Assembly: GCA_965213925.1 (NCBI GenBank)
Contig: OZ243927.1
Coordinates: 2,112,001 to 2,176,000, forward strand
Length of the DNA: 64,000 nucleotides
Source: Trueperaceae bacterium
GTDB taxonomy: Bacteria > Deinococcota > Deinococci > Deinococcales > Trueperaceae
Direction: 5' to 3'
The position numbers and the translations under genes are program-made. Each line of letters opens with the position of its first letter. Position 1 is the stretch's first letter. Shown piece after piece: positions 1 to 64,000 of this stretch. The notes beneath the pieces are model-generated. The model worked only from the letters and a program-made list of their open reading frames with translations, was not told the DNA's origin and did not search any database.

Positions 1-507
1 TTCTACACGGTGAGCGGCGAGAGCCTCGGCGCGGTGCGCCTCTTGGGAGCTGGCGTCGTTATGGGCGCGGGCGTTTCGGTAATGCACTATACGGGCATGG
101 CCGCGATGCGTATGCCCGCCGACATCTCCTACGACACCACGCTCTTCAGTGTCTCTATCGTGATCGCGGTCGTCGCCTCTATCGCCGCGATGATGCTCTT
201 CTACTACCTCAACTTAGAGGAGACCGAGGAGCGCTTCGGTCGCGGAACGGTTGACCTCGCCAAAGGAGCCGCCGCGCTTGTGATGGGCGTCGCGGTCTGC
301 GGGATGCACTACACGGGGATGTTCGCCGCGCAATACACGCCGACAGGTAACATGGCGATGGCCGCGCAGGGCATGGACCCCATGCTGCTCGCGGTTATCG
401 TGAGCGCGGTGACGTTCGTTATCGTCGGGGTGGCGCTCGTTACGACGATGGCGGGGCGCGGGTTGACGCTCGAGGACGAACTCGAGTACGCCGAAGAAGC
501 TCTCTAA
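1..507 (+). CDS. MHYT-domain integral membrane sensor protein (5' end lies before the window)
   Basis: Frame is open from base 1. Two MHYT motifs (VMHYTGMAA, GMHYTGMFA) sit among hydrophobic helices, and the protein ends in a short acidic tail with no output domain. Confidence 0.85.
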   Translation, partial: FYTVSGESLGAVRLLGAGVVMGAGVSVMHYTGMAAMRMPADISYDTTLFSVSIVIAVVASIAAMMLFYYLNLEETEERFGRGTVDLAKGAAALVMGVAVCGMHYTGMFAAQYTPTGNMAMAAQGMDPMLLAVIVSAVTFVIVGVALVTTMAGRGLTLEDELEYAEEAL

Positions 508-525
508 AGCTTTTTCTCGTCAAAG

Positions 526-565
526 AGAAGCCGGACTGAAACGCTCAGTCCGGCTTCTTGTTTTC
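526..565. terminator. Probable bidirectional intrinsic terminator between convergent genes
   Basis: Perfect 14-bp stem agaagccggactga/tcagtccggcttct with a 5-nt loop, followed by a T-rich run. Confidence 0.8.
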
Positions 566-567
566 GT

Positions 568-1497
568 TCACTGCTCTAGCAACCTCTCTATCTCGCGCGC
601 ACTCGGCAAGCTCGGCTGCGCGCCCTGCTTCGTCGCGGCGAGTGCGCCAGCGGCGTTGGCAAAATGGAGAGATTTTTCTAAGTTGTGACCCTCGGCTAAG
701 CGCACCGCGAGCGCCCCGCAGAAAGCGTCACCCGAAGCGGTCGTGTCCACGACCTCAACCTGATGTGCGTCCAAACGACCCTCACTCGCCCCGCTCGACC
801 AGACGACCCCTTGTGCGCCCAGCGTAATCACGACAGCGTCCACGCCGCGCTCCCTGAGCGCCTTCGCCGCCTCTCGTGCCGACGCTTCATCCGACACGCT
901 CATGTCACTTAAAAACGCCGCTTCCCCTTCGTTGAGAATCAGGTACGAGAGGTTAGCGGTGAGGTCATCAGGCAGGTCTTGAACGGGCGCGGCGTTGAGC
1001 ATCACCGCGACATCATTTGCCCTAGCTCGCACCGCAACCTCAGCGACGGTCTCTAAAGGAATCTCGAGCTGCATCAGTACGAGCGCCACGCCGTCAAAGA
1101 GGTCCTCAGAGATGTATTCGGGCGTCAGCTTGCCGTTCGCGCCAGGGCTCACGATGATGGTGTTTTCGCCCCCTTCATCCACCGCGATGAGCGCCACGCC
1201 GCTCGGTCCTGAAATCTGCTGGACCGCCCGAACGTCTACCTTTGCTTTGGCTAAGCTCTCTAGGAGCGTGCTGCCATAACTGTCCGCCCCTACGAGCCCG
1301 AGCATCACTGCGCCTTCACTCGCGTTTCCGCTCGCTTTCGCCGCAGCAACCGCCTGATTTGCCCCTTTGCCCCCTGGAAAAGTCTGCAAGTCGCCCCCCA
1401 AAACGGTGTCGCCCGGCTCGGGGTGGCGCGCGACGTTCACGACTAAGTCCATGTTGAGGCTACCGACCACTAAGACACGCCCACCAGAATTCGCCAT
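568..1497 (-). CDS. rbsK: Ribokinase (PfkB family)
   Basis: VVGSLNMDLV, GGKGANQAVAAA, LMQLEIP and VDTTASGDAF motifs. Start chosen at 1497 because TATAGT lies 6 nt upstream; the ORF track starts at 1527. Confidence 0.88.
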   Translation of the reverse strand: MANSGGRVLVVGSLNMDLVVNVARHPEPGDTVLGGDLQTFPGGKGANQAVAAAKASGNASEGAVMLGLVGADSYGSTLLESLAKAKVDVRAVQQISGPSGVALIAVDEGGENTIIVSPGANGKLTPEYISEDLFDGVALVLMQLEIPLETVAEVAVRARANDVAVMLNAAPVQDLPDDLTANLSYLILNEGEAAFLSDMSVSDEASAREAAKALRERGVDAVVITLGAQGVVWSSGASEGRLDAHQVEVVDTTASGDAFCGALAVRLAEGHNLEKSLHFANAAGALAATKQGAQPSLPSAREIERLLEQ

Positions 1498-1580
1498 AGG
1501 AGCACTATACGGGTTTAGCGTCATCAATTTGTAGAGGTTTAGCGGTTATTTGGAGCGTTTGTAAGCTACACTCGTTTGAC

Positions 1581-1991
1581 ATGTGGACGTTTCTCCTCTT
1601 CGTTCTGGCTAGTACCCTCGAGCACCTCACTCGCCCCTTCTTAGCCACGCTCACAGGGCGCACCTTTGCTTACCTCTTAAACGCGCGTCCTTTGACGCCT
1701 CACCTTTATGAGGTAGGCGCGCTCCCCGCGTTTGGCTTTAGAGCGACCGCGCAAACGTGGGGTGAGACGGTTCTAGTCGTGAGAGGCTATCAAACCCCGC
1801 GACTCTTGGCGCATGAAGCGGTGCACGTTGCGCAGTTTCGGCGCTACACGAGTTTGGGCTTTTGGCTTCTCTACCTCGGACAGTGGGTTTACGGTCTTTT
1901 CAGGACGCGGAGCCTGTACCGGGCGTACTTCGAGATGGGGCTCGAGCGAGAGGCGCGGCGCGAGAGCGTGCGCGCAGCTCGAGGTGAATAA
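1581..1991 (+). CDS. Small DUF4157-like protein with an HExxH metallopeptidase motif
   Basis: AQTWGETV...LLAHEAVHVAQF...YFEMGLEREA pattern; TACACT upstream of the ATG. Confidence 0.6.
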   Translation: MWTFLLFVLASTLEHLTRPFLATLTGRTFAYLLNARPLTPHLYEVGALPAFGFRATAQTWGETVLVVRGYQTPRLLAHEAVHVAQFRRYTSLGFWLLYLGQWVYGLFRTRSLYRAYFEMGLEREARRESVRAARGE

Positions 1992-2086
1992 CCTGTAGAT
2001 GTAGACCTCCTCCAAGGCGCGCCCTGTAAGCCCTCTTTCAGTTCGCGACCTCTTTCCCTCCTAGCATAGGCTCAGGAGGGGAAACT

Positions 2087-2863
2087 GTGAAAGACAAAGT
2101 TGCTTTTATCACAGGTGGCGGCTCCGGCATTGGCGCGGCCACCGCTAAACTGCTCGCGCGACAGGGTGCCAAAGTTGCCGTTTCGGGGCGGACGAAAGAG
2201 GACCTCGACGCGGTGGTTGGAGAGATCGAGGACGCGGGCGGCGAGGCTCTGGCTATAACTGCAGACATCGCTAACGTGGACGACCTCAAGGAGGCTTACG
2301 CGCAAGTAGTAGAGACCTACGGACACTTGGATATCGTCTTCGCTAACGCGGGCGTCAACGGGACGTGGGCCCCGATTGACGAATTGGAACCGGACGAGTT
2401 TCGCAAAACGGTGGATATCAACCTGAACGGCACGTTCTTTACGATCAAATACGCCGTGCCGCACCTTAAAGCGCGCGGCGGCTCCGTGGTCGTGACCTCG
2501 TCGGTCAACGGGACGCGCAACTTCGTGAACAGCGGCGCGACGGCCTACTCGAGCACCAAAGCCGCCCAGGTCGCTATGACGAAGATGCTCGCACTCGAAC
2601 TCGCCAAAGACCGCATCCGCGTCAACGTGATCTGTCCCGGCATGATCGACACCCAGATCGACGAGAATACCGACCGCGAAGACTTAGACCAGGCGGGCGA
2701 ACCCGTCGAGTACCCAGCGGGTAAAATACCTCTTACAGACGGCGAGCCGGGCTCCTCGGAGCAGGTCGCGCAGCTCGTAGCGTTTCTAGCCTCGGATGCG
2801 TCGAGCCTCATCACTGGAACTGAAGTGTGGATTGACGGAGGACAGTCGCTGTTGCAGGGGTAG
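2087..2863 (+). CDS. SDR family NAD(P)-dependent oxidoreductase
   Basis: TGGGSGIG, ANAG, YSSTK and IRVNVICPG motifs; AGGAGG SD before a GTG start. Confidence 0.92.
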   Translation: MKDKVAFITGGGSGIGAATAKLLARQGAKVAVSGRTKEDLDAVVGEIEDAGGEALAITADIANVDDLKEAYAQVVETYGHLDIVFANAGVNGTWAPIDELEPDEFRKTVDINLNGTFFTIKYAVPHLKARGGSVVVTSSVNGTRNFVNSGATAYSSTKAAQVAMTKMLALELAKDRIRVNVICPGMIDTQIDENTDREDLDQAGEPVEYPAGKIPLTDGEPGSSEQVAQLVAFLASDASSLITGTEVWIDGGQSLLQG

Positions 2864-2942
2864 CGAGTGCGCCTACATTTTGCGCCCGAACGCTATTATT
2901 TAGCGCGCGAGTGGGTAAGCTAGACCCTACCAGGAGGTAGCA

Positions 2943-3326
2943 ATGGCAAGCGAAATCGCAGAAAAATTTATGGACGGTCTGCAAACGATTGAGAAGGAGA
3001 ACCAGGTGGACGCCCTTGTCGAGCTGTTTAGTGACAAGGCGGAGCTGACGCGGCTGACGCACAAAACCTACGAGGGCAAGGACGAGGCGAAGAGGTTCTG
3101 GCAGGAGTATCTGGAGCCCTTCGATGAGGTCCACACCGAGTTCTTCAAAGTCACCGAGGATGACGAGACGGTGGTGCTCGAGTGGGAATCCAAGGGCAAG
3201 CTCGCTAACGGTCACGATATCGACTATCAGGGCGTCAGCTCGTTCGATACCGAAGGGGGCGAAGTGGTGCGCTTTCGGACCTACTACGACTCCGCTGCTT
3301 TTTTACCGGAGGGCGCGGAGCAGTAA
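2943..3326 (+). CDS. NTF2/SnoaL-like family protein
   Basis: 127 aa with LVELFSDKAEL...VVLEW...YQGVSSF...FRTYYD pattern; AGGAGG SD. Confidence 0.8.
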   Translation: MASEIAEKFMDGLQTIEKENQVDALVELFSDKAELTRLTHKTYEGKDEAKRFWQEYLEPFDEVHTEFFKVTEDDETVVLEWESKGKLANGHDIDYQGVSSFDTEGGEVVRFRTYYDSAAFLPEGAEQ

Positions 3327-3350
3327 GGTTTATAAATTCTAGTGAGTCAC

Positions 3351-3376
3351 GAGGGCAGGTTTAGAGCCTGCCCTTC
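3351..3376. terminator. Hairpin, possible terminator
   Basis: gagggcagg/cctgcccttc stem downstream of the NTF2 gene. Confidence 0.5.
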
Positions 3377-3380
3377 TACG

Positions 3381-3566
3381 TACACTGTCAGCTAAGTTTT
3401 GCGACACTGATGTCACCCTGAGCCGAAGGCGTAAGGGTCTCGTCTTTCAATCTCAATCAGGGGAGTCAGCAAGGTCAGAGATTCTTACGCTCCACTGCGT
3501 GGAGTCTATCCTATAGCTCGCTGTAGGGCTCAGAATGACATGTCTCATCTTTTAGTTGACAGTGTA
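3381..3566. mobile_element. MITE-like non-coding element, copy 1
   Basis: Terminal inverted repeats TACACTGTCAGCTAA/TTAGTTGACAGTGTA. The internal palindromic core is shared with 35275-35442. Confidence 0.75.
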
Positions 3567-3612
3567 CTTAATCATTTGCTCACACGCACAAACTGCGCCG
3601 TTGCGAGGCGCT

Positions 3613-4779
3613 CTAACGCAGAAACTCGAGCACGCCCTTCGCCAGCACCTCTACGGCGATAGGCAACGCATCCTCGTCCAGGTCGAACTTAGGGTGGTGA
3701 TGCGCGTAGTGTGCGCCTTTCGCTTCGTTTCTCGCGCCGACGAAGAAGTAGCAGCCCGGCGCGCGTTGGAGCCAGAGCGCCATGTCGTCGCCGCCCATGA
3801 TCGGCGGGGCGACGAGCACCTTGTCTCCGACAACCTCCGCCGCGACCTCTTTCAACCTCTCTGTCATCGCCTCATCGTTCACCACGGCGGGCGACTGGGT
3901 GATCCACTCTAGGCCCGCCGCGCCGCGCATACTGTGCGCTGTGTCCTCGCTAAAGCGCTGGATTCTGCCCTGCAAGAAGCGGCGCGTTTCGGGTAAAAAC
4001 GTGCGGAGCGTGCCCTTGATTTCGACATTTCCAGGAATGATGTTGTACGCGGTGCCGCCGTGAACCGAGGTCAAGCTGATGACGGCGTTATCGAGCGGGT
4101 CAGTCTCGCGCGAGACGAGGCTCTGCAAGCCCGTGATGAGGTGCGCAGCGATGAGCACGGGGTCCACGCTTTCGTGCGGACGCGCCGCGTGACCGCCCTT
4201 GCCGGAGACGACGAGCCGGAACGAATCGGTCGCCGCCATCGCAGGACCGCTGCGCACGGCGACCGTGCCGGTCGGGAACTGCGAGCTGAGGTGCAAACCG
4301 ATGCTGTGCTCCGGTTCGACGCCGCCTAGCGCCCCGTCCTCCAACATCGCCCTCGCGCCGCCGACGATCTCTTCGGCGGGCTGAAAGATAAAGACGACCT
4401 TGCCGGATTCGCGCTCGCTCAAAATTTTTGCCACGCTCAGCAGCACCGCCGCGTGCCCGTCGTGTCCGCAGGCGTGCATTTTGCCGTCTATATCTGAGCG
4501 GTACTCGGTCGTCTTTTCGTCGTGAATGGGTAGCGCGTCGATGTCAGCCCTGACTAACACGGTTTTACCCGGCTTGCCCGAATCCAAAACAGCGACGACG
4601 CCCGTTTTCCCGACCTCGCGCCGCACGTCGAGCCCGAGGCTTTCGAGCCGCTCGGCGATAACGCCGCTCGTCCTGACCTCTTCGAAGGCGATTTCGGGGT
4701 GCTTGTGAAAGTCGCGGCGCGTCCGAACCGTTTCCTCGCCCAGGGCTCTCGCGGCTTCTCGCAGCGAAGTGTCAATCAT
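3613..4779 (-). CDS. M20 family amidohydrolase
   Basis: RRDFHKHPEIAFEE, RADIDALP, MHACGHDGH, FQPAEE and HHPKFDLDE motifs. Confidence 0.93.
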   Translation of the reverse strand: MIDTSLREAARALGEETVRTRRDFHKHPEIAFEEVRTSGVIAERLESLGLDVRREVGKTGVVAVLDSGKPGKTVLVRADIDALPIHDEKTTEYRSDIDGKMHACGHDGHAAVLLSVAKILSERESGKVVFIFQPAEEIVGGARAMLEDGALGGVEPEHSIGLHLSSQFPTGTVAVRSGPAMAATDSFRLVVSGKGGHAARPHESVDPVLIAAHLITGLQSLVSRETDPLDNAVISLTSVHGGTAYNIIPGNVEIKGTLRTFLPETRRFLQGRIQRFSEDTAHSMRGAAGLEWITQSPAVVNDEAMTERLKEVAAEVVGDKVLVAPPIMGGDDMALWLQRAPGCYFFVGARNEAKGAHYAHHHPKFDLDEDALPIAVEVLAKGVLEFLR

Positions 4780-5257
4780 GAATTTCTCCTAACGTCAAGA
4801 CTATAGCGAATTCCGTTTCTGTAATGCGCATCACGCTGAGGCGGTTGCCGCGCTGGACGAGTTTCATCTCGGCGAGCGCGCTTTCCTCTTTGATCTCTCG
4901 GAGGGACACGAACCGCTTTAGCCGGTAAAGTCCTTTCACGTCTACCGCTGACCAGCGCGGCTCCTCTTCGGACGCCCTTTCGTCGTAGAAGTCGCTCGCC
5001 GCGTCGAACTGCGTCGGGTCGGGATACGCCGCGCGCACGACCTCCGCCACGCCGACCACACCGGGCGGCTTGCAGCTGGAGTGGTAAATCAGCGCCTTGT
5101 CGCCCGCGTTCATCTCGCGCAGAAAGTTCCGCGCCTGAAAGTTGCGCACGCCCTCCCACATCACGCCTTCTGACGCAGCGCGCTGCTCGGGCGCGTCTAA
5201 GAGGTCGCCGAAGCTGAACACGCCGGGTTCGGTTTTGAGGAGCCAGTAGGAAGACAC
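4772..5257 (-). CDS. EVE domain-containing protein
   Basis: YWLLKTEP, WEGVRNFQARNFL, YHSSC and RLSV motifs; TACAAT 6 nt before the GTG start. Confidence 0.92.
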   Translation of the reverse strand: MSSYWLLKTEPGVFSFGDLLDAPEQRAASEGVMWEGVRNFQARNFLREMNAGDKALIYHSSCKPPGVVGVAEVVRAAYPDPTQFDAASDFYDERASEEEPRWSAVDVKGLYRLKRFVSLREIKEESALAEMKLVQRGNRLSVMRITETEFAIVLTLGEIHD

Positions 5258-5308
5258 GAGGCGATTGTAACGCGCCGAGGTAGTGGCGTATCAGAAACAG
5301 AGGATATC

Positions 5309-5469
5309 AGGGCTTACGCATGTAGATTCGTGACGTCCTATTCGCGTTCGATATGTAGCTTTTTAAGGGACAGAATTCGGCTTTATACCCTCTTCGAGCG
5401 GATTCTGTTTTCGTTTCGAAAGGTTCACAGCGACTTCTTTCAAAGAATTGGCGTACATGCGTACGCCCT
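5309..5469. repeat. Inverted pair of REP-like palindromes (REPIN-like)
   Basis: agggcttacgcatgta (5309-5324) matches the reverse complement of tacatgcgtacgccct (5454-5469) at 15/16 positions. ggcgtac-atgc-gtacgcc is itself palindromic. Confidence 0.55.
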
Positions 5470-5579
5470 AGGATATTGAGAAAGAGAACTCTGAGAATTG
5501 CTTTGGATCAAGTATCTACGTTCTTTCCATCTTTATGCGGTTCTATACGGTGAGCACCTTTTTCTAACGTGCCACCTAC

Positions 5580-5607
5580 AGGGGCTGCTATTCGTAGTAG
5601 CCCCTAC
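5580..5607. terminator. Hairpin at the korB stop codon (terminator or REP-like)
   Basis: aggggctgcta-ttcg-tagtagcccct stem ending in CCCCTAC. Confidence 0.55.
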
Positions 5608-6641
5608 TGATAGCTCCGCATCAGCGCCGCGAGCGCCTCTTTGGACGGCCGCAATTGGTCTTCGGAAAGTGCTGTCAAGGGCGTCTCGGCTAACCCGCTC
5701 GCCTCAGCCAGAGACGGCCGCGAAGGGTCGTAATAGATCAGCCCGGTGATAAATTCCTGGGCTTCCTCGGCGCGCTGGAGTCTCGCCGTCGCCGCTGCAC
5801 GGTCAGTTGGGTCGTAGCCCTGCTCGAGCTTGCGCAGTTCGATCTTCGACCCGTCGTGCAGTTCGACGACCTTGAGTTCGCCGGGCTCATAATCGTCAAT
5901 GGCAATCTCCTCAGCAGTCGGGACGTAACCGATTTCTTGAAGGGCTTTTTCGTGTTTCAGGCCGTAGGGGTAGCTTTTGGGCGAGGTGGCGTCGTTGTTA
6001 AAGGCGACGCACGGGCTGATGATGTCCAGAACTGCCGTGCCCCGGTGCGAGAGAGCGGCTTTGAGCAGTTCGCGAACCTGTTTGGCGTCACCCGCGAAAC
6101 TCCGCGCGACAAACCCGCAGCCCGCCACGAGCGCCTCTAAGCACAAGTTGATGGGCGGCAAGTCGTTGTGTCCAGCGTATTTAAGCTCCAAGCCTTCATC
6201 GGCAGTGGCTGAAAACTGCCCCTTGGTGAGCCCGTACACGCCGTTATTCTCGACGATGTAAACCAGGCGCACGTTTCGCCTGACCAGGTGCTTGAATTGC
6301 CCCATGCCGATCGAGCCCGTGTCTCCGTCGCCCGACACCCCGATAGCGCGCAGGTGGTGGTTCGCCATAAGCGCCCCGGTGCCGACCGACGGCATCCGCC
6401 CGTGCAGCGCGTTGAAACCGTGCGAGCGTCCCAAAAAGTAGGCGGGGGACTTGCTCGAGCAGCCGATACCCGAGAGTTTGATGACGTCGTGAGGCTTCAG
6501 ATTAAGCTCAAAGGCCACCTGAATGATCTGGCTGGCGATCGAATTGTGCCCGCAACCCTTACACAGGGTTGAAGGGCGACCCCCGTAGTCACTTTTTGAA
6601 AGTCCGATGGCGTTCTCTTTGAGTGCTTGGGCTCTACTCAT
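5604..6641 (-). CDS. korB: 2-oxoacid:ferredoxin oxidoreductase beta subunit
   Basis: LCKGCGH, SGIGCSS, LHGR, GDGD (ThDP-binding), NNGVYGLTKGQFS and ISPCVAFN motifs. Substrate specificity cannot be assigned. Confidence 0.92.
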   Translation of the reverse strand: MSRAQALKENAIGLSKSDYGGRPSTLCKGCGHNSIASQIIQVAFELNLKPHDVIKLSGIGCSSKSPAYFLGRSHGFNALHGRMPSVGTGALMANHHLRAIGVSGDGDTGSIGMGQFKHLVRRNVRLVYIVENNGVYGLTKGQFSATADEGLELKYAGHNDLPPINLCLEALVAGCGFVARSFAGDAKQVRELLKAALSHRGTAVLDIISPCVAFNNDATSPKSYPYGLKHEKALQEIGYVPTAEEIAIDDYEPGELKVVELHDGSKIELRKLEQGYDPTDRAAATARLQRAEEAQEFITGLIYYDPSRPSLAEASGLAETPLTALSEDQLRPSKEALAALMRSYQ

Positions 6642-8463
6642 ATTTCGTTTCCTCCTGCTCGAGTCGCTCTACGATCCACTGCGCCGTGAACGGCATTCCG
6701 TCTAGGTGCGCGACCGAAACGAGCTTAGCCGCGAACTCAGGTCGTTCGGCTAATAAGATAGCGTGGAGCTGCCCGTCGCGGTTCATCTCGGTGACGTAGA
6801 CGCGCTTGTGGCGCGCGATAAAGTCCTTGACTTCGCGGCTTAGCGGCAACGCTCTAAGCCGCAGATAGCTGGTTTTAAGGCCGCTTTGCGACAAGAGGTC
6901 GCGCGCCTCGTCGATCGCGTGCTTAGTCGTGCCGTAAGCGAGGATGCCAACGTCGGCGTCCTCGACCTCGTCGATAACGGGTTTGGGGACGATGGTCCTT
7001 GCGGTCTGAAACTTGCGCGCCAGGCGTTCGGTGTTCGCGAGCCAGTCCTCGGGACGCTCGCTATAGAGCGCGTGTTCGTTATGTCCTGTGCCCCGCGTAA
7101 AGTAAGCCGAACCCGCGCTCGTGTTTCCAGGTAACGTGCGGTAGCCGATACCGTCACCGTCGAGGTCCAAGTAGCGCGAAAACCCCTGCGCTTCGACCTC
7201 CTTAGCGCAGAGCACCTTGCCGCGCTTCAGCGGCTCGCCCGGGTATTCGAAGGGTTGACCCATCCAGTTGTTCATGCCGAGGTCTAAGTCCGAGAGGACG
7301 AACACGGGCGTCTGCAGGGTTTCAGCCAGGTCGAACGAGCTGTAGCCGAACTCGAAACACTCCTCTATGGTGGCTGGAAAGAGCACGACGTTTTTGCTGT
7401 CGCCGTGGCCTAGGTAGTACACGAACGCCACGTCGCCCTGGCTGGTGCGCGTCGGCAGCCCGGTGGACGGACCGACCCGCTGGATGTCCCAGATCACCGC
7501 GGGAATCTCGGCGAAGTAGCCGAGCCCCGCAAATTCGCTCATCAGTGAGATTCCTGGTCCCGAGGTGGCCGTGAGCGCGCGCGCCCCGGCCCAGCCCGCG
7601 CCCAGCACCATGCCGATAGCGGCGAGTTCGTCCTCAGCCTGGATAACTGTGTAGGTCGGCTCGCCCTCATCGGTTTGGCGTAACCTGGGCAGAAAGTCGC
7701 GCAGGGCGTCGATAAAACTGGTCGAGGGCGTGATAGGGTACCACGCGCCCAGCGACACGCCGCCAAAAACCGCGCCGAGTGCGCCCGCCTCGTTGCCGGT
7801 CATGAGGATGAGCCCGTCCGTCTTACCTAACGGTTCGACCCGGAAGGGGTCGCGCTTCTCGAGGTTCTCTTCGGCCCAGGCGTGCGCGGTGCGCACCATC
7901 CTCATGTTCGAGTCGATGAGGCTTTGGCGTTTGCCGAAGTGAAACGAGAGCGCCTCTTCAACCGCGTCAAGGGGCACGTTCAGCAGGTGCGCGAGCGCGC
8001 CGACGTAAGTCATATTCGCGATGTAGTCTTTGAGCTTCCCTTTCATCCCGGTTTGAGAGACGAACTCGCCGACGGGCAGCGCGTAGGTGAAGAGGTCGTC
8101 GCGGCGGAGCCCCCCGCTGAAGCCTTCTTCATATATACACACGCCGCCCGGCGGAAGCCCGCGAACATCTTCGTCCAAGGTCAGCGGGTTAAAGGCGACC
8201 AAGAGTTCTGGAGGTTTGCGGGCCACGTAACCGTCGCGGCTCACCCGGATGTTGTACCAGGTGGGGAGTCCTTGGATGTTCGACGGAAAGATATTTTTGC
8301 CGTGAACCGGGATGCCCATCTTGAAAAACGCGCGTAGCAGCGTCAGGTTGGCGGTCTGACTGCCGGTGCCGTTGACCGTAGCGACGACGAGTGAGAAATC
8401 GTTGACGACGCTTTCACCTCGGACAGGGGTCCGAACGGGGGCGGGCTGGTTGGCGACCTCCAT
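6634..8463 (-). CDS. korA: 2-oxoacid:acceptor oxidoreductase alpha subunit (gamma-alpha fusion)
   Basis: YPITPS, QAEDELAAIG, ATSGPGISLMSE and QRVGPSTGLPT motifs; overlaps korB; GGGAGG SD. Confidence 0.92.
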   Translation of the reverse strand: MEVANQPAPVRTPVRGESVVNDFSLVVATVNGTGSQTANLTLLRAFFKMGIPVHGKNIFPSNIQGLPTWYNIRVSRDGYVARKPPELLVAFNPLTLDEDVRGLPPGGVCIYEEGFSGGLRRDDLFTYALPVGEFVSQTGMKGKLKDYIANMTYVGALAHLLNVPLDAVEEALSFHFGKRQSLIDSNMRMVRTAHAWAEENLEKRDPFRVEPLGKTDGLILMTGNEAGALGAVFGGVSLGAWYPITPSTSFIDALRDFLPRLRQTDEGEPTYTVIQAEDELAAIGMVLGAGWAGARALTATSGPGISLMSEFAGLGYFAEIPAVIWDIQRVGPSTGLPTRTSQGDVAFVYYLGHGDSKNVVLFPATIEECFEFGYSSFDLAETLQTPVFVLSDLDLGMNNWMGQPFEYPGEPLKRGKVLCAKEVEAQGFSRYLDLDGDGIGYRTLPGNTSAGSAYFTRGTGHNEHALYSERPEDWLANTERLARKFQTARTIVPKPVIDEVEDADVGILAYGTTKHAIDEARDLLSQSGLKTSYLRLRALPLSREVKDFIARHKRVYVTEMNRDGQLHAILLAERPEFAAKLVSVAHLDGMPFTAQWIVERLEQEETKYE

Positions 8464-8667
8464 AAACTAAACCTCCCTACTCACAGGTCGGAACGTCAAC
8501 CTATAAGTCCTTGCGATATTCGGTAAACGTATGGACTTTAGTTTAGCTCAGATGGAGCAAAGAGGTTTCATGATGCTGGGTTCGCGCGCGTCCACCTGGG
8601 TCGCGAGCACCCGGGCGTCCCAGCCACCGAAAGAACGCAGTTCGCTACTGGCGTAGGATACCCGCTA

Positions 8668-9903
8668 TTAAGAACGCTTCTCAACTTTCGCTGCTACAGG
8701 CTTTGTGGCGGGAATACGCGCCGTTATCTGCGTTCCGAAAGGGGGCGCGGAGCGTATCTCCAGCGTACCTCCGACCGACGCGGTGTGCTCCTCTAGGCCG
8801 ATAAGCCCGAAGTGGTTGTCACGCGCGAGCGCGCTGAGCTGCTCAGGTGGGGTGAAGCCTTGGCCGTCGTCATGTACTTTGAGAATGGCAGCGCCGTCCT
8901 CGAGCCCTAGCGACACCTCGACGCGACTCGCTCGGGCGTGCTTGAAGACGTTGCGGAGCGCCTCTTGCGCGGTGCGAAAGAGGCATAGGGCGATCGGAGC
9001 GGGGAAGGTATACCCGTTTGTATGAATGTCGGCGCCGATCACTACACCAGGTTTTTCATCCTGGAGTTGCGTGAGATAGTGTTTGAGCGTGACCTCGAGC
9101 CCGAGTTCCTCCAGCCCCGAAGGGCGCAAGCCACCGATGAGGTGACGCAGTTCTTTCGAAACCCCTAAAACTGCCTTGCGGTGCGCGCCGAGCGTCTCGT
9201 ACTCGGGATGTGTGCTCCCTAAACCCTTCTGGCTTTCGGCGAGACCGTACGAGATACCGATGAGTTGCTGCACCGCGCCGTCGTGGAGTTCGCGGGCGAG
9301 AAAGCGGCGCTCGCGCTCGCGGATGTCGGCGAGTTTGACGCGCAGTGCGTTGAGTTCACGCTCGACGCGCCTGCGTTCGGCATTTTCACGCTCGAGCTGC
9401 GCGTTCGCCTCTCGAAGTTCCGCCGTCCGCGCCTCGACCCTCGCCTCCAGTTCATCATTGGCAAGTTTGAGGGCGGCCTCAGCCTTGCGCTGCGCCCCCT
9501 GCGCGGCGGCTTCGCGGAGCGCCCGGTCCACCGCCGGCCCCAAGCGGTGAAGCTGGTCTTTGTTGATGAGGTCGGACGCGCCCAGTTGCATCAGGTGAAC
9601 GGCCGCCTCTTCACCCACCGCCCCCGAGACAACGATGCAAGGGATGGGCGTTTCACGTTCCCCCAATAGCTTTAACACGTCGTGCGAGCTTAGCTGCGGC
9701 ATGGCGTGGTCCGAAAGGACGATGTCCCAGTCAAAAAAATCGAGGTTTTCCTCAATTTCGGCTCGAGTCTGGGCAAACTCTGCGGTGACGGCGAACCCGT
9801 AGCGGCGCAACTCCAACACGGCGAGTTCGGCGTCTTGGGGAGAATCGTCTACGATGAGAACGCGGAGCGGAATCCCGCCGAGTTCTTGACCTCTCGGGTT
9901 CAC
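8668..9903 (-). CDS. Hybrid receiver + HisKA_3-type histidine kinase
   Basis: N-terminal REC (LIVDDS, IVLSDHAMP), coiled coil, H-box ARELHDG, QEALRNVFKHA, DDGQGF and HFGLIGL. Confidence 0.9.
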   Translation of the reverse strand: MNPRGQELGGIPLRVLIVDDSPQDAELAVLELRRYGFAVTAEFAQTRAEIEENLDFFDWDIVLSDHAMPQLSSHDVLKLLGERETPIPCIVVSGAVGEEAAVHLMQLGASDLINKDQLHRLGPAVDRALREAAAQGAQRKAEAALKLANDELEARVEARTAELREANAQLERENAERRRVERELNALRVKLADIRERERRFLARELHDGAVQQLIGISYGLAESQKGLGSTHPEYETLGAHRKAVLGVSKELRHLIGGLRPSGLEELGLEVTLKHYLTQLQDEKPGVVIGADIHTNGYTFPAPIALCLFRTAQEALRNVFKHARASRVEVSLGLEDGAAILKVHDDGQGFTPPEQLSALARDNHFGLIGLEEHTASVGGTLEIRSAPPFGTQITARIPATKPVAAKVEKRS

Positions 9904-9940
9904 GCTTGCCCTGCCAAAACAACCGTGACGCTGCGAGCCC

Positions 9941-10390
9941 TCATGTGGCAGCCGACCAGGGGTTCTCGTTCAAGACGAGCCAGTACACGCCGAGCTGCCG
10001 AATCGCCTCGGAAAACGCCTCGAAATCGACGGGTTTGCGCACGTACGAGTTCGCGCCGTTGCGGTAGCTCAGCGCCACGTCATGTTCTTCTTGCGAGGTC
10101 GTGAGCATGACGATGGGCAGAAGTCGGGTGCGCTCATCCTTGCGAAGTTCAGCCAGCACGTCCAAACCGCTCAGCTTGGGCAGGTTGATGTCCAGAAGGA
10201 CGAATTGCGGCAGCGTGTCCACGCGCTCAGCGTACTCGCCGCGCAGGAGCAGAAAGTCGAGCGCCGCCGCGCCGTCTTGCAACACGACGATGTCGTTGAT
10301 GAGGTTGTGACGGCGCAACGCGCGAATCGTAAGGTCGATATCGTCCTGATTGTCCTCGACTAAAAGAAGGTAGGTGTTGTCTTGCGTCAT
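9941..10390 (-). CDS. Single-domain response regulator (Rcp1-like)
   Basis: LLVEDNQDD, LLDINLPKLSG, MLTTS and GANSYVRKP motifs. Confidence 0.9.
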   Translation of the reverse strand: MTQDNTYLLLVEDNQDDIDLTIRALRRHNLINDIVVLQDGAAALDFLLLRGEYAERVDTLPQFVLLDINLPKLSGLDVLAELRKDERTRLLPIVMLTTSQEEHDVALSYRNGANSYVRKPVDFEAFSEAIRQLGVYWLVLNENPWSAAT

Positions 10391-10412
10391 GTCGCCCCCA
10401 TTATGACCCATT

Positions 10413-13400
10413 CTAAGGCTGTGGGGGGCTTTCTGACGCGAGAGCTATCTTTCCGGCGGGAGGGAGCGTGAAGTAAAAGGTCGCGCCCTCACCTACCGCC
10501 GCCTCCGCCCAGACCGCGCCGCCGTGCCGATGCACTACGCGCTGCACCGTCGCCAGACCGATGCCCGTACCCTCGAACTGACCGGGCGAGTGGAGCCGCT
10601 GAAACGCGCCGAAGAGCTTGTGTGCGTACGCCATGTCGAAGCCCGCGCCGTTGTCGCGCACGAAAAACGCGCCTTCCTCGTTCACGCCGAAGGTGATGTG
10701 CGCGCTTTCCTCATGTCGGGTGAACTTCCAGGCGTTTTCGAAGAGGTTGGTCAGCGCGATGCGTAAGAGCCGCGTATCGCCCTGAGCACATAGCCCGCCC
10801 TGAATCTCGAGCGAAACCTCACGTTCCGGTTCGCGTTCTTGTAATTCTGCGACGATAGACGCCGCTTTAGCGCTTAAATCGACCTCTTCGCGCGTCATCT
10901 CGCTGCGCGAGAGCCTCGAGAACGCCAACATATCGTCGATGAGCGTGCCCATGCGCTGCGCCCCAGAGCGTACCCGCTTGAGGTAATGAATCGCCGTATC
11001 GTCCAAGGTGTCGCCTGTGTCGTAGTCCTCTAAGAGCGCTTGTGAAAAGCCGTCGATGCCGCGCAGCGGCGCACGTAAGTCGTGCGAGACGCTGTACGAG
11101 AAGGCTTCTAATTCTTTGTTGGCAGCTTCTAGCGCGGCGGTGCGGTCTTTAAGCTGAGCGTTGGCGGTGCGCAGTTCGGCGGTGCGGACCTCGACCCGGT
11201 TTTCCAACTCCTGGTTGAGTTTAAGCACCTCGGCTTCCGCCTCTTTTCGCGCAGTGACCTCTTCCACGACGGAGATGCAGTAGAGAGGTTCGCCGCTTTC
11301 ACCGCGTTGCAGCGCGGTGGTGAGGTCGATCCAGACGGTGTGACCGTCCCTGTGGAAGTAGCGCTTCTCCATCATGTAGGAGTCTATCTCACCTTTTATG
11401 AGCTGCTCGAACTGCTCGACATCCGCGCCAACGTCATCTGGATGCGTGATGTCTTGAAAGGTTCGCGCTAAGAGTTCCGCTTCGCTGTACCCTGAGATGT
11501 CGCACAGCTTCGCGTTGACCTTGAGCCACCGTCCGCCCAGACCAACGTGTCCGATGCCCACGGCGGCATTCTCAAACGTGCCGCGAAAGTTGCGTTCGCT
11601 CTCCTTGAGCGCCTCTTGCGCCTCTTTGCGAACGGTGATGTCATCAAATAGAGAGTAGACCTGAAAGGGCCTCGTCTCGCCCGCTCTGTACTGCGGCACG
11701 GCGTCCACCGAGAGCCAGTGGTAGCGCTCATCACTGGGGTTATAGACCGCCATCACGACGTTTTCGACTACCTTACCTGTGCGGAGCGCCCGCATCGGCG
11801 GATGCTCTTCGCCCGGAAAGTCGGAGCCGTCTTCGCGCAAGGCTCGCCAGCGCGAGTCCGCCGAGTAGCGCCCCGTTATCTCGTCGTTTGTCAGACCTAG
11901 AATCCGCCCAGCGGCGGGGTTAGCGGAGATGATTTCGCCCTCAGCATCCTGATAGACCACCGCTTGCGTCATCGTTTCGAAAAGGGTGCGGTACTCCGCC
12001 TCGCTCTTGCGCAGAGCTATCTCTGTCTCTCTTTGCTCCGTGGTCTCCGTCACCACACCCGTGAAGCGTACTGCCCGCCGTTCAGTATTTTCACCTTCGA
12101 AAATGACTCGTCCGGTAACGCGAATCCAGCGAATCCCGACGCCCGGTTTGAGAACGCGGTACTCAATGTCGTACTCGCCGCCCCCGTCAGGTTGCAGCGC
12201 CGCCTCGATGCGCTGCGTCACGTAGTCCTGTTCGTCCGGGTGAATATGCGAAATGGGGTCCGCCAGCGTCACGGCTCCCTGGGTGGGCATATCGAACAGC
12301 TCGCGGCAGCGCTTGTCCATGAAGAGAACGTCTTTGACGAGGTCGAGGTTCCACGTGCCCATCGCGGCAGACTCCAGCGCCACGCGGCGCTGCTCCTCGC
12401 TCCTGCGCAGCGTCTCCTCGGCTAACTTTTGCTCCGTACCGTCGCGGAAGACTTTAGCAAAGCCGCGCAGCTCGCCCGCGTCGTTGCGCAAGGCGGTCGT
12501 TGTACCGTCGGCGAAGAAGCGTGTGGCGTCCCCGCGCAGATGCCAGCGCACGTCTTGTGCGTCGCCCGCTTCGCTCGCGGCGCGCATCTCCTGCGCCGCT
12601 ACGCCCTGCTGCACATCCTCAGGGGTAAAGATCAGATTGATGTGTTGGCCGAGCGCTTTCCCTTCGCGGTGGCCTGTGATGCGCTCGGCTCCGGGATTCC
12701 ATTCAGTGATAATGCCGTTCGGGTCAGTGATAACAATCGCGTAGTCCCGCGCCCCTGAAACGAGCAGTTGCAAACGCTCGGTGGTCTCTTGCAGGGCTTC
12801 TCGAGCCTTTTCGCGCTCGGTGATGTCTTGCACCACGCCGAACAGTTCAGCGGGTACACGCTCGCCGTTTTCCTCCATGAAGCGGCACTGCCCGCGCACC
12901 GCCATCCAGCGCACTTCACCACCTACGCCGTAAAAGCGGTGCTCGACCATATAACGGTTTTCGGGCTCACGCGGATTCGTCGCGTGAAGGATGGCGCGTT
13001 CCAACGCGGGGAGGTCGTCGGGGTGAACGAGGCCCAGCATCGCGCCCGCTTCGGCTTTAGCAGGGACGCCGAAGAGGTCCTGGCAGCGTTCGTCGAACCA
13101 CATTCGCCCGCTCCGCAAGTCGCGGCTCCAGATGCCGAATTCTGCGCCGTCGAGCGCGAGCCTGAGCCGCTGTTCATTTTGCTGCAAGGTCCCTTTAGTC
13201 TCTTCGCGCTCGGTTACGTCCGCCGCTGACGCGACGAGGCTCGAGACGTTGCCTTGAGCGTCGCGAACGGGTGCGAGCATGAAGTCTACGGTGAGAACGC
13301 GGTCCTCGCTCATCCGCACCTGCGTATCAAAGCGGCTCGTCTCGCCCTGGGCGGCTTTGCGAATCGCCTCTCGCAACCTCCCCTGCACCGCCGCATCGTG

Positions 13401-14180
13401 TCGCCACCAAGGTGTTTCGGCGAAGGGTAAGCCGATGACGGCGGCGAGCGTCACGTCCGAAGCGTCCAGCGCCGCGCGGTTGACGTATTGGAGCGTACCG
13501 TCCGGGTCCAATACAGCCACGAAGGTGAGCAAATGGTCGAGCACATCCAAGAGGCGGCTTTCTGAAGCGCGCACTTCACGCTCGGCGCGTTCTCTCGCTT
13601 GGACTTCGAGCCGCAACGCCTGGTTCGACTCGTCGAGCGCACGGGTGCGCTCACGGATGCGCTCTTCTAAAGCGTCGCGTGCCCGCCTGACCTCTTCGGT
13701 CGCTTCTTTGCGCGCCGTCACGTCGTTCTGTACGCCTAAAAAGAGCACCAGCTTGCCCTCGTCGTCGTAGACGGGCGAGAGGTAGAGGTGATTCCAAAAC
13801 ATCGAACCGTCTTTGCGGTAGTTGCGCAGCTCTACGTCCGTGCTCTCGCCCGCACGGACCGCCGCACGGAGCCGCTTGACGCCCTCCTGGTCGCGGTCGT
13901 CGCCCTGCAAAAAGCGGCAGTTCTGACCGATGACCTCGCCTGGACCATAGCCCGTGAGCTTTTCGAAGCCGCCGTTGACGTAGATGATGGGGTTGTCGGG
14001 CTTGCTGGGGTCGGTGACGACGATGGTGTTGTCGAAGGCGTCTAAAATTGCGCCCAAAAGCTCTAAGCGGTCTGACGAGGTGATGAGCGCGGTGAGCCGC
14101 TCCTCCAAGTCTTGAATGCGGCCTCCGTCGTTCGCCCGCATCCGTTCGGCGTCGTGTTCGCTGTTGCGTCGACTCGCCAT
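10413..14180 (-). CDS. LOV + multi-PAS sensor histidine kinase
   Basis: Canonical LOV motif GQNCRFLQG with NYRKDG..FWN and GVQND; six further PAS/PAC repeats; H-box FSYSVSHDLRAPLR; DNGAGF and GTGIGLA boxes. Confidence 0.93.
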   Translation of the reverse strand: MASRRNSEHDAERMRANDGGRIQDLEERLTALITSSDRLELLGAILDAFDNTIVVTDPSKPDNPIIYVNGGFEKLTGYGPGEVIGQNCRFLQGDDRDQEGVKRLRAAVRAGESTDVELRNYRKDGSMFWNHLYLSPVYDDEGKLVLFLGVQNDVTARKEATEEVRRARDALEERIRERTRALDESNQALRLEVQARERAEREVRASESRLLDVLDHLLTFVAVLDPDGTLQYVNRAALDASDVTLAAVIGLPFAETPWWRHDAAVQGRLREAIRKAAQGETSRFDTQVRMSEDRVLTVDFMLAPVRDAQGNVSSLVASAADVTEREETKGTLQQNEQRLRLALDGAEFGIWSRDLRSGRMWFDERCQDLFGVPAKAEAGAMLGLVHPDDLPALERAILHATNPREPENRYMVEHRFYGVGGEVRWMAVRGQCRFMEENGERVPAELFGVVQDITEREKAREALQETTERLQLLVSGARDYAIVITDPNGIITEWNPGAERITGHREGKALGQHINLIFTPEDVQQGVAAQEMRAASEAGDAQDVRWHLRGDATRFFADGTTTALRNDAGELRGFAKVFRDGTEQKLAEETLRRSEEQRRVALESAAMGTWNLDLVKDVLFMDKRCRELFDMPTQGAVTLADPISHIHPDEQDYVTQRIEAALQPDGGGEYDIEYRVLKPGVGIRWIRVTGRVIFEGENTERRAVRFTGVVTETTEQRETEIALRKSEAEYRTLFETMTQAVVYQDAEGEIISANPAAGRILGLTNDEITGRYSADSRWRALREDGSDFPGEEHPPMRALRTGKVVENVVMAVYNPSDERYHWLSVDAVPQYRAGETRPFQVYSLFDDITVRKEAQEALKESERNFRGTFENAAVGIGHVGLGGRWLKVNAKLCDISGYSEAELLARTFQDITHPDDVGADVEQFEQLIKGEIDSYMMEKRYFHRDGHTVWIDLTTALQRGESGEPLYCISVVEEVTARKEAEAEVLKLNQELENRVEVRTAELRTANAQLKDRTAALEAANKELEAFSYSVSHDLRAPLRGIDGFSQALLEDYDTGDTLDDTAIHYLKRVRSGAQRMGTLIDDMLAFSRLSRSEMTREEVDLSAKAASIVAELQEREPEREVSLEIQGGLCAQGDTRLLRIALTNLFENAWKFTRHEESAHITFGVNEEGAFFVRDNGAGFDMAYAHKLFGAFQRLHSPGQFEGTGIGLATVQRVVHRHGGAVWAEAAVGEGATFYFTLPPAGKIALASESPPQP

Positions 14181-14504
14181 TTATAGAGGCGCGCCTATGA
14201 CGAAGAGGAAAAGGTGTGCTCTGAGGTGCTGCGCGGTGTTCATGCGCATAATCTACCCCGAAGTGGACAGGAAAATCGTCAGCGGTATAAACCTCTTTGC
14301 AACGTGTCAAAAATCTCATAGCGCGCGTCTACAGGCGTACGATCAGGTTAAAATGTGAGCGAAACTTCCCCCGAAGAACGGGCGTATTTTAAGAGGTCGT
14401 TCAGGAGGTGAAAGTGCGTGACAGGGGCGCAAACATTTGCCGACGAAAAACCCTGAATAAGACGCGCTCACGCCATCATTAAGGGTGTGCTTAACCCAAA
14501 ACGC

Positions 14505-14534
14505 TTTACAAATCTCCACCGCAAAAGGTAGCAT
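14505..14534 (+). promoter_or_regulatory. Putative sigma70-type promoter for the amino-acid ABC operon
   Basis: TTTACA-18 nt-TAGCAT, about 90 nt upstream of the ATG. Confidence 0.45.
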
Positions 14535-14622
14535 AGTGTAGCGAGGGGAAAACTTCACATGACCCAGAGATGCGGTCGCTACGATTTAATCTCTAAACCT
14601 GGGTCACTCTAAAGGAGAAAAT

Positions 14623-15636
14623 ATGCAGAAACGTTTATTTTTAATCATTGTGCTCTGTGCTGCGTTCAGTGTGGCCTCGGCGCAGAACCTGTACGAGGAG
14701 ATTCAGAACCGGGGCAACATCGTCTGCGGCGTCAACGAAAGGCTCCCCGGCTTCGGCAGCGTCGACGACCAGGGCAACTTCGAAGGCTTCGACGTGGACT
14801 TCTGCCGCGCCGTCGCCGCTGCGGTTTTTGGCGACGCAGAAGCCGTCGAGTTCCGCCCACTCAGCGCCCAAGACCGCTTTACGGCGGTGCAGACGGGTGC
14901 GGTGGATTTGCTCGCGCGTAACTCTACCTGGACGAGTAGCCGCGACACCACGGTGGGTCTCAACTTCGCGCCCGTCAACTTCTACGACGGTCAGGGCTTC
15001 ATGGTGCGCCGCGACTCGGGCATCGAGTCCATCGAGGACCTAGAGGGCCGCCGCATCGGGGTGCAGTCGGGTACGACTACCGAACTCAACCTCGCGGATA
15101 CGATGGAAGCCTTGGGCATTCAGTACACGCCCGTCATCTTCGAGAACAACGACCAGCTAGCGAGCGCTTACGACGACGGTCAGATGGACGCCTGGACGAC
15201 GGACAAGTCGGGCTTAGCCAGCACGCTCATCACGCTCCGCGACCCGTCTGCGCACCGCATCATGGACGTGACCATTTCCAAAGAGCCGCTCGCGCCCGCC
15301 GTTTTGCAAGGTGAGGACGCCTGGTTCGACGTGGTCAAGTGGGTGATGTTCGGTCTCTTCGAAGCGGAAGAGTACGGCATCACGATGGACAACGTCTCGG
15401 AGATGGCGGAAACCACCGAGAACCCCAATATCCAGCGCATCTTAGGCGTCGAGCCCGAGAACGTCCAGGGCATTGGTCTCCCCGCCGAAGGCATCCGTAA
15501 CGCGATCGCGGCGGTCGGCAACTACGGCGAAATCTACAACCGCAACCTGGGTCCGGATACGCCCTTCGACATCCCGCGCGGCTTAAACGCGCAGTATTAC
15601 GACGGAGGTCTCATCTACGGGATGCCCTTTCGTTAA
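14623..15636 (+). CDS. aapJ: General L-amino acid ABC transporter substrate-binding protein (AapJ/BztA type)
   Basis: Signal peptide; GFDVDFCRAVAAA, RNSTWTSSRD, FYDGQGFMV, ISKEPL and VGNYGEIYNRNLG motifs. Confidence 0.9.
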   Translation: MQKRLFLIIVLCAAFSVASAQNLYEEIQNRGNIVCGVNERLPGFGSVDDQGNFEGFDVDFCRAVAAAVFGDAEAVEFRPLSAQDRFTAVQTGAVDLLARNSTWTSSRDTTVGLNFAPVNFYDGQGFMVRRDSGIESIEDLEGRRIGVQSGTTTELNLADTMEALGIQYTPVIFENNDQLASAYDDGQMDAWTTDKSGLASTLITLRDPSAHRIMDVTISKEPLAPAVLQGEDAWFDVVKWVMFGLFEAEEYGITMDNVSEMAETTENPNIQRILGVEPENVQGIGLPAEGIRNAIAAVGNYGEIYNRNLGPDTPFDIPRGLNAQYYDGGLIYGMPFR

Positions 15637-15654
15637 GCCGAAAGAGTGATACGT

Positions 15655-15684
15655 GGGGTGATGGTTTGAACCATCACCCTTTTC
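15655..15684 (+). terminator. Intra-operon hairpin/terminator after aapJ
   Basis: gggtgatggtt/aaccatcaccc stem followed by a T run. Confidence 0.7.
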
Positions 15685-15887
15685 GCTATAGAAACTCCCA
15701 GAGTCAAACCTTTAGTCATTAAACCTTTAGTCATGAAGTATTAGCTGATATTGAGTTGCCGAGCAAAGCTTGAACCACGATTTTACTAGTAGAAAATTTA
15801 TCGTAAAAATTTAACCGCGAATAGACGCGAAGTTAGAGGTGAAGAGGTGCGCATCAATTTCACATTCGGGCATTTTGGGACGTTCTG

Positions 15888-17717
15888 ATGGCGTCACGCT
15901 CATTTCAGGAGGATAAAAGAGGTGAGGGCGAGCGCATTCCCTTCTACCGTAACGTCAAGCTCATCGGCGTTATCGCGCAGGTTATCTTCGTGCTCCTGCT
16001 TATCGCTGCGGGATACATCCTCTACAACAACGTAACCACCGCGCTCGACCGTTCGAACTTACCTGCGGACTTTGGCTTTTTAGATGCGCGGGCGGGCGTG
16101 CCCATTGCGGAGACGCCAATCCAATATGAGCCGAGCGATTCCTACGGGCGGGCGCTTATCGTAGGCGTTTTGAACACCTTGCGTGTGGCGCTCGTCGGCG
16201 TGGTACTCACGACGCTTCTAGGAATTTTGGTCGGGGTGATGCGGCTCTCCAGCAACTGGCTCATGCGCCAAATTGCCACCGTCTATATCGAAGCGATTCG
16301 CAACACGCCCCTAGCGGTCCAGCTCGTCTTCTGGTTCACCGCCGTACTCGTGCCGATCCCGCCACGCATCTCGAACCCGGTAGATTTGCCGGGGGGAATC
16401 TATTTTAGTCAGGTCGGCTTAGCGTTACCCTGGCTCTATCCGTCGTACAGCTTCTCGAGTTGGCTCCCTTGGCTCGTCGCGGCGTCCGTCGTGCTCGTCG
16501 CGTTCTACCTCTTTCGGCGCAGACAGATCGAGCGCTCGGAGCGCCCCGGCAACGCCTGGCTCTGGCCGCTCCTCTCGGCAGTCGGTATTGCTGTGGTTGG
16601 CTATATCGTCGTGACCTTCACGACGGGGTTGCCTGAAAACCTCGCTACCGACTTCCAAGCCAACCGGGGGCGCGGCGTCGTGTTCGCCGACAGCAACGAC
16701 AACGGCTCGCGCGACGCTGGTGAGCCGGTCGTCCCTTACGCTGTAGCCCGCGTCAACGTCGAGGAAGGCACGCTGACCACCAACACCCAGAACTTCGTCG
16801 AGTCGCGCAGCTTTGTCAACAGCACCTTCCGCTTCCCCGCGATCGAAAATATCGAGGTGGGCGAGGCTGAACTCTCTTTCACCAACCCGGAGCAGGCTGA
16901 AGGATTAGCCATTCACACGCTCAACTACCCGAGCACGGGCATCGTTTACGAGGATAGAAACGGCAACAGCGAGTACGACGAGGGCGAGGAGGTGGGCGCT
17001 GAGGGCGCGGGCTTCGGAAACGTCGGCGTCACCTTGCAAGTTGAAGACTTTACCCGCCGCATCGTCGCGGATAGAGGCGGGCAAATTCGCATCCCTATCT
17101 TCGAAGGGGCGCAAGCCGAAGGCGAGGGCGGAGAGGAAAGCGCTAGCAGTTCGCAAGGCGGCGGAGGTGGACTTGGCTCGCTCTTCAACCGCTCGAGCGG
17201 CGGCGGCTCGAACGCCGTAGACGCGAGCGTAGAACTCCAAGCCACCGCACCGCTCGTCCTGAGCTTCCCGAGCGTCCCGCGCGGCAACTACGTCGGTGGC
17301 ATCAGCCTCTCGGCGGCGTACTTGGCGCTCCTTATAGGACTCGTCGTCTACACGGCGAGCTTCATCGCGGAGATCGTGCGTGGCGGCATCCAAGCGGTGC
17401 CCAAAGGTCAGCGCGAAGCCGCCAAAGCTGTAGGTCTCAGCAACTTCCAGACCTTCCGTCTCATCGTCTTCCCGCAAGCGTTGCGCATCATCCTGCCGCC
17501 GATGATCAGCCAATACCTCAACCTGACCAAAAACTCGTCCCTGGCGATTCTCGTCACCTTTCAGGACTTCTTCTCGATCAGCAACATCGTCGCGAACCAA
17601 ACCGGCGCGGCGATCCCCGTGATTCTTATCGTGATTGGTGGGTACCTCATTATCAGCTTGACGTTTGCGTTTATCCTCAATATCGTCAACGAGCGCATGG
17701 CGCTAGTGGAGCGCTAA
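15888..17717 (+). CDS. aapQ: Amino-acid ABC permease (AapQ/BztB type) with a large inserted hydrophilic domain
   Basis: GVLNTLRV, IRNTPL, FIAEIVRGGIQAVPKGQREAA and YLNLTKNSSLA motifs; 609 aa including about 200 extra acidic residues. Confidence 0.88.
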   Translation: MASRSFQEDKRGEGERIPFYRNVKLIGVIAQVIFVLLLIAAGYILYNNVTTALDRSNLPADFGFLDARAGVPIAETPIQYEPSDSYGRALIVGVLNTLRVALVGVVLTTLLGILVGVMRLSSNWLMRQIATVYIEAIRNTPLAVQLVFWFTAVLVPIPPRISNPVDLPGGIYFSQVGLALPWLYPSYSFSSWLPWLVAASVVLVAFYLFRRRQIERSERPGNAWLWPLLSAVGIAVVGYIVVTFTTGLPENLATDFQANRGRGVVFADSNDNGSRDAGEPVVPYAVARVNVEEGTLTTNTQNFVESRSFVNSTFRFPAIENIEVGEAELSFTNPEQAEGLAIHTLNYPSTGIVYEDRNGNSEYDEGEEVGAEGAGFGNVGVTLQVEDFTRRIVADRGGQIRIPIFEGAQAEGEGGEESASSSQGGGGGLGSLFNRSSGGGSNAVDASVELQATAPLVLSFPSVPRGNYVGGISLSAAYLALLIGLVVYTASFIAEIVRGGIQAVPKGQREAAKAVGLSNFQTFRLIVFPQALRIILPPMISQYLNLTKNSSLAILVTFQDFFSISNIVANQTGAAIPVILIVIGGYLIISLTFAFILNIVNERMALVER

Positions 17718-17718
17718 G

Positions 17719-18936
17719 ATGGCGACCTCGCGTAAGCCCCCTACCGGGACAACAGGCGTCGCAGGTTGGTTGCGCGGCAACCTCTTCAATTCGGTGGTCG
17801 ACTCCATTATCACGGTGGTCATGGGCGTACTCATCGTTTGGACGATGTATAACTTTCTGACCTGGGCGTTCTACGCCGCGTCGTGGCAGCAAGTCTGGAA
17901 CAACCTCAAGCTCTTCTCCATCTACCGCTACCCCTTCGACCTCCTGTGGCGTCCGATTTTCGTGATCGGTCTGCTCATGGGTCTTTTAGGGTTTTCGGCA
18001 ACAGCCATTCAAGAAAGTGTCAGTAAAATCTTGAAGGGCGCGTTCTGGCAGTTTTTCGCGCTGCTCGCGCTCATCACAGTGGTCGCGTTCATTACGGGCT
18101 GGGGTGTGCAGGGGTGGTGGCTCGCGGCGAGCGCTCTAGCCCTTGCCGGATATTTCGGCGGGCGCGCCGCGCCTTCACTTGCCGGAACGGTGCCCTGGCT
18201 CTGGCTCGGCGCGCTGGTCATCGCCTTTTTTCTTCTCTACGGTGCGCCGGGCGTGCGCTCCGGTGCGCTGCACGTCGTGCCTGTGCGCGAATGGGGCGGC
18301 ATCATCCTCACGTTTATCCTCACGACGGGCGTTATCGTGAGCTTTCCGCTGGGCGTCGCCTTGGCGCTCGGGCGGCGCAGCAAGCTGCCCGCTATCAAGT
18401 ACTTCTGCATCGGCTTCATCGAGCTGATACGCGGCGCACCGCTTATCTCCTGGCTCTTCATCGCCGCGCTTTTGGTGCCGCTCATTCTTAACATCGATAC
18501 AGCCAGCATCAGCGGTCTCGTGAAAGCGTACGTCGCCGTGACGCTCTTCTCGGCGGCGTACATGGCGGAGAACGTGCGCGGCGGTTTGCAGTCGGTGCCG
18601 AAAGGTCAGCCGGAGGCGGCGAGGGCGCTCGGGCTTTCAGGCTGGCAGACGACGCGCCTCATCGTCTTACCGCAAGCCCTCAAAGCGGTGATTCCTGCGA
18701 TTGTCGGGCAAGCCATCGGGCTCTTCAAGGACACCTCGCTCGTTTTTATCGTCGCCTTGTTCGACGTATTTAACGTGCATAACATCGTCGCCAACCAGGT
18801 CGCCTCGAGGGAGATTACGGGCGGCATCCGGCTCGAGCTATCCCTCTTCCTCGCCGTCTTCTACTTCTTCTTCGCCTTCCGCATGAGCTTGGCAAGTCGG
18901 CAGTTGGAGGAGCAGCTTGGAGTCGGAACGAGGTAG
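17719..18936 (+). CDS. aapM: Amino-acid ABC permease (AapM/BztC type)
   Basis: LALGRRS, IELIRGAPL, AYMAENVRGGLQSVPKGQ and LFKDTSL motifs. Confidence 0.9.
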   Translation: MATSRKPPTGTTGVAGWLRGNLFNSVVDSIITVVMGVLIVWTMYNFLTWAFYAASWQQVWNNLKLFSIYRYPFDLLWRPIFVIGLLMGLLGFSATAIQESVSKILKGAFWQFFALLALITVVAFITGWGVQGWWLAASALALAGYFGGRAAPSLAGTVPWLWLGALVIAFFLLYGAPGVRSGALHVVPVREWGGIILTFILTTGVIVSFPLGVALALGRRSKLPAIKYFCIGFIELIRGAPLISWLFIAALLVPLILNIDTASISGLVKAYVAVTLFSAAYMAENVRGGLQSVPKGQPEAARALGLSGWQTTRLIVLPQALKAVIPAIVGQAIGLFKDTSLVFIVALFDVFNVHNIVANQVASREITGGIRLELSLFLAVFYFFFAFRMSLASRQLEEQLGVGTR

Positions 18937-18976
18937 GAAGGAACGGATACGTTTTCATCAAGGAAAGGATTGAGAG

Positions 18977-19027
18977 AAAAGGACTGAGGACTGAGCAAAA
19001 CTTTTCTCTTTCTCAGTCCTTAGTCCC
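18977..19027. repeat. Heptamer-periodic hairpin (AGGACTG type), copy 1
   Basis: ggactgaggactgag...ctcagtccttagtcc; near-identical arms at 58813-58868. Confidence 0.75.
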
Positions 19028-19089
19028 TTCGCCTTTGGCGAAAACTTCGTAACAGTCCTCTCAACTTTTTTCCTGAAAGGAATACCATT

Positions 19090-19875
19090 ATGGCAACCGC
19101 TTACAGTTCTCTCGCCAAAAACGCCGCCCACGCCCCCGAAGATGGGGAGCGTATCATCGAAGTTGAAGGGCTCAACAAGTGGTTCGGCGACTTTCACGTG
19201 TTAAAAGACATCGAACTTTCTGTCAACAGGGGAGAGGTCGTCGTGGTGATCGGTCCGTCGGGGTCGGGTAAATCCACCTTGATTCGCTGCATCAACCGTC
19301 TGGAGGAGCACCAAGAGGGCAAAATCTTCGTCGATAAGGTTGAACTCACCGATGATGTGAAGAAAATCGACCAAATCCGCCGCGAGACCGGGATGGTCTT
19401 CCAGCAGTTCAACCTCTTTCCGCACCTGACCGTGATGGAGAACATCACCTTAGCGCCGATTCGCGTGCGCGGCTGGAAGAAGTCCAAGGCGGAGGAGCGG
19501 GCGCAGTACTTTTTAGGCAAGGTCGGCATTCCCGAACAAGCCAAGAAGTACCCCGGTCAGCTTTCGGGCGGTCAGCAGCAGCGCGTGGCGATTGCGCGGG
19601 CGCTCACAATGGAGCCCAAAGTGATGCTCTTCGACGAGCCCACCTCGGCGCTCGACCCCGAGGTCATCGGTGAAGTTTTAGAGGTCATGGTCAATCTGGC
19701 GCAAGAGGGGATGACAATGGTCGTGGTGACGCACGAGATGGGGTTTGCTCGCGAAGTGGGCAACCGCGTGATTTTCATGGACGCCGGGCAGATTGTGGAA
19801 GTGGGACCGCCCGAGCACTTCTTTACAAATCCGCAAGAGGAGCGGACGAAGTCGTTTTTGTCGAAGATTCTTTAG
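19090..19875 (+). CDS. aapP: Amino-acid ABC transporter ATP-binding protein
   Basis: [16 protein letters not shown] and [12 protein letters not shown] motifs. Confidence 0.93.
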
Positions 19876-19984
19876 ATTTTACGCCCAGTGTCTCATACCG
19901 ATGGACGCAGGTGCGGTTGGTTCGAAGCCGAATTGGGCGTATAAATCCTCTGCCTTTCCATCAGCGATGAGGCTGAACAAAACC

Positions 19985-20899
19985 CTAACTGCTTGGACTG
20001 GCTCTTAATGCTTCGGTCGCAAGCATGTCACCTGCATCCCAGAGCATTCGTAACTTGGCAAGAATAGGCAAGCAGTCGCGCTCACCTTTTGTTAAAGGAC
20101 GAAGAGACTCGTAGCCCTGAAAAAAGGCTTTCTGCAGCGCGTCAGGTGCATGATAAAAAGGAACCAAATCATAAGCGCGCCAACCATACCTACAATGGTC
20201 AAAATCAAATAAGGTTACGTGATCGCCTTGAAAGTGCATATTGCCGGGGTGCAAGTCACCATGAATAATGCCGTATTCATCCTTTTCAACGCTTAGACTT
20301 TTTACTGCGTTCACCAAGTCGGGTATGGAAGGTAGAGAGGCGAGAAGCTCTTGTGCTTGGTCACTATTGTCTTTCTCGAGCAATCTCAGCGGTTCATCCA
20401 CGAGATATCTGAGATTCAGATGATAGCGTTCATAGTTTGAAGAAAAGTCATTAGCGGCAAGATGAAAAGCGGCAATCGTTTTCCCTATTTCTAAACTTTC
20501 TTCAACCGTAATAGATTCTTCACTTACTTCTCCGCCTAGAGCAAATGAAAAAAGTGCCGTAGCTCGTTCGCCCAAAGCAGTGGAAGTCCAGCCAAGCAAC
20601 TCACCATTATTCATGCGGATGGGATAAGAAACAGGGATATTTTGTGTCCGTAAATAGTCGAGCAGGTCAAGCTCAAACTGAAAAGCTTCAGGTGAGTCAA
20701 CGTAGTATTTTCCGTTCAAGTATACCCTGAAGATATACCTTTTTTCTCCAGCCGTAAGAAGGTAGTGGTCGTTAAAACCACGTCTGATCAAGGTGCAAGT
20801 TTGTGGTGTATCTAAAGAATAGTTAGTTCGCACAATCTCGAGTACTTCATCTGAATTGAGTAAGGTGTTCATGGATTTACCTACAGAGGATTCAGGCAT
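19985..20899 (-). CDS. APH / type II homoserine kinase-like phosphotransferase
   Basis: IIHGDLHPGN and LFDFD kinase motifs; lower GC; ATG at 20899 overlaps the upstream stop (TAATG). Confidence 0.85.
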   Translation of the reverse strand: MPESSVGKSMNTLLNSDEVLEIVRTNYSLDTPQTCTLIRRGFNDHYLLTAGEKRYIFRVYLNGKYYVDSPEAFQFELDLLDYLRTQNIPVSYPIRMNNGELLGWTSTALGERATALFSFALGGEVSEESITVEESLEIGKTIAAFHLAANDFSSNYERYHLNLRYLVDEPLRLLEKDNSDQAQELLASLPSIPDLVNAVKSLSVEKDEYGIIHGDLHPGNMHFQGDHVTLFDFDHCRYGWRAYDLVPFYHAPDALQKAFFQGYESLRPLTKGERDCLPILAKLRMLWDAGDMLATEALRASPSS

Positions 20900-21114
20900 T
20901 ACGCATCTTTGCCGAGCCAAAACTCGTCTGGGAGCGGCTCGTCAAAATCGTCACTCGTAATCGTTTGACCTTCGTGTAATCCTGCGACGCGAGCGGCTTG
21001 GCGTGAGACTTGCTCACCCCGCTTCTCGAGCAAAAACGCCGCAAAGTCGTAAACTTCCCGTTGCAGCTTGGCGGGCAGTTGGTCGATGAGGGTGTGTAGG
21101 CTCGAGCTATCCAT
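20899..21114 (-). CDS. DUF2281-like small antitoxin-family protein
   Basis: LPAKLQREVYDFAAFL...AGLHEG...SDDFDEPLPDEFW pattern; TAAAAT 6 nt before the ATG. Confidence 0.75.
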   Translation of the reverse strand: MDSSSLHTLIDQLPAKLQREVYDFAAFLLEKRGEQVSRQAARVAGLHEGQTITSDDFDEPLPDEFWLGKDA

Positions 21115-21190
21115 AAGGCTATTTTACCTCTTTCCACCCACCTATTACGCTTTCGGAGCGTCTAACTTGAGGGCGACGCGCAACGTTTAG

Positions 21191-21460
21191 TTAAGGCGCA
21201 GACTGAGACGAAGACGACTCATCAGGAATAAGCTCAATCAGCCCTCGTAGGGCTTTATTCACAGCCTCTGATGTAGGAAAGTACTTGCGCACGTCAGGGT
21301 CTAATTCAATCGCGGGTGCAATAGTTTCTTCGGTGACTGTACCATCAGTTTGACGAATTCTTACCGTTTGTGGCTGTCCAATCAGATGCTGATGTTTACC
21401 TCTTACACCTTGTGAGAAATCATAGTGGTCGCGCATCGTATTATCGGCTTCCTTGCTCAT
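21191..21460 (-). CDS. BrnA-like antitoxin
   Basis: MRDHYDFSQGVRGK...LDPDV...F...EAVNKALR; overlaps the upstream toxin gene. Confidence 0.75.
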   Translation of the reverse strand: MSKEADNTMRDHYDFSQGVRGKHQHLIGQPQTVRIRQTDGTVTEETIAPAIELDPDVRKYFPTSEAVNKALRGLIELIPDESSSSQSAP

Positions 21461-21722
21461 AGATTCTCCTTTCTTGTATATTGGCTCTGCGGCAGCTAAT
21501 GATGCGAATAATATCTAAACGCTCAGCATAAACAACAATTAGAACATGGCGTTTGGCAAATCCCAAAAGCACAAAGCGTTCCTCTTCAATGGAGTGGTCC
21601 GGGTCGGGTAAGGTGATGTTGAACGGGTCTAAGAATGCTAATCGTGCTTCATCAAAGGAAACGCCATGTTTTTGCTGATTGGAGGTGTTTTTATCAGCAT
21701 CCCATTCAAAGATTGGCGTCAC
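21441..21722 (-). CDS. brnT: BrnT family ribonuclease toxin (DUF497)
   Basis: FEWDADKNTSNQQKHGVSFDEA...EERF..LG...IRIISCRRA; TATAAT 6 nt before the GTG. Confidence 0.9.
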   Translation of the reverse strand: MTPIFEWDADKNTSNQQKHGVSFDEARLAFLDPFNITLPDPDHSIEEERFVLLGFAKRHVLIVVYAERLDIIRIISCRRANIQERRIYEQGSR

Positions 21723-21935
21723 AAGGTGATTATACCGCTTAGAGGTACAAAATAGGCGAGCTTTATTTATATTTCACGAAGCTCACGCTTAAACTAAGAC
21801 CGTCACATCAAATTAACAGTACAATTCGCAAATCATTAACGCTCGTATTTATCGTCCCTACTTTTGAAGCGCGTTTCGCTCCCTAAATAGCCGTGATGTC
21901 GTACCTTTGTTATATTCGGCAGGAGCGTTCACCGC

Positions 21936-22670
21936 CTACGCGCCGACGAACCGTCCCTCTTGTACCCTTTCCACAAACGCTCTAAAGGGCGCAGCGTGCT
22001 CCGGGTAGTGCCCAAAGCTCATCTCGGGGTGCCACTGCACGCCTACGACGTAATGCTGTGAGGTGCTCTCGATCGCCTCGACCACGCCGTCGCTGCTTCT
22101 CGCGGTGACGCGCAAGTCTTCGCCCAAACGTTCGACGGCTTGGTGGTGGTACGAGTTGGTGCGGATGATGTTGGAGCCGAACGCGCGGGCGAGGTGCGAG
22201 TCGGGCTCCAGCCTCACCCCGTGCGAAGGCGCACCGCCGATGTTGGTTTGCTCGTGTTGGATGGCGTTTTCCAGGTCGGGCACGTGTTGGTGCAAAGTGC
22301 CACCTTGCGCCACGTTGACGAGCTGGATGCCTCGGCAAATCCCTAAAACGGGCAAGTTTCGCGCTTTGGCGGCGCGGTATAAGGCAAGCTCGAAGTGGTC
22401 TCTGGACGGGTCCACAACGCCCAACTCCGGGTGCGGCTCCGCGCCGTAAAAGCCGGGATCAACGTCGATGCCGCCCGTGAAAAGGACGCCGTCCGCGCTC
22501 TCGACAAACGCTTCAGCTATATCCGGTTCCAGGTTGCTTGCGAACAGGGGGAGCCCGCCCGCTTGCGCGACGGCTTCGGCGTAGTTTTGTCCGCCGACGG
22601 AGTCGGTGCGGCGCAAGCTGTGGTTACGGAAGCTCGAGGCGGTCGTGATGAGAATACGAGGGCGCGTCAT
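21936..22670 (-). CDS. Peptidase C26 / gamma-glutamyl-gamma-aminobutyrate hydrolase family protein
   Basis: LFTGGIDV, LGICRGIQ, NSYHHQAV and GVQWHPE (class I GATase triad). Confidence 0.92.
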   Translation of the reverse strand: MTRPRILITTASSFRNHSLRRTDSVGGQNYAEAVAQAGGLPLFASNLEPDIAEAFVESADGVLFTGGIDVDPGFYGAEPHPELGVVDPSRDHFELALYRAAKARNLPVLGICRGIQLVNVAQGGTLHQHVPDLENAIQHEQTNIGGAPSHGVRLEPDSHLARAFGSNIIRTNSYHHQAVERLGEDLRVTARSSDGVVEAIESTSQHYVVGVQWHPEMSFGHYPEHAAPFRAFVERVQEGRFVGA

Positions 22671-22779
22671 CTGCGTAGCTTATCAAGTTGAGAAAGGGTC
22701 GAACGTGTCCAACCGAACAGCCTTCTTAGGCGAGATGGAGAATTGAAATTCTTTACGTCTCAGCCTGGGACTCGAACCC

Positions 22780-23520
22780 TCAGGCGGTGAGGATCATCGG
22801 TCTGCCCTTTGTGATCACGACCGTATGCTCGAAGTGCGCGGTGAGGCTGCCGTCCCTCGTGCCGACCGTCCAGCCGTCTGCTCTCGTCTGAACGCGACCT
22901 GGATTCACCGACACCATTGGTTCGACCGCGAGCACTAAGCCGCTCGTGAGCGGCGCGCGGTCTTGGGCGCGGTAAAAGTTGAGCACCGAGGGCTCCTCGT
23001 GAATCGTGCGCCCCAAGCTGTGACCGGACAGTTCGCGGATGACGTGGAAGCCGCGCCGCTTGACCTCCCTCTCGACGGCTCGCCCGATGGCGTGGAGCGG
23101 TCTGCCTGCTCTAGCGACCTTCATCGCAGACCAAAAAGCGGCTTCGGCGCAGGCGGTGAGGGCTTTCGTGTGTTCCTCGGCGGGCGGCACGACCACGGTG
23201 ACGGCGGCGTCCGCGATAAAGCCCGCGACGAACGGCGTCACGTCGAGCTTGACCACATCGTTCGCGCGGAGCGGTCGCAGCGTCGGCAGCCCGTGCACGA
23301 CGTCGTCATTGACCGAGATAAAGGCGTGGACGGGCGCGCCGTAGACGAGGCGCGGCGCGGAAACCGCGCCATGTTTGGCGAAGACGCCGCTGCAGAGCGC
23401 GTCGAGTTCGGCGGGCGTCACGCCTGACCTTATAGCCTCTTTCATCGCCCGCAGCGCCTCGGCGACCACTGCGCCCGCACGTTTCATCGCCTTGAGTTCA
23501 GCTTCTGTGCCGATAGACAT
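22780..23520 (-). CDS. map: Methionine aminopeptidase type I
   Basis: [37 protein letters not shown] and HFEHTV motifs. Confidence 0.92.
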
Positions 23521-23554
23521 CGTCTCTCCTCAATTTCGTTAGGCGTTGGGCTCT

Positions 23555-24022
23555 TTAGGCGTTCGGTCTCAGCAGATGCTCCAAGCAGGGTTGATAGGTC
23601 ACGCCCTGCCTGAAGTCCGCTGCAAGGTCCTCTATCGTCACCTCCGAAAGCGCCGCTAGGAGCGCGTCCCGGACGCGCTGCCAGACCGAGGTGCGGGCGT
23701 GGCAGCGCTCCTCCTCCTTACACGGCTCGTGCCAGTTAAGGCTGACGCACGAGAGCGGCGCGACGGGTCCGTCGATCGCCCGCATCACGTCGCGCAGGGT
23801 GATGAGGTGCGCTTCGCGTCTCAGCGCGTAGCCGCCGCCTGTGCCCTTTTTCGAGGCGACGATGTCCTTGGCAGAAAGCTGCGCTAAGATGCGCACCAAA
23901 TAGGGACGCGCTACCCCCGTCGCCTCGCTGATTTCGTCGCTACCGACCCAGCGTCCGGGGGGCTGCGTTCCTAGAAAGCCCAGCGCTTGAAAGGCGTAGA
24001 TGTCCGTCGCGGAAAGCCTCAT
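23555..24022 (-). CDS. Rrf2 family transcriptional regulator
   Basis: [11 protein letters not shown] winged helix and three Cys residues (LSC, EPC, ERC); TATAAT 6 nt before ATG 24022. Confidence 0.88.
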
Positions 24023-24136
24023 GGCCGCATTATACGCTGCGAGACGCAACCTGATTTAACGTCTGCTGCAGCGCGCGCCGTCCCCTCGAGTGTTCCGCAC
24101 GAGTCTACCCAGCCCCCCTTAGTTCATTTTCCCAGC

Positions 24137-24594
24137 TCATCCCCTTAGCTCATCCGGGGTCGGCGGCTGAAACCAGTCTAGCCACTCCCTGAGTTTCGCC
24201 TCGGGAATGTAGGCCGCACCCTCTTGCAGTTCGGCGTTTCGCTCCACGAGGCGCGCTAATAGAACTTCTGCAGGCACGTCCAGATAGTGAAGGTCGCTCT
24301 TCGCGCCTAACGCCGCCGCGCGCGCGGTAGTCCTCCCTCTCGCCCCTGCTCCAAAAACCGAAGTCCAGTATCACGTCCACGCCAAGCGTGAGAACGCGCG
24401 CCGCCACCCCCCAGAGCAGGGCTTCGATAAGGTGGTGTCTCGCGTCGTGTTCCGCCTCCATCACATCATGACCGAATAGGCGGACGTGCCACTCGTCGGG
24501 CGTTAAGCGCAGGGCGGAGGCGCTATGCTAGCCCCTTAGCGTACGTCGTCTTGCCCGAGCAGGGGAGACCACAGATGAGGTGAAGCGTCGGCAT
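24137..24594 (-). pseudogene. Frameshifted AAA_33-like P-loop kinase
   Basis: MPTLHLICGLPCSGKTTYAK, then a stop/frameshift; LRLTPDEWH...VDVILDFGFWSRGER in a second frame; LHYLDVP...WFQPPTPDE in a third frame. Confidence 0.8.
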
Positions 24595-24709
24595 AGAACC
24601 ATCTAAACACGTCGGCGAGCAACCGTGACGCTGCAACGCGCGGACACGCCTTCGAGCCCTATATGAAGTTTCTCATGGCGAAGTGGACAAGGTGCGGATA
24701 GGCTTAAAC

Positions 24710-25777
24710 ATGGAGTCCACAAGTCATACCGATGTGCGCGTCGGGGCGCTTCGCCGTACTCAACTGCTTGATACGCCGCCCGAAGCCGCCTTCGACCGCC
24801 TGACCTCTCTGGTCTGTATGCTCCTAAAGGCTCCGGTCTCGCTCGTGTCGCTCGTCGACTCGGACCGACAGTTCTTCAAAAGCGCGAGCGGGCTCGCCGA
24901 GCCGTGGGCGAGCCTCCGAGAAGCGCCCCTGTCGGGCGCGTTCTGTAAACACGTCGTCGACAGCCAAATGCCCCTCTCCGTAGAGGACACCGCCGCACCT
25001 GCGTGGCTCCAGTTCAGCCCCGCGGCCAAAGCGATGAATATCGGCGCGTACTTAGGCGTCCCCCTCTTCACGCCCGAAGGTCAGCCCGTCGGGACGCTCT
25101 GCGCGCTTGACTGCGAGCCGCGGACGTGGTCAGAGCACGACCTCTGCGTGCTCGGCGAACTCGCCGCTATCGCGATGTCAGAAGTCGCGGCGCGGCGCTA
25201 CCGGCTCGAGCGTGACGCTGCTGAGGCGGCGCTCCACCACCTCGCCTACCACGACGCCTTGACGGGTCTTCCTAACCGCGCTTTTCTGCTGCCCTATCTA
25301 ACCCGCGCGCTCGAGCAAGGACGGGCGCGCGCCGTGCTCTTTTTAGACCTCGACGACTTCAAAGCGCTCAACGACTCGCTCGGTCATTCGTTCGGCGACG
25401 AGGTGTTGCAGCGCGTCGCACAGAGGCTGCAGCGTGCGGTCGGGGCGAACGACGTGGTGGCGCGACTCGGCGGCGACGAGTTCGTCGTGGTGCTCACGTC
25501 ACCTCACACGCTGGATACCGCCGCCGCGACCGAGGTGCTCCTCGCCGCCGTCGGTCAACCGCTTTCGTTAGCAGGGCGCGTGATCAAACTCACCGCGAGC
25601 GTCGGGGTGACGACGCCCCGACGCGGCGAGAGCGCCGAAGAGACGCTGCGCCGCGCCGACCTCGCGATGTACGGGTCGAAGCGCAAGGGCAAAGGAACGC
25701 TGAGCTTCTCCCCGCAGCTAGGCGACAGAGACGATAGAGCGGTGGGGCGTCAAAGGCGCTCGGTCTCACGGTGGTAG
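24710..25777 (+). CDS. GAF + GGDEF diguanylate cyclase
   Basis: LLDTPPEAAFDRLT GAF domain; DALTGLPNR, DLDDFKALNDSLGH and an intact RLGGDEF motif. Confidence 0.9.
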   Translation: MESTSHTDVRVGALRRTQLLDTPPEAAFDRLTSLVCMLLKAPVSLVSLVDSDRQFFKSASGLAEPWASLREAPLSGAFCKHVVDSQMPLSVEDTAAPAWLQFSPAAKAMNIGAYLGVPLFTPEGQPVGTLCALDCEPRTWSEHDLCVLGELAAIAMSEVAARRYRLERDAAEAALHHLAYHDALTGLPNRAFLLPYLTRALEQGRARAVLFLDLDDFKALNDSLGHSFGDEVLQRVAQRLQRAVGANDVVARLGGDEFVVVLTSPHTLDTAAATEVLLAAVGQPLSLAGRVIKLTASVGVTTPRRGESAEETLRRADLAMYGSKRKGKGTLSFSPQLGDRDDRAVGRQRRSVSRW

Positions 25778-25915
25778 TCGAAGGGGATCGAGACCCCGTG
25801 GTAGCGCGAGTTGGCCTTGGCGGGCTGCGAGGAGGGGCAGGGGTTCTTCTACAGCCGCGCGCTCCGAACAGCGGCGTTCGAACAGCAGTTTTTGACCCCC
25901 CGAGGGTAGGTCGAG

Positions 25916-25987
25916 GCTCGAGCCGCTCGGCGTACGTGCGTCTAACATGAGCAGGGGAGACCGCGAATGAGGTAAAGCGTAGACGTA
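25916..25987 (-). pseudogene. Second relic of the 5' end of the AAA_33-like kinase gene
   Basis: acgctttacctcattcgcggtctcccctgctc aligns with acgcttcacctcatctgtggtctcccctgctc near 24590; translates as TLYLIRGLPCS. Confidence 0.7.
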
Positions 25988-26016
25988 CCTTGTGGCAAGT
26001 GACAATTTGAAAGTCG

Positions 26017-26424
26017 TCAGGGCAATGACTCGGTCGTCCCTCGCCCCAGAAAGTGCGTGTAGGTGCTGCCGTGAGCGTGTAAGATACCACCTACTTGACG
26101 TTTATCTTTAGGGTCGCCAAGTTGTACGGCGATGAAAGACGCGCCCTCCTTGACCTTCTCCTCATAGCGGTTCAACATGTCGCGCTCTTCCGTCAGGTGT
26201 TGCAAGGCGCGGTATAGACGCGCCAAGGGACCGTGATGCTCGCCTTTAACGTCGAGCAAGTTGAGCGCGCCTTCACCTCTGGCGTACCACAGGTTCTCGC
26301 CGAATCCGGCCTCATCAAGCTCTCTCACGGCCGCCTCAGCCTCATCTGCATTTTCGATAATGCTCGTTACGTGGTTCGCCGGGTAGAGCCGGAACTTGTC
26401 CGTGTTGCGAAAAGGTGCGCTCAT
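26017..26424 (-). CDS. Hypothetical protein
   Basis: 135-aa ORF with GAGGAGA SD and plausible composition; family not recognised. Confidence 0.7.
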   Translation of the reverse strand: MSAPFRNTDKFRLYPANHVTSIIENADEAEAAVRELDEAGFGENLWYARGEGALNLLDVKGEHHGPLARLYRALQHLTEERDMLNRYEEKVKEGASFIAVQLGDPKDKRQVGGILHAHGSTYTHFLGRGTTESLP

Positions 26425-26605
26425 AGTAATCTCTCCTCGAGTAGGATTTAGCTCAACATAAGCTCACCTTCTGCTGTAGTCAAGGGTTTATCAAAGCATT
26501 TCAACTAGTCGGCATCTCAGGTTTTCCTGACCGGCTGATAAGCTGACCCGCTTCGTCACGATACTCTGTTACCTATCTCTCCCTAAACCTTTGCTACACT
26601 CACCC

Positions 26606-27757
26606 ATGTCTCTCCTAAACAAACCCCCGGCAATCTTGGCGCTCGAGGACGGCACCCTCTACCCCGGCTACGCCTTCGGCTATCACGGCGAGACGGTCGG
26701 CGAGATCGTCTTTAACACCGCCATGACGGGCTACCAAGAAATTTTGACCGACCCCTCCTACCACGGGCAAATCGTCACCATGACCTATCCGCACATCGGC
26801 AACTACGGCGTGTCGGTCTACGACATGGAGTCGAATAGACCCTTCGCAAAGGGCTTTATCGTCCGCGAATATTCCCGCGTCGCGAGTAACCACCGCTCGA
26901 ATCAGGATTTACAGAGTTTTATGGACGAGCATAAGATCGTGGGCATCGAAGGGGTGGACACGCGCGCCCTGACGCGGCGATTACGTGAAGGGGGCGTAGT
27001 CAAGGGCGTTATCTACCACGGCGAGACGGACGAGGCGCGGCGCGCCGAACTGGTGGGGCGGGCGCAAGACCACGAGGACATCGACGGGCGCGACATGACC
27101 CCGGAAGTCACGACGCCGCTCCCGTACGCCCGCCCGACCTTCAAGGACAACCCCCGCGTCGCGGTCATCGACTTCGGCATCAAGCATTCGATTGTGTATA
27201 AGCTCGAGCAAGCCGGCGCAGAGGTTATCGTCGTCCCGGCGCAAACCACGCCCGCACAGATCATGGCTCTAAACCCTTACGGGCTCGTCATCGCCAACGG
27301 TCCCGGCGACCCGAACGGTCCCAAGTACGCCCACGACACCGTGTGGCAGATGTTGGGGCTGTTGCCGACTTACGGGATTTGCATGGGACATCAGCTTTTA
27401 GGTTTAGCTGTGGGCGGCAAGACCTACAAGCTCAAGCACGGGCATCACGGCGCGAACACGCCCGTGAAAAACCTCGTCACTGGCGAGGTCGAAATCACCT
27501 CGCAGAACCACAACTACGCGGTGGATATAGGCTCCATTCCTGGCGGGCAGTTCCGCGCGACGCACATCAACCTCAATGACGGGACGTTAGAAGGCATGGC
27601 GCACGTGCGCTACCCCGTTTTCAGCGTGCAGTATCACCCCGAGGCGAGCCCCGGTCCGCACGACGCGTCGTACTCGTTTAAGCGCTTTATCGAAGAGGTG
27701 AATGCGTTTGAGGGGGCGACGGCGCTGCCAGCGGTGCGGGAGTTGGGCGAATTCTGA
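26606..27757 (+). CDS. carA: Carbamoyl-phosphate synthase small subunit
   Basis: [48 protein letters not shown] and [10 protein letters not shown] motifs; TACACT 5 nt before the ATG. Confidence 0.96.
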
Positions 27758-27952
27758 TAGGTGCTAAGGGGAACCTCTGTGCTGCTCTTTAGTTGGTTGA
27801 GGTGCTAAGTGAAAGAGAGACTACAGAGGCGTATTTCATGAGCTTCGCCTCTTCTAAACTGCCGCTTTCCAGCATGACGCGGTTAGCGGCGTCACGTCCT
27901 TCGCGACGGAAGAATTCAGTGCGGCTGAGTAGAACGGGTTGCGCGAGCTGCG

Positions 27953-28924
27953 CTAGCGAGCCGTCAAGCGTTCACTCTCTTCAAATCGTGCGGACGCCCC
28001 GCCGAACCCTTTTTCTACTGCGTAGTCCTCGGATACGACAAGCCGCGCCCCGCTCGGCACGACTTCGGCGCTGAAGGGCGTGTGTCCCAAGGTCTCGCCG
28101 TCGATTTGAATCTCTAAGGGCGGCGTTGCGGAGATGCGCACGCGCTCGGCAGAAAAGATTTGCAAATCGCGGTAGTTCTCGAAGTTGCCGGTGATGAGCC
28201 GGAACACGAGGCGGAGAATGCCGCCCAGCGTGTTCGGCACGACCACGGCGAGGTCCAACTTGCCGTCGTGAGGGTTGCTGCTGCCCATCTTGATGTTCGC
28301 GTCGGCGATTTCGCCGACGTTGATGAGCATGACGGTGTGCGCCCGGAAGTGGTGCTCTACGCCGTCCACCTCGAGCGTCACGTCCGAGCGGCTGAGGGTG
28401 AAGAGGTGCTTGACACCTGAAACGATATAGGCTAAAAAGCCCAGGCGGTTCTTGATTTCGCGGGGCGCGTCCTCGATCATCCGCGCGTCCCAGCCGGCTC
28501 CTGCGACGATGGCGAAGTAGCGCTCGCGCTCGGGCAAGTAGCCCACGTCGAGCGGCACGGACACGCCGCGTAGAGCAAGCTCGAGCGCCTCGTCCGCACC
28601 GATGGGAATGCCCAGCGCGCGCGCGAGCAAGTTCGCCGTGCCACCCGGAAGCTGCGCCAAGGGAATGTCGCGCTCGTTCTCGATAAGACCGCTCATCGTC
28701 TCCATCACGGTGCCATCGCCGCCCGAGACGATCACGAGGTCGGCCCTGGTGGCTTTCGCCCACGCCAAGGCGTCGCCCTGCCCCTGCGTTTCGCGGACCT
28801 CGTAGGAGACGCCTTCTGTTTGGAGCTTAGCCTCGACTTTCTCCCTGAGCTTCGCCTGATCGCCCTGCCCTGAGACCGGATTGATAATAACTAAAACAGT
28901 TCTTTCGGTTACACCTTTTTCCAT
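27953..28924 (-). CDS. Diacylglycerol kinase family lipid kinase
   Basis: INPVSG, GGDGT, PGGTANLLA, DGKLD and QIDGE motifs. Confidence 0.9.
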   Translation of the reverse strand: MEKGVTERTVLVIINPVSGQGDQAKLREKVEAKLQTEGVSYEVRETQGQGDALAWAKATRADLVIVSGGDGTVMETMSGLIENERDIPLAQLPGGTANLLARALGIPIGADEALELALRGVSVPLDVGYLPERERYFAIVAGAGWDARMIEDAPREIKNRLGFLAYIVSGVKHLFTLSRSDVTLEVDGVEHHFRAHTVMLINVGEIADANIKMGSSNPHDGKLDLAVVVPNTLGGILRLVFRLITGNFENYRDLQIFSAERVRISATPPLEIQIDGETLGHTPFSAEVVPSGARLVVSEDYAVEKGFGGASARFEESERLTAR

Positions 28925-29088
28925 GCGTGTTTGCTCTCCCGTTTCTACAGGATGTGTATAGCTCGAGTGCGCCGTTACTTGGCCCAAGTCTACACCGTTC
29001 TATCCGAGTGGATGCGGGTCTGAGTCTCTACTTCGCTGCGTGCATCTCTAGCACTTGCGGACGCTTCGCAATGAAAGTCGAGAGAAAT

Positions 29089-29118
29089 AAGAGGTCGGAC
29101 TTTTCAGTCCGACCTCTT
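29089..29118. terminator. Hairpin downstream of the tRNA pair, probable terminator
   Basis: Perfect 13-bp stem aagaggtcggact/agtccgacctctt. Confidence 0.75.
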
Positions 29119-29233
29119 TAACACGTTTATGCCTCCTGAGTTGGAAGGGCGCAAGTATCATCACTGAAAGTACGTGCCAAAGCGCCACTTTATCAACTGA
29201 GAGCGTTTGTGACCAGATGATACCTGCTGTCAA

Positions 29234-29315
29234 TGCGAGGAATGGGACTTGAACCCACACACCTTGCGGTACTAGATCCTAAATCTAGCGCGTCTACCAA
29301 TTCCGCCATCCTCGC
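29234..29315 (-). tRNA. tRNA-Leu(TAG)
   Basis: GCGAGGA acceptor stem, GGCGGAATTGGTAGAC D-arm, anticodon loop TTTAGGA, long variable arm and GGTTCAAGTCC T-arm; CCA is not encoded. Confidence 0.95.
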
Positions 29316-29319
29316 AAAA

Positions 29320-29390
29320 AGTGGTAAAAGATTGAAGATGAAAGAAAAAAGATTTTGTAATCTTTTTTCTATCTTCAATCTTTTATCATT
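29320..29390. repeat. Long heptamer-periodic hairpin between the tRNA genes
   Basis: aagattg-aagatga-aagaaaa-aagattt paired with its near-perfect reverse complement (about 30-bp stem). Confidence 0.75.
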
Positions 29391-29391
29391 A

Positions 29392-29469
29392 TGGGGTGAG
29401 TGATGGGTCTTGAACCCACGACCTCCGGGACCACAACCCGGCGCTCTAACCAACTGAGCTACACCCACC
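29392..29469 (-). tRNA. tRNA-His(GTG)
   Basis: Encoded G-1, TAGCTCAGTTGGTTAGAGC D-arm, anticodon loop TTGTGGT, GGTTCAAGACC T-arm and 3' CCA. Confidence 0.95.
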
Positions 29470-29559
29470 GTGCGCGTACCCATACTACCAAGTTTAGCGC
29501 CCTTTGCGCCACACTTCTCAGTACGTCAGCGCGCTCGAGCAGTCTCGAGGGCACCGCCA

Positions 29560-29589
29560 AGTTTACTCAACTTACGCGCCGCATGTCAA
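29560..29589 (-). promoter_or_regulatory. Putative promoter of the tRNA-His/Leu operon
   Basis: TTGACA-18 nt-TAAACT on the minus strand. Confidence 0.6.
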
Positions 29590-29594
29590 GGGGG

Positions 29595-30080
29595 CTAGAG
29601 CAACCGGCGCACGCCGCGCCGCGTCAAGTCAGCGGCAACGCCGTAAAAGAAGTGCGTGGTCAGCTCGTTGGCTTGCCGTCCCAAGGGAATCTTAAACGGT
29701 CCGCCCTCTAAACCTAAAAGAGGCAGCGTAGTTCCGTGCGTCAGGGTGAAAAGAGCCGCGCCGAAAGACACGCCGTAGCCCCTACTTGCGGCGGGCGCAA
29801 GCTCGGCGAGTGCGCCGTACGCGCTCCCCGTGAGCGACCCAAAGGTCCAGTGAATCGCCTCTTCGAACTCGTCTTCGCGCCCTTCGACGCGCGCGTCTCC
29901 CCAGATTTTCTTGGCGGCGACAACAGGTGGCGACTCCGCGTCGGGCGGACGGGGCGGGAACGCCTCCTCAGCGAGCGACTTCACCGCCGTAGCGACAATG
30001 CCGCCGACTAAACCCGCTAGCGCTCCCTTGAGCACGTCGTCTCTATTGACTTCAACTTGACCATTCAAACGCTCGTTCAC
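29595..30080 (-). CDS. DUF1440-like membrane protein
   Basis: GALAGLVGG...FPPR...SPP...HWTFG...YG...ELTTHFFYG pattern; GAGGAGG SD before a GTG. Confidence 0.75.
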   Translation of the reverse strand: MNERLNGQVEVNRDDVLKGALAGLVGGIVATAVKSLAEEAFPPRPPDAESPPVVAAKKIWGDARVEGREDEFEEAIHWTFGSLTGSAYGALAELAPAASRGYGVSFGAALFTLTHGTTLPLLGLEGGPFKIPLGRQANELTTHFFYGVAADLTRRGVRRLL

Positions 30081-30181
30081 GCGCGTTCCTCCTCGGCACA
30101 AGCTTAACAGAAGGGGCGGGAAGCGAGATTATGTCTATCTTCCATTTACTAGCAGGTATACCCGCTGACGCCGGGCACAGG

Positions 30182-30243
30182 TCATCTGGTCTGAAACGTT
30201 CCCACTGTGAAAAACGCCGATGAGCACGCACGTTGTGAGATGA
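30182..30243 (-). repeat. 62-nt dispersed intergenic repeat, copy A
   Basis: 46/62 identical to 36967-37028 without gaps; terminal 6-bp inverted repeat. Confidence 0.65.
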
Positions 30244-30340
30244 AGTTCCGTTACAGCAAAGCTGTGAAATCTGCGGCGTTCTGTCTCAGTATGTTTTGGA
30301 AGTGCTTTACTTCTCACTGCCTACTCGCTGACGCCGCTCA

Positions 30341-30544
30341 TCAGTTGAGTTCACGCTCGCCTTGTAGGTTGACGGGCGGCACCTCTTCGTCCTCCAGATA
30401 CAGATAGTCGTCAATGGTCTCCAAGAGGTCGCGCAGTCTGGGGTCGTCCACGAGCGCGTCGCAGAGTTCTAGGCGCTCGGCTTCGCCTAATGCGGCGAGC
30501 GCGTCGATAAGGTCTTGTAAGGTTTCGGGTTTTGGGTTAGGCAT
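30341..30544 (-). CDS. Small acidic hypothetical protein
   Basis: 67-aa ORF with GGAG SD. Confidence 0.6.
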   Translation of the reverse strand: MPNPKPETLQDLIDALAALGEAERLELCDALVDDPRLRDLLETIDDYLYLEDEEVPPVNLQGERELN

Positions 30545-30594
30545 AGAGACTCCGTTAAGATGAGCGGTATGCTCCATTTTAAGCGGACCGCGCT

Positions 30595-31008
30595 ATGAAT
30601 AATGCAGTAAACCCTACCGCCATGCGGCTCACGCCCGGCGAAGACCTCAAAGAGGTGCTGCGCGAATTCACTCAAACTCGAGCGCTAAAAGCGGGCATCA
30701 TCTTGACCTGTGTAGGCAGTCTGGCGGAGGCGTCGCTGCGCTTTGCCGGGCGCGACGAGACGACGACCTTACCGGGTCCCTTCGAAATCCTCTCGCTCGT
30801 TGGCACGCTCTCCCCTGAGGGCGTTCACCTCCACGTCGCCCTCGCTGATGGAGAGGGCAGGACGGTAGGCGGACACGTGCAGCCGGGTTGCTTGGTCTAC
30901 ACGACGGCCGAACTCGTCGTAGGGGAGCTGAGCGGGCTGACGTTCCTGCGGACGTTCGACACGGTGACGGGTTACGGCGAGCTGGAGGTGCGCGGCGAAA
31001 AGGGGTGA
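30595..31008 (+). CDS. PPC / DUF296 domain protein
   Basis: RLTPGEDL, CVGSL, FEILSLVGT, HLH, GGHV and TTAELV motifs. Confidence 0.9.
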   Translation: MNNAVNPTAMRLTPGEDLKEVLREFTQTRALKAGIILTCVGSLAEASLRFAGRDETTTLPGPFEILSLVGTLSPEGVHLHVALADGEGRTVGGHVQPGCLVYTTAELVVGELSGLTFLRTFDTVTGYGELEVRGEKG

Positions 31009-32042
31009 AGGTCGGTTTTGGGAAGGCAGAGACGGACCTCTCGTCCTACCGTGAGACCTAAGCGGCGCACCTCCGTTTCGGGCAGGAGAACCTCTAGCGT
31101 ACCGCTATTTGAGACGTGAAGGGTAAGTAGCGCGTCCTTGCCCTGCAAAGAGGTTTGTAAAAGTGCCGCGTTTAGCACGTTTTCCCGTAGGTCGTTTTGA
31201 GCGGAGTTGCTCGAGCCAATCACCCGCACCCGCTCAGGGCGAACGCCGAGGAGCGAGGTCGAGGTGGCGTGAGGGAGCGTTAGCACTGCTTCTCCCCACC
31301 TGACCTGCGTTCCGCCTAGCGGCTCGACCTCCAAGAGGTTGCTCATCCCGACGAGTTTGGCGACGCTCGAGCTGGCGGGGCGGTGCATGACCTCTTGGGC
31401 GCTGCCGAGCTGCACCACGCGCCCCGCCTCGTAAACCGCGAGCGTGTCGGCGAGCATCGTCGCTTCGCTGAGGTCGTGCGTGACCAAAACGAGCGGCACC
31501 TCTAAGCGGCTCAAGAGGTCGCTGACGCGGCGGCGCAAGGTGGCGCGCACGAGGTCGTCGAGCGCAGCGAAGGGCTCGTCGAGCAGTAAGAGGCGCGGCT
31601 CCGAGGCGAGCGCCCGCGCGAGCGCCACGCGCTGCTGCTGTCCGCCGGAAAGCTCATGCGGATAGCGCGCTGCGAAGTCGGAAAGCTCCATCTGACTGAG
31701 CCACGCCTGCGCCCTCTCCCGCCCCGACCCCTTACGGAAGCTATACGCCACGTTTTGCAGCGCCGTGAGGTGCGGGAAGAGGTGATAGCCCTGCGCGACG
31801 TAGCCGATGCGCCGCCGCTGCGGTTTGAGGTCGATACGCCGCGCCGAGTCGAACAGGGGCGTGCCGCCCACGCGGATGTGTCCGCGCCCCGGCGTGAGAA
31901 GACCGGCGATCGCCTCTAAGGTCAAGCTCTTGCCCGAGCCCGACGCGCCGAAGAGCGCCAAACGGGAACTCGCCGTGCGAAAGGACGGCTCGAGGACGAA
32001 ACCCTCCAAGGTCGCGTGGATGTGAAGCTCGAGCCCTGTCAT
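30972..32042 (-). CDS. modC: Molybdate ABC transporter ATP-binding protein
   Basis: [16 protein letters not shown] and LLLDEPF motifs with a C-terminal TOBE-like region; in operon with modAB. Confidence 0.85.
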   Translation of the reverse strand: MTGLELHIHATLEGFVLEPSFRTASSRLALFGASGSGKSLTLEAIAGLLTPGRGHIRVGGTPLFDSARRIDLKPQRRRIGYVAQGYHLFPHLTALQNVAYSFRKGSGRERAQAWLSQMELSDFAARYPHELSGGQQQRVALARALASEPRLLLLDEPFAALDDLVRATLRRRVSDLLSRLEVPLVLVTHDLSEATMLADTLAVYEAGRVVQLGSAQEVMHRPASSSVAKLVGMSNLLEVEPLGGTQVRWGEAVLTLPHATSTSLLGVRPERVRVIGSSNSAQNDLRENVLNAALLQTSLQGKDALLTLHVSNSGTLEVLLPETEVRRLGLTVGREVRLCLPKTDLHPFSPRTSSSP

Positions 32043-32051
32043 CTCGTCAGG

Positions 32052-32795
32052 TCATCTCATCACATAGCTTCTGCGAACGACGAAGCGGAAGAGAAAAAGC
32101 AGCAAAAACGCGCTCACCGTGAGTACCGCCGAGAGCGCTAGTGCCGCGTCCAGGTCGCTCTCCAGCGCGGCGTAGATCGCGAGCGGCATCGTGCGCGTGC
32201 GCCCCGCGAACGAGCCCGCGAAGACCACCGTCGCCCCGAACTCGCCTAGCGCCCGCGCCCACGCGAGCACGACCCCTTCGATGAGGTACGGCACGACCAA
32301 GGGCAGCGTCACGCGCACGAAGGTTTCGTAGCGGCTCATGCCGAGCGTGAGCGAGACGGCCTCCAACCTTCTCGGCACAGAGGTGAAGCCCGCTTTCATG
32401 GCGCGAATGAAAAGCGGCGAGGCGCTAAAAAGCTGCGCTAAAACCACCGCCGAAGCGGAGAAGGCGACGTTTATCTCGAGTTCCGCCAGTGCCCCGCCCA
32501 GGAGTCCGCGCCGCCCGAAGACGAGCAGGAGCCCGACCCCCGCCACCACGGGCGGCAGCACCAGCGGCAGGTCTAAGAGCGTATCTAAAAGCCTGTGTCC
32601 GGGGAAGCGGTAGCGCGCCAAGAGGTACGCCGTCGGCGTGCCGAGCAGGAGCGTGAGCGAGAGGCTGATGCTCGTCGTGACGAGGCTGAGCCTAAGCGCT
32701 TGCAGCGCGGCGGGTTCTAAAAGCGCGCCCATCAGCTCGGGGTTAAAAGCCCGCAGCAGCAGCGCGAGCGTCGGCAACACGAGGAGCGCCCCCAT
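32052..32795 (-). CDS. modB: Molybdate ABC transporter permease
   Basis: DLPLVLPPVVAG, ARALGEFGAT and TRTMPLAIY motifs; the true start may be slightly upstream. Confidence 0.9.
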   Translation of the reverse strand: MGALLVLPTLALLLRAFNPELMGALLEPAALQALRLSLVTTSISLSLTLLLGTPTAYLLARYRFPGHRLLDTLLDLPLVLPPVVAGVGLLLVFGRRGLLGGALAELEINVAFSASAVVLAQLFSASPLFIRAMKAGFTSVPRRLEAVSLTLGMSRYETFVRVTLPLVVPYLIEGVVLAWARALGEFGATVVFAGSFAGRTRTMPLAIYAALESDLDAALALSAVLTVSAFLLLFLFRFVVRRSYVMR

Positions 32796-32832
32796 GACGA
32801 CGCCCGCGGCGACGGGCAGAAAGGGCGGAAGG

Positions 32833-33579
32833 TTAGGGCTGCGCAGGGGAGAAGCCTCGCTCCGCTAGGGTTTCTTGACCGCTCGTCTGGACGAATTCGA
32901 CGAACGCCGACGCCAACTCGGGGTGTCCACTGTCCGCGAGCACCGCGATAGGATAGCGCGCCGTGACGTTATATGCCGCCGGAATCTCGATAATATCGAC
33001 CCCGCTCAGCACCGCCGCGTCGGTCGCGTAGACGAGCGCCGCGTCCGCCTCGCCGAGCCCCACTTTCGCCGCGACTTGCCGCACGTTCGTTTCTTCAGAA
33101 ACGAGGTTCGCCAGGACGCGCGCCGAGAAGTCCGCGCCGTAGACCGCGTTCAACCGCCCTAAAACCTCCAGCGCGTAACGCCCCGCCGGTACGTTCGGTC
33201 CCGCCAAGACGAGCAGCACGCCCGGCTCGGCGAGGTCTCGAAGCGTTTGAATAGCTGAACCCGCCGGCGTGATGACGACGAGACGGTTTTGCGCGAAGGT
33301 CTGCGGCTCACCCTTCAGCAGCCCCGCCTCCGCGACCATGCCCATCTGCGCCTCGTCCGCGCTGGCGAACACGTCGGCGGGCGCGCCCTGCAAAATCTGC
33401 GTGCTCAAGGTGGACGAGCCCGCGAAGTTGAGGACGACCTCCACGCCTTGCTCCGCCTCGAACGCCGCCGCGACCGCTTCGAACGACTCGGTGAGGCTCG
33501 AGGCGGCAAATACCGCCAGCTCCTGCGCGTAAGTGACGCTAATTAGAGAGAGTAAAAAAACGAGAATCGTAGAGCGCAC
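32833..33579 (-). CDS. modA: Molybdate ABC transporter substrate-binding protein
   Basis: Signal peptide; FAASSL, NFAGSS, GAPADVFASA, VPAGRYA and VYATDA motifs. Confidence 0.92.
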   Translation of the reverse strand: MRSTILVFLLSLISVTYAQELAVFAASSLTESFEAVAAAFEAEQGVEVVLNFAGSSTLSTQILQGAPADVFASADEAQMGMVAEAGLLKGEPQTFAQNRLVVITPAGSAIQTLRDLAEPGVLLVLAGPNVPAGRYALEVLGRLNAVYGADFSARVLANLVSEETNVRQVAAKVGLGEADAALVYATDAAVLSGVDIIEIPAAYNVTARYPIAVLADSGHPELASAFVEFVQTSGQETLAERGFSPAQP

Positions 33580-33639
33580 AACCGACTATATCAAGCTGTT
33601 TCGGAATGAAAGGCTCAGATTTGACACGAAGAGGTCAAG

Positions 33640-34143
33640 TTACGACTCTGCCTCATTTTGAGGGACGCGGTTTTGCTCGAGTCTGCCTAGCAGTCCCGTC
33701 AAAGCGTCCACACCGAGGAGGAGCCCAACACCTAAAACGAGCCTCACCGCTCCACTAATAGGCCGAACTAGATTTGTGAAGCCCGCCGGTGCAAAAAGAC
33801 CGTCCGCCGCTGCCTGCAGCAAGTCGGCGGCTCCTTGCACCGCGAAGATGAGCCCGACTACCGAAAAAGCTAAACGCTGCACTTGCTGAAACGAGAGGGT
33901 GCCGACGCTTATCTCGCTAGGCTTGGGCGTGAGCCAGGTGGCAAGGCGGGGCGCGTAACGCCACAGCGCGAACGCAACGCCGAGGGTGACAAAGGTATTT
34001 GCGGCGTAAGAGGTGACAAAAAGAAAGACCTCTTCCGTGCTAAAAAGTGAAGGGATAATCCAGGTGAGAGAGGTCAGCGTGACGAGGACGAAGTAGAGCG
34101 CTAAAACTCGGCAAGCAAGGACGGAGAGGTCTCGGGTGTCCAT
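33640..34143 (-). CDS. Hypothetical 4-TM membrane protein
   Basis: Four hydrophobic segments; N-terminus resembles the 48804-49070 product. Confidence 0.7.
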   Translation of the reverse strand: MDTRDLSVLACRVLALYFVLVTLTSLTWIIPSLFSTEEVFLFVTSYAANTFVTLGVAFALWRYAPRLATWLTPKPSEISVGTLSFQQVQRLAFSVVGLIFAVQGAADLLQAAADGLFAPAGFTNLVRPISGAVRLVLGVGLLLGVDALTGLLGRLEQNRVPQNEAES

Positions 34144-34293
34144 ATCCTGATTATGGCGCAGAGGGTGGTTTAGAGACAACTCGAGCCGACAGATACGCGC
34201 TTCTGTTCGCGTTCCCGCGAGGTTGAAGGTACCGCGTAGCGTGCGCCCCGAACAACACCCTTTTTCGATGCCACTTTGCGGTATGCTCTTCGG

Positions 34294-35232
34294 GTGAGCA
34301 CCGAAACCGTGCAGACTTTACAAACGCGCTTTTTAGACCGCAACGAACGCGCTCTAGCGAGGGCGATCAGCCTCATCGAGCGCGGTCAAGACGAAGGTCA
34401 AGCCCTCCTCAAAGCGGTGCGTTCACGAGGGGGCAAGGCGCGCATCGTCGGGCTGACGGGCTCACCCGGTAGCGGCAAGAGCACCTTAGCCGACAGGCTA
34501 ATCGGTGAAGTTAGGGAGCGCGGGCAAGAGGTCGCCGTCGTCGCCGTAGACCCCACGAGCCCTTACAGCGGCGGCGCGATTCTGGGCGACCGAATCCGCA
34601 TGATGCGCCACCACAAAGACCCCGGTGTCTACATCCGCTCGATGGCGACGAGAGGTCATCTAGGCGGCTTGGCGGCGGCGACGCTGCAAGTCATCGCGCT
34701 TTTAGACGCTTACGGCTTCGACTACATCTTCGTGGAAACAGTCGGCGTCGGTCAGTCGGAGGTGGACATCGTGCAGGTGGCGGACTCGACCGTGCTCATC
34801 CTCAATCCGGGGCAGGGCGACGGCGTGCAGGCGTTCAAGGCGGGCATCATGGAAATCGCGGACCTCTTCGCTATTAACAAAGCGGACCATGACGGCACCG
34901 GGCGCTTAAAGCGTGAGATTCAAGCTGCGCTCGACTTGGGCATGTGGGAAGAAGGCGCGTGGCGTCCTCCGCTGCAAGAGACTGTCGCCCTAGAGAATAA
35001 AGGCAGCGAAGACCTCTTGGCGCACCTCTCAGAACATTATAAGCATCTGAAAACGACGGGCGAATTAGAGGAGCGCAGGCGCAGGCGGGCTCGCTTCGAA
35101 ATCTCCGCGATGGTCACCGCCCAGGTGCAGCGGCGCGTGGAGGCGGACGAGGCGCGTTACGTCGAGGCGGTGCTAAAGGGCGACCTCTCGCCCGCTGAAG
35201 TGGTGGATGAGTTGCTGGGCTCGAGGGTTTAG
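34294..35232 (+). CDS. meaB: Methylmalonyl-CoA mutase-associated GTPase MeaB/ArgK
   Basis: GSPGSGKST, VDPTSPYSGGAILGDRIRM, ETVGVGQSE, KAGIME and NKAD motifs; TATGCT 6 nt before GTG 34294. Confidence 0.93.
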   Translation: MSTETVQTLQTRFLDRNERALARAISLIERGQDEGQALLKAVRSRGGKARIVGLTGSPGSGKSTLADRLIGEVRERGQEVAVVAVDPTSPYSGGAILGDRIRMMRHHKDPGVYIRSMATRGHLGGLAAATLQVIALLDAYGFDYIFVETVGVGQSEVDIVQVADSTVLILNPGQGDGVQAFKAGIMEIADLFAINKADHDGTGRLKREIQAALDLGMWEEGAWRPPLQETVALENKGSEDLLAHLSEHYKHLKTTGELEERRRRRARFEISAMVTAQVQRRVEADEARYVEAVLKGDLSPAEVVDELLGSRV

Positions 35233-35274
35233 AAAGAAGCTGTTAGCTCTTAGCCATTAAGTGCCCGCACTTAT

Positions 35275-35442
35275 TACACTGTCAACTAAGTATTGATACC
35301 TTCTCACTGATGTCACCCTGAGCCGAAGGCGTAAGGGTCTCGTCTCGCAATCTCTGTTAGAGGAGTCAGCAAGGGCAGAGATTCTTACGCTCCACTGCGT
35401 TCCGCTCAGAATGACATCACTTATTCTTTAGTTGACAGAGTA
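35275..35442. mobile_element. MITE-like non-coding element, copy 2
   Basis: TIRs TACACTGTCAACTAA/TTAGTTGACAGAGTA; core cactgatgtcaccctgagccgaaggcgtaagggtctcgtct is identical to copy 1. Confidence 0.75.
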
Positions 35443-35667
35443 CTTATTTAAGTTAAACCAAAAGTGCGGCGTAAACACTGTACAGGACTGTAGAATCAGC
35501 AGCTCGAGCGCTCTAAGGTAGTTAAACCTAATTAGGTACGAGTATTTAGCTGTTAGCTTTTGCTAATACCCAAGCGCTAAAAGCTAATAGACCTCGTTAT
35601 CAAGATTTAGAGCGCCGAGACGCAGACGTTATCTTGCAACGTGCGTGCGAAACTCTCGCCGACTTGA

Positions 35668-36787
<1,120 letters not shown>

Positions 36788-36790
36788 AGA

Positions 36791-36918
36791 TGAGCAACGA
36801 GCAATGAGTCTAAAGCCTTTCACTCATTGCTCACCGTTCGTTCCTTTCACATTCGTGAAAACTACGTAATCGGAAGCTAAAACCACCAGCTCGACTGGAT
36901 TGCTTTTAACTCATTGCT
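36791..36918 (-). repeat. Heptamer-based composite element (AGCAATG type), copy 1
   Basis: Shares agcaatgagttaaaagcaaYccagtc (25/26) and cgaacggYgagcaatgagt...ttgctca with 53596-53729. Confidence 0.75.
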
Positions 36919-36966
36919 GCCTTTTACAACAGTTCACGTGAACACTGAGCTTGAATCACGCAAGTA

Positions 36967-37028
36967 TCATTTCGCAATGTGCGTGCTCATCAATGTTTTT
37001 TAACGTGAGACTGGCTCAAACCAAATGA
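36967..37028 (+). repeat. 62-nt dispersed intergenic repeat, copy B
   Basis: Homologous to 30182-30243; a partial third copy lies at 35629-35648. Confidence 0.65.
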
Positions 37029-37150
37029 TACTTGCTATAGATGTCATTGACCCTACGCGCTTTTTTTCGCGTTAAGCGTATACTTTTTGTAGTGATTTAG
37101 GAACGCATCCACCCAGACAATCCAAAGACCATTCAATTCGAAAGGACATT

Positions 37151-38134
37151 ATGTCTTATTTACTTCGCGGCATTGCGGCGGATGGGGGCATTCGCGTGGT
37201 CGCTGCTGACACAACGAAGCTCGTCGAGGAGGCGAGAGAGCGCCACGACACCTCACCGACGGCGACGGCGGCGCTAGGGCGCACCTTGACGGGCGCACTG
37301 CTGCTTTCGCACGTGCTTCTCAAAAATCCGCAAGACCGCGTGACCCTGCGCTTGCGCGGCGACGGTCCGATGGGCGGCGTGATTGCAGACGCGGGCTTAG
37401 ACGGCTCCGTGCGCGGTTACGTCACGAATCCGAATACCTACGTGCCGCTCCGTCCCGACGGCAAGCTCAACGTGGGCGGCGCACTTGGCAAGGGCGACTT
37501 GCAAGTGATTCGTGCTCACGCGCCTTACGGCGACCCCTACAGCTCATCGGTTGACCTCGTTACAGGCGAAGTCGCTGAAGACATCGCCGTTTTTCTGGCG
37601 CAGTCCGAGCAGATCAGCTCCGCTGTATTAGTAGGCGTCTACATGGAGCGCAACGGCGTCGTTAAGTCGGGCGGTGTGATTCTGCAGGCCCTACCCGACG
37701 CCGACCCCGCCGCTTTAGACCTCTTAGAAGCCAACGTCAAAGCGGTCGGGCAACTCACCGACGCGATGCAGCGCGTTTCGCTTTTGGAGATTTTAGAGGA
37801 ACTCTGCTGGGGTTTGGACTTTAAGCTCTTGACGCAAGACGCCTTACCGCTTAGGTTCGAATGTCATTGCAGCGATGAAAAAGCCCTAGACGCCCTCGCC
37901 TATTTCTCCCCCGAAGAGCGCGAGCAGATGATCGAAGAGGATGACGGCGCAGAAGCCGTGTGTCACTGGTGTGGCGAGAAACGCTGGATAACGCCGGAGC
38001 AAATTCGCACGATCTCAAGCGACGAAATTCGCTGCCCGGAGTGCGACACGCTCTGGTATAGGGAGGGACAAGTGACGATGGTGCGCGAGTCGGAGCGGTG
38101 CGCGTGCGGGGTGCCGGTGCAACTTCCCGCTTAA
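37151..38134 (+). CDS. hslO: Hsp33 redox-regulated chaperone with an extra C-terminal Cys cluster
   Basis: ATAALGRTLT, GDGPMGG, GEVAED, SEQ and CHC...CHWC zinc switch, followed by CPEC...CAC. Confidence 0.92.
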   Translation: MSYLLRGIAADGGIRVVAADTTKLVEEARERHDTSPTATAALGRTLTGALLLSHVLLKNPQDRVTLRLRGDGPMGGVIADAGLDGSVRGYVTNPNTYVPLRPDGKLNVGGALGKGDLQVIRAHAPYGDPYSSSVDLVTGEVAEDIAVFLAQSEQISSAVLVGVYMERNGVVKSGGVILQALPDADPAALDLLEANVKAVGQLTDAMQRVSLLEILEELCWGLDFKLLTQDALPLRFECHCSDEKALDALAYFSPEEREQMIEEDDGAEAVCHWCGEKRWITPEQIRTISSDEIRCPECDTLWYREGQVTMVRESERCACGVPVQLPA

Positions 38135-38151
38135 CACTCACCTTTCATCTA

Positions 38152-38186
38152 AAAGAGGTCGCTTCGTGAGCGACCTTTTCTTTTTT
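38152..38186. terminator. Intrinsic terminator between hslO and the homoisocitrate dehydrogenase gene
   Basis: aggtcgct-tcgtg-agcgacct stem followed by a T run. Confidence 0.8.
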
Positions 38187-38246
38187 GGTTGGTGGAGGCT
38201 CGAGACCTCCCGCACTTCAACAAGGGATTGCGCAACCTCTCGCCTT

Positions 38247-39245
38247 CTACAAGTTCGTCAGCGCGTCAATCACCGCGTCCGTAAACTCCTCCGTATTTGC
38301 CTTGCCTCCCAAATCAGCCGTTAAGGGACCCTCTGCTAAAACCGTATCTACCGCCTTGTCGAGTTTTTGCGCCGTCTCTTGTTCACCTAGATGCTCCAAC
38401 ATCAGCGCTGCGGTTAAAATCGTCGCGGCGGGGTTGGCAATGCCTTGACCCATGATGTCGGGGGCGCTGCCGTGGACGGGCTCAAAAATGGCGTTCTCGA
38501 GCCCGATGTTCGCGCTCGGCGCGAGCCCTAAACCGCCCACTAAACCCGCCATGAGGTCTGAGAGAATATCCCCGAAGAGGTTCGTCGTCACGAGCACGTC
38601 GAAGTTCTGCGGCTCGCGCACGAGCTTCATGGCGGCGGCGTCCACGATGATGTCGTAGGTTTCCACGTCAATGTAGTCTTTCGCCACGTTGACCGCAGAC
38701 TCTAAAAAGAGACCTGTCGTGAGCGGCAAGACGTTCGCCTTGTGGATGACCGCGAGTTTCTTGCGGCGTCTGCGCGCCTCCTCTAGCGCGACTTTCGCGA
38801 TGCGCTCCGAGGCGCTTTTGGTAATGACCGTATCCGCAATCGCCACATCCTCGTAGCGCCGCTCCTGCTCCACATAAAGCCCCTGCGTATTCTCGCGTAC
38901 CATGAGCATGTCTACACCCTGGAGCGAGTCGGGGATGGGGCGCGACTTGGCGGGACGCAAGTTGGCGAAGAGGTCTAAGTTGCGCCGCATATAGCGAATC
39001 GCGCCCTGAAAGCCAGGGACTTTCTTGCTCGGGCTGGTGAAGGCTCCGGCTAGGGTGGCGTCGGTCGCTTTGATCTTCTCCAGCGTGATATCCGGGACGC
39101 TGTTGCCTGTTTTCTGGAAGGTGTCCCAACCCGCTTCGGCGTGACCGAACTCTAAGTCCAACCCCGTCGCCTCCAAGACCCGCTGCGTCGCCGGAACGAC
39201 CTCTAAGCCGATGCCGTCGCCTGGAATAAGTAGAATTTTGTGCAT
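38247..39245 (-). CDS. hicdh: Homoisocitrate dehydrogenase (alpha-aminoadipate lysine pathway)
   Basis: [37 protein letters not shown] and [10 protein letters not shown]; closely resembles Thermus HICDH as I recall it. Confidence 0.85.
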
Positions 39246-39362
39246 AAGTCACCTCAAAAATTAGGGGAAACGTGTCCCCGTCCAAATAGTTTGATTTGCG
39301 CCCCAGGCGCAGACCTTTTCTTCTCACGCTACCACGCTGAGAAAATGCGAATGTGCGCTTTT

Positions 39363-40658
39363 TCATGATGAGGGGTCTCGAGCCTCATCTCCCAGGGACC
39401 GAGCACGGCGTCTATCCACCAAAAGGTAGAGTGGCAGCGAAAGGGCGAGCAGCCCAGCCGCAATCATCCAAGCGGTGCTGATGGAGAAGCCCTCGGAGAC
39501 ATAACCGAGCGCAATACTCCCCAAGCCGCCGCCGACGTAATTCGCTAGCGACTGCACCGAGAGCATGGACGAGCGTTTAGCGGCAGGGACCTCAGCGTTG
39601 AAGAGCGTTGCATGAGGCGAGTTCATGATGCCCCTCGAGAAATACACGAGCCAGAAAAACGCCGTCGCAAGCCCCGCCGTAGACTGCAACGCGAGCAGGA
39701 GGAGCACCCCGCCCTGAACCCCTCCAAAAAGCGCCGCAACTAAGCCGTAGCGTTTTCTGAAGAGCTTGCTGAGCGGCGTCGAGAGGAGGTTGCCCACCAT
39801 GCCGAGACCGAAGCTGCCCGCTAAGAGAAAGCCGAACAGGACGCTGTTGCCTTCGCTACCGCCCAAGAGGTTAGCGAAATAGGGTTGCCAAAACGTCTCT
39901 ACGCCGCTGAGCGCAAAGCCACCTACGGACGCTGCGCCTAAAAGCAGCAGAATCGTAGGATTGCGCCGACTCAAACCGACCGCCTCGCGGATGAGGCTCG
40001 GAATCGTGCTAAAGCCGCTTATATCGGCGTCTCCTAGCCTCGAGCGGTCCTCTTTTACCAATAGCGCCACCGCTAAAAAGGTCACGGCGAACATGGCTAT
40101 GGAGAAGACGATCGTCATAGAGAAGGGCGTGAATATCGCGGTCCCTTCTTCGGGTAGACCGCCGAAAAATGTTGGGATGACGCCGCTCAGGAGCGTGCCA
40201 ACGCCGAGCGCGAAGAGTTCGAACGTTCCCGCGACGGCGAATGCGGGTTGAAGCTCCGCGTCAGGGTCAACCTCTTGCAGGCTGTCGATAAACCACGCCT
40301 CTAGCGCGCCCGAAGACAGCGCCCGACCTGCCCCGGAGAGGACGGCGAAGGCGAGCAGCGTGACGAACGAGAAGGCGACGAGGAGGACGGCGAGAGAAGC
40401 CAAGATAAAGCTGAGCGCTAAGAGCGTCACCCGTTTGCGCCCGATGGCGTCGGCTAAACCGCCCGTGGGTAGCTCGAGCAACACAACCGCAAATCCGTAG
40501 ATACCCAGCGCAACGCCGATTTGCGAGAGGTCAAACCCCCTAGCTTGGATGAGGAGCACTTGCACAGCGGCAGGTAGAACGGTGGCGAACCAAAAGAGGG
40601 TGACGTAGAGGTAGTAGGTGAGTTTGATTCTGCGTAAAGAGGTTGCGTCCGGCGTCAT
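39363..40658 (-). CDS. MFS transporter
   Basis: LELPTGGLADAIGRKR (motif A), GRALSSGALEAW and about 12 TM segments. Confidence 0.9.
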   Translation of the reverse strand: MTPDATSLRRIKLTYYLYVTLFWFATVLPAAVQVLLIQARGFDLSQIGVALGIYGFAVVLLELPTGGLADAIGRKRVTLLALSFILASLAVLLVAFSFVTLLAFAVLSGAGRALSSGALEAWFIDSLQEVDPDAELQPAFAVAGTFELFALGVGTLLSGVIPTFFGGLPEEGTAIFTPFSMTIVFSIAMFAVTFLAVALLVKEDRSRLGDADISGFSTIPSLIREAVGLSRRNPTILLLLGAASVGGFALSGVETFWQPYFANLLGGSEGNSVLFGFLLAGSFGLGMVGNLLSTPLSKLFRKRYGLVAALFGGVQGGVLLLLALQSTAGLATAFFWLVYFSRGIMNSPHATLFNAEVPAAKRSSMLSVQSLANYVGGGLGSIALGYVSEGFSISTAWMIAAGLLALSLPLYLLVDRRRARSLGDEARDPSS

Positions 40659-40677
40659 GAGGCTATGCTGCGTGCTA

Positions 40678-40713
40678 CTCTACGTAAAATGGAAGATAAA
40701 TATTTACGTAGAG
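40678..40713. promoter_or_regulatory. Putative operator between the divergent MFS and regulator genes
   Basis: Perfect 11-bp inverted repeat ctctacgtaaa-N14-tttacgtagag. Confidence 0.55.
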
Positions 40714-41357
40714 AATTGCCTGAGACGTTTTTCACCGTGCAGGATGCTGAGCAGGCTCATCTACTGAGTGACGTGAAAACCAGAGCGTACTTCGAACCCT
40801 TTTTAGGGCGGGAGCTGAGCGTATTGGCGGCGGCTCGAGAGGTCGGCTGCTCACTCCACGCGATGCTCTACCGCGTTCGGGTCTTTGTGGGAGCTGGTTT
40901 GCTGCGCATCGTGAGAGAGGAGGCGCGGGCAGGGCGTCCTATCAAATACTACCGTTCAGCTCATGACGCCTACTTCATTCCCTTGGAGATGACCCCTTAC
41001 GCCGAGTTAGAAGAACGTCTTAGCGTTCAGTTTGCGCCTAGCGTCAATATGCTGACTAAGTCCTGGTCTCACCTATTGCGCGAGATAGGGCAGCACGGGC
41101 GGCGGCTCTACCGCGACGATGCCGGGTTCGTCTTCTCAGACTCTGGCGAAGAGGGTCAGCACTTTTCTGACTACCGCAGCCTCAACTTTCCTGCTGCGTT
41201 CGATTTCTTCTTAGAGCTTCATCTACCTCAGGAGGAAGCGAAGCGCTTACAGCTCGAGCTTGTCGAACTCTATAAGCGTTATTTACCTTGCCGGGAGAAA
41301 AGTGGCGATAAAGCGTACATCTTCCAAGCCGCGCTCGTTCCAAAAGTGCCCGACTAA
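40689..41357 (+). CDS. Winged-helix (ArsR-like) transcriptional regulator
   Basis: SVLAAAREVG...YRVRVFVGAGLL...RAGRPIKYY pattern; start uncertain. Confidence 0.7.
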   Translation: MEDKYLRRELPETFFTVQDAEQAHLLSDVKTRAYFEPFLGRELSVLAAAREVGCSLHAMLYRVRVFVGAGLLRIVREEARAGRPIKYYRSAHDAYFIPLEMTPYAELEERLSVQFAPSVNMLTKSWSHLLREIGQHGRRLYRDDAGFVFSDSGEEGQHFSDYRSLNFPAAFDFFLELHLPQEEAKRLQLELVELYKRYLPCREKSGDKAYIFQAALVPKVPD

Positions 41358-41366
41358 ACGCCCTTT

Positions 41367-41702
41367 TCAATCCTGAAAAACCGTCGCCAACGCCTTCCCT
41401 AGCGCCACCCCGACCCAAGCGACGCACATCACAAAAAGCCAGAGCGTCACGTCCCAGCGGAGCGAGTCGGTGCTCAAATCGAGAGGCGCGGCTCCGACAA
41501 GAGGCAAGACGTAAAAGTCGAGCGAGAGAAAGAGCGTCACCAGCGCGAGCGCCCACCAGCGCCCGATGAGTGCGCCTATTACGAGCGGCGCGAGGAGTTG
41601 CCAAGCGCCGTAGAGGTTAAGGGCGAAACCGACGCCGATAATGGTGCTGAGGAGGAGCGCCCAAAGGCGTAGCGGCGGGCGTTGGTCGAAGCTTTCCCTC
41701 AC
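41367..41702 (-). CDS. Hypothetical membrane protein
   Basis: 111-aa hydrophobic ORF following moeB. Confidence 0.6.
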   Translation of the reverse strand: MRESFDQRPPLRLWALLLSTIIGVGFALNLYGAWQLLAPLVIGALIGRWWALALVTLFLSLDFYVLPLVGAAPLDLSTDSLRWDVTLWLFVMCVAWVGVALGKALATVFQD

Positions 41703-41730
41703 ACTAATCTCCTACCACCCGTCAAAGAGG

Positions 41731-42537
41731 TCAAACCCCGCAAAAGTCTTCATAGTCCACCAAGGCGCGGATACTCGGCGCGTCCCCGCACACCGGACAC
41801 GCCGCGTTCCGCGCCAGCTTCACCCGCCGAAACTCGCTGTACACCGCGTCGAAGTGGAGCAGGGTGCCCGCGAGCGTCTCGCCTAAGCCAACGAGATGCT
41901 TAATCGCCTCGGTTGCCATTAAGCTCCCAACCACACCGGGCAGCGCCCCGAACACACCCGCCTCCGCGCAGCTTCTAACCGTACCAAGCTGCGGCGGCTC
42001 CGGGTACAAGCAGCGGTAGCACGGACCTAGCCCCTCGTTCGTCTCGGCGTGAAGCAAACTGACTTGCCCTTCAAACTGAGACATCGCGCCGTAGACGAGA
42101 GGTTTACCGAGCAAGACACAGGCGTCATTGACGAGGTAGCGGGTAGGAAAGTTGTCGGAGCCGTCTAGGATGAGGTCGTAGCCTGCGAGGATATCGAAAG
42201 CGTTGTCGGCGCTCAACCTCGTGTTATGCAAAATCACTTCAATATCGGAGTTGAGGTCTTCGAGTGAGGCTCGAGCCGAGTCCGTCTTCTTCTCCCCCAG
42301 CCTCTTCGCGCTATGGATCACCTGCCGCTGCAAGTTGCTCACGTCCACCACGTCGTCGTCCACCACGCCGAGCGTGCCGACGCCCGCCGCCGCGAGGTAA
42401 AGGAGTATAGGCGAGCCCAAGCCGCCCGCGCCAATGACGAGGGCTTTAGAGTCTAACAACCTCTTTTGACCCGCCGCGCCCACGCCCGGCAAGATGATGT
42501 GGCGGGCGTAGCGGTCGAGTTGGTCTTTGCTGAACAT
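41731..42537 (-). CDS. moeB: MoeB/ThiF family adenylyltransferase (E1-like)
   Basis: RYARHI, GAGGLGS, SNLQRQ, DNFPTRY, CYRC, SCAEAGV and CPVC motifs. Confidence 0.9.
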   Translation of the reverse strand: MFSKDQLDRYARHIILPGVGAAGQKRLLDSKALVIGAGGLGSPILLYLAAAGVGTLGVVDDDVVDVSNLQRQVIHSAKRLGEKKTDSARASLEDLNSDIEVILHNTRLSADNAFDILAGYDLILDGSDNFPTRYLVNDACVLLGKPLVYGAMSQFEGQVSLLHAETNEGLGPCYRCLYPEPPQLGTVRSCAEAGVFGALPGVVGSLMATEAIKHLVGLGETLAGTLLHFDAVYSEFRRVKLARNAACPVCGDAPSIRALVDYEDFCGV

Positions 42538-42553
42538 CTCTTCAGTGTACGAC

Positions 42554-42706
42554 TTAAAGCCGCCTTAACGCCTCATCCATCTCGACGTTACCGGAGAGGA
42601 TTTCGAAGATTTTCTTAGAGGTGTAGCCTGTACGTAAGGTTTCCACCGCGACGAGGGCAACATTGGAGCCGGTCCGTCCATTTGCGCCTACGACCAACAC
42701 TGCCAC
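42554..42706 (-). pseudogene. Internally deleted NAD(P)-binding (YhfK/NmrA-like) gene, 50-aa in-frame relic
   Basis: AAGGAGGT SD and GTG start; MAVLVVGANGRTG (GxxGxxG) joined directly to NVALVAVETL...KKIFEILSG...DEAL. Confidence 0.65.
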
Positions 42707-42821
42707 TAGACCTCCTTAATAGTTTCTTGAGTTTAGGTAAGAATACCCGAGAGAAAGGGTGAATGAGCGTTATATTTGGAAAGTTATGGTTCAATGTTCG
42801 CACTGGAAAGGCAACTTGCTT

Positions 42822-44219
42822 ATGCGCAACTACGCTCTAGGACTGTTCTCTATTCTCTTGCTCGCCGCTTGTACCCCCGACTTTCCGCCGCCGGAACCGA
42901 TAGACTTTGAGAGTGATCCGCGCGTTCTGCGCGGTGAGTGGACGGGGAACGCTGTGCTCGCCTATCCTGTTTCGCCACTCGTCTACAGCCCGGACGGGTC
43001 TCGCCTTTTCTTCACGAAAGCGTTTATAAATGCCGTCTACGATACGGCAACGTTTGACACCGTGACAACGCTCGACCTTGCCGATGCGTCCGTTAGCACG
43101 GCTCAGTTTAGCTTGGACGCTCAGGTGCTCGCGACAACCGAAAGGGACGGATACGGGGAAAGCCTAGCGACCTTGTGGGACGCTGTCTCTGGAGAACGCC
43201 TTCAAACATTTTCTATAGAAAGAGATTTTATAGGCTTTTCTCGAGACTTAGCTCTCTTCGCCACACGAAGCAATGTAGAGGGAGGAACAGAAATCGCTAT
43301 CTCTAATACGGACAGTCGTCAATTTCTATATTCTTTCATCGTACCCGAGGGCTATGCGCAGGCGATTGAAGTGGGCCCTGACCTCTCAAGCGTTGCCGTA
43401 TTTGAGAGTCGAGAGGGCGGCGCGGAGAGTTTGACGTTTAAGGTGTGGGACATAGAAACCGGAGAGAATTTACTCGAGCTGTCCCTAGACCCGAACATTA
43501 GCGACTACAATATACTCTTTAGTCCAGATAGCTCGCTCCTTGCTATAACTCACGGTAGCTTGACACGCATCTGGGACGCGGCTGTAGGTGCATTTCTACC
43601 TGACTTAGGCGAAGATGCAGGAGAACCTCTCGCTTTTAGTGCAGATAATAGCCAACTCGTTACTAAAGCAGGTCGGTACGTCCGTTTTTGGAATGTGCAA
43701 GAGGGCGTCAAGCTCAAAGATGTTGAACTCGCAGTTACAGCGCCAGATAGATTTGGTGCCATTACCGAACAGGCTATCAGCCCTCAACTGAACCAGATTG
43801 CACAGGGAGAGGATGGTCAACTGCAGGTTGCAGATTTGAATACAGGCAGTAACTTAACCGATATAACCCTGAGCGAACCGCTTGACCTTAGGCTGAACTT
43901 AGAGGCGACTTACGTAGACGAAACATCCTACGACATTTCAGGGACGCTCCAATATGACAGTGAAACCTTCAACGTTCAAGGAGAGGTCTTAGGCGGCGGT
44001 GATCAAAGGTATGTAAGACCTGCCACCTCGCCACCACCCGAAGCCACCTACAGGCTAGAAGCGTTGGATACTGGAGGTGAAGTGCGCTGGATACTCAGGG
44101 GGTTAGCCCCCCGTTATGACCTCTACGGCGATCGTCCAGATGAAGCCCTTTTTGACGGTGAAATCTTTCGTCCAGAAGAGCGTTGGTCGCGCAGCTTTTC
44201 TTTAGAGCGTCAGCCTTAA
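42822..44219 (+). CDS. WD40-repeat lipoprotein
   Basis: Lipobox LLAAC; repeated (F/Y)SPD...WD units; lower GC. Confidence 0.85.
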   Translation: MRNYALGLFSILLLAACTPDFPPPEPIDFESDPRVLRGEWTGNAVLAYPVSPLVYSPDGSRLFFTKAFINAVYDTATFDTVTTLDLADASVSTAQFSLDAQVLATTERDGYGESLATLWDAVSGERLQTFSIERDFIGFSRDLALFATRSNVEGGTEIAISNTDSRQFLYSFIVPEGYAQAIEVGPDLSSVAVFESREGGAESLTFKVWDIETGENLLELSLDPNISDYNILFSPDSSLLAITHGSLTRIWDAAVGAFLPDLGEDAGEPLAFSADNSQLVTKAGRYVRFWNVQEGVKLKDVELAVTAPDRFGAITEQAISPQLNQIAQGEDGQLQVADLNTGSNLTDITLSEPLDLRLNLEATYVDETSYDISGTLQYDSETFNVQGEVLGGGDQRYVRPATSPPPEATYRLEALDTGGEVRWILRGLAPRYDLYGDRPDEALFDGEIFRPEERWSRSFSLERQP

Positions 44220-44608
44220 GAGACTACAGTCAGGTCAACCTCTCTCAACGCTTCGCCTAAAACAAATCCTCTCACTATCCCAAGCTGAGGTACAATAATG
44301 AGGTGCACCGCGTCATAGTGCGCCTCTTTTACGTCTATTTCTGAAGGCGTTTGTCGCCCGTTCGGGTGTGAGTGATAGACGGCTAAGAGGTCATCGCTTT
44401 TAACCTCTGCCTCTCGCAAGGCTACAAGAATCTCAGTGGGATCAGCAAAGTAACGAGTCGGAGTCTCAGCGATATTCGTTAGTGGGACACGCCTTTTAAC
44501 CCTATCATCCTGTCCAAAGAGCAAGCCGACGCACTCGTTAGGCAGCGCGGCGCGAGCGTGCTCCAAAATGTTCTCAACCATCCTTTGCGAGAGGTAAAGT
44601 CTATCCAC
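44216..44608 (-). CDS. JAB/MPN (M67) metallopeptidase
   Basis: PNECVGLL and JAMM motif YHSHPNGRQTPSEID. Confidence 0.9.
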   Translation of the reverse strand: MDRLYLSQRMVENILEHARAALPNECVGLLFGQDDRVKRRVPLTNIAETPTRYFADPTEILVALREAEVKSDDLLAVYHSHPNGRQTPSEIDVKEAHYDAVHLIIVPQLGIVRGFVLGEALREVDLTVVS

Positions 44609-44611
44609 ATC

Positions 44612-45892
44612 TTACGGCAGTGTTTCAAAGATTAGCGGCGGCGCGTGGGTCTCTTCTTGGCTGATATCGGCAGCTTTTTCAAGCAACTTCAGCGCGTCTT
44701 GCAACCCTCTTTCGTCGCGGTGATAAATCGTGAGTAGGGGCGCACCCTCTTCGACCTCTTCTCCCACTTTCACCTGGAGCATGATACCGACACCCACATC
44801 AATCTCGTCACCTTTTTTACTGCGTCCGCCGCCTAAAACTTTCACAGCTTGTCCAATCGCAAGTGCGTTGAGTTTAGCGACTTTGCCGCTCTTTTCTGCG
44901 CTGAGTTCGTAGCGCTCAGGGGCGAGTTCTAAACTCTCCAACTTAGATACGTCGCCCCCTTGCGCCTCTATCCAGGCTTCGAACTTCTCGTAGGCTTCGC
45001 CGTTCTGGAGCTTTTCCTCTAGCTGCGCCCGCGTCACCTTCAAGCCTGCCGCCGCTAAGACTTGCTCGGAGAGGGTCAGGCATAAGCCCTTCAAATCCTC
45101 CGGTCCTTCCCCTTGCAAACAGCGCATCGCCTCTTGCACCTCTAAGGTATTGCCCACCGCGTAACCGAGCGGCTCGGACATGTCGCTCAGGACCGCGCGC
45201 ACGTTGCGCCCCGCCCTTTCGCCGATGTCGATCATCGCTTGTGCTAGTTCACGGGCGTCATCTAAGGTTTTCATAAACGCGCCGCTGCCGACTTTGACAT
45301 CCAATACGATGGATTTCGCGCCGCCCGCGAGCTTCTTGCTCATGATGGAGCTGGCGATAAGCGGCAGCGATTCAACGGTGGAGGTGGCGTCGCGAAGGGA
45401 ATAGAGAAGCCCGTCAGCGGGCGCTAAATCTTTGTTCTGCCCGGTGATGACCGCGCCGACCTCTTGCGCCTGCTTGTAAAAATGTGCCTCGCTGATGTCG
45501 GTCTTAAAGCCGGGGATGCTCTCGAGCTTGTCGATGGTTCCCCCCGTATGCCCGAGCCCGCGCCCGCTCATCTTCGCCACCACCGCGCCGCACGACGCCA
45601 GCAGGGGCGCGAGCACCAAGCTCGTCTTGTCGCCGACGCCGCCTGTAGAGTGTTTGTCTACCGTGTTAGAAAGCTCGGCGAGGTCTAAAACGTCGCCCGA
45701 GTCCGCCATGATCTGCGTGAGGTCGGCGGTTTCTTGGGGGCTCATGCCGCGCCAGCAGACCGCCATGAGCCAGGCGGAGACTTGGTAGTCGGGCACGTCG
45801 CCGGAGACATATCCCTGAACGAAGGCTTTCAAGTCTTCTTTAGCGTGGCTTCCGCCTTGGCGTTTTTGGTCGATCATATCTGTTGGGCGCAT
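44612..45892 (-). CDS. pdp: Pyrimidine-nucleoside / thymidine phosphorylase
   Basis: DKHSTGGVGDK, KMSGRGLGHTGGTIDKLESIPG and IASSIMSKK motifs. Confidence 0.95.
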   Translation of the reverse strand: MRPTDMIDQKRQGGSHAKEDLKAFVQGYVSGDVPDYQVSAWLMAVCWRGMSPQETADLTQIMADSGDVLDLAELSNTVDKHSTGGVGDKTSLVLAPLLASCGAVVAKMSGRGLGHTGGTIDKLESIPGFKTDISEAHFYKQAQEVGAVITGQNKDLAPADGLLYSLRDATSTVESLPLIASSIMSKKLAGGAKSIVLDVKVGSGAFMKTLDDARELAQAMIDIGERAGRNVRAVLSDMSEPLGYAVGNTLEVQEAMRCLQGEGPEDLKGLCLTLSEQVLAAAGLKVTRAQLEEKLQNGEAYEKFEAWIEAQGGDVSKLESLELAPERYELSAEKSGKVAKLNALAIGQAVKVLGGGRSKKGDEIDVGVGIMLQVKVGEEVEEGAPLLTIYHRDERGLQDALKLLEKAADISQEETHAPPLIFETLP

Positions 45893-45898
45893 TTCACT

Positions 45899-45966
45899 AT
45901 TCTACCGCTTCAAGCAGTGCGGTACGCTCCCAATTCTACCGCTTCAAGCAGTGCGGTACGCTCCCA
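45899..45966. repeat. Exact 34-bp tandem duplication in the pdp promoter region
   Basis: attctaccgcttcaagcagtgcggtacgctccca occurs twice; each unit contains a minus-strand TAGAAT and a taccgc/gcggta hairpin. Confidence 0.9.
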
Positions 45967-46059
45967 ACACAGTCATGAACGACAACCTCGTTTGCCATAT
46001 TTCTCATACTTCTTAATGTTTTTAGGCGTGATGATAGGCGCAATCTGCTCTATAGGGGG

Positions 46060-46845
46060 ATGCAAATGCAAACGACGCCTTATAAATCAACGACGCATCT
46101 CTGGCTTCTCGTCAGCGTCATTCTTCTAGGTACGAGTTGGTTTTCGTTCGCGATTATCTGCAACTATTTAACCGCTTGGTTTCTACCTACTTCGCTCTTT
46201 CCCGCCTCTATCCCAGCGTCTAACCTTGCCTGGCTCCGGGAGAGCCTGCCGCGACTTGTTATGGGGCTACCCCTCTTCTGGCTGCTTGTTCCCGCGCTCT
46301 TGGGCGTCAAGCGTCAAGATTACGGTGCATTTCTGCGAGCGTCGGGTGTGAGGGGCTTTAAGCGCGGGGGGCTTCGGATGTTCGCTGCTTTTGTGACTTT
46401 GTCTATAGCTTTTAGTGCGCTCTATCTCACTCGCTACAGCGACGCACTTAGCGAACTGCCCTCACTGACGATGTGGTGGAAGTGGCTCTCCGATATTCAG
46501 CCACCGCTCATCGAAGAGATGCTTTACAGGGGCATTCTATTATCGCTTTTAGTGAGGTATACCAAGCCTTGGGTCGCCATCACCGTCTCGTCGCTGCTTT
46601 TTGGTTTGCCTCATCTTGTTGCGTGGGGAACCCTTTCAGCTTTTGCAGTTACTACCGGCTTCGGCGTACTACTCGCGCTCACTTGGTTCGCTACGGGCAG
46701 TTTATGGCCGTGCGTATGGATGCATTTCATTATGTCTCAAGGTTTATTCCTTCCAGTGGGTATCGCCTACATCCTTGTTCTTACCCTTGCACCCCTTGTC
46801 AAGCGTAGCGTGAGGGTAAGGTCAGCTAAATCAATAGGTATTTAA
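46060..46845 (+). CDS. CPBP (CAAX/Abi) intramembrane metalloprotease
   Basis: EEMLYRG, FGLPH and GSLWPCVWMH motifs. Confidence 0.88.
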   Translation: MQMQTTPYKSTTHLWLLVSVILLGTSWFSFAIICNYLTAWFLPTSLFPASIPASNLAWLRESLPRLVMGLPLFWLLVPALLGVKRQDYGAFLRASGVRGFKRGGLRMFAAFVTLSIAFSALYLTRYSDALSELPSLTMWWKWLSDIQPPLIEEMLYRGILLSLLVRYTKPWVAITVSSLLFGLPHLVAWGTLSAFAVTTGFGVLLALTWFATGSLWPCVWMHFIMSQGLFLPVGIAYILVLTLAPLVKRSVRVRSAKSIGI

Positions 46846-46846
46846 C

Positions 46847-48616
46847 TCACCCCCGCTGAATCGCCACCACCTCATCACCTGCTTGCAAGTCCTGAACGCT
46901 CCTGAAGAGGTGTCCGCTTTGGTCGCGCCGCACGGCGAGAGGTAAGACCGCCGCGTTCTCGACCTCTAGCCCTCGCTTATCACCCTCGATGCGGTAAAGC
47001 AGCTCCTGCGCCTGCTCAGTAAGAAGGTCGTAGTCCCACTCGAGCAGGTTCACCGGATCGGCAAAAAGAGGCCTAGCGCCCATGCGCTCGAGCTGCCGAA
47101 AGAGCCCACCATCACTCCCTTTGGTAAGGAGCGCGTAGCATTCGGGCACGGCGAACTCTTCGGCAGCGCGTTTTACGGCTAAAACGTTGACCTCGGCGTT
47201 GGGCGTTAAACCGATGAGGAGCCCCGCCTCCTCGACGCCCGCGTCGAGCAGCGGCGTATCGTCCAAAGCGTCGCCGCGCACCGCGTTTAGCCCAGTTGCA
47301 GCCGCTTCGTCACAGTTCGCCTGATTCGTGTCCACGAGCGTAACGGGGCGCGAGGCGCTCAGCTCTCTTCCTAAAATCCGCGCTACCGGACCTGCCCCGA
47401 CGATGACGACGCCTTGACGTTCTGAACTCGCCCGCGCCAGCTCGCCGCGTTTGGAAAGCCAGTTTACGCCCCATACCAAGAGGAGCGGCACCGTCGCCGT
47501 CGTAACCACCGCCATCACCACGAGGATGGAAAAGACCTCGTTCGTGATGAGCCCGGCGCGCAGGGCGATACCCGCTAAGATGATCTCGACCGCGCCTCTA
47601 TCGTTCATGCCCATTCCGATAACCAGACCCTCGCGCCAAGCGCCGCCGCTCCAACTGTAAAAGAGAAGCGTACCGACGATTTTACCTACTGTCGCAATCA
47701 CGATAACTGTAAGCAGCAAGCCGAGGCTCTGCCCCAACATCCCGAACGACACCTCGAAGCCGATGGTCAGAAAGAAGACGGGCGCGAGAAAGCCGATGGA
47801 GACGTCGCGCACCAACTCGGTGAGTTCGTGCGACAAGCGGCGCTCTGAAATCGCTTCGCGCAGGAACATCCCCGCTAAAAACGCGCCCAAGATGCCGTGT
47901 AGCCCCGAGACTTCCGCGAGTTCGGCGAAGGTCAAGGCGATGATAAGTGCCAGTGTCGCGTGAAAGGTGCGGCTCGTGAGCCCGCGTTTACCGAGCCAGC
48001 GGTAGAGCGGCGGCACGACGTAGAGCCCCAGCAGCCACGAGGCGGCGAAAAAGAGGCACACGCGGGCGAGGAGCCACAAGGTGCCGAGTAGCTCGAGCCC
48101 CCCCGCCTCCGCCACGCCCAAAATGCTCGCAAAAAGGAGCAGCGACAAGGTGTCTGTAATCAGCGCCCCCGCCATCATCACGCTCGCAAGGCGCGTATCC
48201 AAAATGCCCAAGTCCGTGAGGATGCGCGACTTCGTCGCTAAAGAGGTCACGCCCATCGCTATACCTACGAAGAGCGCCGCAACGAGCGACTCGTCCCAGA
48301 AGAGCATCACCGCGACGCCGAGTATAAAAGGGACGATGAACCCGCCCATTGCCGCGTACAACCCGCCCTTAGACGAACGCTGCAACTCCTTAAAGTTGAC
48401 CTCCATACCGACGAACATCATCATCAGTAAAACGCCCAAATCCGCTAAAACCATGAGCGCGTCGCTGGCGTACAGGAGCCCTAAGAGTGGCGGACCTAAA
48501 ACGATGCCCATGACGATTTCGCCTAAAACAGCCGGATAGCCGACGCGCACCGCGAGGCGTCCCCCTGCGAAAGCGGCGACTAAGACGAGCAAAAGGTTGA
48601 GGGTGCTGAAGGTCAT
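46847..48616 (-). CDS. CPA2 cation:proton antiporter with a C-terminal RCK/TrkA_N domain
   Basis: PAVLGEIVMGIVLGP, ILGAFLAG, FLAPVFF, RGAVE and C-terminal IVGAGPVA...VRGDA. Confidence 0.9.
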   Translation of the reverse strand: MTFSTLNLLLVLVAAFAGGRLAVRVGYPAVLGEIVMGIVLGPPLLGLLYASDALMVLADLGVLLMMMFVGMEVNFKELQRSSKGGLYAAMGGFIVPFILGVAVMLFWDESLVAALFVGIAMGVTSLATKSRILTDLGILDTRLASVMMAGALITDTLSLLLFASILGVAEAGGLELLGTLWLLARVCLFFAASWLLGLYVVPPLYRWLGKRGLTSRTFHATLALIIALTFAELAEVSGLHGILGAFLAGMFLREAISERRLSHELTELVRDVSIGFLAPVFFLTIGFEVSFGMLGQSLGLLLTVIVIATVGKIVGTLLFYSWSGGAWREGLVIGMGMNDRGAVEIILAGIALRAGLITNEVFSILVVMAVVTTATVPLLLVWGVNWLSKRGELARASSERQGVVIVGAGPVARILGRELSASRPVTLVDTNQANCDEAAATGLNAVRGDALDDTPLLDAGVEEAGLLIGLTPNAEVNVLAVKRAAEEFAVPECYALLTKGSDGGLFRQLERMGARPLFADPVNLLEWDYDLLTEQAQELLYRIEGDKRGLEVENAAVLPLAVRRDQSGHLFRSVQDLQAGDEVVAIQRG

Positions 48617-48797
48617 GAGGGACCCTCGGTCCTTGGAGGACGACCGAAAAAGCATCTGCGCGGGTCACGTGCCAGGTTCATCCGCCCTCCTTAGGGAGAA
48701 GCCCTGCATATGGGGGTGCGGCCGGTTCCGGCTCCCCACGGTTACGCGGTTTCCGCGGCGAAGAGGGCTCTCGAGCGCCGCGGAGGTCTCCCTGAAT
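48617..48797 (-). ncRNA. Candidate structured cis-regulatory leader of the antiporter
   Basis: TAGAAT at 48803-48798, then about 175 nt with several stems and alternative pairings over the ribosome-binding region. Confidence 0.45.
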
Positions 48798-48803
48798 ATT
48801 CTA

Positions 48804-49070
48804 TTACGGCGTCGGGGGTGGTTCGGCTACAACTCGAGCCGCCAGAGAGTGCGCGCCGTACCAGAGCAAGAGAATAACAGCAATGTGAGTAAGAATGCTG
48901 ACGCCGAAAAGGGCGAGTGCGAAAAGCGCTGTGCTGTCAAATCCTGTGTCAACTAAAGATAAAGGAACAAAGGACGCGGCGATCGTGCCGGGTAATGACA
49001 CGGTGAGCTGGACTGAGAGGTAGAGCGCTAGAAGTCGGCAGGCAAGTTTAGCAACGGTTCGGGCGTCCAT
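48804..49070 (-). CDS. Small membrane protein, half-length paralog of 33640-34143 (possibly truncated)
   Basis: MDARTVAKLACRLLALY versus MDTRDLSVLACRVLALY; ends after two TM helices. Confidence 0.6.
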   Translation of the reverse strand: MDARTVAKLACRLLALYLSVQLTVSLPGTIAASFVPLSLVDTGFDSTALFALALFGVSILTHIAVILLLWYGAHSLAARVVAEPPPTP

Positions 49071-49124
49071 CCCTCATGGTAGAAGCCTTGCGCGGACGAA
49101 CTCGAGAACAATCCCTCTTTAGGC

Positions 49125-50132
49125 TCACTCCCCGAACATCATCCGCACGGGCGCGGGCTCGCGGTTCTCCTTGCTGACGTGCGCCCACGTCCAACCCGCA
49201 CACCGCAGCATCGTGTGGAGCCTGGCGCGGCGTTCCGCGTAGCTTTCCAACCTCTCTTTGACCTCTTCACTCCGGTTGTCCGCAGAGTTATCTATCAGCG
49301 AAAGGTCCGGTAGCGGCGGCGTTTCATGCGTGAATGCTACGAAGACCTCTTCTAAGCTCGAGACGAAGCCCGCCACCGCCCGCCTCGAGACCAAAAAATG
49401 CTCGTCTTGTTGAACGTTGTCGGTAGTCTCGAGAATCGTCAAAACCTCATCCAACATCGCCACAGCTAAAACGAGGGCGTAGGCGGGCTCCTTCGCACCC
49501 GAAAAGTGCAGCGCAGGGTAGCGGCGGTGGGTGTGTTCCAACGTTACAAGCATCGGCGAGAGCGTGCTCAAGATGGGGACGGTCTTATCCTCTTCGCGCC
49601 AGACGCGTTTTAGTAACCTCTCCGGCGTGTCGCCTAGATGATGGATGTAGAGCGCCAAGCGCCGCCGCTGCATCTCGCCTTGAACCATCGGCACGAAAAA
49701 CGAGATGATGAGCGTGATTAAAAAGAAGCTGCTCAGGGAGGCGAAGGCGGTTAAGACCTGGTAGAACTGCGTGCCCGGCTGGTAGTCGCCGATGCCTAAA
49801 GTCGAGAGGGTGTAGCCGCTGAAGTAGACGCGCGACCAGAAGGGGGCGGGGTTGCCCGTGGAGCCTTCTAGGACGGCTTGAGGCGAACTGGTGAAGACGA
49901 TGAGCCAGCCCAGCCAGAGCACGAGGAACCAACCCGTGACGGTGCATAGAATCGTGATCATGCCGAGTTGAGGCAGCGGGCGTTTTAGTCCGCCGTTGCG
50001 CCGCACGAAGCGGCTCGCACACCACGTTACGCCCATCGCGACGGGTCCGCCGCCCGTCATGGTGATGGTGGCGACCATCTCCACGGCGATCACAAGAACA
50101 ACAGCCAGTCCGACCAGGACGCTCAGTGTCAT
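49125..50132 (-). CDS. Potassium-channel-family (Ion_trans_2) membrane protein
   Basis: YFSGYTLSTLGIGDYQP pore loop between TM helices; TATAAT 6 nt before ATG 50132. Confidence 0.8.
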   Translation of the reverse strand: MTLSVLVGLAVVLVIAVEMVATITMTGGGPVAMGVTWCASRFVRRNGGLKRPLPQLGMITILCTVTGWFLVLWLGWLIVFTSSPQAVLEGSTGNPAPFWSRVYFSGYTLSTLGIGDYQPGTQFYQVLTAFASLSSFFLITLIISFFVPMVQGEMQRRRLALYIHHLGDTPERLLKRVWREEDKTVPILSTLSPMLVTLEHTHRRYPALHFSGAKEPAYALVLAVAMLDEVLTILETTDNVQQDEHFLVSRRAVAGFVSSLEEVFVAFTHETPPLPDLSLIDNSADNRSEEVKERLESYAERRARLHTMLRCAGWTWAHVSKENREPAPVRMMFGE

Positions 50133-50166
50133 CTCGACATTATAGAGTTTGGTAAAGGCGGACGCG

Positions 50167-50778
50167 CTAAACGAGTCCCTTAGCCAAAACATTCACCGCC
50201 CGCGCGACGACCTCTTCTCGCTGCGCCGGGTCGGTGAGCTTGGGCACCTGTTTTTCGGTGGTGAGCTTAGCGAGCCCGTGCAGCGTCGCCCAGACGACGG
50301 CGCTGTCTACGTACGAATCGCTGCCTAAGCGCTCAACGCTCTGCAAGAGCGCCCCGTAAGCCCGTTTCGAGGCGGCGTAGAGGGGTTCGTTTTTCATCCT
50401 CGCTTCGGCAGGAATAAGCGCGAACATGACGCGGGTTAGCTCGGGGTTCCCTAACGCAAAGCCGATGTAAGCATCGGCTAGAGAGCGAAGCGTAGACTCT
50501 AAACCGCTTTCACCTCTTTCAATACTCTCGAGCAGAGCGTCCGCAAGCTCCTCAAATCCCTCTTGCGCGACAGCCTCCAAAAGCACCTCTTTACTCGCGA
50601 AGTGCCGATACACCGCTGGATGCGTCACGCCGATGCTACGCGCTAACGCCCGCAAGTTGAGAGACGCCGCACCCCCTTCTGAGATCTGCGCCCGCGCCGC
50701 TTGTACGAGCGCGTTCTTCAAGTCTCCGTGATGATAGTCGCTGCTCAAGGTTCCGTCCCTATGTCTTCTAGGATACAA
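50167..50778 (-). CDS. TetR/AcrR family regulator (WHG-type C-terminus)
   Basis: YHHGDLK, LNLRALARSIGVTHPAVYRHF and WATLHG motifs; start may be TTG 50748. Confidence 0.92.
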   Translation of the reverse strand: MYPRRHRDGTLSSDYHHGDLKNALVQAARAQISEGGAASLNLRALARSIGVTHPAVYRHFASKEVLLEAVAQEGFEELADALLESIERGESGLESTLRSLADAYIGFALGNPELTRVMFALIPAEARMKNEPLYAASKRAYGALLQSVERLGSDSYVDSAVVWATLHGLAKLTTEKQVPKLTDPAQREEVVARAVNVLAKGLV

Positions 50779-50827
50779 TGTTACCGCTGGTCACACAGGA
50801 TACTCAGCGTTAGTTACCAAGGGTAAC
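50779..50827. promoter_or_regulatory. Two putative TetR operators (GTTACC-N3-GGTAAC)
   Basis: tgttacc-gct-ggtcaca (50779-50795) and gttacc-aag-ggtaac (50813-50827) between the divergent tetR and SDR genes. Confidence 0.65.
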
Positions 50828-50876
50828 ATATTCGAGAGGTTGAGCAGAGTCTTTGACTTTGGAGAGGCAGGTGCGT

Positions 50877-51770
50877 ATGCAGGGCAAAACTGTTGTAGTG
50901 ACGGGCGCAACCAGTGGCATCGGCGAAGCGGTTGCAGAGGGTTTGGCGGGCGAGGGTGCAAATCTCGTCATCGTCAGCCGAAATAGGGCGAAGTGTGCGG
51001 AGACAGCGAAGCGCATCACCGAAAAAACAGGAAACTCGAATATCACCTACTACGTCGCTGACTTGTCTGTTCAACAAGAGGTACGCGACCTCGCGGGCAA
51101 GCTAAATGAGAACCTCTTGCGGCTTGATGTGCTCATCAACAACGCGGGCGCTTGGTTTACAGGGCGCAAACTGAGCGCCGACGGAGTTGAGATGACGTGG
51201 GCGCTCAACCACCTGAATTACTTTTTACTCACGCATGAGTTGACCGACCTCTTGAAACGTACTGCAGCAGAATACGGCGAGGCGAGGGTGATCAACCAAG
51301 CTTCGATGTCACATTTAGAAGGCAAGATTCGCTGGGATGACCTCGAGTTTGAGACAAGCTGGGATACGAAAGGCAAAGGCAGCATCGGACCGGGTTGGGG
51401 CGTCTACAGCCAGAGCAAACTGGCGAATGTCATGCACGCCTTTGCTTTAGCGCGGCGTTTGGAGGACACGGGTGTGGTCGCGAACGCGGTTCACCCCGGC
51501 GTGGTCGTAACAGGGTTTGCCGCTAACAACGGCTTCTTTTACAAGTTGATGGCTCCTGTACGGCGTCTATACAACCGGAGTACACCACAAGATGGAGCCG
51601 AGCCAGCTATCTATTTAGCCTCTGCACCCGAAGCCGCTACCGTCACGGGCGCGTATTACGGACCGCCCCGTAAGCGAGAAGAGGTCAACCCGCTTGCAAA
51701 TGATGTAGCCGCGCAAGAGCGGCTGTGGAACGTCTCTTTGGATTATATCGGCGCTGCTAAGGTCGCCTGA
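50877..51770 (+). CDS. SDR oxidoreductase (retinol dehydrogenase-like)
   Basis: TGATSGIG, INNAG, YSQSKLAN and AVHPG motifs. Confidence 0.92.
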   Translation: MQGKTVVVTGATSGIGEAVAEGLAGEGANLVIVSRNRAKCAETAKRITEKTGNSNITYYVADLSVQQEVRDLAGKLNENLLRLDVLINNAGAWFTGRKLSADGVEMTWALNHLNYFLLTHELTDLLKRTAAEYGEARVINQASMSHLEGKIRWDDLEFETSWDTKGKGSIGPGWGVYSQSKLANVMHAFALARRLEDTGVVANAVHPGVVVTGFAANNGFFYKLMAPVRRLYNRSTPQDGAEPAIYLASAPEAATVTGAYYGPPRKREEVNPLANDVAAQERLWNVSLDYIGAAKVA

Positions 51771-51785
51771 CGGTAAGGAGAAACC

Positions 51786-52169
51786 ATGAAACGCGGCTTA
51801 CAAGTTTTACTCGGTGTTCTCAGCCTTATTCCGCTCCTAGTCGCCTCTTTGGGCTTACTCTTCGGTGCTGGAAGGTTTTTGCCCGAAGAGGTCGTTACGC
51901 CGGGCTTCGACAGCCACTACCGCTACATCACGGGGTACTACCTCTCGCTCACGCTACTCGCCTGGTGGGTCATTCCGAACATCGAAAACCACGTGGTTCC
52001 GCTGCGCATCGTCAGCGCCGCAATCTTTATGGGCGGTGTCGGGCGGCTCGTGTCGGTGCTCGAGGTGGGGCTGCCTAGTCCGGTCGATATAGGCTTTACG
52101 GTGCTCGAGCTGCTCTTCCCGCTACTTCTCATCTGGCAAGCTCGCTTGCCCGAACCGGCTGCTGCTTAA
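51786..52169 (+). CDS. DUF4345-like membrane protein
   Basis: DSHYRY...FMGGVGRLVS...G.P...EL pattern; AAGGAG SD. Confidence 0.75.
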   Translation: MKRGLQVLLGVLSLIPLLVASLGLLFGAGRFLPEEVVTPGFDSHYRYITGYYLSLTLLAWWVIPNIENHVVPLRIVSAAIFMGGVGRLVSVLEVGLPSPVDIGFTVLELLFPLLLIWQARLPEPAAA

Positions 52170-52250
52170 CTCTGTAGAGGGGATAGGCGTCTCGGGGCGT
52201 ATTGTAAGGTCCCTAAAACCGCTTTACAGCGCCCCGTGATAGGTTGAGTT

Positions 52251-53123
52251 ATGAGCACCGCCGCACCGCAACCCCGCCGCAAGGGTCTAAAAACCTACCT
52301 CTCGTTTGTCAAATTCGAGCACACCCTCTTCGCGCTGCCTTTCGCCTACGGCGGTATGCTCTTAGCGGCGAACGGTTGGCCCGGCGTGGCAACGTTTCTC
52401 TGGATCACGCTGGCGATGGTCGGCGCGCGCACGGCGAGCATGGCGCTTAACCGCGTGATCGACGCGGAGATAGACGCGCGCAATCCGCGCACGAAAGCGC
52501 GCGAGATTCCTAGCGGCGTGCTGCGCAGGCGCGAGGGCGTGTGGCTCGCGGTCGCCGGTTTCGCGCTTCTCATCCTCTCCGGCTGGGCGCTCAACGCGCT
52601 CACCCTGGCGCTCCTCCCCGTCGCGGTGTTCTTTTTAGCGCTTTATCCCTACACCAAGCGCTTCACGTGGCTTTGTCACTACTGGCTCGGTCTTACGATC
52701 GGGGCGGCGGCGGCGGGCGGCTGGATCGCGGTAACGGGCGCGTTTGCGCCCGCTGCTGTGGCGTTCTGGGCGGGCGTCGGGCTGTGGATTGCGGGCTTCG
52801 ACATCATCTACGCGGTGCTCGACTACGACTTCGACGTGGCGCACGGGGTCTACAGCGTTCCGGCTGTATTTGGCGTGGATAACGCCCTCGCTATCTCTGC
52901 CCTTACGCACACCTTGGCGTGGTCCATGCTCGCGTTAGTCTTGCCGCTCACGGAGATGGGCTGGCTCTACGGGCTCGGTTTAGCGGTCGTGGCCGCGGTT
53001 CTCGCGCTGCAACACCTTCTGGTCCGCAAGGGAGAGGTCGGCGCTACGCTCCGCTCCTTTAACGCCAACCTCTACGTCAGCGCTGTGATGCTGCTAGCTA
53101 TCCTTGCAGATATCATTATCTGA
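52251..53123 (+). CDS. UbiA family prenyltransferase (MqnP-like)
   Basis: KFEHTLFALPF, NRVIDAEIDARNPRT, YPYTKRFT and GFDIIYA motifs. Confidence 0.88.
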   Translation: MSTAAPQPRRKGLKTYLSFVKFEHTLFALPFAYGGMLLAANGWPGVATFLWITLAMVGARTASMALNRVIDAEIDARNPRTKAREIPSGVLRRREGVWLAVAGFALLILSGWALNALTLALLPVAVFFLALYPYTKRFTWLCHYWLGLTIGAAAAGGWIAVTGAFAPAAVAFWAGVGLWIAGFDIIYAVLDYDFDVAHGVYSVPAVFGVDNALAISALTHTLAWSMLALVLPLTEMGWLYGLGLAVVAAVLALQHLLVRKGEVGATLRSFNANLYVSAVMLLAILADIII

Positions 53124-53162
53124 GAGACTTTTCCCATCTCACCTACACTGAAAGAGGTCACA

Positions 53163-53603
53163 GTGCGCTACGTTTTTTCAACCCGCCAGGAGGACTTGAC
53201 ACGCTACCGCTTCCCGACGCATATCAACGACTTGGTGTTGGATAGAGCAGAAGCGGCCACCTCAGAAGTCTTCGTTGTTGTCTTGGACGAGGGCGAGGCT
53301 CCGCCGCTGCATCAGCACGACGATACGGAGCAGGTTTTTTATATACTCGAGGGGCGCGGCAGACTCACGATTAGGGGAGAGGAACATCACGACCTCTCAC
53401 CTAGTGACGTGGTGCTCATCCCGCCCAGCACACCGCACTCGGTGGAGGCGGTGGGAGGCAAGTTGCGCTACTTAACCGTGGACTGCTTTTTAGGAGGTCG
53501 CCCCGAAGCGGAGCCGACCTGGGAGAAGCACGTCGAAGTGATGTGCCGTGAGAACGGCTGGGACTTGGAGCGTGTTTTGGCGGAGGCGAATAAGAAGCAA
53601 TGA
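53163..53603 (+). CDS. Cupin domain protein
   Basis: PPLHQHDDTEQVFYILEG...IPPSTPH motifs. Confidence 0.88.
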   Translation: MRYVFSTRQEDLTRYRFPTHINDLVLDRAEAATSEVFVVVLDEGEAPPLHQHDDTEQVFYILEGRGRLTIRGEEHHDLSPSDVVLIPPSTPHSVEAVGGKLRYLTVDCFLGGRPEAEPTWEKHVEVMCRENGWDLERVLAEANKKQ

Positions 53604-53729
53604 GTTAAAAGCAACCCAGTCATACCCGCTTGCGCAGCTAGCGGGAGCGGTCCACGCGACGCACAGGGCTGGGCGAACGGCGAGCAATGAGTCCAACCTT
53701 TTCACTTTTAACTCGTTGCTCATTGCTCA
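53596..53729 (+). repeat. Heptamer-based composite element (AGCAATG type), copy 2
   Basis: Homologous to 36791-36918; its ends contain the stop codons of both flanking convergent genes. Confidence 0.75.
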
Positions 53730-54719
53730 AAAACTGAGGTTATGTTTAGCTCGGTAGTCCTCGAGCAACCTATCCACGACTTTAGCGGTACGTAAAGCGC
53801 TCTCGCCGGTGCTCGAGCACTCTCCTTGACCCGTCAAGGCGTCCACGACCTCCTGAATGAGTGGCTGCTGCACCGTCTCGGGATAGGGTGCCTCGATGAC
53901 CTCTTCGCCGTCACCCGTCGTGAGATGGAGCGGGCTGCCGTCGAACGAGGCGAAGCGCAAGCTTCCTTTTGAACCGATCAAGTTGACCGAATCGACCTCT
54001 TGCGTGCCGCTAAAACACCACACACCCATACCCTGAACGCCCGACTCGAATTCGAACGCGGCGCTCACGATATCCTCGGCGGGGTAGCGCCCTGCTTGGT
54101 TAGCGGCGAAACCTGTGACTTTAGCAATGGGTCCGAGCATCCAGTCCAGAAAGTCTAAGGTGTGTGAGCCCATGTCCACGAAGTAGCCGCCGCCGGAGAC
54201 TTCGGGGCGTACGCGCCAGGGAATGTCGCCTACGTCCGAGGGAGACGCGGAGAGTTGCAGCCGCACCTCAACCGCCCTCACTTCACCAATCGTTCCCGAA
54301 TCCAACATCTCTTTGATTTTGACGAAGCGCGGCATCGCCCGCCGGTAGTAGGCGACGAAGAGGGGTACGCCCGCATCCTTACACGCCGCAATCATCGCCT
54401 CGCACTCTTCCGCTGTACGCGCCACCGGCTTCTCGACGTAGACGGGTTTACCCGCCGCCGCAACTTGTAGTGTGTAGTCGTGGTGTGAGTCGGGCGGGGT
54501 GGCGATGTAGACGGCGTCCACGTCAGGGTCATGGATAAGTTTGTCGGCATCGTCGTACCACTTAGGGACGCCGTGACGCTCGGCGTAGTCCTTTACTTTA
54601 TCTGTAGAACGCCGCATGACGGCGACGAGTTCTGAACGCTCCGCTTGCTGAAAGCCGGGTCCGCTCTTTTTTTCCGTCACGTCGCCTACTCCGATAATGC
54701 CCCAACGCACCTTATCCAT
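53727..54719 (-). CDS. Gfo/Idh/MocA family oxidoreductase
   Basis: WGIIGVGDV, YIATPP, VYVEKP and DMGSHTLD motifs. Confidence 0.92.
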   Translation of the reverse strand: MDKVRWGIIGVGDVTEKKSGPGFQQAERSELVAVMRRSTDKVKDYAERHGVPKWYDDADKLIHDPDVDAVYIATPPDSHHDYTLQVAAAGKPVYVEKPVARTAEECEAMIAACKDAGVPLFVAYYRRAMPRFVKIKEMLDSGTIGEVRAVEVRLQLSASPSDVGDIPWRVRPEVSGGGYFVDMGSHTLDFLDWMLGPIAKVTGFAANQAGRYPAEDIVSAAFEFESGVQGMGVWCFSGTQEVDSVNLIGSKGSLRFASFDGSPLHLTTGDGEEVIEAPYPETVQQPLIQEVVDALTGQGECSSTGESALRTAKVVDRLLEDYRAKHNLSF

Positions 54720-54779
54720 AAGTCGCTCCTTTGTAGAGGTTAAAGTAGCATATGTTCGCAAGGTGGCAAAGGATTTCGC

Positions 54780-55562
54780 ATGGTGAATAGAACTCAGGCT
54801 GAGGAGGCGTCACCTCGAGCCGGTGGGATGTTAGGTAAGGGTCTAAACCTCCTGACCCTTTTAGGCAACTATCCAGACGGCGTCGCCCTGAGCGACCTCG
54901 CGGCGGAAGCGGGCTTGCCGACCTCGACGGCGTACCGGCTCCTCGGTGCGATGGTCGCGCACAAGTTCGTGACGTTTGACCCCGCGACGCGCTGCTATCA
55001 GTTGGGGCTCAAAGTCTTCGAGTTAGGGCATCAGGTCTCTTCGGTCAAAAGTCTGGTTGAAATCGCGACGCCCGCCATGCAGCGGCTCGCCGACGTGACG
55101 CACGAGCTGATTTCGCTCGCAGTTTTGGAGCATCACGAGATGGTCATCTTGAAGCGCATCGAGCCCAAAGAGCGGCTGCACATTAAAGCGTACGTGGAAG
55201 GGCGCTTCGCGCTGCACACGACCTCTTTAGGAAAGTCGCTCCTAGCGTACATGCTCGAGAACGAACGCGAAAAGGTCCTTCAAAACCTCACCCTCACCCG
55301 GATGACCGAGCGCACGATGACCGATTTGGGCGCGTTGCGCGAGGAGCTTAGGCGCACCAGAGAGCGCGGTTACGGCATCTGCGACGAGGAGAACGACGTG
55401 GGCATCCGGGCGGTGGGCGCGCCGATTTTGAACGCCCAAGGGCGGGTGCAAGCGGCGCTCTCAGTCGCGACCTTGACCTTTCGGCGCTCGCTCTCAGACT
55501 TAGAGCAGTTCGTGCCTGACGTGCAGGCGGCGGCGCGTGAGGTCGGGGTGCAGCTTCATTAG
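54780..55562 (+). CDS. IclR family transcriptional regulator
   Basis: GLPTSTAYRLL HTH, TSLGKSLLA and GYGICDEE...G..AVGAPI motifs. Confidence 0.93.
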   Translation: MVNRTQAEEASPRAGGMLGKGLNLLTLLGNYPDGVALSDLAAEAGLPTSTAYRLLGAMVAHKFVTFDPATRCYQLGLKVFELGHQVSSVKSLVEIATPAMQRLADVTHELISLAVLEHHEMVILKRIEPKERLHIKAYVEGRFALHTTSLGKSLLAYMLENEREKVLQNLTLTRMTERTMTDLGALREELRRTRERGYGICDEENDVGIRAVGAPILNAQGRVQAALSVATLTFRRSLSDLEQFVPDVQAAAREVGVQLH

Positions 55563-55841
55563 GCTCGAGGGGGGGCGTTTTTTTCTCGAGTGGCGTGCAA
55601 CATATATCCTCAGCATGATTCTTTCGCTACCTGCGGTTCGCTGACCCCTTTTGCTATCCAAACCACAGTTTATCTCACCCGAGATACTGCCCCGCCACCT
55701 TGAAAAAGTCGCAAGAAGTCATATCGTTTCAATAGGGTAGAGGGAGTGCGCGGCGTAGGGGCACATAATTTATTACTGTATGAATCGTCCCTACTGCATT
55801 TGCCTCCTTCTGTGACTTTTTCAGTGAGGTCCACCAATACC

Positions 55842-55910
55842 TTGACGCCGCCTCGAGAGATACGCTACACTCGACCTACATCATAAAAAGAGTTTTCACA
55901 TGGTGGAAAA
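55842..55910 (+). promoter_or_regulatory. Putative promoter and IclR-type operator of the TRAP operon
   Basis: TTGACG-18 nt-TACACT, followed by the imperfect palindrome ttttcacatggtggaaaa (55893-55910). Confidence 0.55.
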
Positions 55911-55982
55911 AGTGCTGGAAGCCACCAGGCGAAAACGGCTGGCGGGTCGCACGCGGCGGCGCTGGCATTTCAGGAGGTAGGT

Positions 55983-56960
55983 ATGAAGCGGATCGTCGGT
56001 ATCGTCTCTGTCCTGTTACTGAGCACGCTGAGTATGACCTTTGCGCAGGAGTACACGCTCCTCGCCGGGCATCAGCTCGCTGCTGGCACGCCTTTCGACC
56101 AAGGGCTTATCCGCTTCGCCGAACTCGTGGAGGAGAAAACGGACGGGCAGGTCACTGTGGAGGTCAATTCAGGCGGAGCCATCGGCAGCGAGTTGGAGAT
56201 GTTTGAAGGGATGACGGTCGGCACCGTGGACGTGGCCGTGGTCGCGCCGAACTCCATCGCCGAGTTCGTCCCCGAAGCGACGATTCTCTCCATGCCCTTT
56301 TTAGTCGACAGCCGCGAGATGCGCGACCAGGTCATCGAGAGCGAAGCATTCCAACAAGTTGCCGACCTCATTCAAGAGCAGACCGGCGTCGAGGTCTTGG
56401 GCGTCTTCGGCGGCGGCATCCGCAACATGTTCTTCACCGAGTCGGTGGAGAGCGTGGAGGGAATGCAGGGACGGCGCTTCCGCGTGCAGCCGAGCAACAT
56501 CTTGACGGATTCTTTTAGCGCGGTCGGCTTAGAGCCCACCGTCGTCGCCTACTCCGAGCTTTACAACGCGCTCGCGCAAGGCGTCGTGTCGGGCGCGGAA
56601 AACGAGTCGGTGTACGTCTTGTCGCAAGCCTTTTACGAGCCCGCGCCCTACTTGCTTCAGACGCAGCACGAAGTCACCATTCGCCCCCTCGTCATCAGTG
56701 GCATGACACTGGACCGGCTGCCGCCCGAACTCGCGGACGCGGTGCGTGAGGCGGGCGCGGAGGCGTCGGCGTATGCCAGAGAGGTCGAAGCAGAAGCCGA
56801 TGACGCCGCCTTACAAGAACTCCAAGAGGAGCACGGTATGACGGTCTATGAGATCGACACCGCGCCGCTTATCGAAGAGGTGCAGCCCATCTGGAGCGAG
56901 TACGCCGAGCAGTGGGGGCTCACGGACGTGTTAGAGCAGATCACCGCGCTGCGCCAGTAG
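55983..56960 (+). CDS. dctP: TRAP transporter substrate-binding protein
   Basis: Signal peptide; FRVQ (conserved Arg) and ELYNALAQGVVSGAEN motifs. Confidence 0.92.
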   Translation: MKRIVGIVSVLLLSTLSMTFAQEYTLLAGHQLAAGTPFDQGLIRFAELVEEKTDGQVTVEVNSGGAIGSELEMFEGMTVGTVDVAVVAPNSIAEFVPEATILSMPFLVDSREMRDQVIESEAFQQVADLIQEQTGVEVLGVFGGGIRNMFFTESVESVEGMQGRRFRVQPSNILTDSFSAVGLEPTVVAYSELYNALAQGVVSGAENESVYVLSQAFYEPAPYLLQTQHEVTIRPLVISGMTLDRLPPELADAVREAGAEASAYAREVEAEADDAALQELQEEHGMTVYEIDTAPLIEEVQPIWSEYAEQWGLTDVLEQITALRQ

Positions 56961-56963
56961 CCC

Positions 56964-57509
56964 GTGAAGCGCCCCCTTGACCTTTTACAAACCGCGCTGG
57001 CTGGTCTCATGACCAGCCTCCTTTTGCTGTTTACGGTGGTGGTTTCCTACCAGGTCCTCGCCCGCTACGTCGGCTTCGTGCCCCGCGCGCTCTGGACCGA
57101 AGAGGTCGCCCGCTACGCCTTTATCTGGATGCTCTTTGTGGGCTCGGCGATTGCGGTGCGCACGCTTTCGCACTTCACCATTGACCTCTTGCCGAACCTG
57201 AGCCCACGTGCGAACAAAATTGTCAACGTCATCGTCGCCTTGCTCATGCTCGCGGTTGCGCTCCTTATTCTTTTTGGCGGCGTCCGCTTTTCGCAAATTG
57301 GCATGAACCGCGTCTCGACCTCTTCGGGAATCCGGCTAGGCTACGTGTACATGGCGCTGCCGGTGTCGGGGGCGGCGATGGTAGTGTTTTTGCTCGAGCG
57401 CCTCGTCAACGTAGTCCAGGGTAAAGAGCTAGAGAACAACCCCGACGCGGTGAGTGAAACGGACGTCAAGCAAACTCCTGAGTCCCAGAAGAACGAAGGT
57501 GAACCGTGA
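56964..57509 (+). CDS. dctQ: TRAP transporter small permease
   Basis: QVLARY, WTEEVARY and HFTID motifs; four TM segments. Confidence 0.9.
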   Translation: MKRPLDLLQTALAGLMTSLLLLFTVVVSYQVLARYVGFVPRALWTEEVARYAFIWMLFVGSAIAVRTLSHFTIDLLPNLSPRANKIVNVIVALLMLAVALLILFGGVRFSQIGMNRVSTSSGIRLGYVYMALPVSGAAMVVFLLERLVNVVQGKELENNPDAVSETDVKQTPESQKNEGEP

Positions 57510-58777
57510 CCGAAGCGCTCGTCCTGCTCGTGAGCTTCCTCGCGCTCATCACCTTGCGCGTGCCTATCGCCTTTGCCCTGCTGCTGTCGGGCTCCCTCTT
57601 CTTCTTCTTCGAAGACCGCTTGGTTCCCTGGACCATCACCCAGCGCATGTTCTCAGGTGTGGACTCCTTCGTCATCTTGGCCGTGCCTCTTTTCATCCTC
57701 ACAGCCAACATCATGAACGAGGCGCAGGTGACGAGCCGCCTCATCCGCTTGACGATGGCGTTGGTCGGCGTGATTCGCGGCGGCTTGGGCATGGTCAACG
57801 TGGCGACGAGCATGATCTTCGCGGGCGTGTCGGGCTCTTCGACGGCGGACACGGCGGCGGTAGGCTCGGTGCTCATCCCGCAGATGACCAAGCGCGGCTA
57901 CGACAAGGAGTTCTCCGTCGCGGTGACGGCGTCATCGTCCGTCATTGGGACGATCATCCCGCCGTCCATTCAGATGATCTTTTGGGGCGCGCTCACCAAC
58001 ACCTCTATCGGCGCGATGTTTTTGGGTGGAATGATTCCGGGGCTGCTCATCGGTGGGGGGATGCTCGCGGTGGTTTACGTGACGGCGGTGCGCCAAGACT
58101 ACCCCACCGAAGACCGCATCGCGCTGAGCGAGGTTCGCGCTGCTTTCTGGGATTCGCTACTCGCTTTGGGCGTGCCCGTCGTCGTGATTGGCGGTATCAT
58201 CCTGGGTATTGTGACCGCGACGGAGGCGGCGGTGCTCTCGGTGCTTTACGCGCTCGCTTTAGGTTTATTCGTCTACCGCTCGATAGGCTGGCGCGACCTG
58301 CCGCGCATCTTCCGCGAAAGCGCCAACCTCTCGTGCTTGCCGCTTTTCGCGCTCGCGGCTGCCTCGGTCTTCAGCTTTCTCCTTGCGTACTACCGCATTC
58401 CGCGACTTTTAGGCGGCGCGTTGGAGGGCGTGCCCCTCGTCTTGCTGCTGCCCGCCATCGTCTTAGTCTGGCTCCTCATCGGCACGTTTTTAGACGCGCT
58501 GCCTGCGATGGTCATCATGATTCCGGTGCTCGCGCCGCTCGTGACCTCGGCGGGACTCGACCCGGTGCAGTACGGCGTGATCTCGGTGATGGCGCTGGCG
58601 TCGGGGCTGATTACGCCGCCCTACGGTTTGTGTCTACTGCTGTCCGCCTCGATTGCCGACATCCCGATGGCGCAGGCGATACGGGGATTATGGCCCTTCT
58701 TCTTGGTTATCATGAGCGTCATCGTGCTCTGTATGCTCTTTCCTCCCATCGTGACGTGGCTGCCTGGGCTAATGTGA
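57506..58777 (+). CDS. dctM: TRAP transporter large permease
   Basis: AVPLFIL, GVSGSSTAD, IIPPSI, TATEAA and ITPPYG motifs. Confidence 0.93.
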   Translation: MTEALVLLVSFLALITLRVPIAFALLLSGSLFFFFEDRLVPWTITQRMFSGVDSFVILAVPLFILTANIMNEAQVTSRLIRLTMALVGVIRGGLGMVNVATSMIFAGVSGSSTADTAAVGSVLIPQMTKRGYDKEFSVAVTASSSVIGTIIPPSIQMIFWGALTNTSIGAMFLGGMIPGLLIGGGMLAVVYVTAVRQDYPTEDRIALSEVRAAFWDSLLALGVPVVVIGGIILGIVTATEAAVLSVLYALALGLFVYRSIGWRDLPRIFRESANLSCLPLFALAAASVFSFLLAYYRIPRLLGGALEGVPLVLLLPAIVLVWLLIGTFLDALPAMVIMIPVLAPLVTSAGLDPVQYGVISVMALASGLITPPYGLCLLLSASIADIPMAQAIRGLWPFFLVIMSVIVLCMLFPPIVTWLPGLM

Positions 58778-58812
58778 GGGCAGTAACGAGCATGAAAGTG
58801 AGAGAAAAGGAA

Positions 58813-58868
58813 AAAGGACTGAGGACTGAGGTTAAAGTCTTTTCTTTCCTCTCAGTCCTCAGTCCTTT
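58813..58868. repeat. Heptamer-periodic hairpin (AGGACTG type), copy 2
   Basis: aaaggactgaggactgag/ctcagtcctcagtccttt, a perfect 18-bp stem. Confidence 0.75.
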
Positions 58869-58914
58869 GCACTTTTAGCTTATTTTTGCTTTCCCAGAAC
58901 GGCACGGTGCAACA

Positions 58915-60510
58915 TTGCGAAATATAAATAAACTCGTTGACGTAGCGGAAGTGGTAGCGCGGATTCCCGACGGGGCGACGCTGTCGGTGAGTGCCTCGAG
59001 CGCCTTGGGCTGCCCTGACAAGGTCTTGGAAGCGGTTGGCGCACGCTTCCGCGAAACGGGGCATCCGAAAGAGGTCACGAGCCTCCACCCCATCGCTGCG
59101 GGCGACATGTACGGCGTCCCTGGTATCGACCACTTAGCCCAAGACGGACTCTTGAAGCGCGTCATCGCCGGGTCCTATCCGAGCGGGCCGTCGTCTACGC
59201 CCTCGCCCGCAATTTGGCGCATGATTTTAGAGAACCGCGTCGAAGCGTATAATCTGCCGAGCGGCGTCCTCTACCACATGCACGGCGAGGCGGCGGCGGG
59301 GCGTCCGGGCGTGCTGACGAAAGTCGGGCTAGAGACGTTTGTAGACCCCTGCTTAGAGGGTGGGCGTATGAACGCCTGCACGACTGAAGATATTGTGGAG
59401 AGGCTCGAGTTCAAAAACGACACCCACCTCTTCTATCCAGCCATCCCGGTAGACGTCGCCATCATCCGAGCAACGACCGCCGACGAAGCGGGCAACCTGA
59501 CGGTGGAGCACGAGGGTGCGCCGTTGGGGGTTCTCGAGCAGGCGTTAGCGGCGAAGGCGAACGGCGGCACCGTCGTCGCACAGGTGAAACGGGTGGCGGC
59601 GGCGGGAACCCTGAACGCTCAAGACGTGCGCGTCCCCGGTGCACTCGTGGACTTCATCGTCGTAGACCCCGACCAGCGCCAAACGACGGAGACGGACTAC
59701 GAGCCCGCCATCAGTGGAGAGGTCAAGCGACCTCTTTCTTCGTTCGAGTTACCTGAGTGGAGTATAGAAAAGGTCATCGCCCGCCGCGCTGCTATGGAGT
59801 TACAGCGCGGCGACATCGTCAACTTAGGCTTCGGCATCTCGGCGCTGGTGCCGTATATTTTGCTAGAAGAAGGACTTCACGGCGCAGTCACCTGGGCGAT
59901 CGAGCAGGGCGCGGTGGGTGGCTTGCCGCTCCGTGACTTTCAGTTCGGCTGCGCCAGCAACGCCGACGCGCTCGTCCCGTCGCCCTTACAGTTCAACCTC
60001 TTTCAAGGGGGCGGCTTTCAGCGTGCCATGCTTTCTTTTATGCAAGTCGATAGGGAGGGCAACGTCAACGTCTCCAAGCTGAGCGCCAAGCCCCACGTCA
60101 CAGCGGGCGTCGGCGGCTTCATCGACATCACGCACAAGTGTCCGCACCTCGTCTTCAGTGGCACGTTCGCGGCGGGTGGCTTGAAAACGGAGTGTCGAGA
60201 CGGCGAACTGCGTATCGTACAAGAGGGCAAAGCGAAGAAGTTCGTCCCACAAGTCGAGCAGGTGACGCTGAGCGGTAAGCAAACTCAGTTAAAGGGGCAG
60301 CGCGTCACCTACGTGACCGAAAGGTGCGTGCTCGAGCTAACCCCCACCGGACTCGTAGTCACCGAAGTTGCCCCTGGAATCGACTTACAAAAAGATATTC
60401 TCAACCAAGCTGAAATCTCACTCGAGGTCAGTCCGAACATTAAAGAGATGGACGCTACACTTTTTCGTCAAGAGGTCTTAGGGGATGTTCTTACGAGGCG
60501 TTTGGGATGA
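58915..60510 (+). CDS. Acyl-CoA:acetate/3-ketoacid CoA-transferase (YdiF/Pct-like, fused family I)
   Basis: TKVGLETFVDP, IRATTADEAGN, VNLGFGI, AIEQG (candidate catalytic Glu), GNVNVS and YVTERCV motifs. Confidence 0.88.
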   Translation: MRNINKLVDVAEVVARIPDGATLSVSASSALGCPDKVLEAVGARFRETGHPKEVTSLHPIAAGDMYGVPGIDHLAQDGLLKRVIAGSYPSGPSSTPSPAIWRMILENRVEAYNLPSGVLYHMHGEAAAGRPGVLTKVGLETFVDPCLEGGRMNACTTEDIVERLEFKNDTHLFYPAIPVDVAIIRATTADEAGNLTVEHEGAPLGVLEQALAAKANGGTVVAQVKRVAAAGTLNAQDVRVPGALVDFIVVDPDQRQTTETDYEPAISGEVKRPLSSFELPEWSIEKVIARRAAMELQRGDIVNLGFGISALVPYILLEEGLHGAVTWAIEQGAVGGLPLRDFQFGCASNADALVPSPLQFNLFQGGGFQRAMLSFMQVDREGNVNVSKLSAKPHVTAGVGGFIDITHKCPHLVFSGTFAAGGLKTECRDGELRIVQEGKAKKFVPQVEQVTLSGKQTQLKGQRVTYVTERCVLELTPTGLVVTEVAPGIDLQKDILNQAEISLEVSPNIKEMDATLFRQEVLGDVLTRRLG

Positions 60511-61265
60511 CCTTGATTAGGCTCAAGCTTGGGCAAGTCGCCACCCTCACGCTGAACCGTCCCGACAAACTCAACGCCCTCACGGCGGAGATGTTAGACG
60601 AATTAGAGGCGCACCTCTTCGAATTGGAGCGTGACCAAGAGGTGCGCGCCCTGCTGCTCAAAGCGGAAGGACGAGCGTTTTGCGTCGGGGCGGACATCCA
60701 CGCCTGGATGAGTCTGGAGCCTTTAGAGATGTGGCGCGTTTGGACGCGGCGCGGACATGAGGTCTTTAGAAGGCTGGCGACGTTGCCGCAACCCGTCATC
60801 ACCGTCATTCAGGGCTATGCGTTCGGGGGCGGGCTCGAGCTTGCCCTAGCTGCTGACGTGCGTCTCGCTTCAGAAAGTGCGGCATTTGCGATGCCTGAAA
60901 CCGGCTTGGCGACGCTGCCCGGTTGGGGCGGGACGGAGCGGTTGCCTCAGCTTATCGGCGTGGCGCGGGCGAAGCAGATGATCTTCTCGGGTGAGCGGTT
61001 GGGTGCGGATAGGGCGGCGCAGTGGGGCTTGGTCAATGAGGTGCTGCCTGAAGCGGACCTTTCGGTTAGGGCCGATGAACTTGCACAGCGAATCGCGAAC
61101 AACGCACCTCTCGCGGTGCAGATGGCGAAGCAGATTCTTAACGGTGAGGCAGGCGGACCGCTGACCGAGGCGTTGGCAGGCGGCTTGAGTGCGTTTACGC
61201 AAGATGCCAAAGAAGGGCTCGACGCTTTCGCTGAAAAACGCCCGCCGAAATTCGAAGGGATATAG
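60507..61265 (+). CDS. Enoyl-CoA hydratase/isomerase family protein
   Basis: LNRPDKLNAL, AFCVGADI, GGGLELA and MPETGL; both crotonase Glu residues present. Confidence 0.9.
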   Translation: MTLIRLKLGQVATLTLNRPDKLNALTAEMLDELEAHLFELERDQEVRALLLKAEGRAFCVGADIHAWMSLEPLEMWRVWTRRGHEVFRRLATLPQPVITVIQGYAFGGGLELALAADVRLASESAAFAMPETGLATLPGWGGTERLPQLIGVARAKQMIFSGERLGADRAAQWGLVNEVLPEADLSVRADELAQRIANNAPLAVQMAKQILNGEAGGPLTEALAGGLSAFTQDAKEGLDAFAEKRPPKFEGI

Positions 61266-62378
61266 ATGATAGAGGCTCGAGCTTTACAAGAGCGTGCGGA
61301 GGAGGGGTTGGGGTTCGCCGCAAAGCAACTCCGCACCCTCATTACGAACCACCCCGACTTCTTCCCGCTCTACACCGAAAATGGCGAATGGAAGCATGGC
61401 AAAGAAGCCTGGACGCGCTGGTGCGACGGATTTTTAGCAGGGATGCTCTGGATTGCGGCGCGGCGTAGCGGTGACAAGTGGTGGCGCGAGCGGGCAGAGC
61501 GCTACTCGTTGCTGTTAGAAGACAGACAATATGACCGCGACGTACACGACTTAGGTTTCGTCTTCTGGTCGAGTTGGAAAAGGTGGCTGGACCAGACCGA
61601 AGATGAAAGGGAGCGCGAGCGAATCGACGCCGTTATCATCCAAGCGGGCAAGACGATGGGCTTGCGCTTCAACGAAAAGGGGAAGTTCCTGCGCTCGTTT
61701 GTCGCGCCGGAAAGCTGCTTTATCGACATCATGATGAACGTCGGGATCATCTTCTACGCGGCGCAGAGAGGTGGGGACGAGACACTTTATGATAGAGCGC
61801 TCTCGCACTGCCTCGCCACCCGTCGCTACCTTGTGAGAGGCGACGGAAGCACCGCGCATGAAGGGATTTTCGACCTAGATACGGGCGAGTTCTTGCGCCA
61901 ATCCACCCATCAGGGTTGGCGCGGTGATTCGTCGTGGGCGCGGGGCCAGGCGTGGGCGCTCTACGGGTTCGGCACGGCGTACACCTACACCCAAGACGAA
62001 CGCCTTTTAGATACCGCCAAACGCTGCGCCGACTTCTTCATCTCGCGCACGCCCGAGCACGGCGTCCCGCCGAACGACTGGGAGGAGCCTGACCCCGCGC
62101 AACCTTTTGAGAGTTCCGCTGCGGCAATCGCCTCGAGCGGCTTGTTGCAACTCGCTGAATTAACTGGAGAGACCCGCTACCGAGAGGCGGCATTACGTAC
62201 TTTAGACACCCTCCTCACCCCTGAATTCCTCGCCGTCGACACGCCCGGCTGGGAAGGTATCTTAAAACACGGCTCGTACCACGAGCGCAAAAGCTTGGGC
62301 GTGGACGAGAGCGTGATGTGGGGCGAGTATTTCTTCGTGGAGGCGTTGGATAAGCTGACGCAAGAGGTCGAGAGGTGA
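61266..62378 (+). CDS. Glycoside hydrolase family 88 (unsaturated glucuronyl hydrolase-like)
   Basis: WCDGF..G.LW, HDLGF, IDIMMN, THQG, WARGQAWALYGF, SSAAAIA and WGEYFF motifs. Confidence 0.9.
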   Translation: MIEARALQERAEEGLGFAAKQLRTLITNHPDFFPLYTENGEWKHGKEAWTRWCDGFLAGMLWIAARRSGDKWWRERAERYSLLLEDRQYDRDVHDLGFVFWSSWKRWLDQTEDERERERIDAVIIQAGKTMGLRFNEKGKFLRSFVAPESCFIDIMMNVGIIFYAAQRGGDETLYDRALSHCLATRRYLVRGDGSTAHEGIFDLDTGEFLRQSTHQGWRGDSSWARGQAWALYGFGTAYTYTQDERLLDTAKRCADFFISRTPEHGVPPNDWEEPDPAQPFESSAAAIASSGLLQLAELTGETRYREAALRTLDTLLTPEFLAVDTPGWEGILKHGSYHERKSLGVDESVMWGEYFFVEALDKLTQEVER

Positions 62379-62974
62379 TGTCAGAGGTATTTTCAAGGCT
62401 CGAGCAAGCCAAAATCGTCGGCGTGTTACGAGCTGATGCGGGAGCGCAAGACCAGGCGGAAGCGGCGCTGAAGGCAGGATTAGAGGTGTTGGAAGTCACG
62501 TTCTCCACGCCCAATGCAACCGACCTCATTCAGCGTCTGCGTGCCAATTATCCCGAGAAACTCATCGGTGCGGGGACGGTGCGAACCTTTGAGCAGTTAG
62601 AGCAGGCTGCTAGTGCGGGAGGGCAGTTTGCGGTGAGTCCGCATTTGGAGCCAAAGTTGATCGAACATGCTGCTACGCTTGACTTACCCTACATTCCCGG
62701 CACGTCCACACCCACCGAAATCGCAAGAGCTTTATCTCTAGGCTGCACCTTGCTTAAAGTTTTCCCCGTCCGTCCGCTAGGCGGCGTCGATTACCTGAGC
62801 AGCTTGCTCGGTCCCTACCCTGAACTCGAGCTGATGGTGACGGGCGGCGTCAAAGCGGAAGAGGTCGGTGCGTACCTGCGCGCGGGCGCTAAGGCGGTTG
62901 GGCTAGGGTCACTTTTCGCCTCTGACGCTGAAGAGACTGAGGCTCGAGTCCGACGCGTACTGGGCGCGCTATGA
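62378..62974 (+). CDS. eda: KDPG/KHG aldolase
   Basis: EVTF, IGAGTV, FAVSP, PGTSTPTE, LKVFP and TGGV motifs. Confidence 0.9.
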   Translation: MSEVFSRLEQAKIVGVLRADAGAQDQAEAALKAGLEVLEVTFSTPNATDLIQRLRANYPEKLIGAGTVRTFEQLEQAASAGGQFAVSPHLEPKLIEHAATLDLPYIPGTSTPTEIARALSLGCTLLKVFPVRPLGGVDYLSSLLGPYPELELMVTGGVKAEEVGAYLRAGAKAVGLGSLFASDAEETEARVRRVLGAL

Positions 62975-63384
62975 ACCTCAGCCGCCACGCTTCGCGCGGC
63001 TGAGGTTGCGCAGGAAAATGGCGTGGTGGTCGCACCCGAACTGCCGCGCGAAGCTGTGGCGGGCGCGGACAGCCTTCGAAAAGTGGACAGGTGCTTGCTC
63101 GAGCGGCGACGCAGACCCTCCTTCCCTTTGTCGATAGTCTTTTACTCAGCGCTCCTGCTGACTTGGAGGCGTTAGAGGGTAGCGCTGACGAACTGGCTGA
63201 ACGTCTACCTCTTGTATGCGTTAAGCGCGGCGAGCAAGGCTACACGGTTTATAAGGGAGGCTCGAGAATCGACTTTCCTCCCACGAGTGCAGACGTTGTC
63301 GGTACAACGGGCGCGGGCGAGCTTGCGAGTCGGGCGGCGGCTGCATCTGTCGCTTATAGAGGTGCAGTGCCCCCTCGAGGCTAA
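62971..63384 (+). pseudogene. Decayed PfkB-family (KDG kinase-like) gene
   Basis: Fragments in different frames: LRAAEVAQENG, PNCRAKLW (compare NYRxxLW), VCVKRGEQG and VVGTTGAGE (compare VDTTGAGD). Far too short for a complete gene. Confidence 0.7.
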
Positions 63385-63387
63385 CGT

Positions 63388-64000
63388 TCACATATTCGTA
63401 AACTGGTACGCCTCTTGAATCAGCTCGAGACTTCCCTTCGCCATCTCACCTGTCACCAGCGGGTCGCGCCCCTCGCGGATCGATCCGATAAAGTCCTGAA
63501 CGACGCGCTCATGGTTCGCGGTTGAAGTCTGTTTCGGGTCGGCGGCGCTGCTATCTGCCATGTCGCTCTCAGGTTTCGGTACGCCCGGCACGTCCCAGCG
63601 CACGATGCGCTCTCCCTCAATCCGCAACGAGCCCTCCGTCCCGCAGAGTTCAACTGTATGCGCGACGCCCGGCTTGCTCGCGGTCGTGCCGCAGATGGAG
63701 CCTAAAGCGCCGTTCTGAAACTCGAGCCCCACCACCGCCGTATCCTCGACCTGAATCTCTCGTGCTAACCTCTTGCTAAACGCGGCGACTCGCCCGACCT
63801 CTCCGAACATCCAGAGCGCCAAGTCCACCAGATGAATCCCCTGATTCATGAGTACGCCGCCGCCGTCGAGGTCTTTGGTGCCGCGCCACGCGGCCGAGTC
63901 GTAATAGTCCTGCCCTCGGAAGTAGGGCATGGTGATAGACAGGAGGACGGGACGCCCGAACGCGGCGCTGTCTACCGCGGCTTTGACCTCTTGGAAGAAG
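63388..64000 (-). CDS. Gfo/Idh/MocA family oxidoreductase (5' end lies beyond the window)
   Basis: WRGT..LDGGGVLMNQGIHLVD and VEDTA motifs; frame open to the window end. Confidence 0.88.
   Translation of the reverse strand, partial: FFQEVKAAVDSAAFGRPVLLSITMPYFRGQDYYDSAAWRGTKDLDGGGVLMNQGIHLVDLALWMFGEVGRVAAFSKRLAREIQVEDTAVVGLEFQNGALGSICGTTASKPGVAHTVELCGTEGSLRIEGERIVRWDVPGVPKPESDMADSSAADPKQTSTANHERVVQDFIGSIREGRDPLVTGEMAKGSLELIQEAYQFTNM

Follow-up and report, generated by a model that had tools for sequence, protein, structure and literature searches.

The window analysed here, a stretch of 64,000 nucleotides from a Trueperaceae bacterium, contains at positions 53163-64000 genes for a TRAP transporter, a CoA-transferase, a crotonase, a GH88 homologue and a KDPG aldolase. 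This raises the question of what a CoA-dependent enzyme pair does beside GH88 and Eda, and whether these genes belong together at all. An initial annotation had proposed an undescribed CoA-dependent unit for sugar acids.

Organization of the locus

Coordinates of the open reading frames and domain matches agree with the annotated gene order. The genes for IclR, DctPQM, the YdiF-type CoA-transferase, crotonase, GH88 and Eda all lie on the plus strand between 54780 and 62974. The IclR-family regulator (54780-55562; Pfam IclR_C 144 bits, HTH_IclR 49.6 bits) remained below the cut-off of every NCBIfam model that it matched (PcaR/PcaU 173.6, BhcR 173.3, KdgR 136.7). It is followed by a putative control region upstream of dctP (55563-55982, plus strand), in which sites resembling promoters and, at 55892-55936 between iclR and dctP, an inverted repeat of 15 nt were recognized purely as consensus matches. 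The ATG of dctP is preceded by AGGAGG. The solute-binding protein DctP (55983-56960; Pfam DctP 214.7 bits, NCBIfam TRAP_S1 201.8 bits at a cut-off of 50) carries a signal peptide, and the closest solved binding protein is 4nx1/4ovp (198.7 bits). The small permease DctQ (56964-57509; Pfam DctQ 105.5 bits) and the large permease DctM (57506-58777; Pfam DctM 358.1 bits, TIGR00786 383.5 bits at a cut-off of 268) complete the transporter. Sugar acids are a common cargo of TRAP systems.

The four enzyme genes are contiguous or overlapping, as had been annotated. The gene for a fused family I CoA-transferase of the YdiF/FadX/Pct type (531 aa, 58915-60510) overlaps by 4 bp with that for a crotonase-fold enoyl-CoA hydratase/dehydratase (252 aa, 60507-61265; Pfam ECH_1 201.7 bits). 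The latter is directly abutted (61265/61266) by the gene for the unsaturated glucuronyl hydrolase homologue GH88 (370 aa, 61266-62378; Pfam PF07470 40.9 bits at a cut-off of 26.6), which in turn overlaps by 4 bp with eda (62375-62974; TIGR01182 191.4 bits at a cut-off of 156, Pfam Aldolase 165.4 bits).

The operon is flanked by a PfkB kinase remnant and, as Pfam confirms, by a cupin and two Gfo/Idh/MocA genes. The single-domain cupin (146 aa, 53163-53603, plus strand; Pfam Cupin_2 57.4 bits) has quercetinase-type bicupins as best solved relatives (53.7 bits) and matches KdgF 5fq0 at just 26.6 bits. A possible role is that of an accessory isomerase or linearising enzyme, and the membership of the cupin in the unit is uncertain. 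The NAD(P) oxidoreductase Gfo1 (53727-54761, minus strand, divergent from iclR; Pfam GFO_IDH_MocA and C-terminal domains) is most similar to aldose-aldose oxidoreductase 5a02 (122.7 bits), and is a candidate reductase or oxidase for a ring-opened sugar acid. Its assignment as an orthologue of 1,5-anhydro-D-fructose reductase (AFR) was rejected, because AFR 2glx scores 105.3 bits. The second oxidoreductase, Gfo2 (63388-64000, minus strand, convergent, cut by the window end; GFO_IDH_MocA_C3 110.5 bits), has relatives of at least 40% identity in 4 of 47 class B loci, at no more than 10 kb from GH88.

The kdgK-like gene had been described as a relic, and this holds. The 97-codon reading frame at 63091-63384 (plus strand) matches only positions 206-258 of the 302 in Pfam PfkB (19.5 bits, below the cut-off of 25.8) and contains the degenerate motif VVGTTGAGE. 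Comparison with the kinase of locus L010 gave weak tblastn matches in two frames (E 0.015). Between eda and the convergent gene there is no space for the N-terminal part of a normal kinase, roughly 190 residues, and an intact kinase occupies the same position in locus L012 and in Embleya. The frame is a remnant, part of the C-terminal third of a PfkB gene of the KDG-kinase type. An intact PfkB gene at 568-1527 encodes a ribokinase (313 bits at a cut-off of 299.65). Since an intact KDG kinase is missing from the window, the pathway here may be incomplete or decaying. A domain scan of 66 window reading frames found no KduI domain and no short-chain dehydrogenase (SDR) reaching the KduD cut-off, in line with the annotated absence of kduI and kduD from the window. 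No polysaccharide lyase was found among these 66 frames or among 47 from four CoA-linked loci.

Sequence features of the enzymes

To judge whether the catalytic residues are intact, as had been claimed, we used alignments to solved structures, and the claim stands for all three enzymes considered. Residues 9-527 of the CoA-transferase match YdiF 2ahu (359.6 bits), and E330 aligns with YdiF E333. The protein resembles short-chain acyl-CoA transferases. Among solved structures, the crotonase comes closest to 3-hydroxypropionyl-CoA dehydratase 5zai (219.5 bits); the motifs GGGLELAL and AMPETG align with identical motifs there, so that both Glu motifs are kept. GH88 residues 13-366 match Bacillus UGL 1vd5 (E 1.9e-52), with D95 and D154 aligned to D88 and D149. 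We take D88 and D149 of UGL, E333 of YdiF and the Glu motifs of the crotonase to be the catalytic residues. In 81 of the 81 GH88 family members compared, the positions aligned to UGL W42, D88, F91, D149, H193, Q211, W219, R221, W225, Y338 and H339 are invariant. Q211 and R221 of UGL have a role in carboxylate binding. The invariant Asp pair, together with the equivalents of Q211 and R221, suggests that this GH88 expects a free unsaturated uronate. By eye, its N-terminus shows no signal-peptide-like hydrophobic segment. Eda matches solved KDPG aldolases at up to 126.8 bits.

Association of the CoA enzymes with GH88 in other genomes

Gene neighbourhoods were compared for the best 80 of 548 confirmed GH88 relatives, counting orthologues at identities of at least 50% for the CoA-transferase and at least 45% for the crotonase. 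The CoA-transferase (55-67% identity) stands beside GH88 in 20 of these 80 loci and the crotonase in 22; both are present in 18 and either one in 24. The CoA-linked loci among these best 80 span at least five phyla. In the GH88 tree, a split (SH-aLRT 97) separates a clade of 23 rows that includes the window from the remaining rows. The window's GH88 is sister to that of a Trueperaceae MAG, and the clade also contains Thermomicrobiota, Verrucomicrobiota, Actinomycetota and Chloroflexota. CoA linkage was seen in 21 of the 23 rows. Where at least 6 kb of upstream sequence was available, the CoA-transferase was present in 14 of 14 loci of this clade; eight loci with less than 4.4 kb upstream show no family I transferase. 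The context label changes 4 times on the GH88 tree compared with a shuffled mean of 21.7, and none of 500 shuffles was as low, a clustering that kinship also favours. Because the same enzyme association recurs in other genomes, the linkage of CoA-transferase, crotonase and GH88 is not a matter of chance.

The arrangement of the genes varies. The cultured actinomycete Embleya has the window's core order with an intact kinase: aldehyde dehydrogenase (ALDH), CoA-transferase, crotonase, GH88, Eda, PfkB and a GMC oxidoreductase. In four loci, divergent crotonase and CoA-transferase genes, a LacI gene and GH88 adjoin a peptide-type ABC system. Three of these four gave a tblastn match to a sulfatase, which was confirmed by Pfam, along with GH2, in L066 alone. 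In L060, the genes around GH88 are non-orthologous replacements and encode a family III CoA-transferase, an Fe-ADH, an ALDH and a PaaF-like crotonase.

Fuller clusters also carry GMC oxidoreductases, ALDH, a KDG-type kinase and an AFR orthologue. Within the 22 loci of the GH88 A clade, a sugar-type ABC binding protein was found in 13, a GMC_b/c oxidoreductase in 15 and an NAD(P) ALDH in 14. Taken together, they amount to an alcohol-to-acid sequence. The ALDH scores 481 bits with BADH, 477 with HpaE and 283 with the CoA-acylating MMSDH model, so that an MMSDH-type assignment was rejected. The best matches of GMC_b are FAD glucose dehydrogenase (141 bits) and fructose dehydrogenase. Genes for alcohol-to-acid oxidation are absent from the TRAP-fed window and from the four peptide-type ABC loci. 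Downstream of GH88, several loci encode a KDG/KDGal-kinase-like PfkB and Eda.

Two further observations concern the partners of GH88 and of the CoA pair. An SDR is present in 49 of the best 80 loci and an SDR with an OYE-like gene in 30, only 2 of which also have the CoA-transferase or crotonase. The CoA pair and the SDR (plus OYE-like) pair are thus almost mutually exclusive partners of GH88, and at a threshold of 90% the two GH88 clades are not told apart by any residue. Rhizobial clusters contain orthologous genes in the order LacI-AFR-CoA-transferase (61%)-crotonase (42%)-ALDH-ABC-GMC-SDR-GMC, together with a DHDPS-family gene and a glycerate kinase, and lack GH88. GH88 is therefore not always required by the CoA pair. 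In the plasmid collection, nine records matched GH88 at E ≤ 1e-40, none of them belonging to Rhizobium, Sinorhizobium or any other of the genera represented in the 15 listed CoA-transferase matches.

A possible route and its alternatives

Our preferred reading, held tentatively and at somewhat less than an even chance, is that the operon takes up an acidic sugar through the TRAP system and that the CoA steps precede GH88. From the gene content, the intact motifs and the three-enzyme linkage we infer the substrate, the order of the steps and each reaction. The substrate could be a hexuronate, a glycosiduronate or a 1,5-anhydro-uronate. Once imported by DctPQM, its C6 carboxylate would be converted to a CoA thioester by the CoA-transferase. 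Such a thioester is a 3-hydroxyacyl-CoA, with C5-H as the alpha and C4-OH as the beta position, on which the crotonase could act. Elimination of the 4-hydroxyl would give a 4,5-unsaturated uronyl-CoA, a 4,5-enol ether, and the transferase would pass the CoA on to the next substrate molecule, similar to CaiB/CaiD acting on carnitine. Once freed, the enol ether would be protonated at C4 by GH88, with water added at C5; the hemiketal would open, releasing any aglycone and leaving a 5-keto-4-deoxy acid. The Gfo/Idh/MocA enzymes, perhaps with the cupin, might convert this acid to a KDG-type acid, from which a kinase, locally a relic, and Eda would yield pyruvate and a triose. The crotonase and GH88 mechanisms are textbook chemistry. 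The CoA steps are placed first because dehydration of a uronyl thioester would produce the very enol ether that GH88 hydrates. In favour of the reading as a whole are the conserved linkage of the three enzymes, its independent arrangements, the GH88 residues expected for a free unsaturated uronate and the kinase and Eda genes downstream of GH88. In addition, no lyase source of an unsaturated uronide was seen in the scanned reading frames, and the supply of acid fits the transporter, with oxidation genes accompanying sugar-type ABC systems and absent from the TRAP-fed window and the peptide-type ABC loci. Against it speak the rhizobial clusters without GH88, the missing intact kinase of the window, the eight clade loci with short upstream sequence and no family I transferase, the generic appearance of the enzymes, which are related to short-chain acyl-CoA dehydratases and transferases, and the CoA and SDR pairs, which could be alternative routes downstream of GH88.

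The same alpha,beta-dehydration could instead act on an open-chain aldonate or aldarate, turning a 2,3-dihydroxy acid into a 2-keto-3-deoxy acid for kinase and Eda, with GH88 in a parallel branch of the regulon. This would suit the cargo of TRAP systems, the likeness of GMC_b to glucose dehydrogenase, which could form aldonates, and the rhizobial combination of the pair with ALDH, GMC, a DHDPS-family gene and glycerate kinase. We nevertheless consider it unlikely, because GH88 is left unexplained although it is translationally coupled between crotonase and eda and accompanies the transferase in every adequately flanked locus of the clade, and because no origin is offered for the unsaturated uronide, with no lyase seen in the window or the four CoA-linked loci scanned.

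Somewhat less probable still is the order of the initial annotation, in which GH88 is the first enzyme to act on unsaturated uronides that were made by lyases and imported, and the CoA pair then processes the product or its oxidised form in place of KduI/KduD. The near exclusion between CoA and SDR pairs, the identical active-site residues in both GH88 clades, the lack of kduI and kduD in the window and an ALDH that might act on the aldehyde group of the compound formed by GH88 all speak for this order. However, the 5-keto-4-deoxy product has no 3-hydroxyl beside an acidic alpha-hydrogen at its carboxylate end, and oxidation of C1 with dehydration at the other end would, on structural grounds, lead to a 2,5-diketo diacid, which is no substrate of Eda. 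Retention of the CoA pair without GH88 in rhizobia would also be unexpected, as would neutral-sugar ABC importers, GMC oxidoreductases and the AFR orthologue in clusters for unsaturated uronides.

A role of the pair in processing a small hydroxy or unsaturated acid (3-hydroxypropionate, acrylate or lactate type) that is freed as aglycone or substituent of the GH88 substrate is improbable. The 3-hydroxypropionyl-CoA dehydratase relationship and the YdiF/propionate-CoA-transferase type point in this direction, and GMC plus ALDH is reminiscent of the acrylate/3-hydroxypropionate route of DMSP degraders. On the other hand, the ALDH is of a generic NAD(P) type, the clusters scanned contain no further beta-oxidation or propionate genes, and the AFR orthologue, KDG kinase and Eda would have no role. 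Accidental adjacency of two modules, one for short-chain acyl-CoA and one for uronate, both built from common enzyme families and here without a kinase, is hardly credible given the recurrence across phyla in three arrangements with one non-orthologous replacement, and given the tree clustering, which kinship also favours.

Of the unit originally proposed, the tie of the CoA pair to GH88 and eda is upheld by the linkage; CoA steps after GH88 or on a released acyl group are judged less likely, as we found no route from them to an Eda substrate. A literature search returned nothing for uronyl-CoA names and no description of a CoA-dependent, GH88-linked sugar-acid unit, and we know of no CoA thioester of a sugar acid. 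The recurrence of the enzyme trio over several phyla points to an undescribed CoA-dependent opening of acidic sugars.

Gene content and control region of the operon

An ORF listing and family scans of the window returned the same genes, at the same coordinates, as the initial annotation had listed. On the divergent side of iclR lie a small cupin gene (53163-53603) and Gfo1, a Gfo/Idh/MocA oxidoreductase gene on the minus strand (53727-54761) that is divergent from iclR. The gene of the IclR regulator (54780-55562) is separated by an intergenic gap of 420 bp from dctP, dctQ and dctM, which follow in that order (55983-58777). Downstream are the genes for a family I CoA-transferase of 531 amino acids (58915-60510), a crotonase (60507-61265), a GH88 enzyme (61266-62378) and Eda (62375-62974). 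These four enzyme genes abut or overlap, and the overlap between the CoA-transferase and crotonase genes is 4 bp. Gfo2, the second Gfo/Idh/MocA gene, extends from 63388 to the window end and converges on the 3′ end of the operon.

The TRAP transporter is represented by its three components in order, and DctP carries a signal peptide for export. The closest solved binding proteins to DctP are 4nx1 and 4ovp, which we take to be hexuronate complexes (taluronate and mannuronate). An inverted repeat of 15 nt with 87% complementarity and a 15-nt spacer (55892-55936), located 47 bp 5′ of dctP, is a candidate IclR operator or small hairpin. Scanning of 53000-64000 revealed promoter-like sites 5′ of dctP and fewer terminator-like sites than in shuffled sequences. 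A scan of the same region for RNA elements gave one sub-threshold microRNA match.

Three further regions of the window were recorded. A UbiA-family prenyltransferase gene at 52251-53123 scores best against the MqnP model of the Deinococcus-Thermus type (379 bits, cut-off 430), which fits the Trueperaceae affinity of the genes in the neighbouring operon. The segment 19985-21722 has a GC content of 0.46, compared to about 0.59 for the window, and contains two small ORFs together with genes for an APH-family phosphotransferase and a protein with a BrnT-type toxin domain (91.6 bits). The segment was probably acquired as an islet that carries a toxin-antitoxin pair. At 41731-45892, a possible sulfur-carrier or ubiquitin-like conjugation set consists of closely spaced genes for a ThiF-family E1-like enzyme, a prokaryotic JAB-domain protein and a WD40 beta-propeller protein.

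Catalytic residues of the operon enzymes

The GH88 protein scores above the Pfam cut-off of its family (PF07470, 40.9 bits, cut-off 26.6). It aligns over nearly its full length (residues 13-366) with the Bacillus unsaturated glucuronyl hydrolase (UGL) 1vd5 (E = 1.9e-52), and streptococcal UGLs match with E = 4e-42. D95 and D154 align with UGL D88 and D149, and W49, F98, H198, Q216, W224, R226 and W230 align with UGL W42, F91, H193, Q211, W219, R221 and W225. We assume for the aligned residues the catalytic and −1 subsite roles known from the family literature, and the conserved residues include the counterparts of those that bind the carboxylate of the uronate in UGL. All UGL-aligned catalytic and −1 subsite residues are invariant in 81 of 81 GH88 relatives. 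The enzyme is predicted to hydrate 4,5-unsaturated uronides.

The transferase aligns with E. coli YdiF (2ahu) over residues 9-527 (359.6 bits). With its 531 amino acids, it shares with the group of YdiF, Staphylococcus FadX and propionate CoA-transferase the fused alpha-beta chain and the catalytic glutamate (E330, aligned with YdiF E333). With 359.7 bits against a cut-off of 750 for the FadX equivalog in NCBIfam, it is a member of this family and not a FadX equivalog, and its genomic partners are sugar enzymes instead of fatty-acid genes. The crotonase matches PF00378 (ECH_1) with 201.7 bits. Its nearest solved relative is the 3-hydroxypropionyl-CoA dehydratase 5zai (219.5 bits), with which both glutamate motifs, GGGLELAL and PETG, align; carnitinyl-CoA dehydratases are also among its solved relatives (114-125 bits). 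The crotonase reaches none of the equivalog cut-offs in NCBIfam, the best score being 219.8 against 363. For both enzymes, we take the identity of the catalytic residues from the family literature. Eda scores 191.4 bits against TIGR01182 (cut-off 156.05) and aligns with solved KDPG aldolases over residues 9-186. The catalytic residues had been described as intact, and this holds for the aspartate pair of GH88, the glutamate motifs of the crotonase and the glutamate of the transferase, all of which align. Judged by their sequences, GH88, transferase, crotonase and Eda look functional.

Kinase remnant and genes absent from the window

The 97-codon ORF at 63091-63384 matches positions 206-258 of the 302 positions of the PfkB model with 19.5 bits, which is below the cut-off. 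It carries 'VVGTTGAGE' at the site of the conserved C-terminal PfkB motif, as compared with what we take to be the consensus of this motif. Comparison with the cluster kinase of a related locus gave weak matches in two frames (E = 0.015). The window has no room for the N-terminal two-thirds of a kinase, and no intact KDG kinase was found in it besides this remnant. Intact PfkB genes of KDG/KDGal-kinase type occupy the same position after GH88 and Eda in three related loci (L010, L012 and L028) and in the actinomycete Embleya. Mainly the Pfam match and the motif point, if weakly, to a real kinase relic. The remnant thus agrees with the kdgK-like relic proposed in the initial annotation, and the reported lack of kduI and kduD was confirmed as well: among 66 ORFs of the window, there was no match to PF04962 and no SDR that reaches the KduD model. 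A lyase was likewise not found among these ORFs. Two candidates were rejected, a PfkB gene at 568-1527 considered as kdgK, which is a ribokinase, and an SDR gene at 2087-2863 considered as kduD, which is FabG-like.

The cupin matches KdgF (5fq0) with 26.6 bits, and quercetinase-type cupins score higher. Gfo1 scores 105.3 bits against the 1,5-anhydro-D-fructose reductase (AFR) 2glx. A Gfo gene of the related locus L010, in comparison, reaches 370.8 bits against 2glx and 364.6 bits against the AFR 4koa, the next family member following at 110 bits. By these scores, Gfo1 is not an AFR orthologue and the window contains none.

Linkage of GH88 with CoA-transferase and crotonase

The GH88 enzyme has thousands of relatives. 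Identity ranges from 69 to 88% among the best 120, of which the few with an organism name come from Thermomicrobiales. A single genome scan that began from a GH88 alignment of 27 relatives confirmed 548 relatives, and the best 80 of these 548 loci were taken with up to 10 kb of flank each. ORFs in the loci were greedy longest-ORF calls, sometimes on the wrong strand, and neighbour counts therefore rest on tblastn with the proteins of the window and of the loci. A CoA-transferase (≥50% identity) was found beside GH88 in 20 of the 80 loci and a crotonase (≥45% identity) in 22. At the same thresholds, both were present in 18 loci and at least one of them in 24. In one locus, from a Caldilineae MAG (L020, 10001-11110), the GH88 match contains one in-frame stop; this GH88 is either a pseudogene or the result of an assembly error.

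A second context was more common. An SDR gene was present in 49 of the 80 loci, and in 30 of these it was accompanied by a protein of about 480 amino acids that gives a partial match, over its first two-thirds only, to the Oxidored_FMN (old yellow enzyme, OYE) model. In these 30 loci, which lie within L008-L080, GH88 is directly followed by the SDR and OYE-like genes (for example L024, 2861-6303; L030, 10001-13407; L037, 9989-13449). The SDR passes the NCBIfam model PRK12745 with 332 bits, whereas its 156 bits against KduD are below the cut-off. Only two of the 30 loci (L035 and L069) also hold a CoA-transferase or crotonase. Neither context was seen in nine loci, among them six in which the flanks are very short and L060, which is treated separately below.

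In the GH88 tree (IQ-TREE quick search, LG+G4, 81 rows, SH-aLRT support only), a clade of 23 rows is separated from a clade of 58 rows with a support of 97. The smaller clade unites the window and its sister, the Trueperaceae MAG L001 (support 99), with Thermomicrobiota, Verrucomicrobiota, Actinomycetota and Chloroflexota. CoA-linked rows account for 21 of its 23 members, the other two being a 2.5-kb contig and L060. The transferase was found in all 14 clade loci that have at least 6 kb upstream of GH88, and in the eight clade loci that lack it, the upstream flank is shorter than 4.4 kb. The recurrent linkage of the CoA-transferase/crotonase pair (CoA pair) to GH88, which had been named as a check, was thus observed, with one or both genes present in 24 of 80 loci and the transferase in 14 of 14 adequately flanked loci of the clade. 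The context label changes four times on the tree, compared to a mean of 21.7 for shuffled labels, although kinship favours such clustering too. No residue separates the two GH88 clades at the 90% level among the 81 sequences, and the active-site residues are identical.

In the closest relative, L001, a tyrosine recombinase gene (Phage_integrase, 14037-14996) lies about 3 kb downstream of GH88. This gene and the mixed phyla of the GH88 clade suggest horizontal movement of the cluster.

Independent arrangements and fuller clusters

The CoA pair also occurs with GH88 in other arrangements. Four members of the 58-row clade (L064, L066, L071 and L077) form a subclade with divergent crotonase and CoA-transferase genes, LacI, GH88 and a peptide-type ABC system. 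A sulfatase was matched by tblastn in three of these four, and sulfatase and GH2 were confirmed by Pfam in L066 alone. At L060 (3030-13537), GH88 is surrounded by non-orthologous counterparts, namely a family III CoA-transferase, an iron alcohol dehydrogenase, an aldehyde dehydrogenase (ALDH), a HAD hydrolase, a ribose-type ABC system and a PaaF-like crotonase. The cultured actinomycete Embleya sp. NBC_00888 carries the order ALDH, CoA-transferase (42%), crotonase (40%), GH88 (54%), Eda, PfkB and GMC, with an IclR gene upstream; the core order is that of the window and the kinase is intact. Its locus (NZ_CP108785.1, 5219221-5248285) is on a 5.7-Mb linear record that is filed as a plasmid and has eight annotated features. 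As a cultured organism, Embleya is suited to testing the pathway. L060 and Embleya speak for a functional rather than a historical association of the CoA pair with GH88.

A Pfam scan of 47 ORFs in four CoA-linked loci, with the other loci assigned by similarity, gave the composition of fuller clusters. The typical order is LacI, Gfo/Idh/MocA, CoA-transferase, a Gluconate_2-dh3–GMC fusion (745 amino acids), crotonase, ALDH, GH88, a sugar-type ABC importer and another GMC, with a KDG-type kinase and Eda in some. Among the 22 loci of the window's clade, where short contigs make all counts lower bounds, we found an AFR-like Gfo in at least 9, ALDH in at least 14, the fusion GMC in at least 13, another GMC in at least 15, an ABC binding protein in at least 13, a kinase in at least 6 and Eda in at least 4. 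SDR was found in none of these 22 loci, and AFR, ALDH and GMC were each found in none of the 47 SDR-type loci. Judged from its scores (BADH 481 bits, HpaE 477, the CoA-acylating MMSDH model only 283), the cluster ALDH is an NAD(P) enzyme of generic type. Of the two GMC types, one exceeds the cut-off of the choline-dehydrogenase subfamily (608 versus 605), whose members oxidise primary alcohols, and the other has FAD glucose dehydrogenase and fructose dehydrogenase as its closest matches. No lyase was noted in the fuller clusters of the four CoA-linked loci. In the SDR-type loci, 60 large ORFs, mostly the longest ones and picked by eye out of 190 candidates, included one that is lyase-like, so that these loci are not obviously lyase-fed either.

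The rhizobial afr loci

In a protein search of a plasmid collection, 19 records matched the transferase with 60-62% identity, and the 15 matches listed all belong to Rhizobiaceae and relatives. On a S. meliloti replicon and a Rhizobium plasmid, the order is LacI, AFR, CoA-transferase, enoyl-CoA hydratase, ALDH, sugar ABC, GMC, SDR and GMC, with a DHDPS-family gene and a glycerate kinase gene nearby. Between this cluster and the GH88 clusters, orthologues share 35-61% identity. Among them are the rhizobial AFR (SMc04400), whose orthologue in the fuller GH88 clusters is the Gfo gene, and, from the neighbours of afr, the transferase (61%), crotonase (42%), ALDH (56%), GMC and LacI. In CP090106.1 (3655573-3681141) and CP021374.1, afr is followed by the CoA-transferase, crotonase, ALDH, ABC and GMC orthologues. 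Although labelled pSymB, the S. meliloti record has a length of 3.7 Mb, and its genes include some that appear under SMc numbers in papers.

In contrast to the GH88 clusters, the rhizobial afr loci lack GH88, Eda and PfkB; in their place stand genes for an SDR, a DHDPS-family protein and a glycerate kinase. Nine records of the plasmid collection have a GH88 match with E ≤ 1e-40, and none of them is from Rhizobium, Sinorhizobium or another genus of the 15 listed transferase matches; how often the CoA pair occurs without GH88 was assessed in this collection only. The window, on the other hand, has no GMC and no ALDH gene, and the AFR orthologue that stands beside the CoA pair in at least 9 of the 22 loci of its clade is absent from it.

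PMC12542648 gives SMc04390-04392 as an L-sorbose dehydrogenase, an SDR and a putative dehydrogenase, and PMC4960864 cites earlier work in which the binding protein smc04396 was induced by dextrin. According to a 2025 review (PMC12441222), aerobic Rhizobiaceae convert 1,5-anhydrofructose to 1,5-anhydromannitol, which is then hydroxylated at C1 by an unidentified P450-like enzyme. The review also states that an oxidative pathway for 1,5-anhydroglucitol has yet to be described, and it lists the ring-opening enzyme of the oxygen-tolerant 1,5-anhydro-hexitol route as unidentified in 2025 (PMC12441222).

Proposed mechanism and alternatives

Our data support the view that the unit is an undescribed, CoA-dependent variant of uronate catabolism. 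The initial annotation had interpreted it as a CoA-dependent sugar-acid unit with conserved linkage, and this core stands; the order of steps is revised, with the CoA steps tentatively placed before GH88. In the largely open-access full-text literature, we found no paper that joins GH88 or UGL with a CoA-transferase or crotonase. Within the same literature, neither a uronyl-CoA name nor anhydro-sugar catabolism joined with these two enzymes was found.

The C6 thioester of a pyranose uronate would be a 3-hydroxyacyl-CoA, with H5 as the acidic alpha proton and the 4-OH as the beta leaving group. Dehydration of the crotonase type would give the 4,5-unsaturated uronyl-CoA, and the transferase would pass the CoA on to leave a free enol-ether acid, a textbook GH88 substrate. 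Hydration at C5 by GH88 would then yield a hemiketal, the ring would open and the substituent at O1 would be expelled. With a 1-deoxy (1,5-anhydro) substrate, the ring-opened product would carry CH2OH at C1. According to Fischer projections, the manno configuration set by AFR would lead from 1,5-anhydro-D-mannitol to exactly 2-keto-3-deoxy-D-gluconate (KDG). Bacteria of several phyla might in this way cleave glycosides and open the pyranose ring with neither a lyase nor a glycosidase of the classical kind, with C6 oxidised or the acid imported, a CoA thioester formed, the 4-OH eliminated and GH88 hydrating the product, and with AFR setting the manno configuration in the fuller clusters. We infer this mechanism as a whole and consider it the best explanation, though somewhat less likely than not; its broad form for several phyla and the fuller clusters is less probable still.

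This one scheme would account for the coupling of the CoA pair to GH88, for the retention of the carboxylate-aligned UGL residues in 81 of 81 GH88 sequences, and for a KDG kinase and Eda after GH88. It would also account for a GMC or iron alcohol dehydrogenase together with ALDH (alcohol to aldehyde to acid) in clusters with neutral-sugar importers; this alcohol-to-acid pair is missing from the TRAP-fed window and the four loci with peptide-type ABC systems. With KDG as the manno product, the AFR orthologue and the lack of an SDR reductase in the window's clade would be explained. The window, having neither AFR nor the oxidation genes, is expected to import a ready-made acid (hexuronate or uronide). 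Its own Gfo enzymes, and perhaps the cupin, would act on the aldehyde-bearing product, and the kinase would have to be encoded elsewhere.

Rhizobia run the CoA pair without GH88, which speaks against the full scheme. The pair must therefore also accept a substrate whose dehydration does not have to be followed by enol-ether hydrolysis. The simplest candidate would be an open-chain aldonate or aldarate, the enol of which would ketonise by itself. The CoA pair would then be a CoA-dependent sugar-acid alpha,beta-dehydratase, which is the broader and safer conclusion and also underlies the leading alternative explanation. We rate lower the order originally proposed, in which GH88 acts first and the CoA pair on its product. 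That the CoA pair and the SDR/OYE-like pair almost never occur together would fit two routes downstream of GH88, and the active-site residues are the same in both GH88 clades. However, we could not write a route from 4-deoxy-5-hexosulose uronate, or an oxidised form of it, via the crotonase to an Eda substrate, and this order leaves GMC, ALDH, AFR and the neutral-sugar importer unexplained. An acrylate/3-hydroxypropionate module has a low probability, given that the linked ALDH does not belong to the CoA-acylating MMSDH enzymes, although the nearest solved crotonase is a 3-hydroxypropionyl-CoA dehydratase.

Comparison with known systems and implications

The unit resembles the canonical pathway of UGL, KduI/KduD (DhuI/DhuD), KdgK and Eda in its GH88 with the full UGL residue set, in Eda and in the position of PfkB. 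It differs from the canonical UGL (GH88 or GH105) pathway in lacking KduI, KduD and a lyase within the window, in the translational coupling of the CoA pair to GH88 and in TRAP uptake; the kinase is a relic in the window and intact in relatives. In the carnitine system CaiB/CaiD, a CoA-transferase and a crotonase act on a 3-hydroxy acid and the CoA is recycled. By analogy, the window combines a CoA-transferase and a crotonase-fold dehydratase in one operon that may activate, dehydrate and hand the CoA on. The window transferase, however, belongs to family I (YdiF type) and not to family III, which was seen at L060 only, and the substrate would be a sugar acid; adjacency of the two genes is observed, whereas their sequential action would follow from the analogy. 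The unit is like the canonical pathway at its GH88 and Eda ends and like CaiB/CaiD in the middle, and belongs to neither.

The substrate of GH88 enzymes is generally taken to come from polysaccharide lyases. Like these lyases, the proposed route would deliver a 4,5-unsaturated uronate ready for GH88 by acidifying H5 next to the carboxylate. It would do so by a thioester inside the cell and without a lyase fold, in contrast to charge neutralisation in a lyase active site.

If true, the scheme would bring sugar-acyl-CoA chemistry into carbohydrate breakdown for the first time and would supply the missing oxygen-tolerant 1,5-anhydro-hexitol route. The enzymes are small, soluble and easily expressed, and a UV assay can check the prediction; the aerobic breakdown of 1,5-anhydro-fructose, -mannitol and -glucitol would become directly testable. 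The route would also introduce a new way in which uronides and cyclic sugar ethers are cleaved, with the enol ether made inside the cell, and would give a function to a widespread unannotated cluster of soil Chloroflexota, Verrucomicrobiota, Thermomicrobiota, Deinococcota and Actinomycetota and, in part, of rhizobia.
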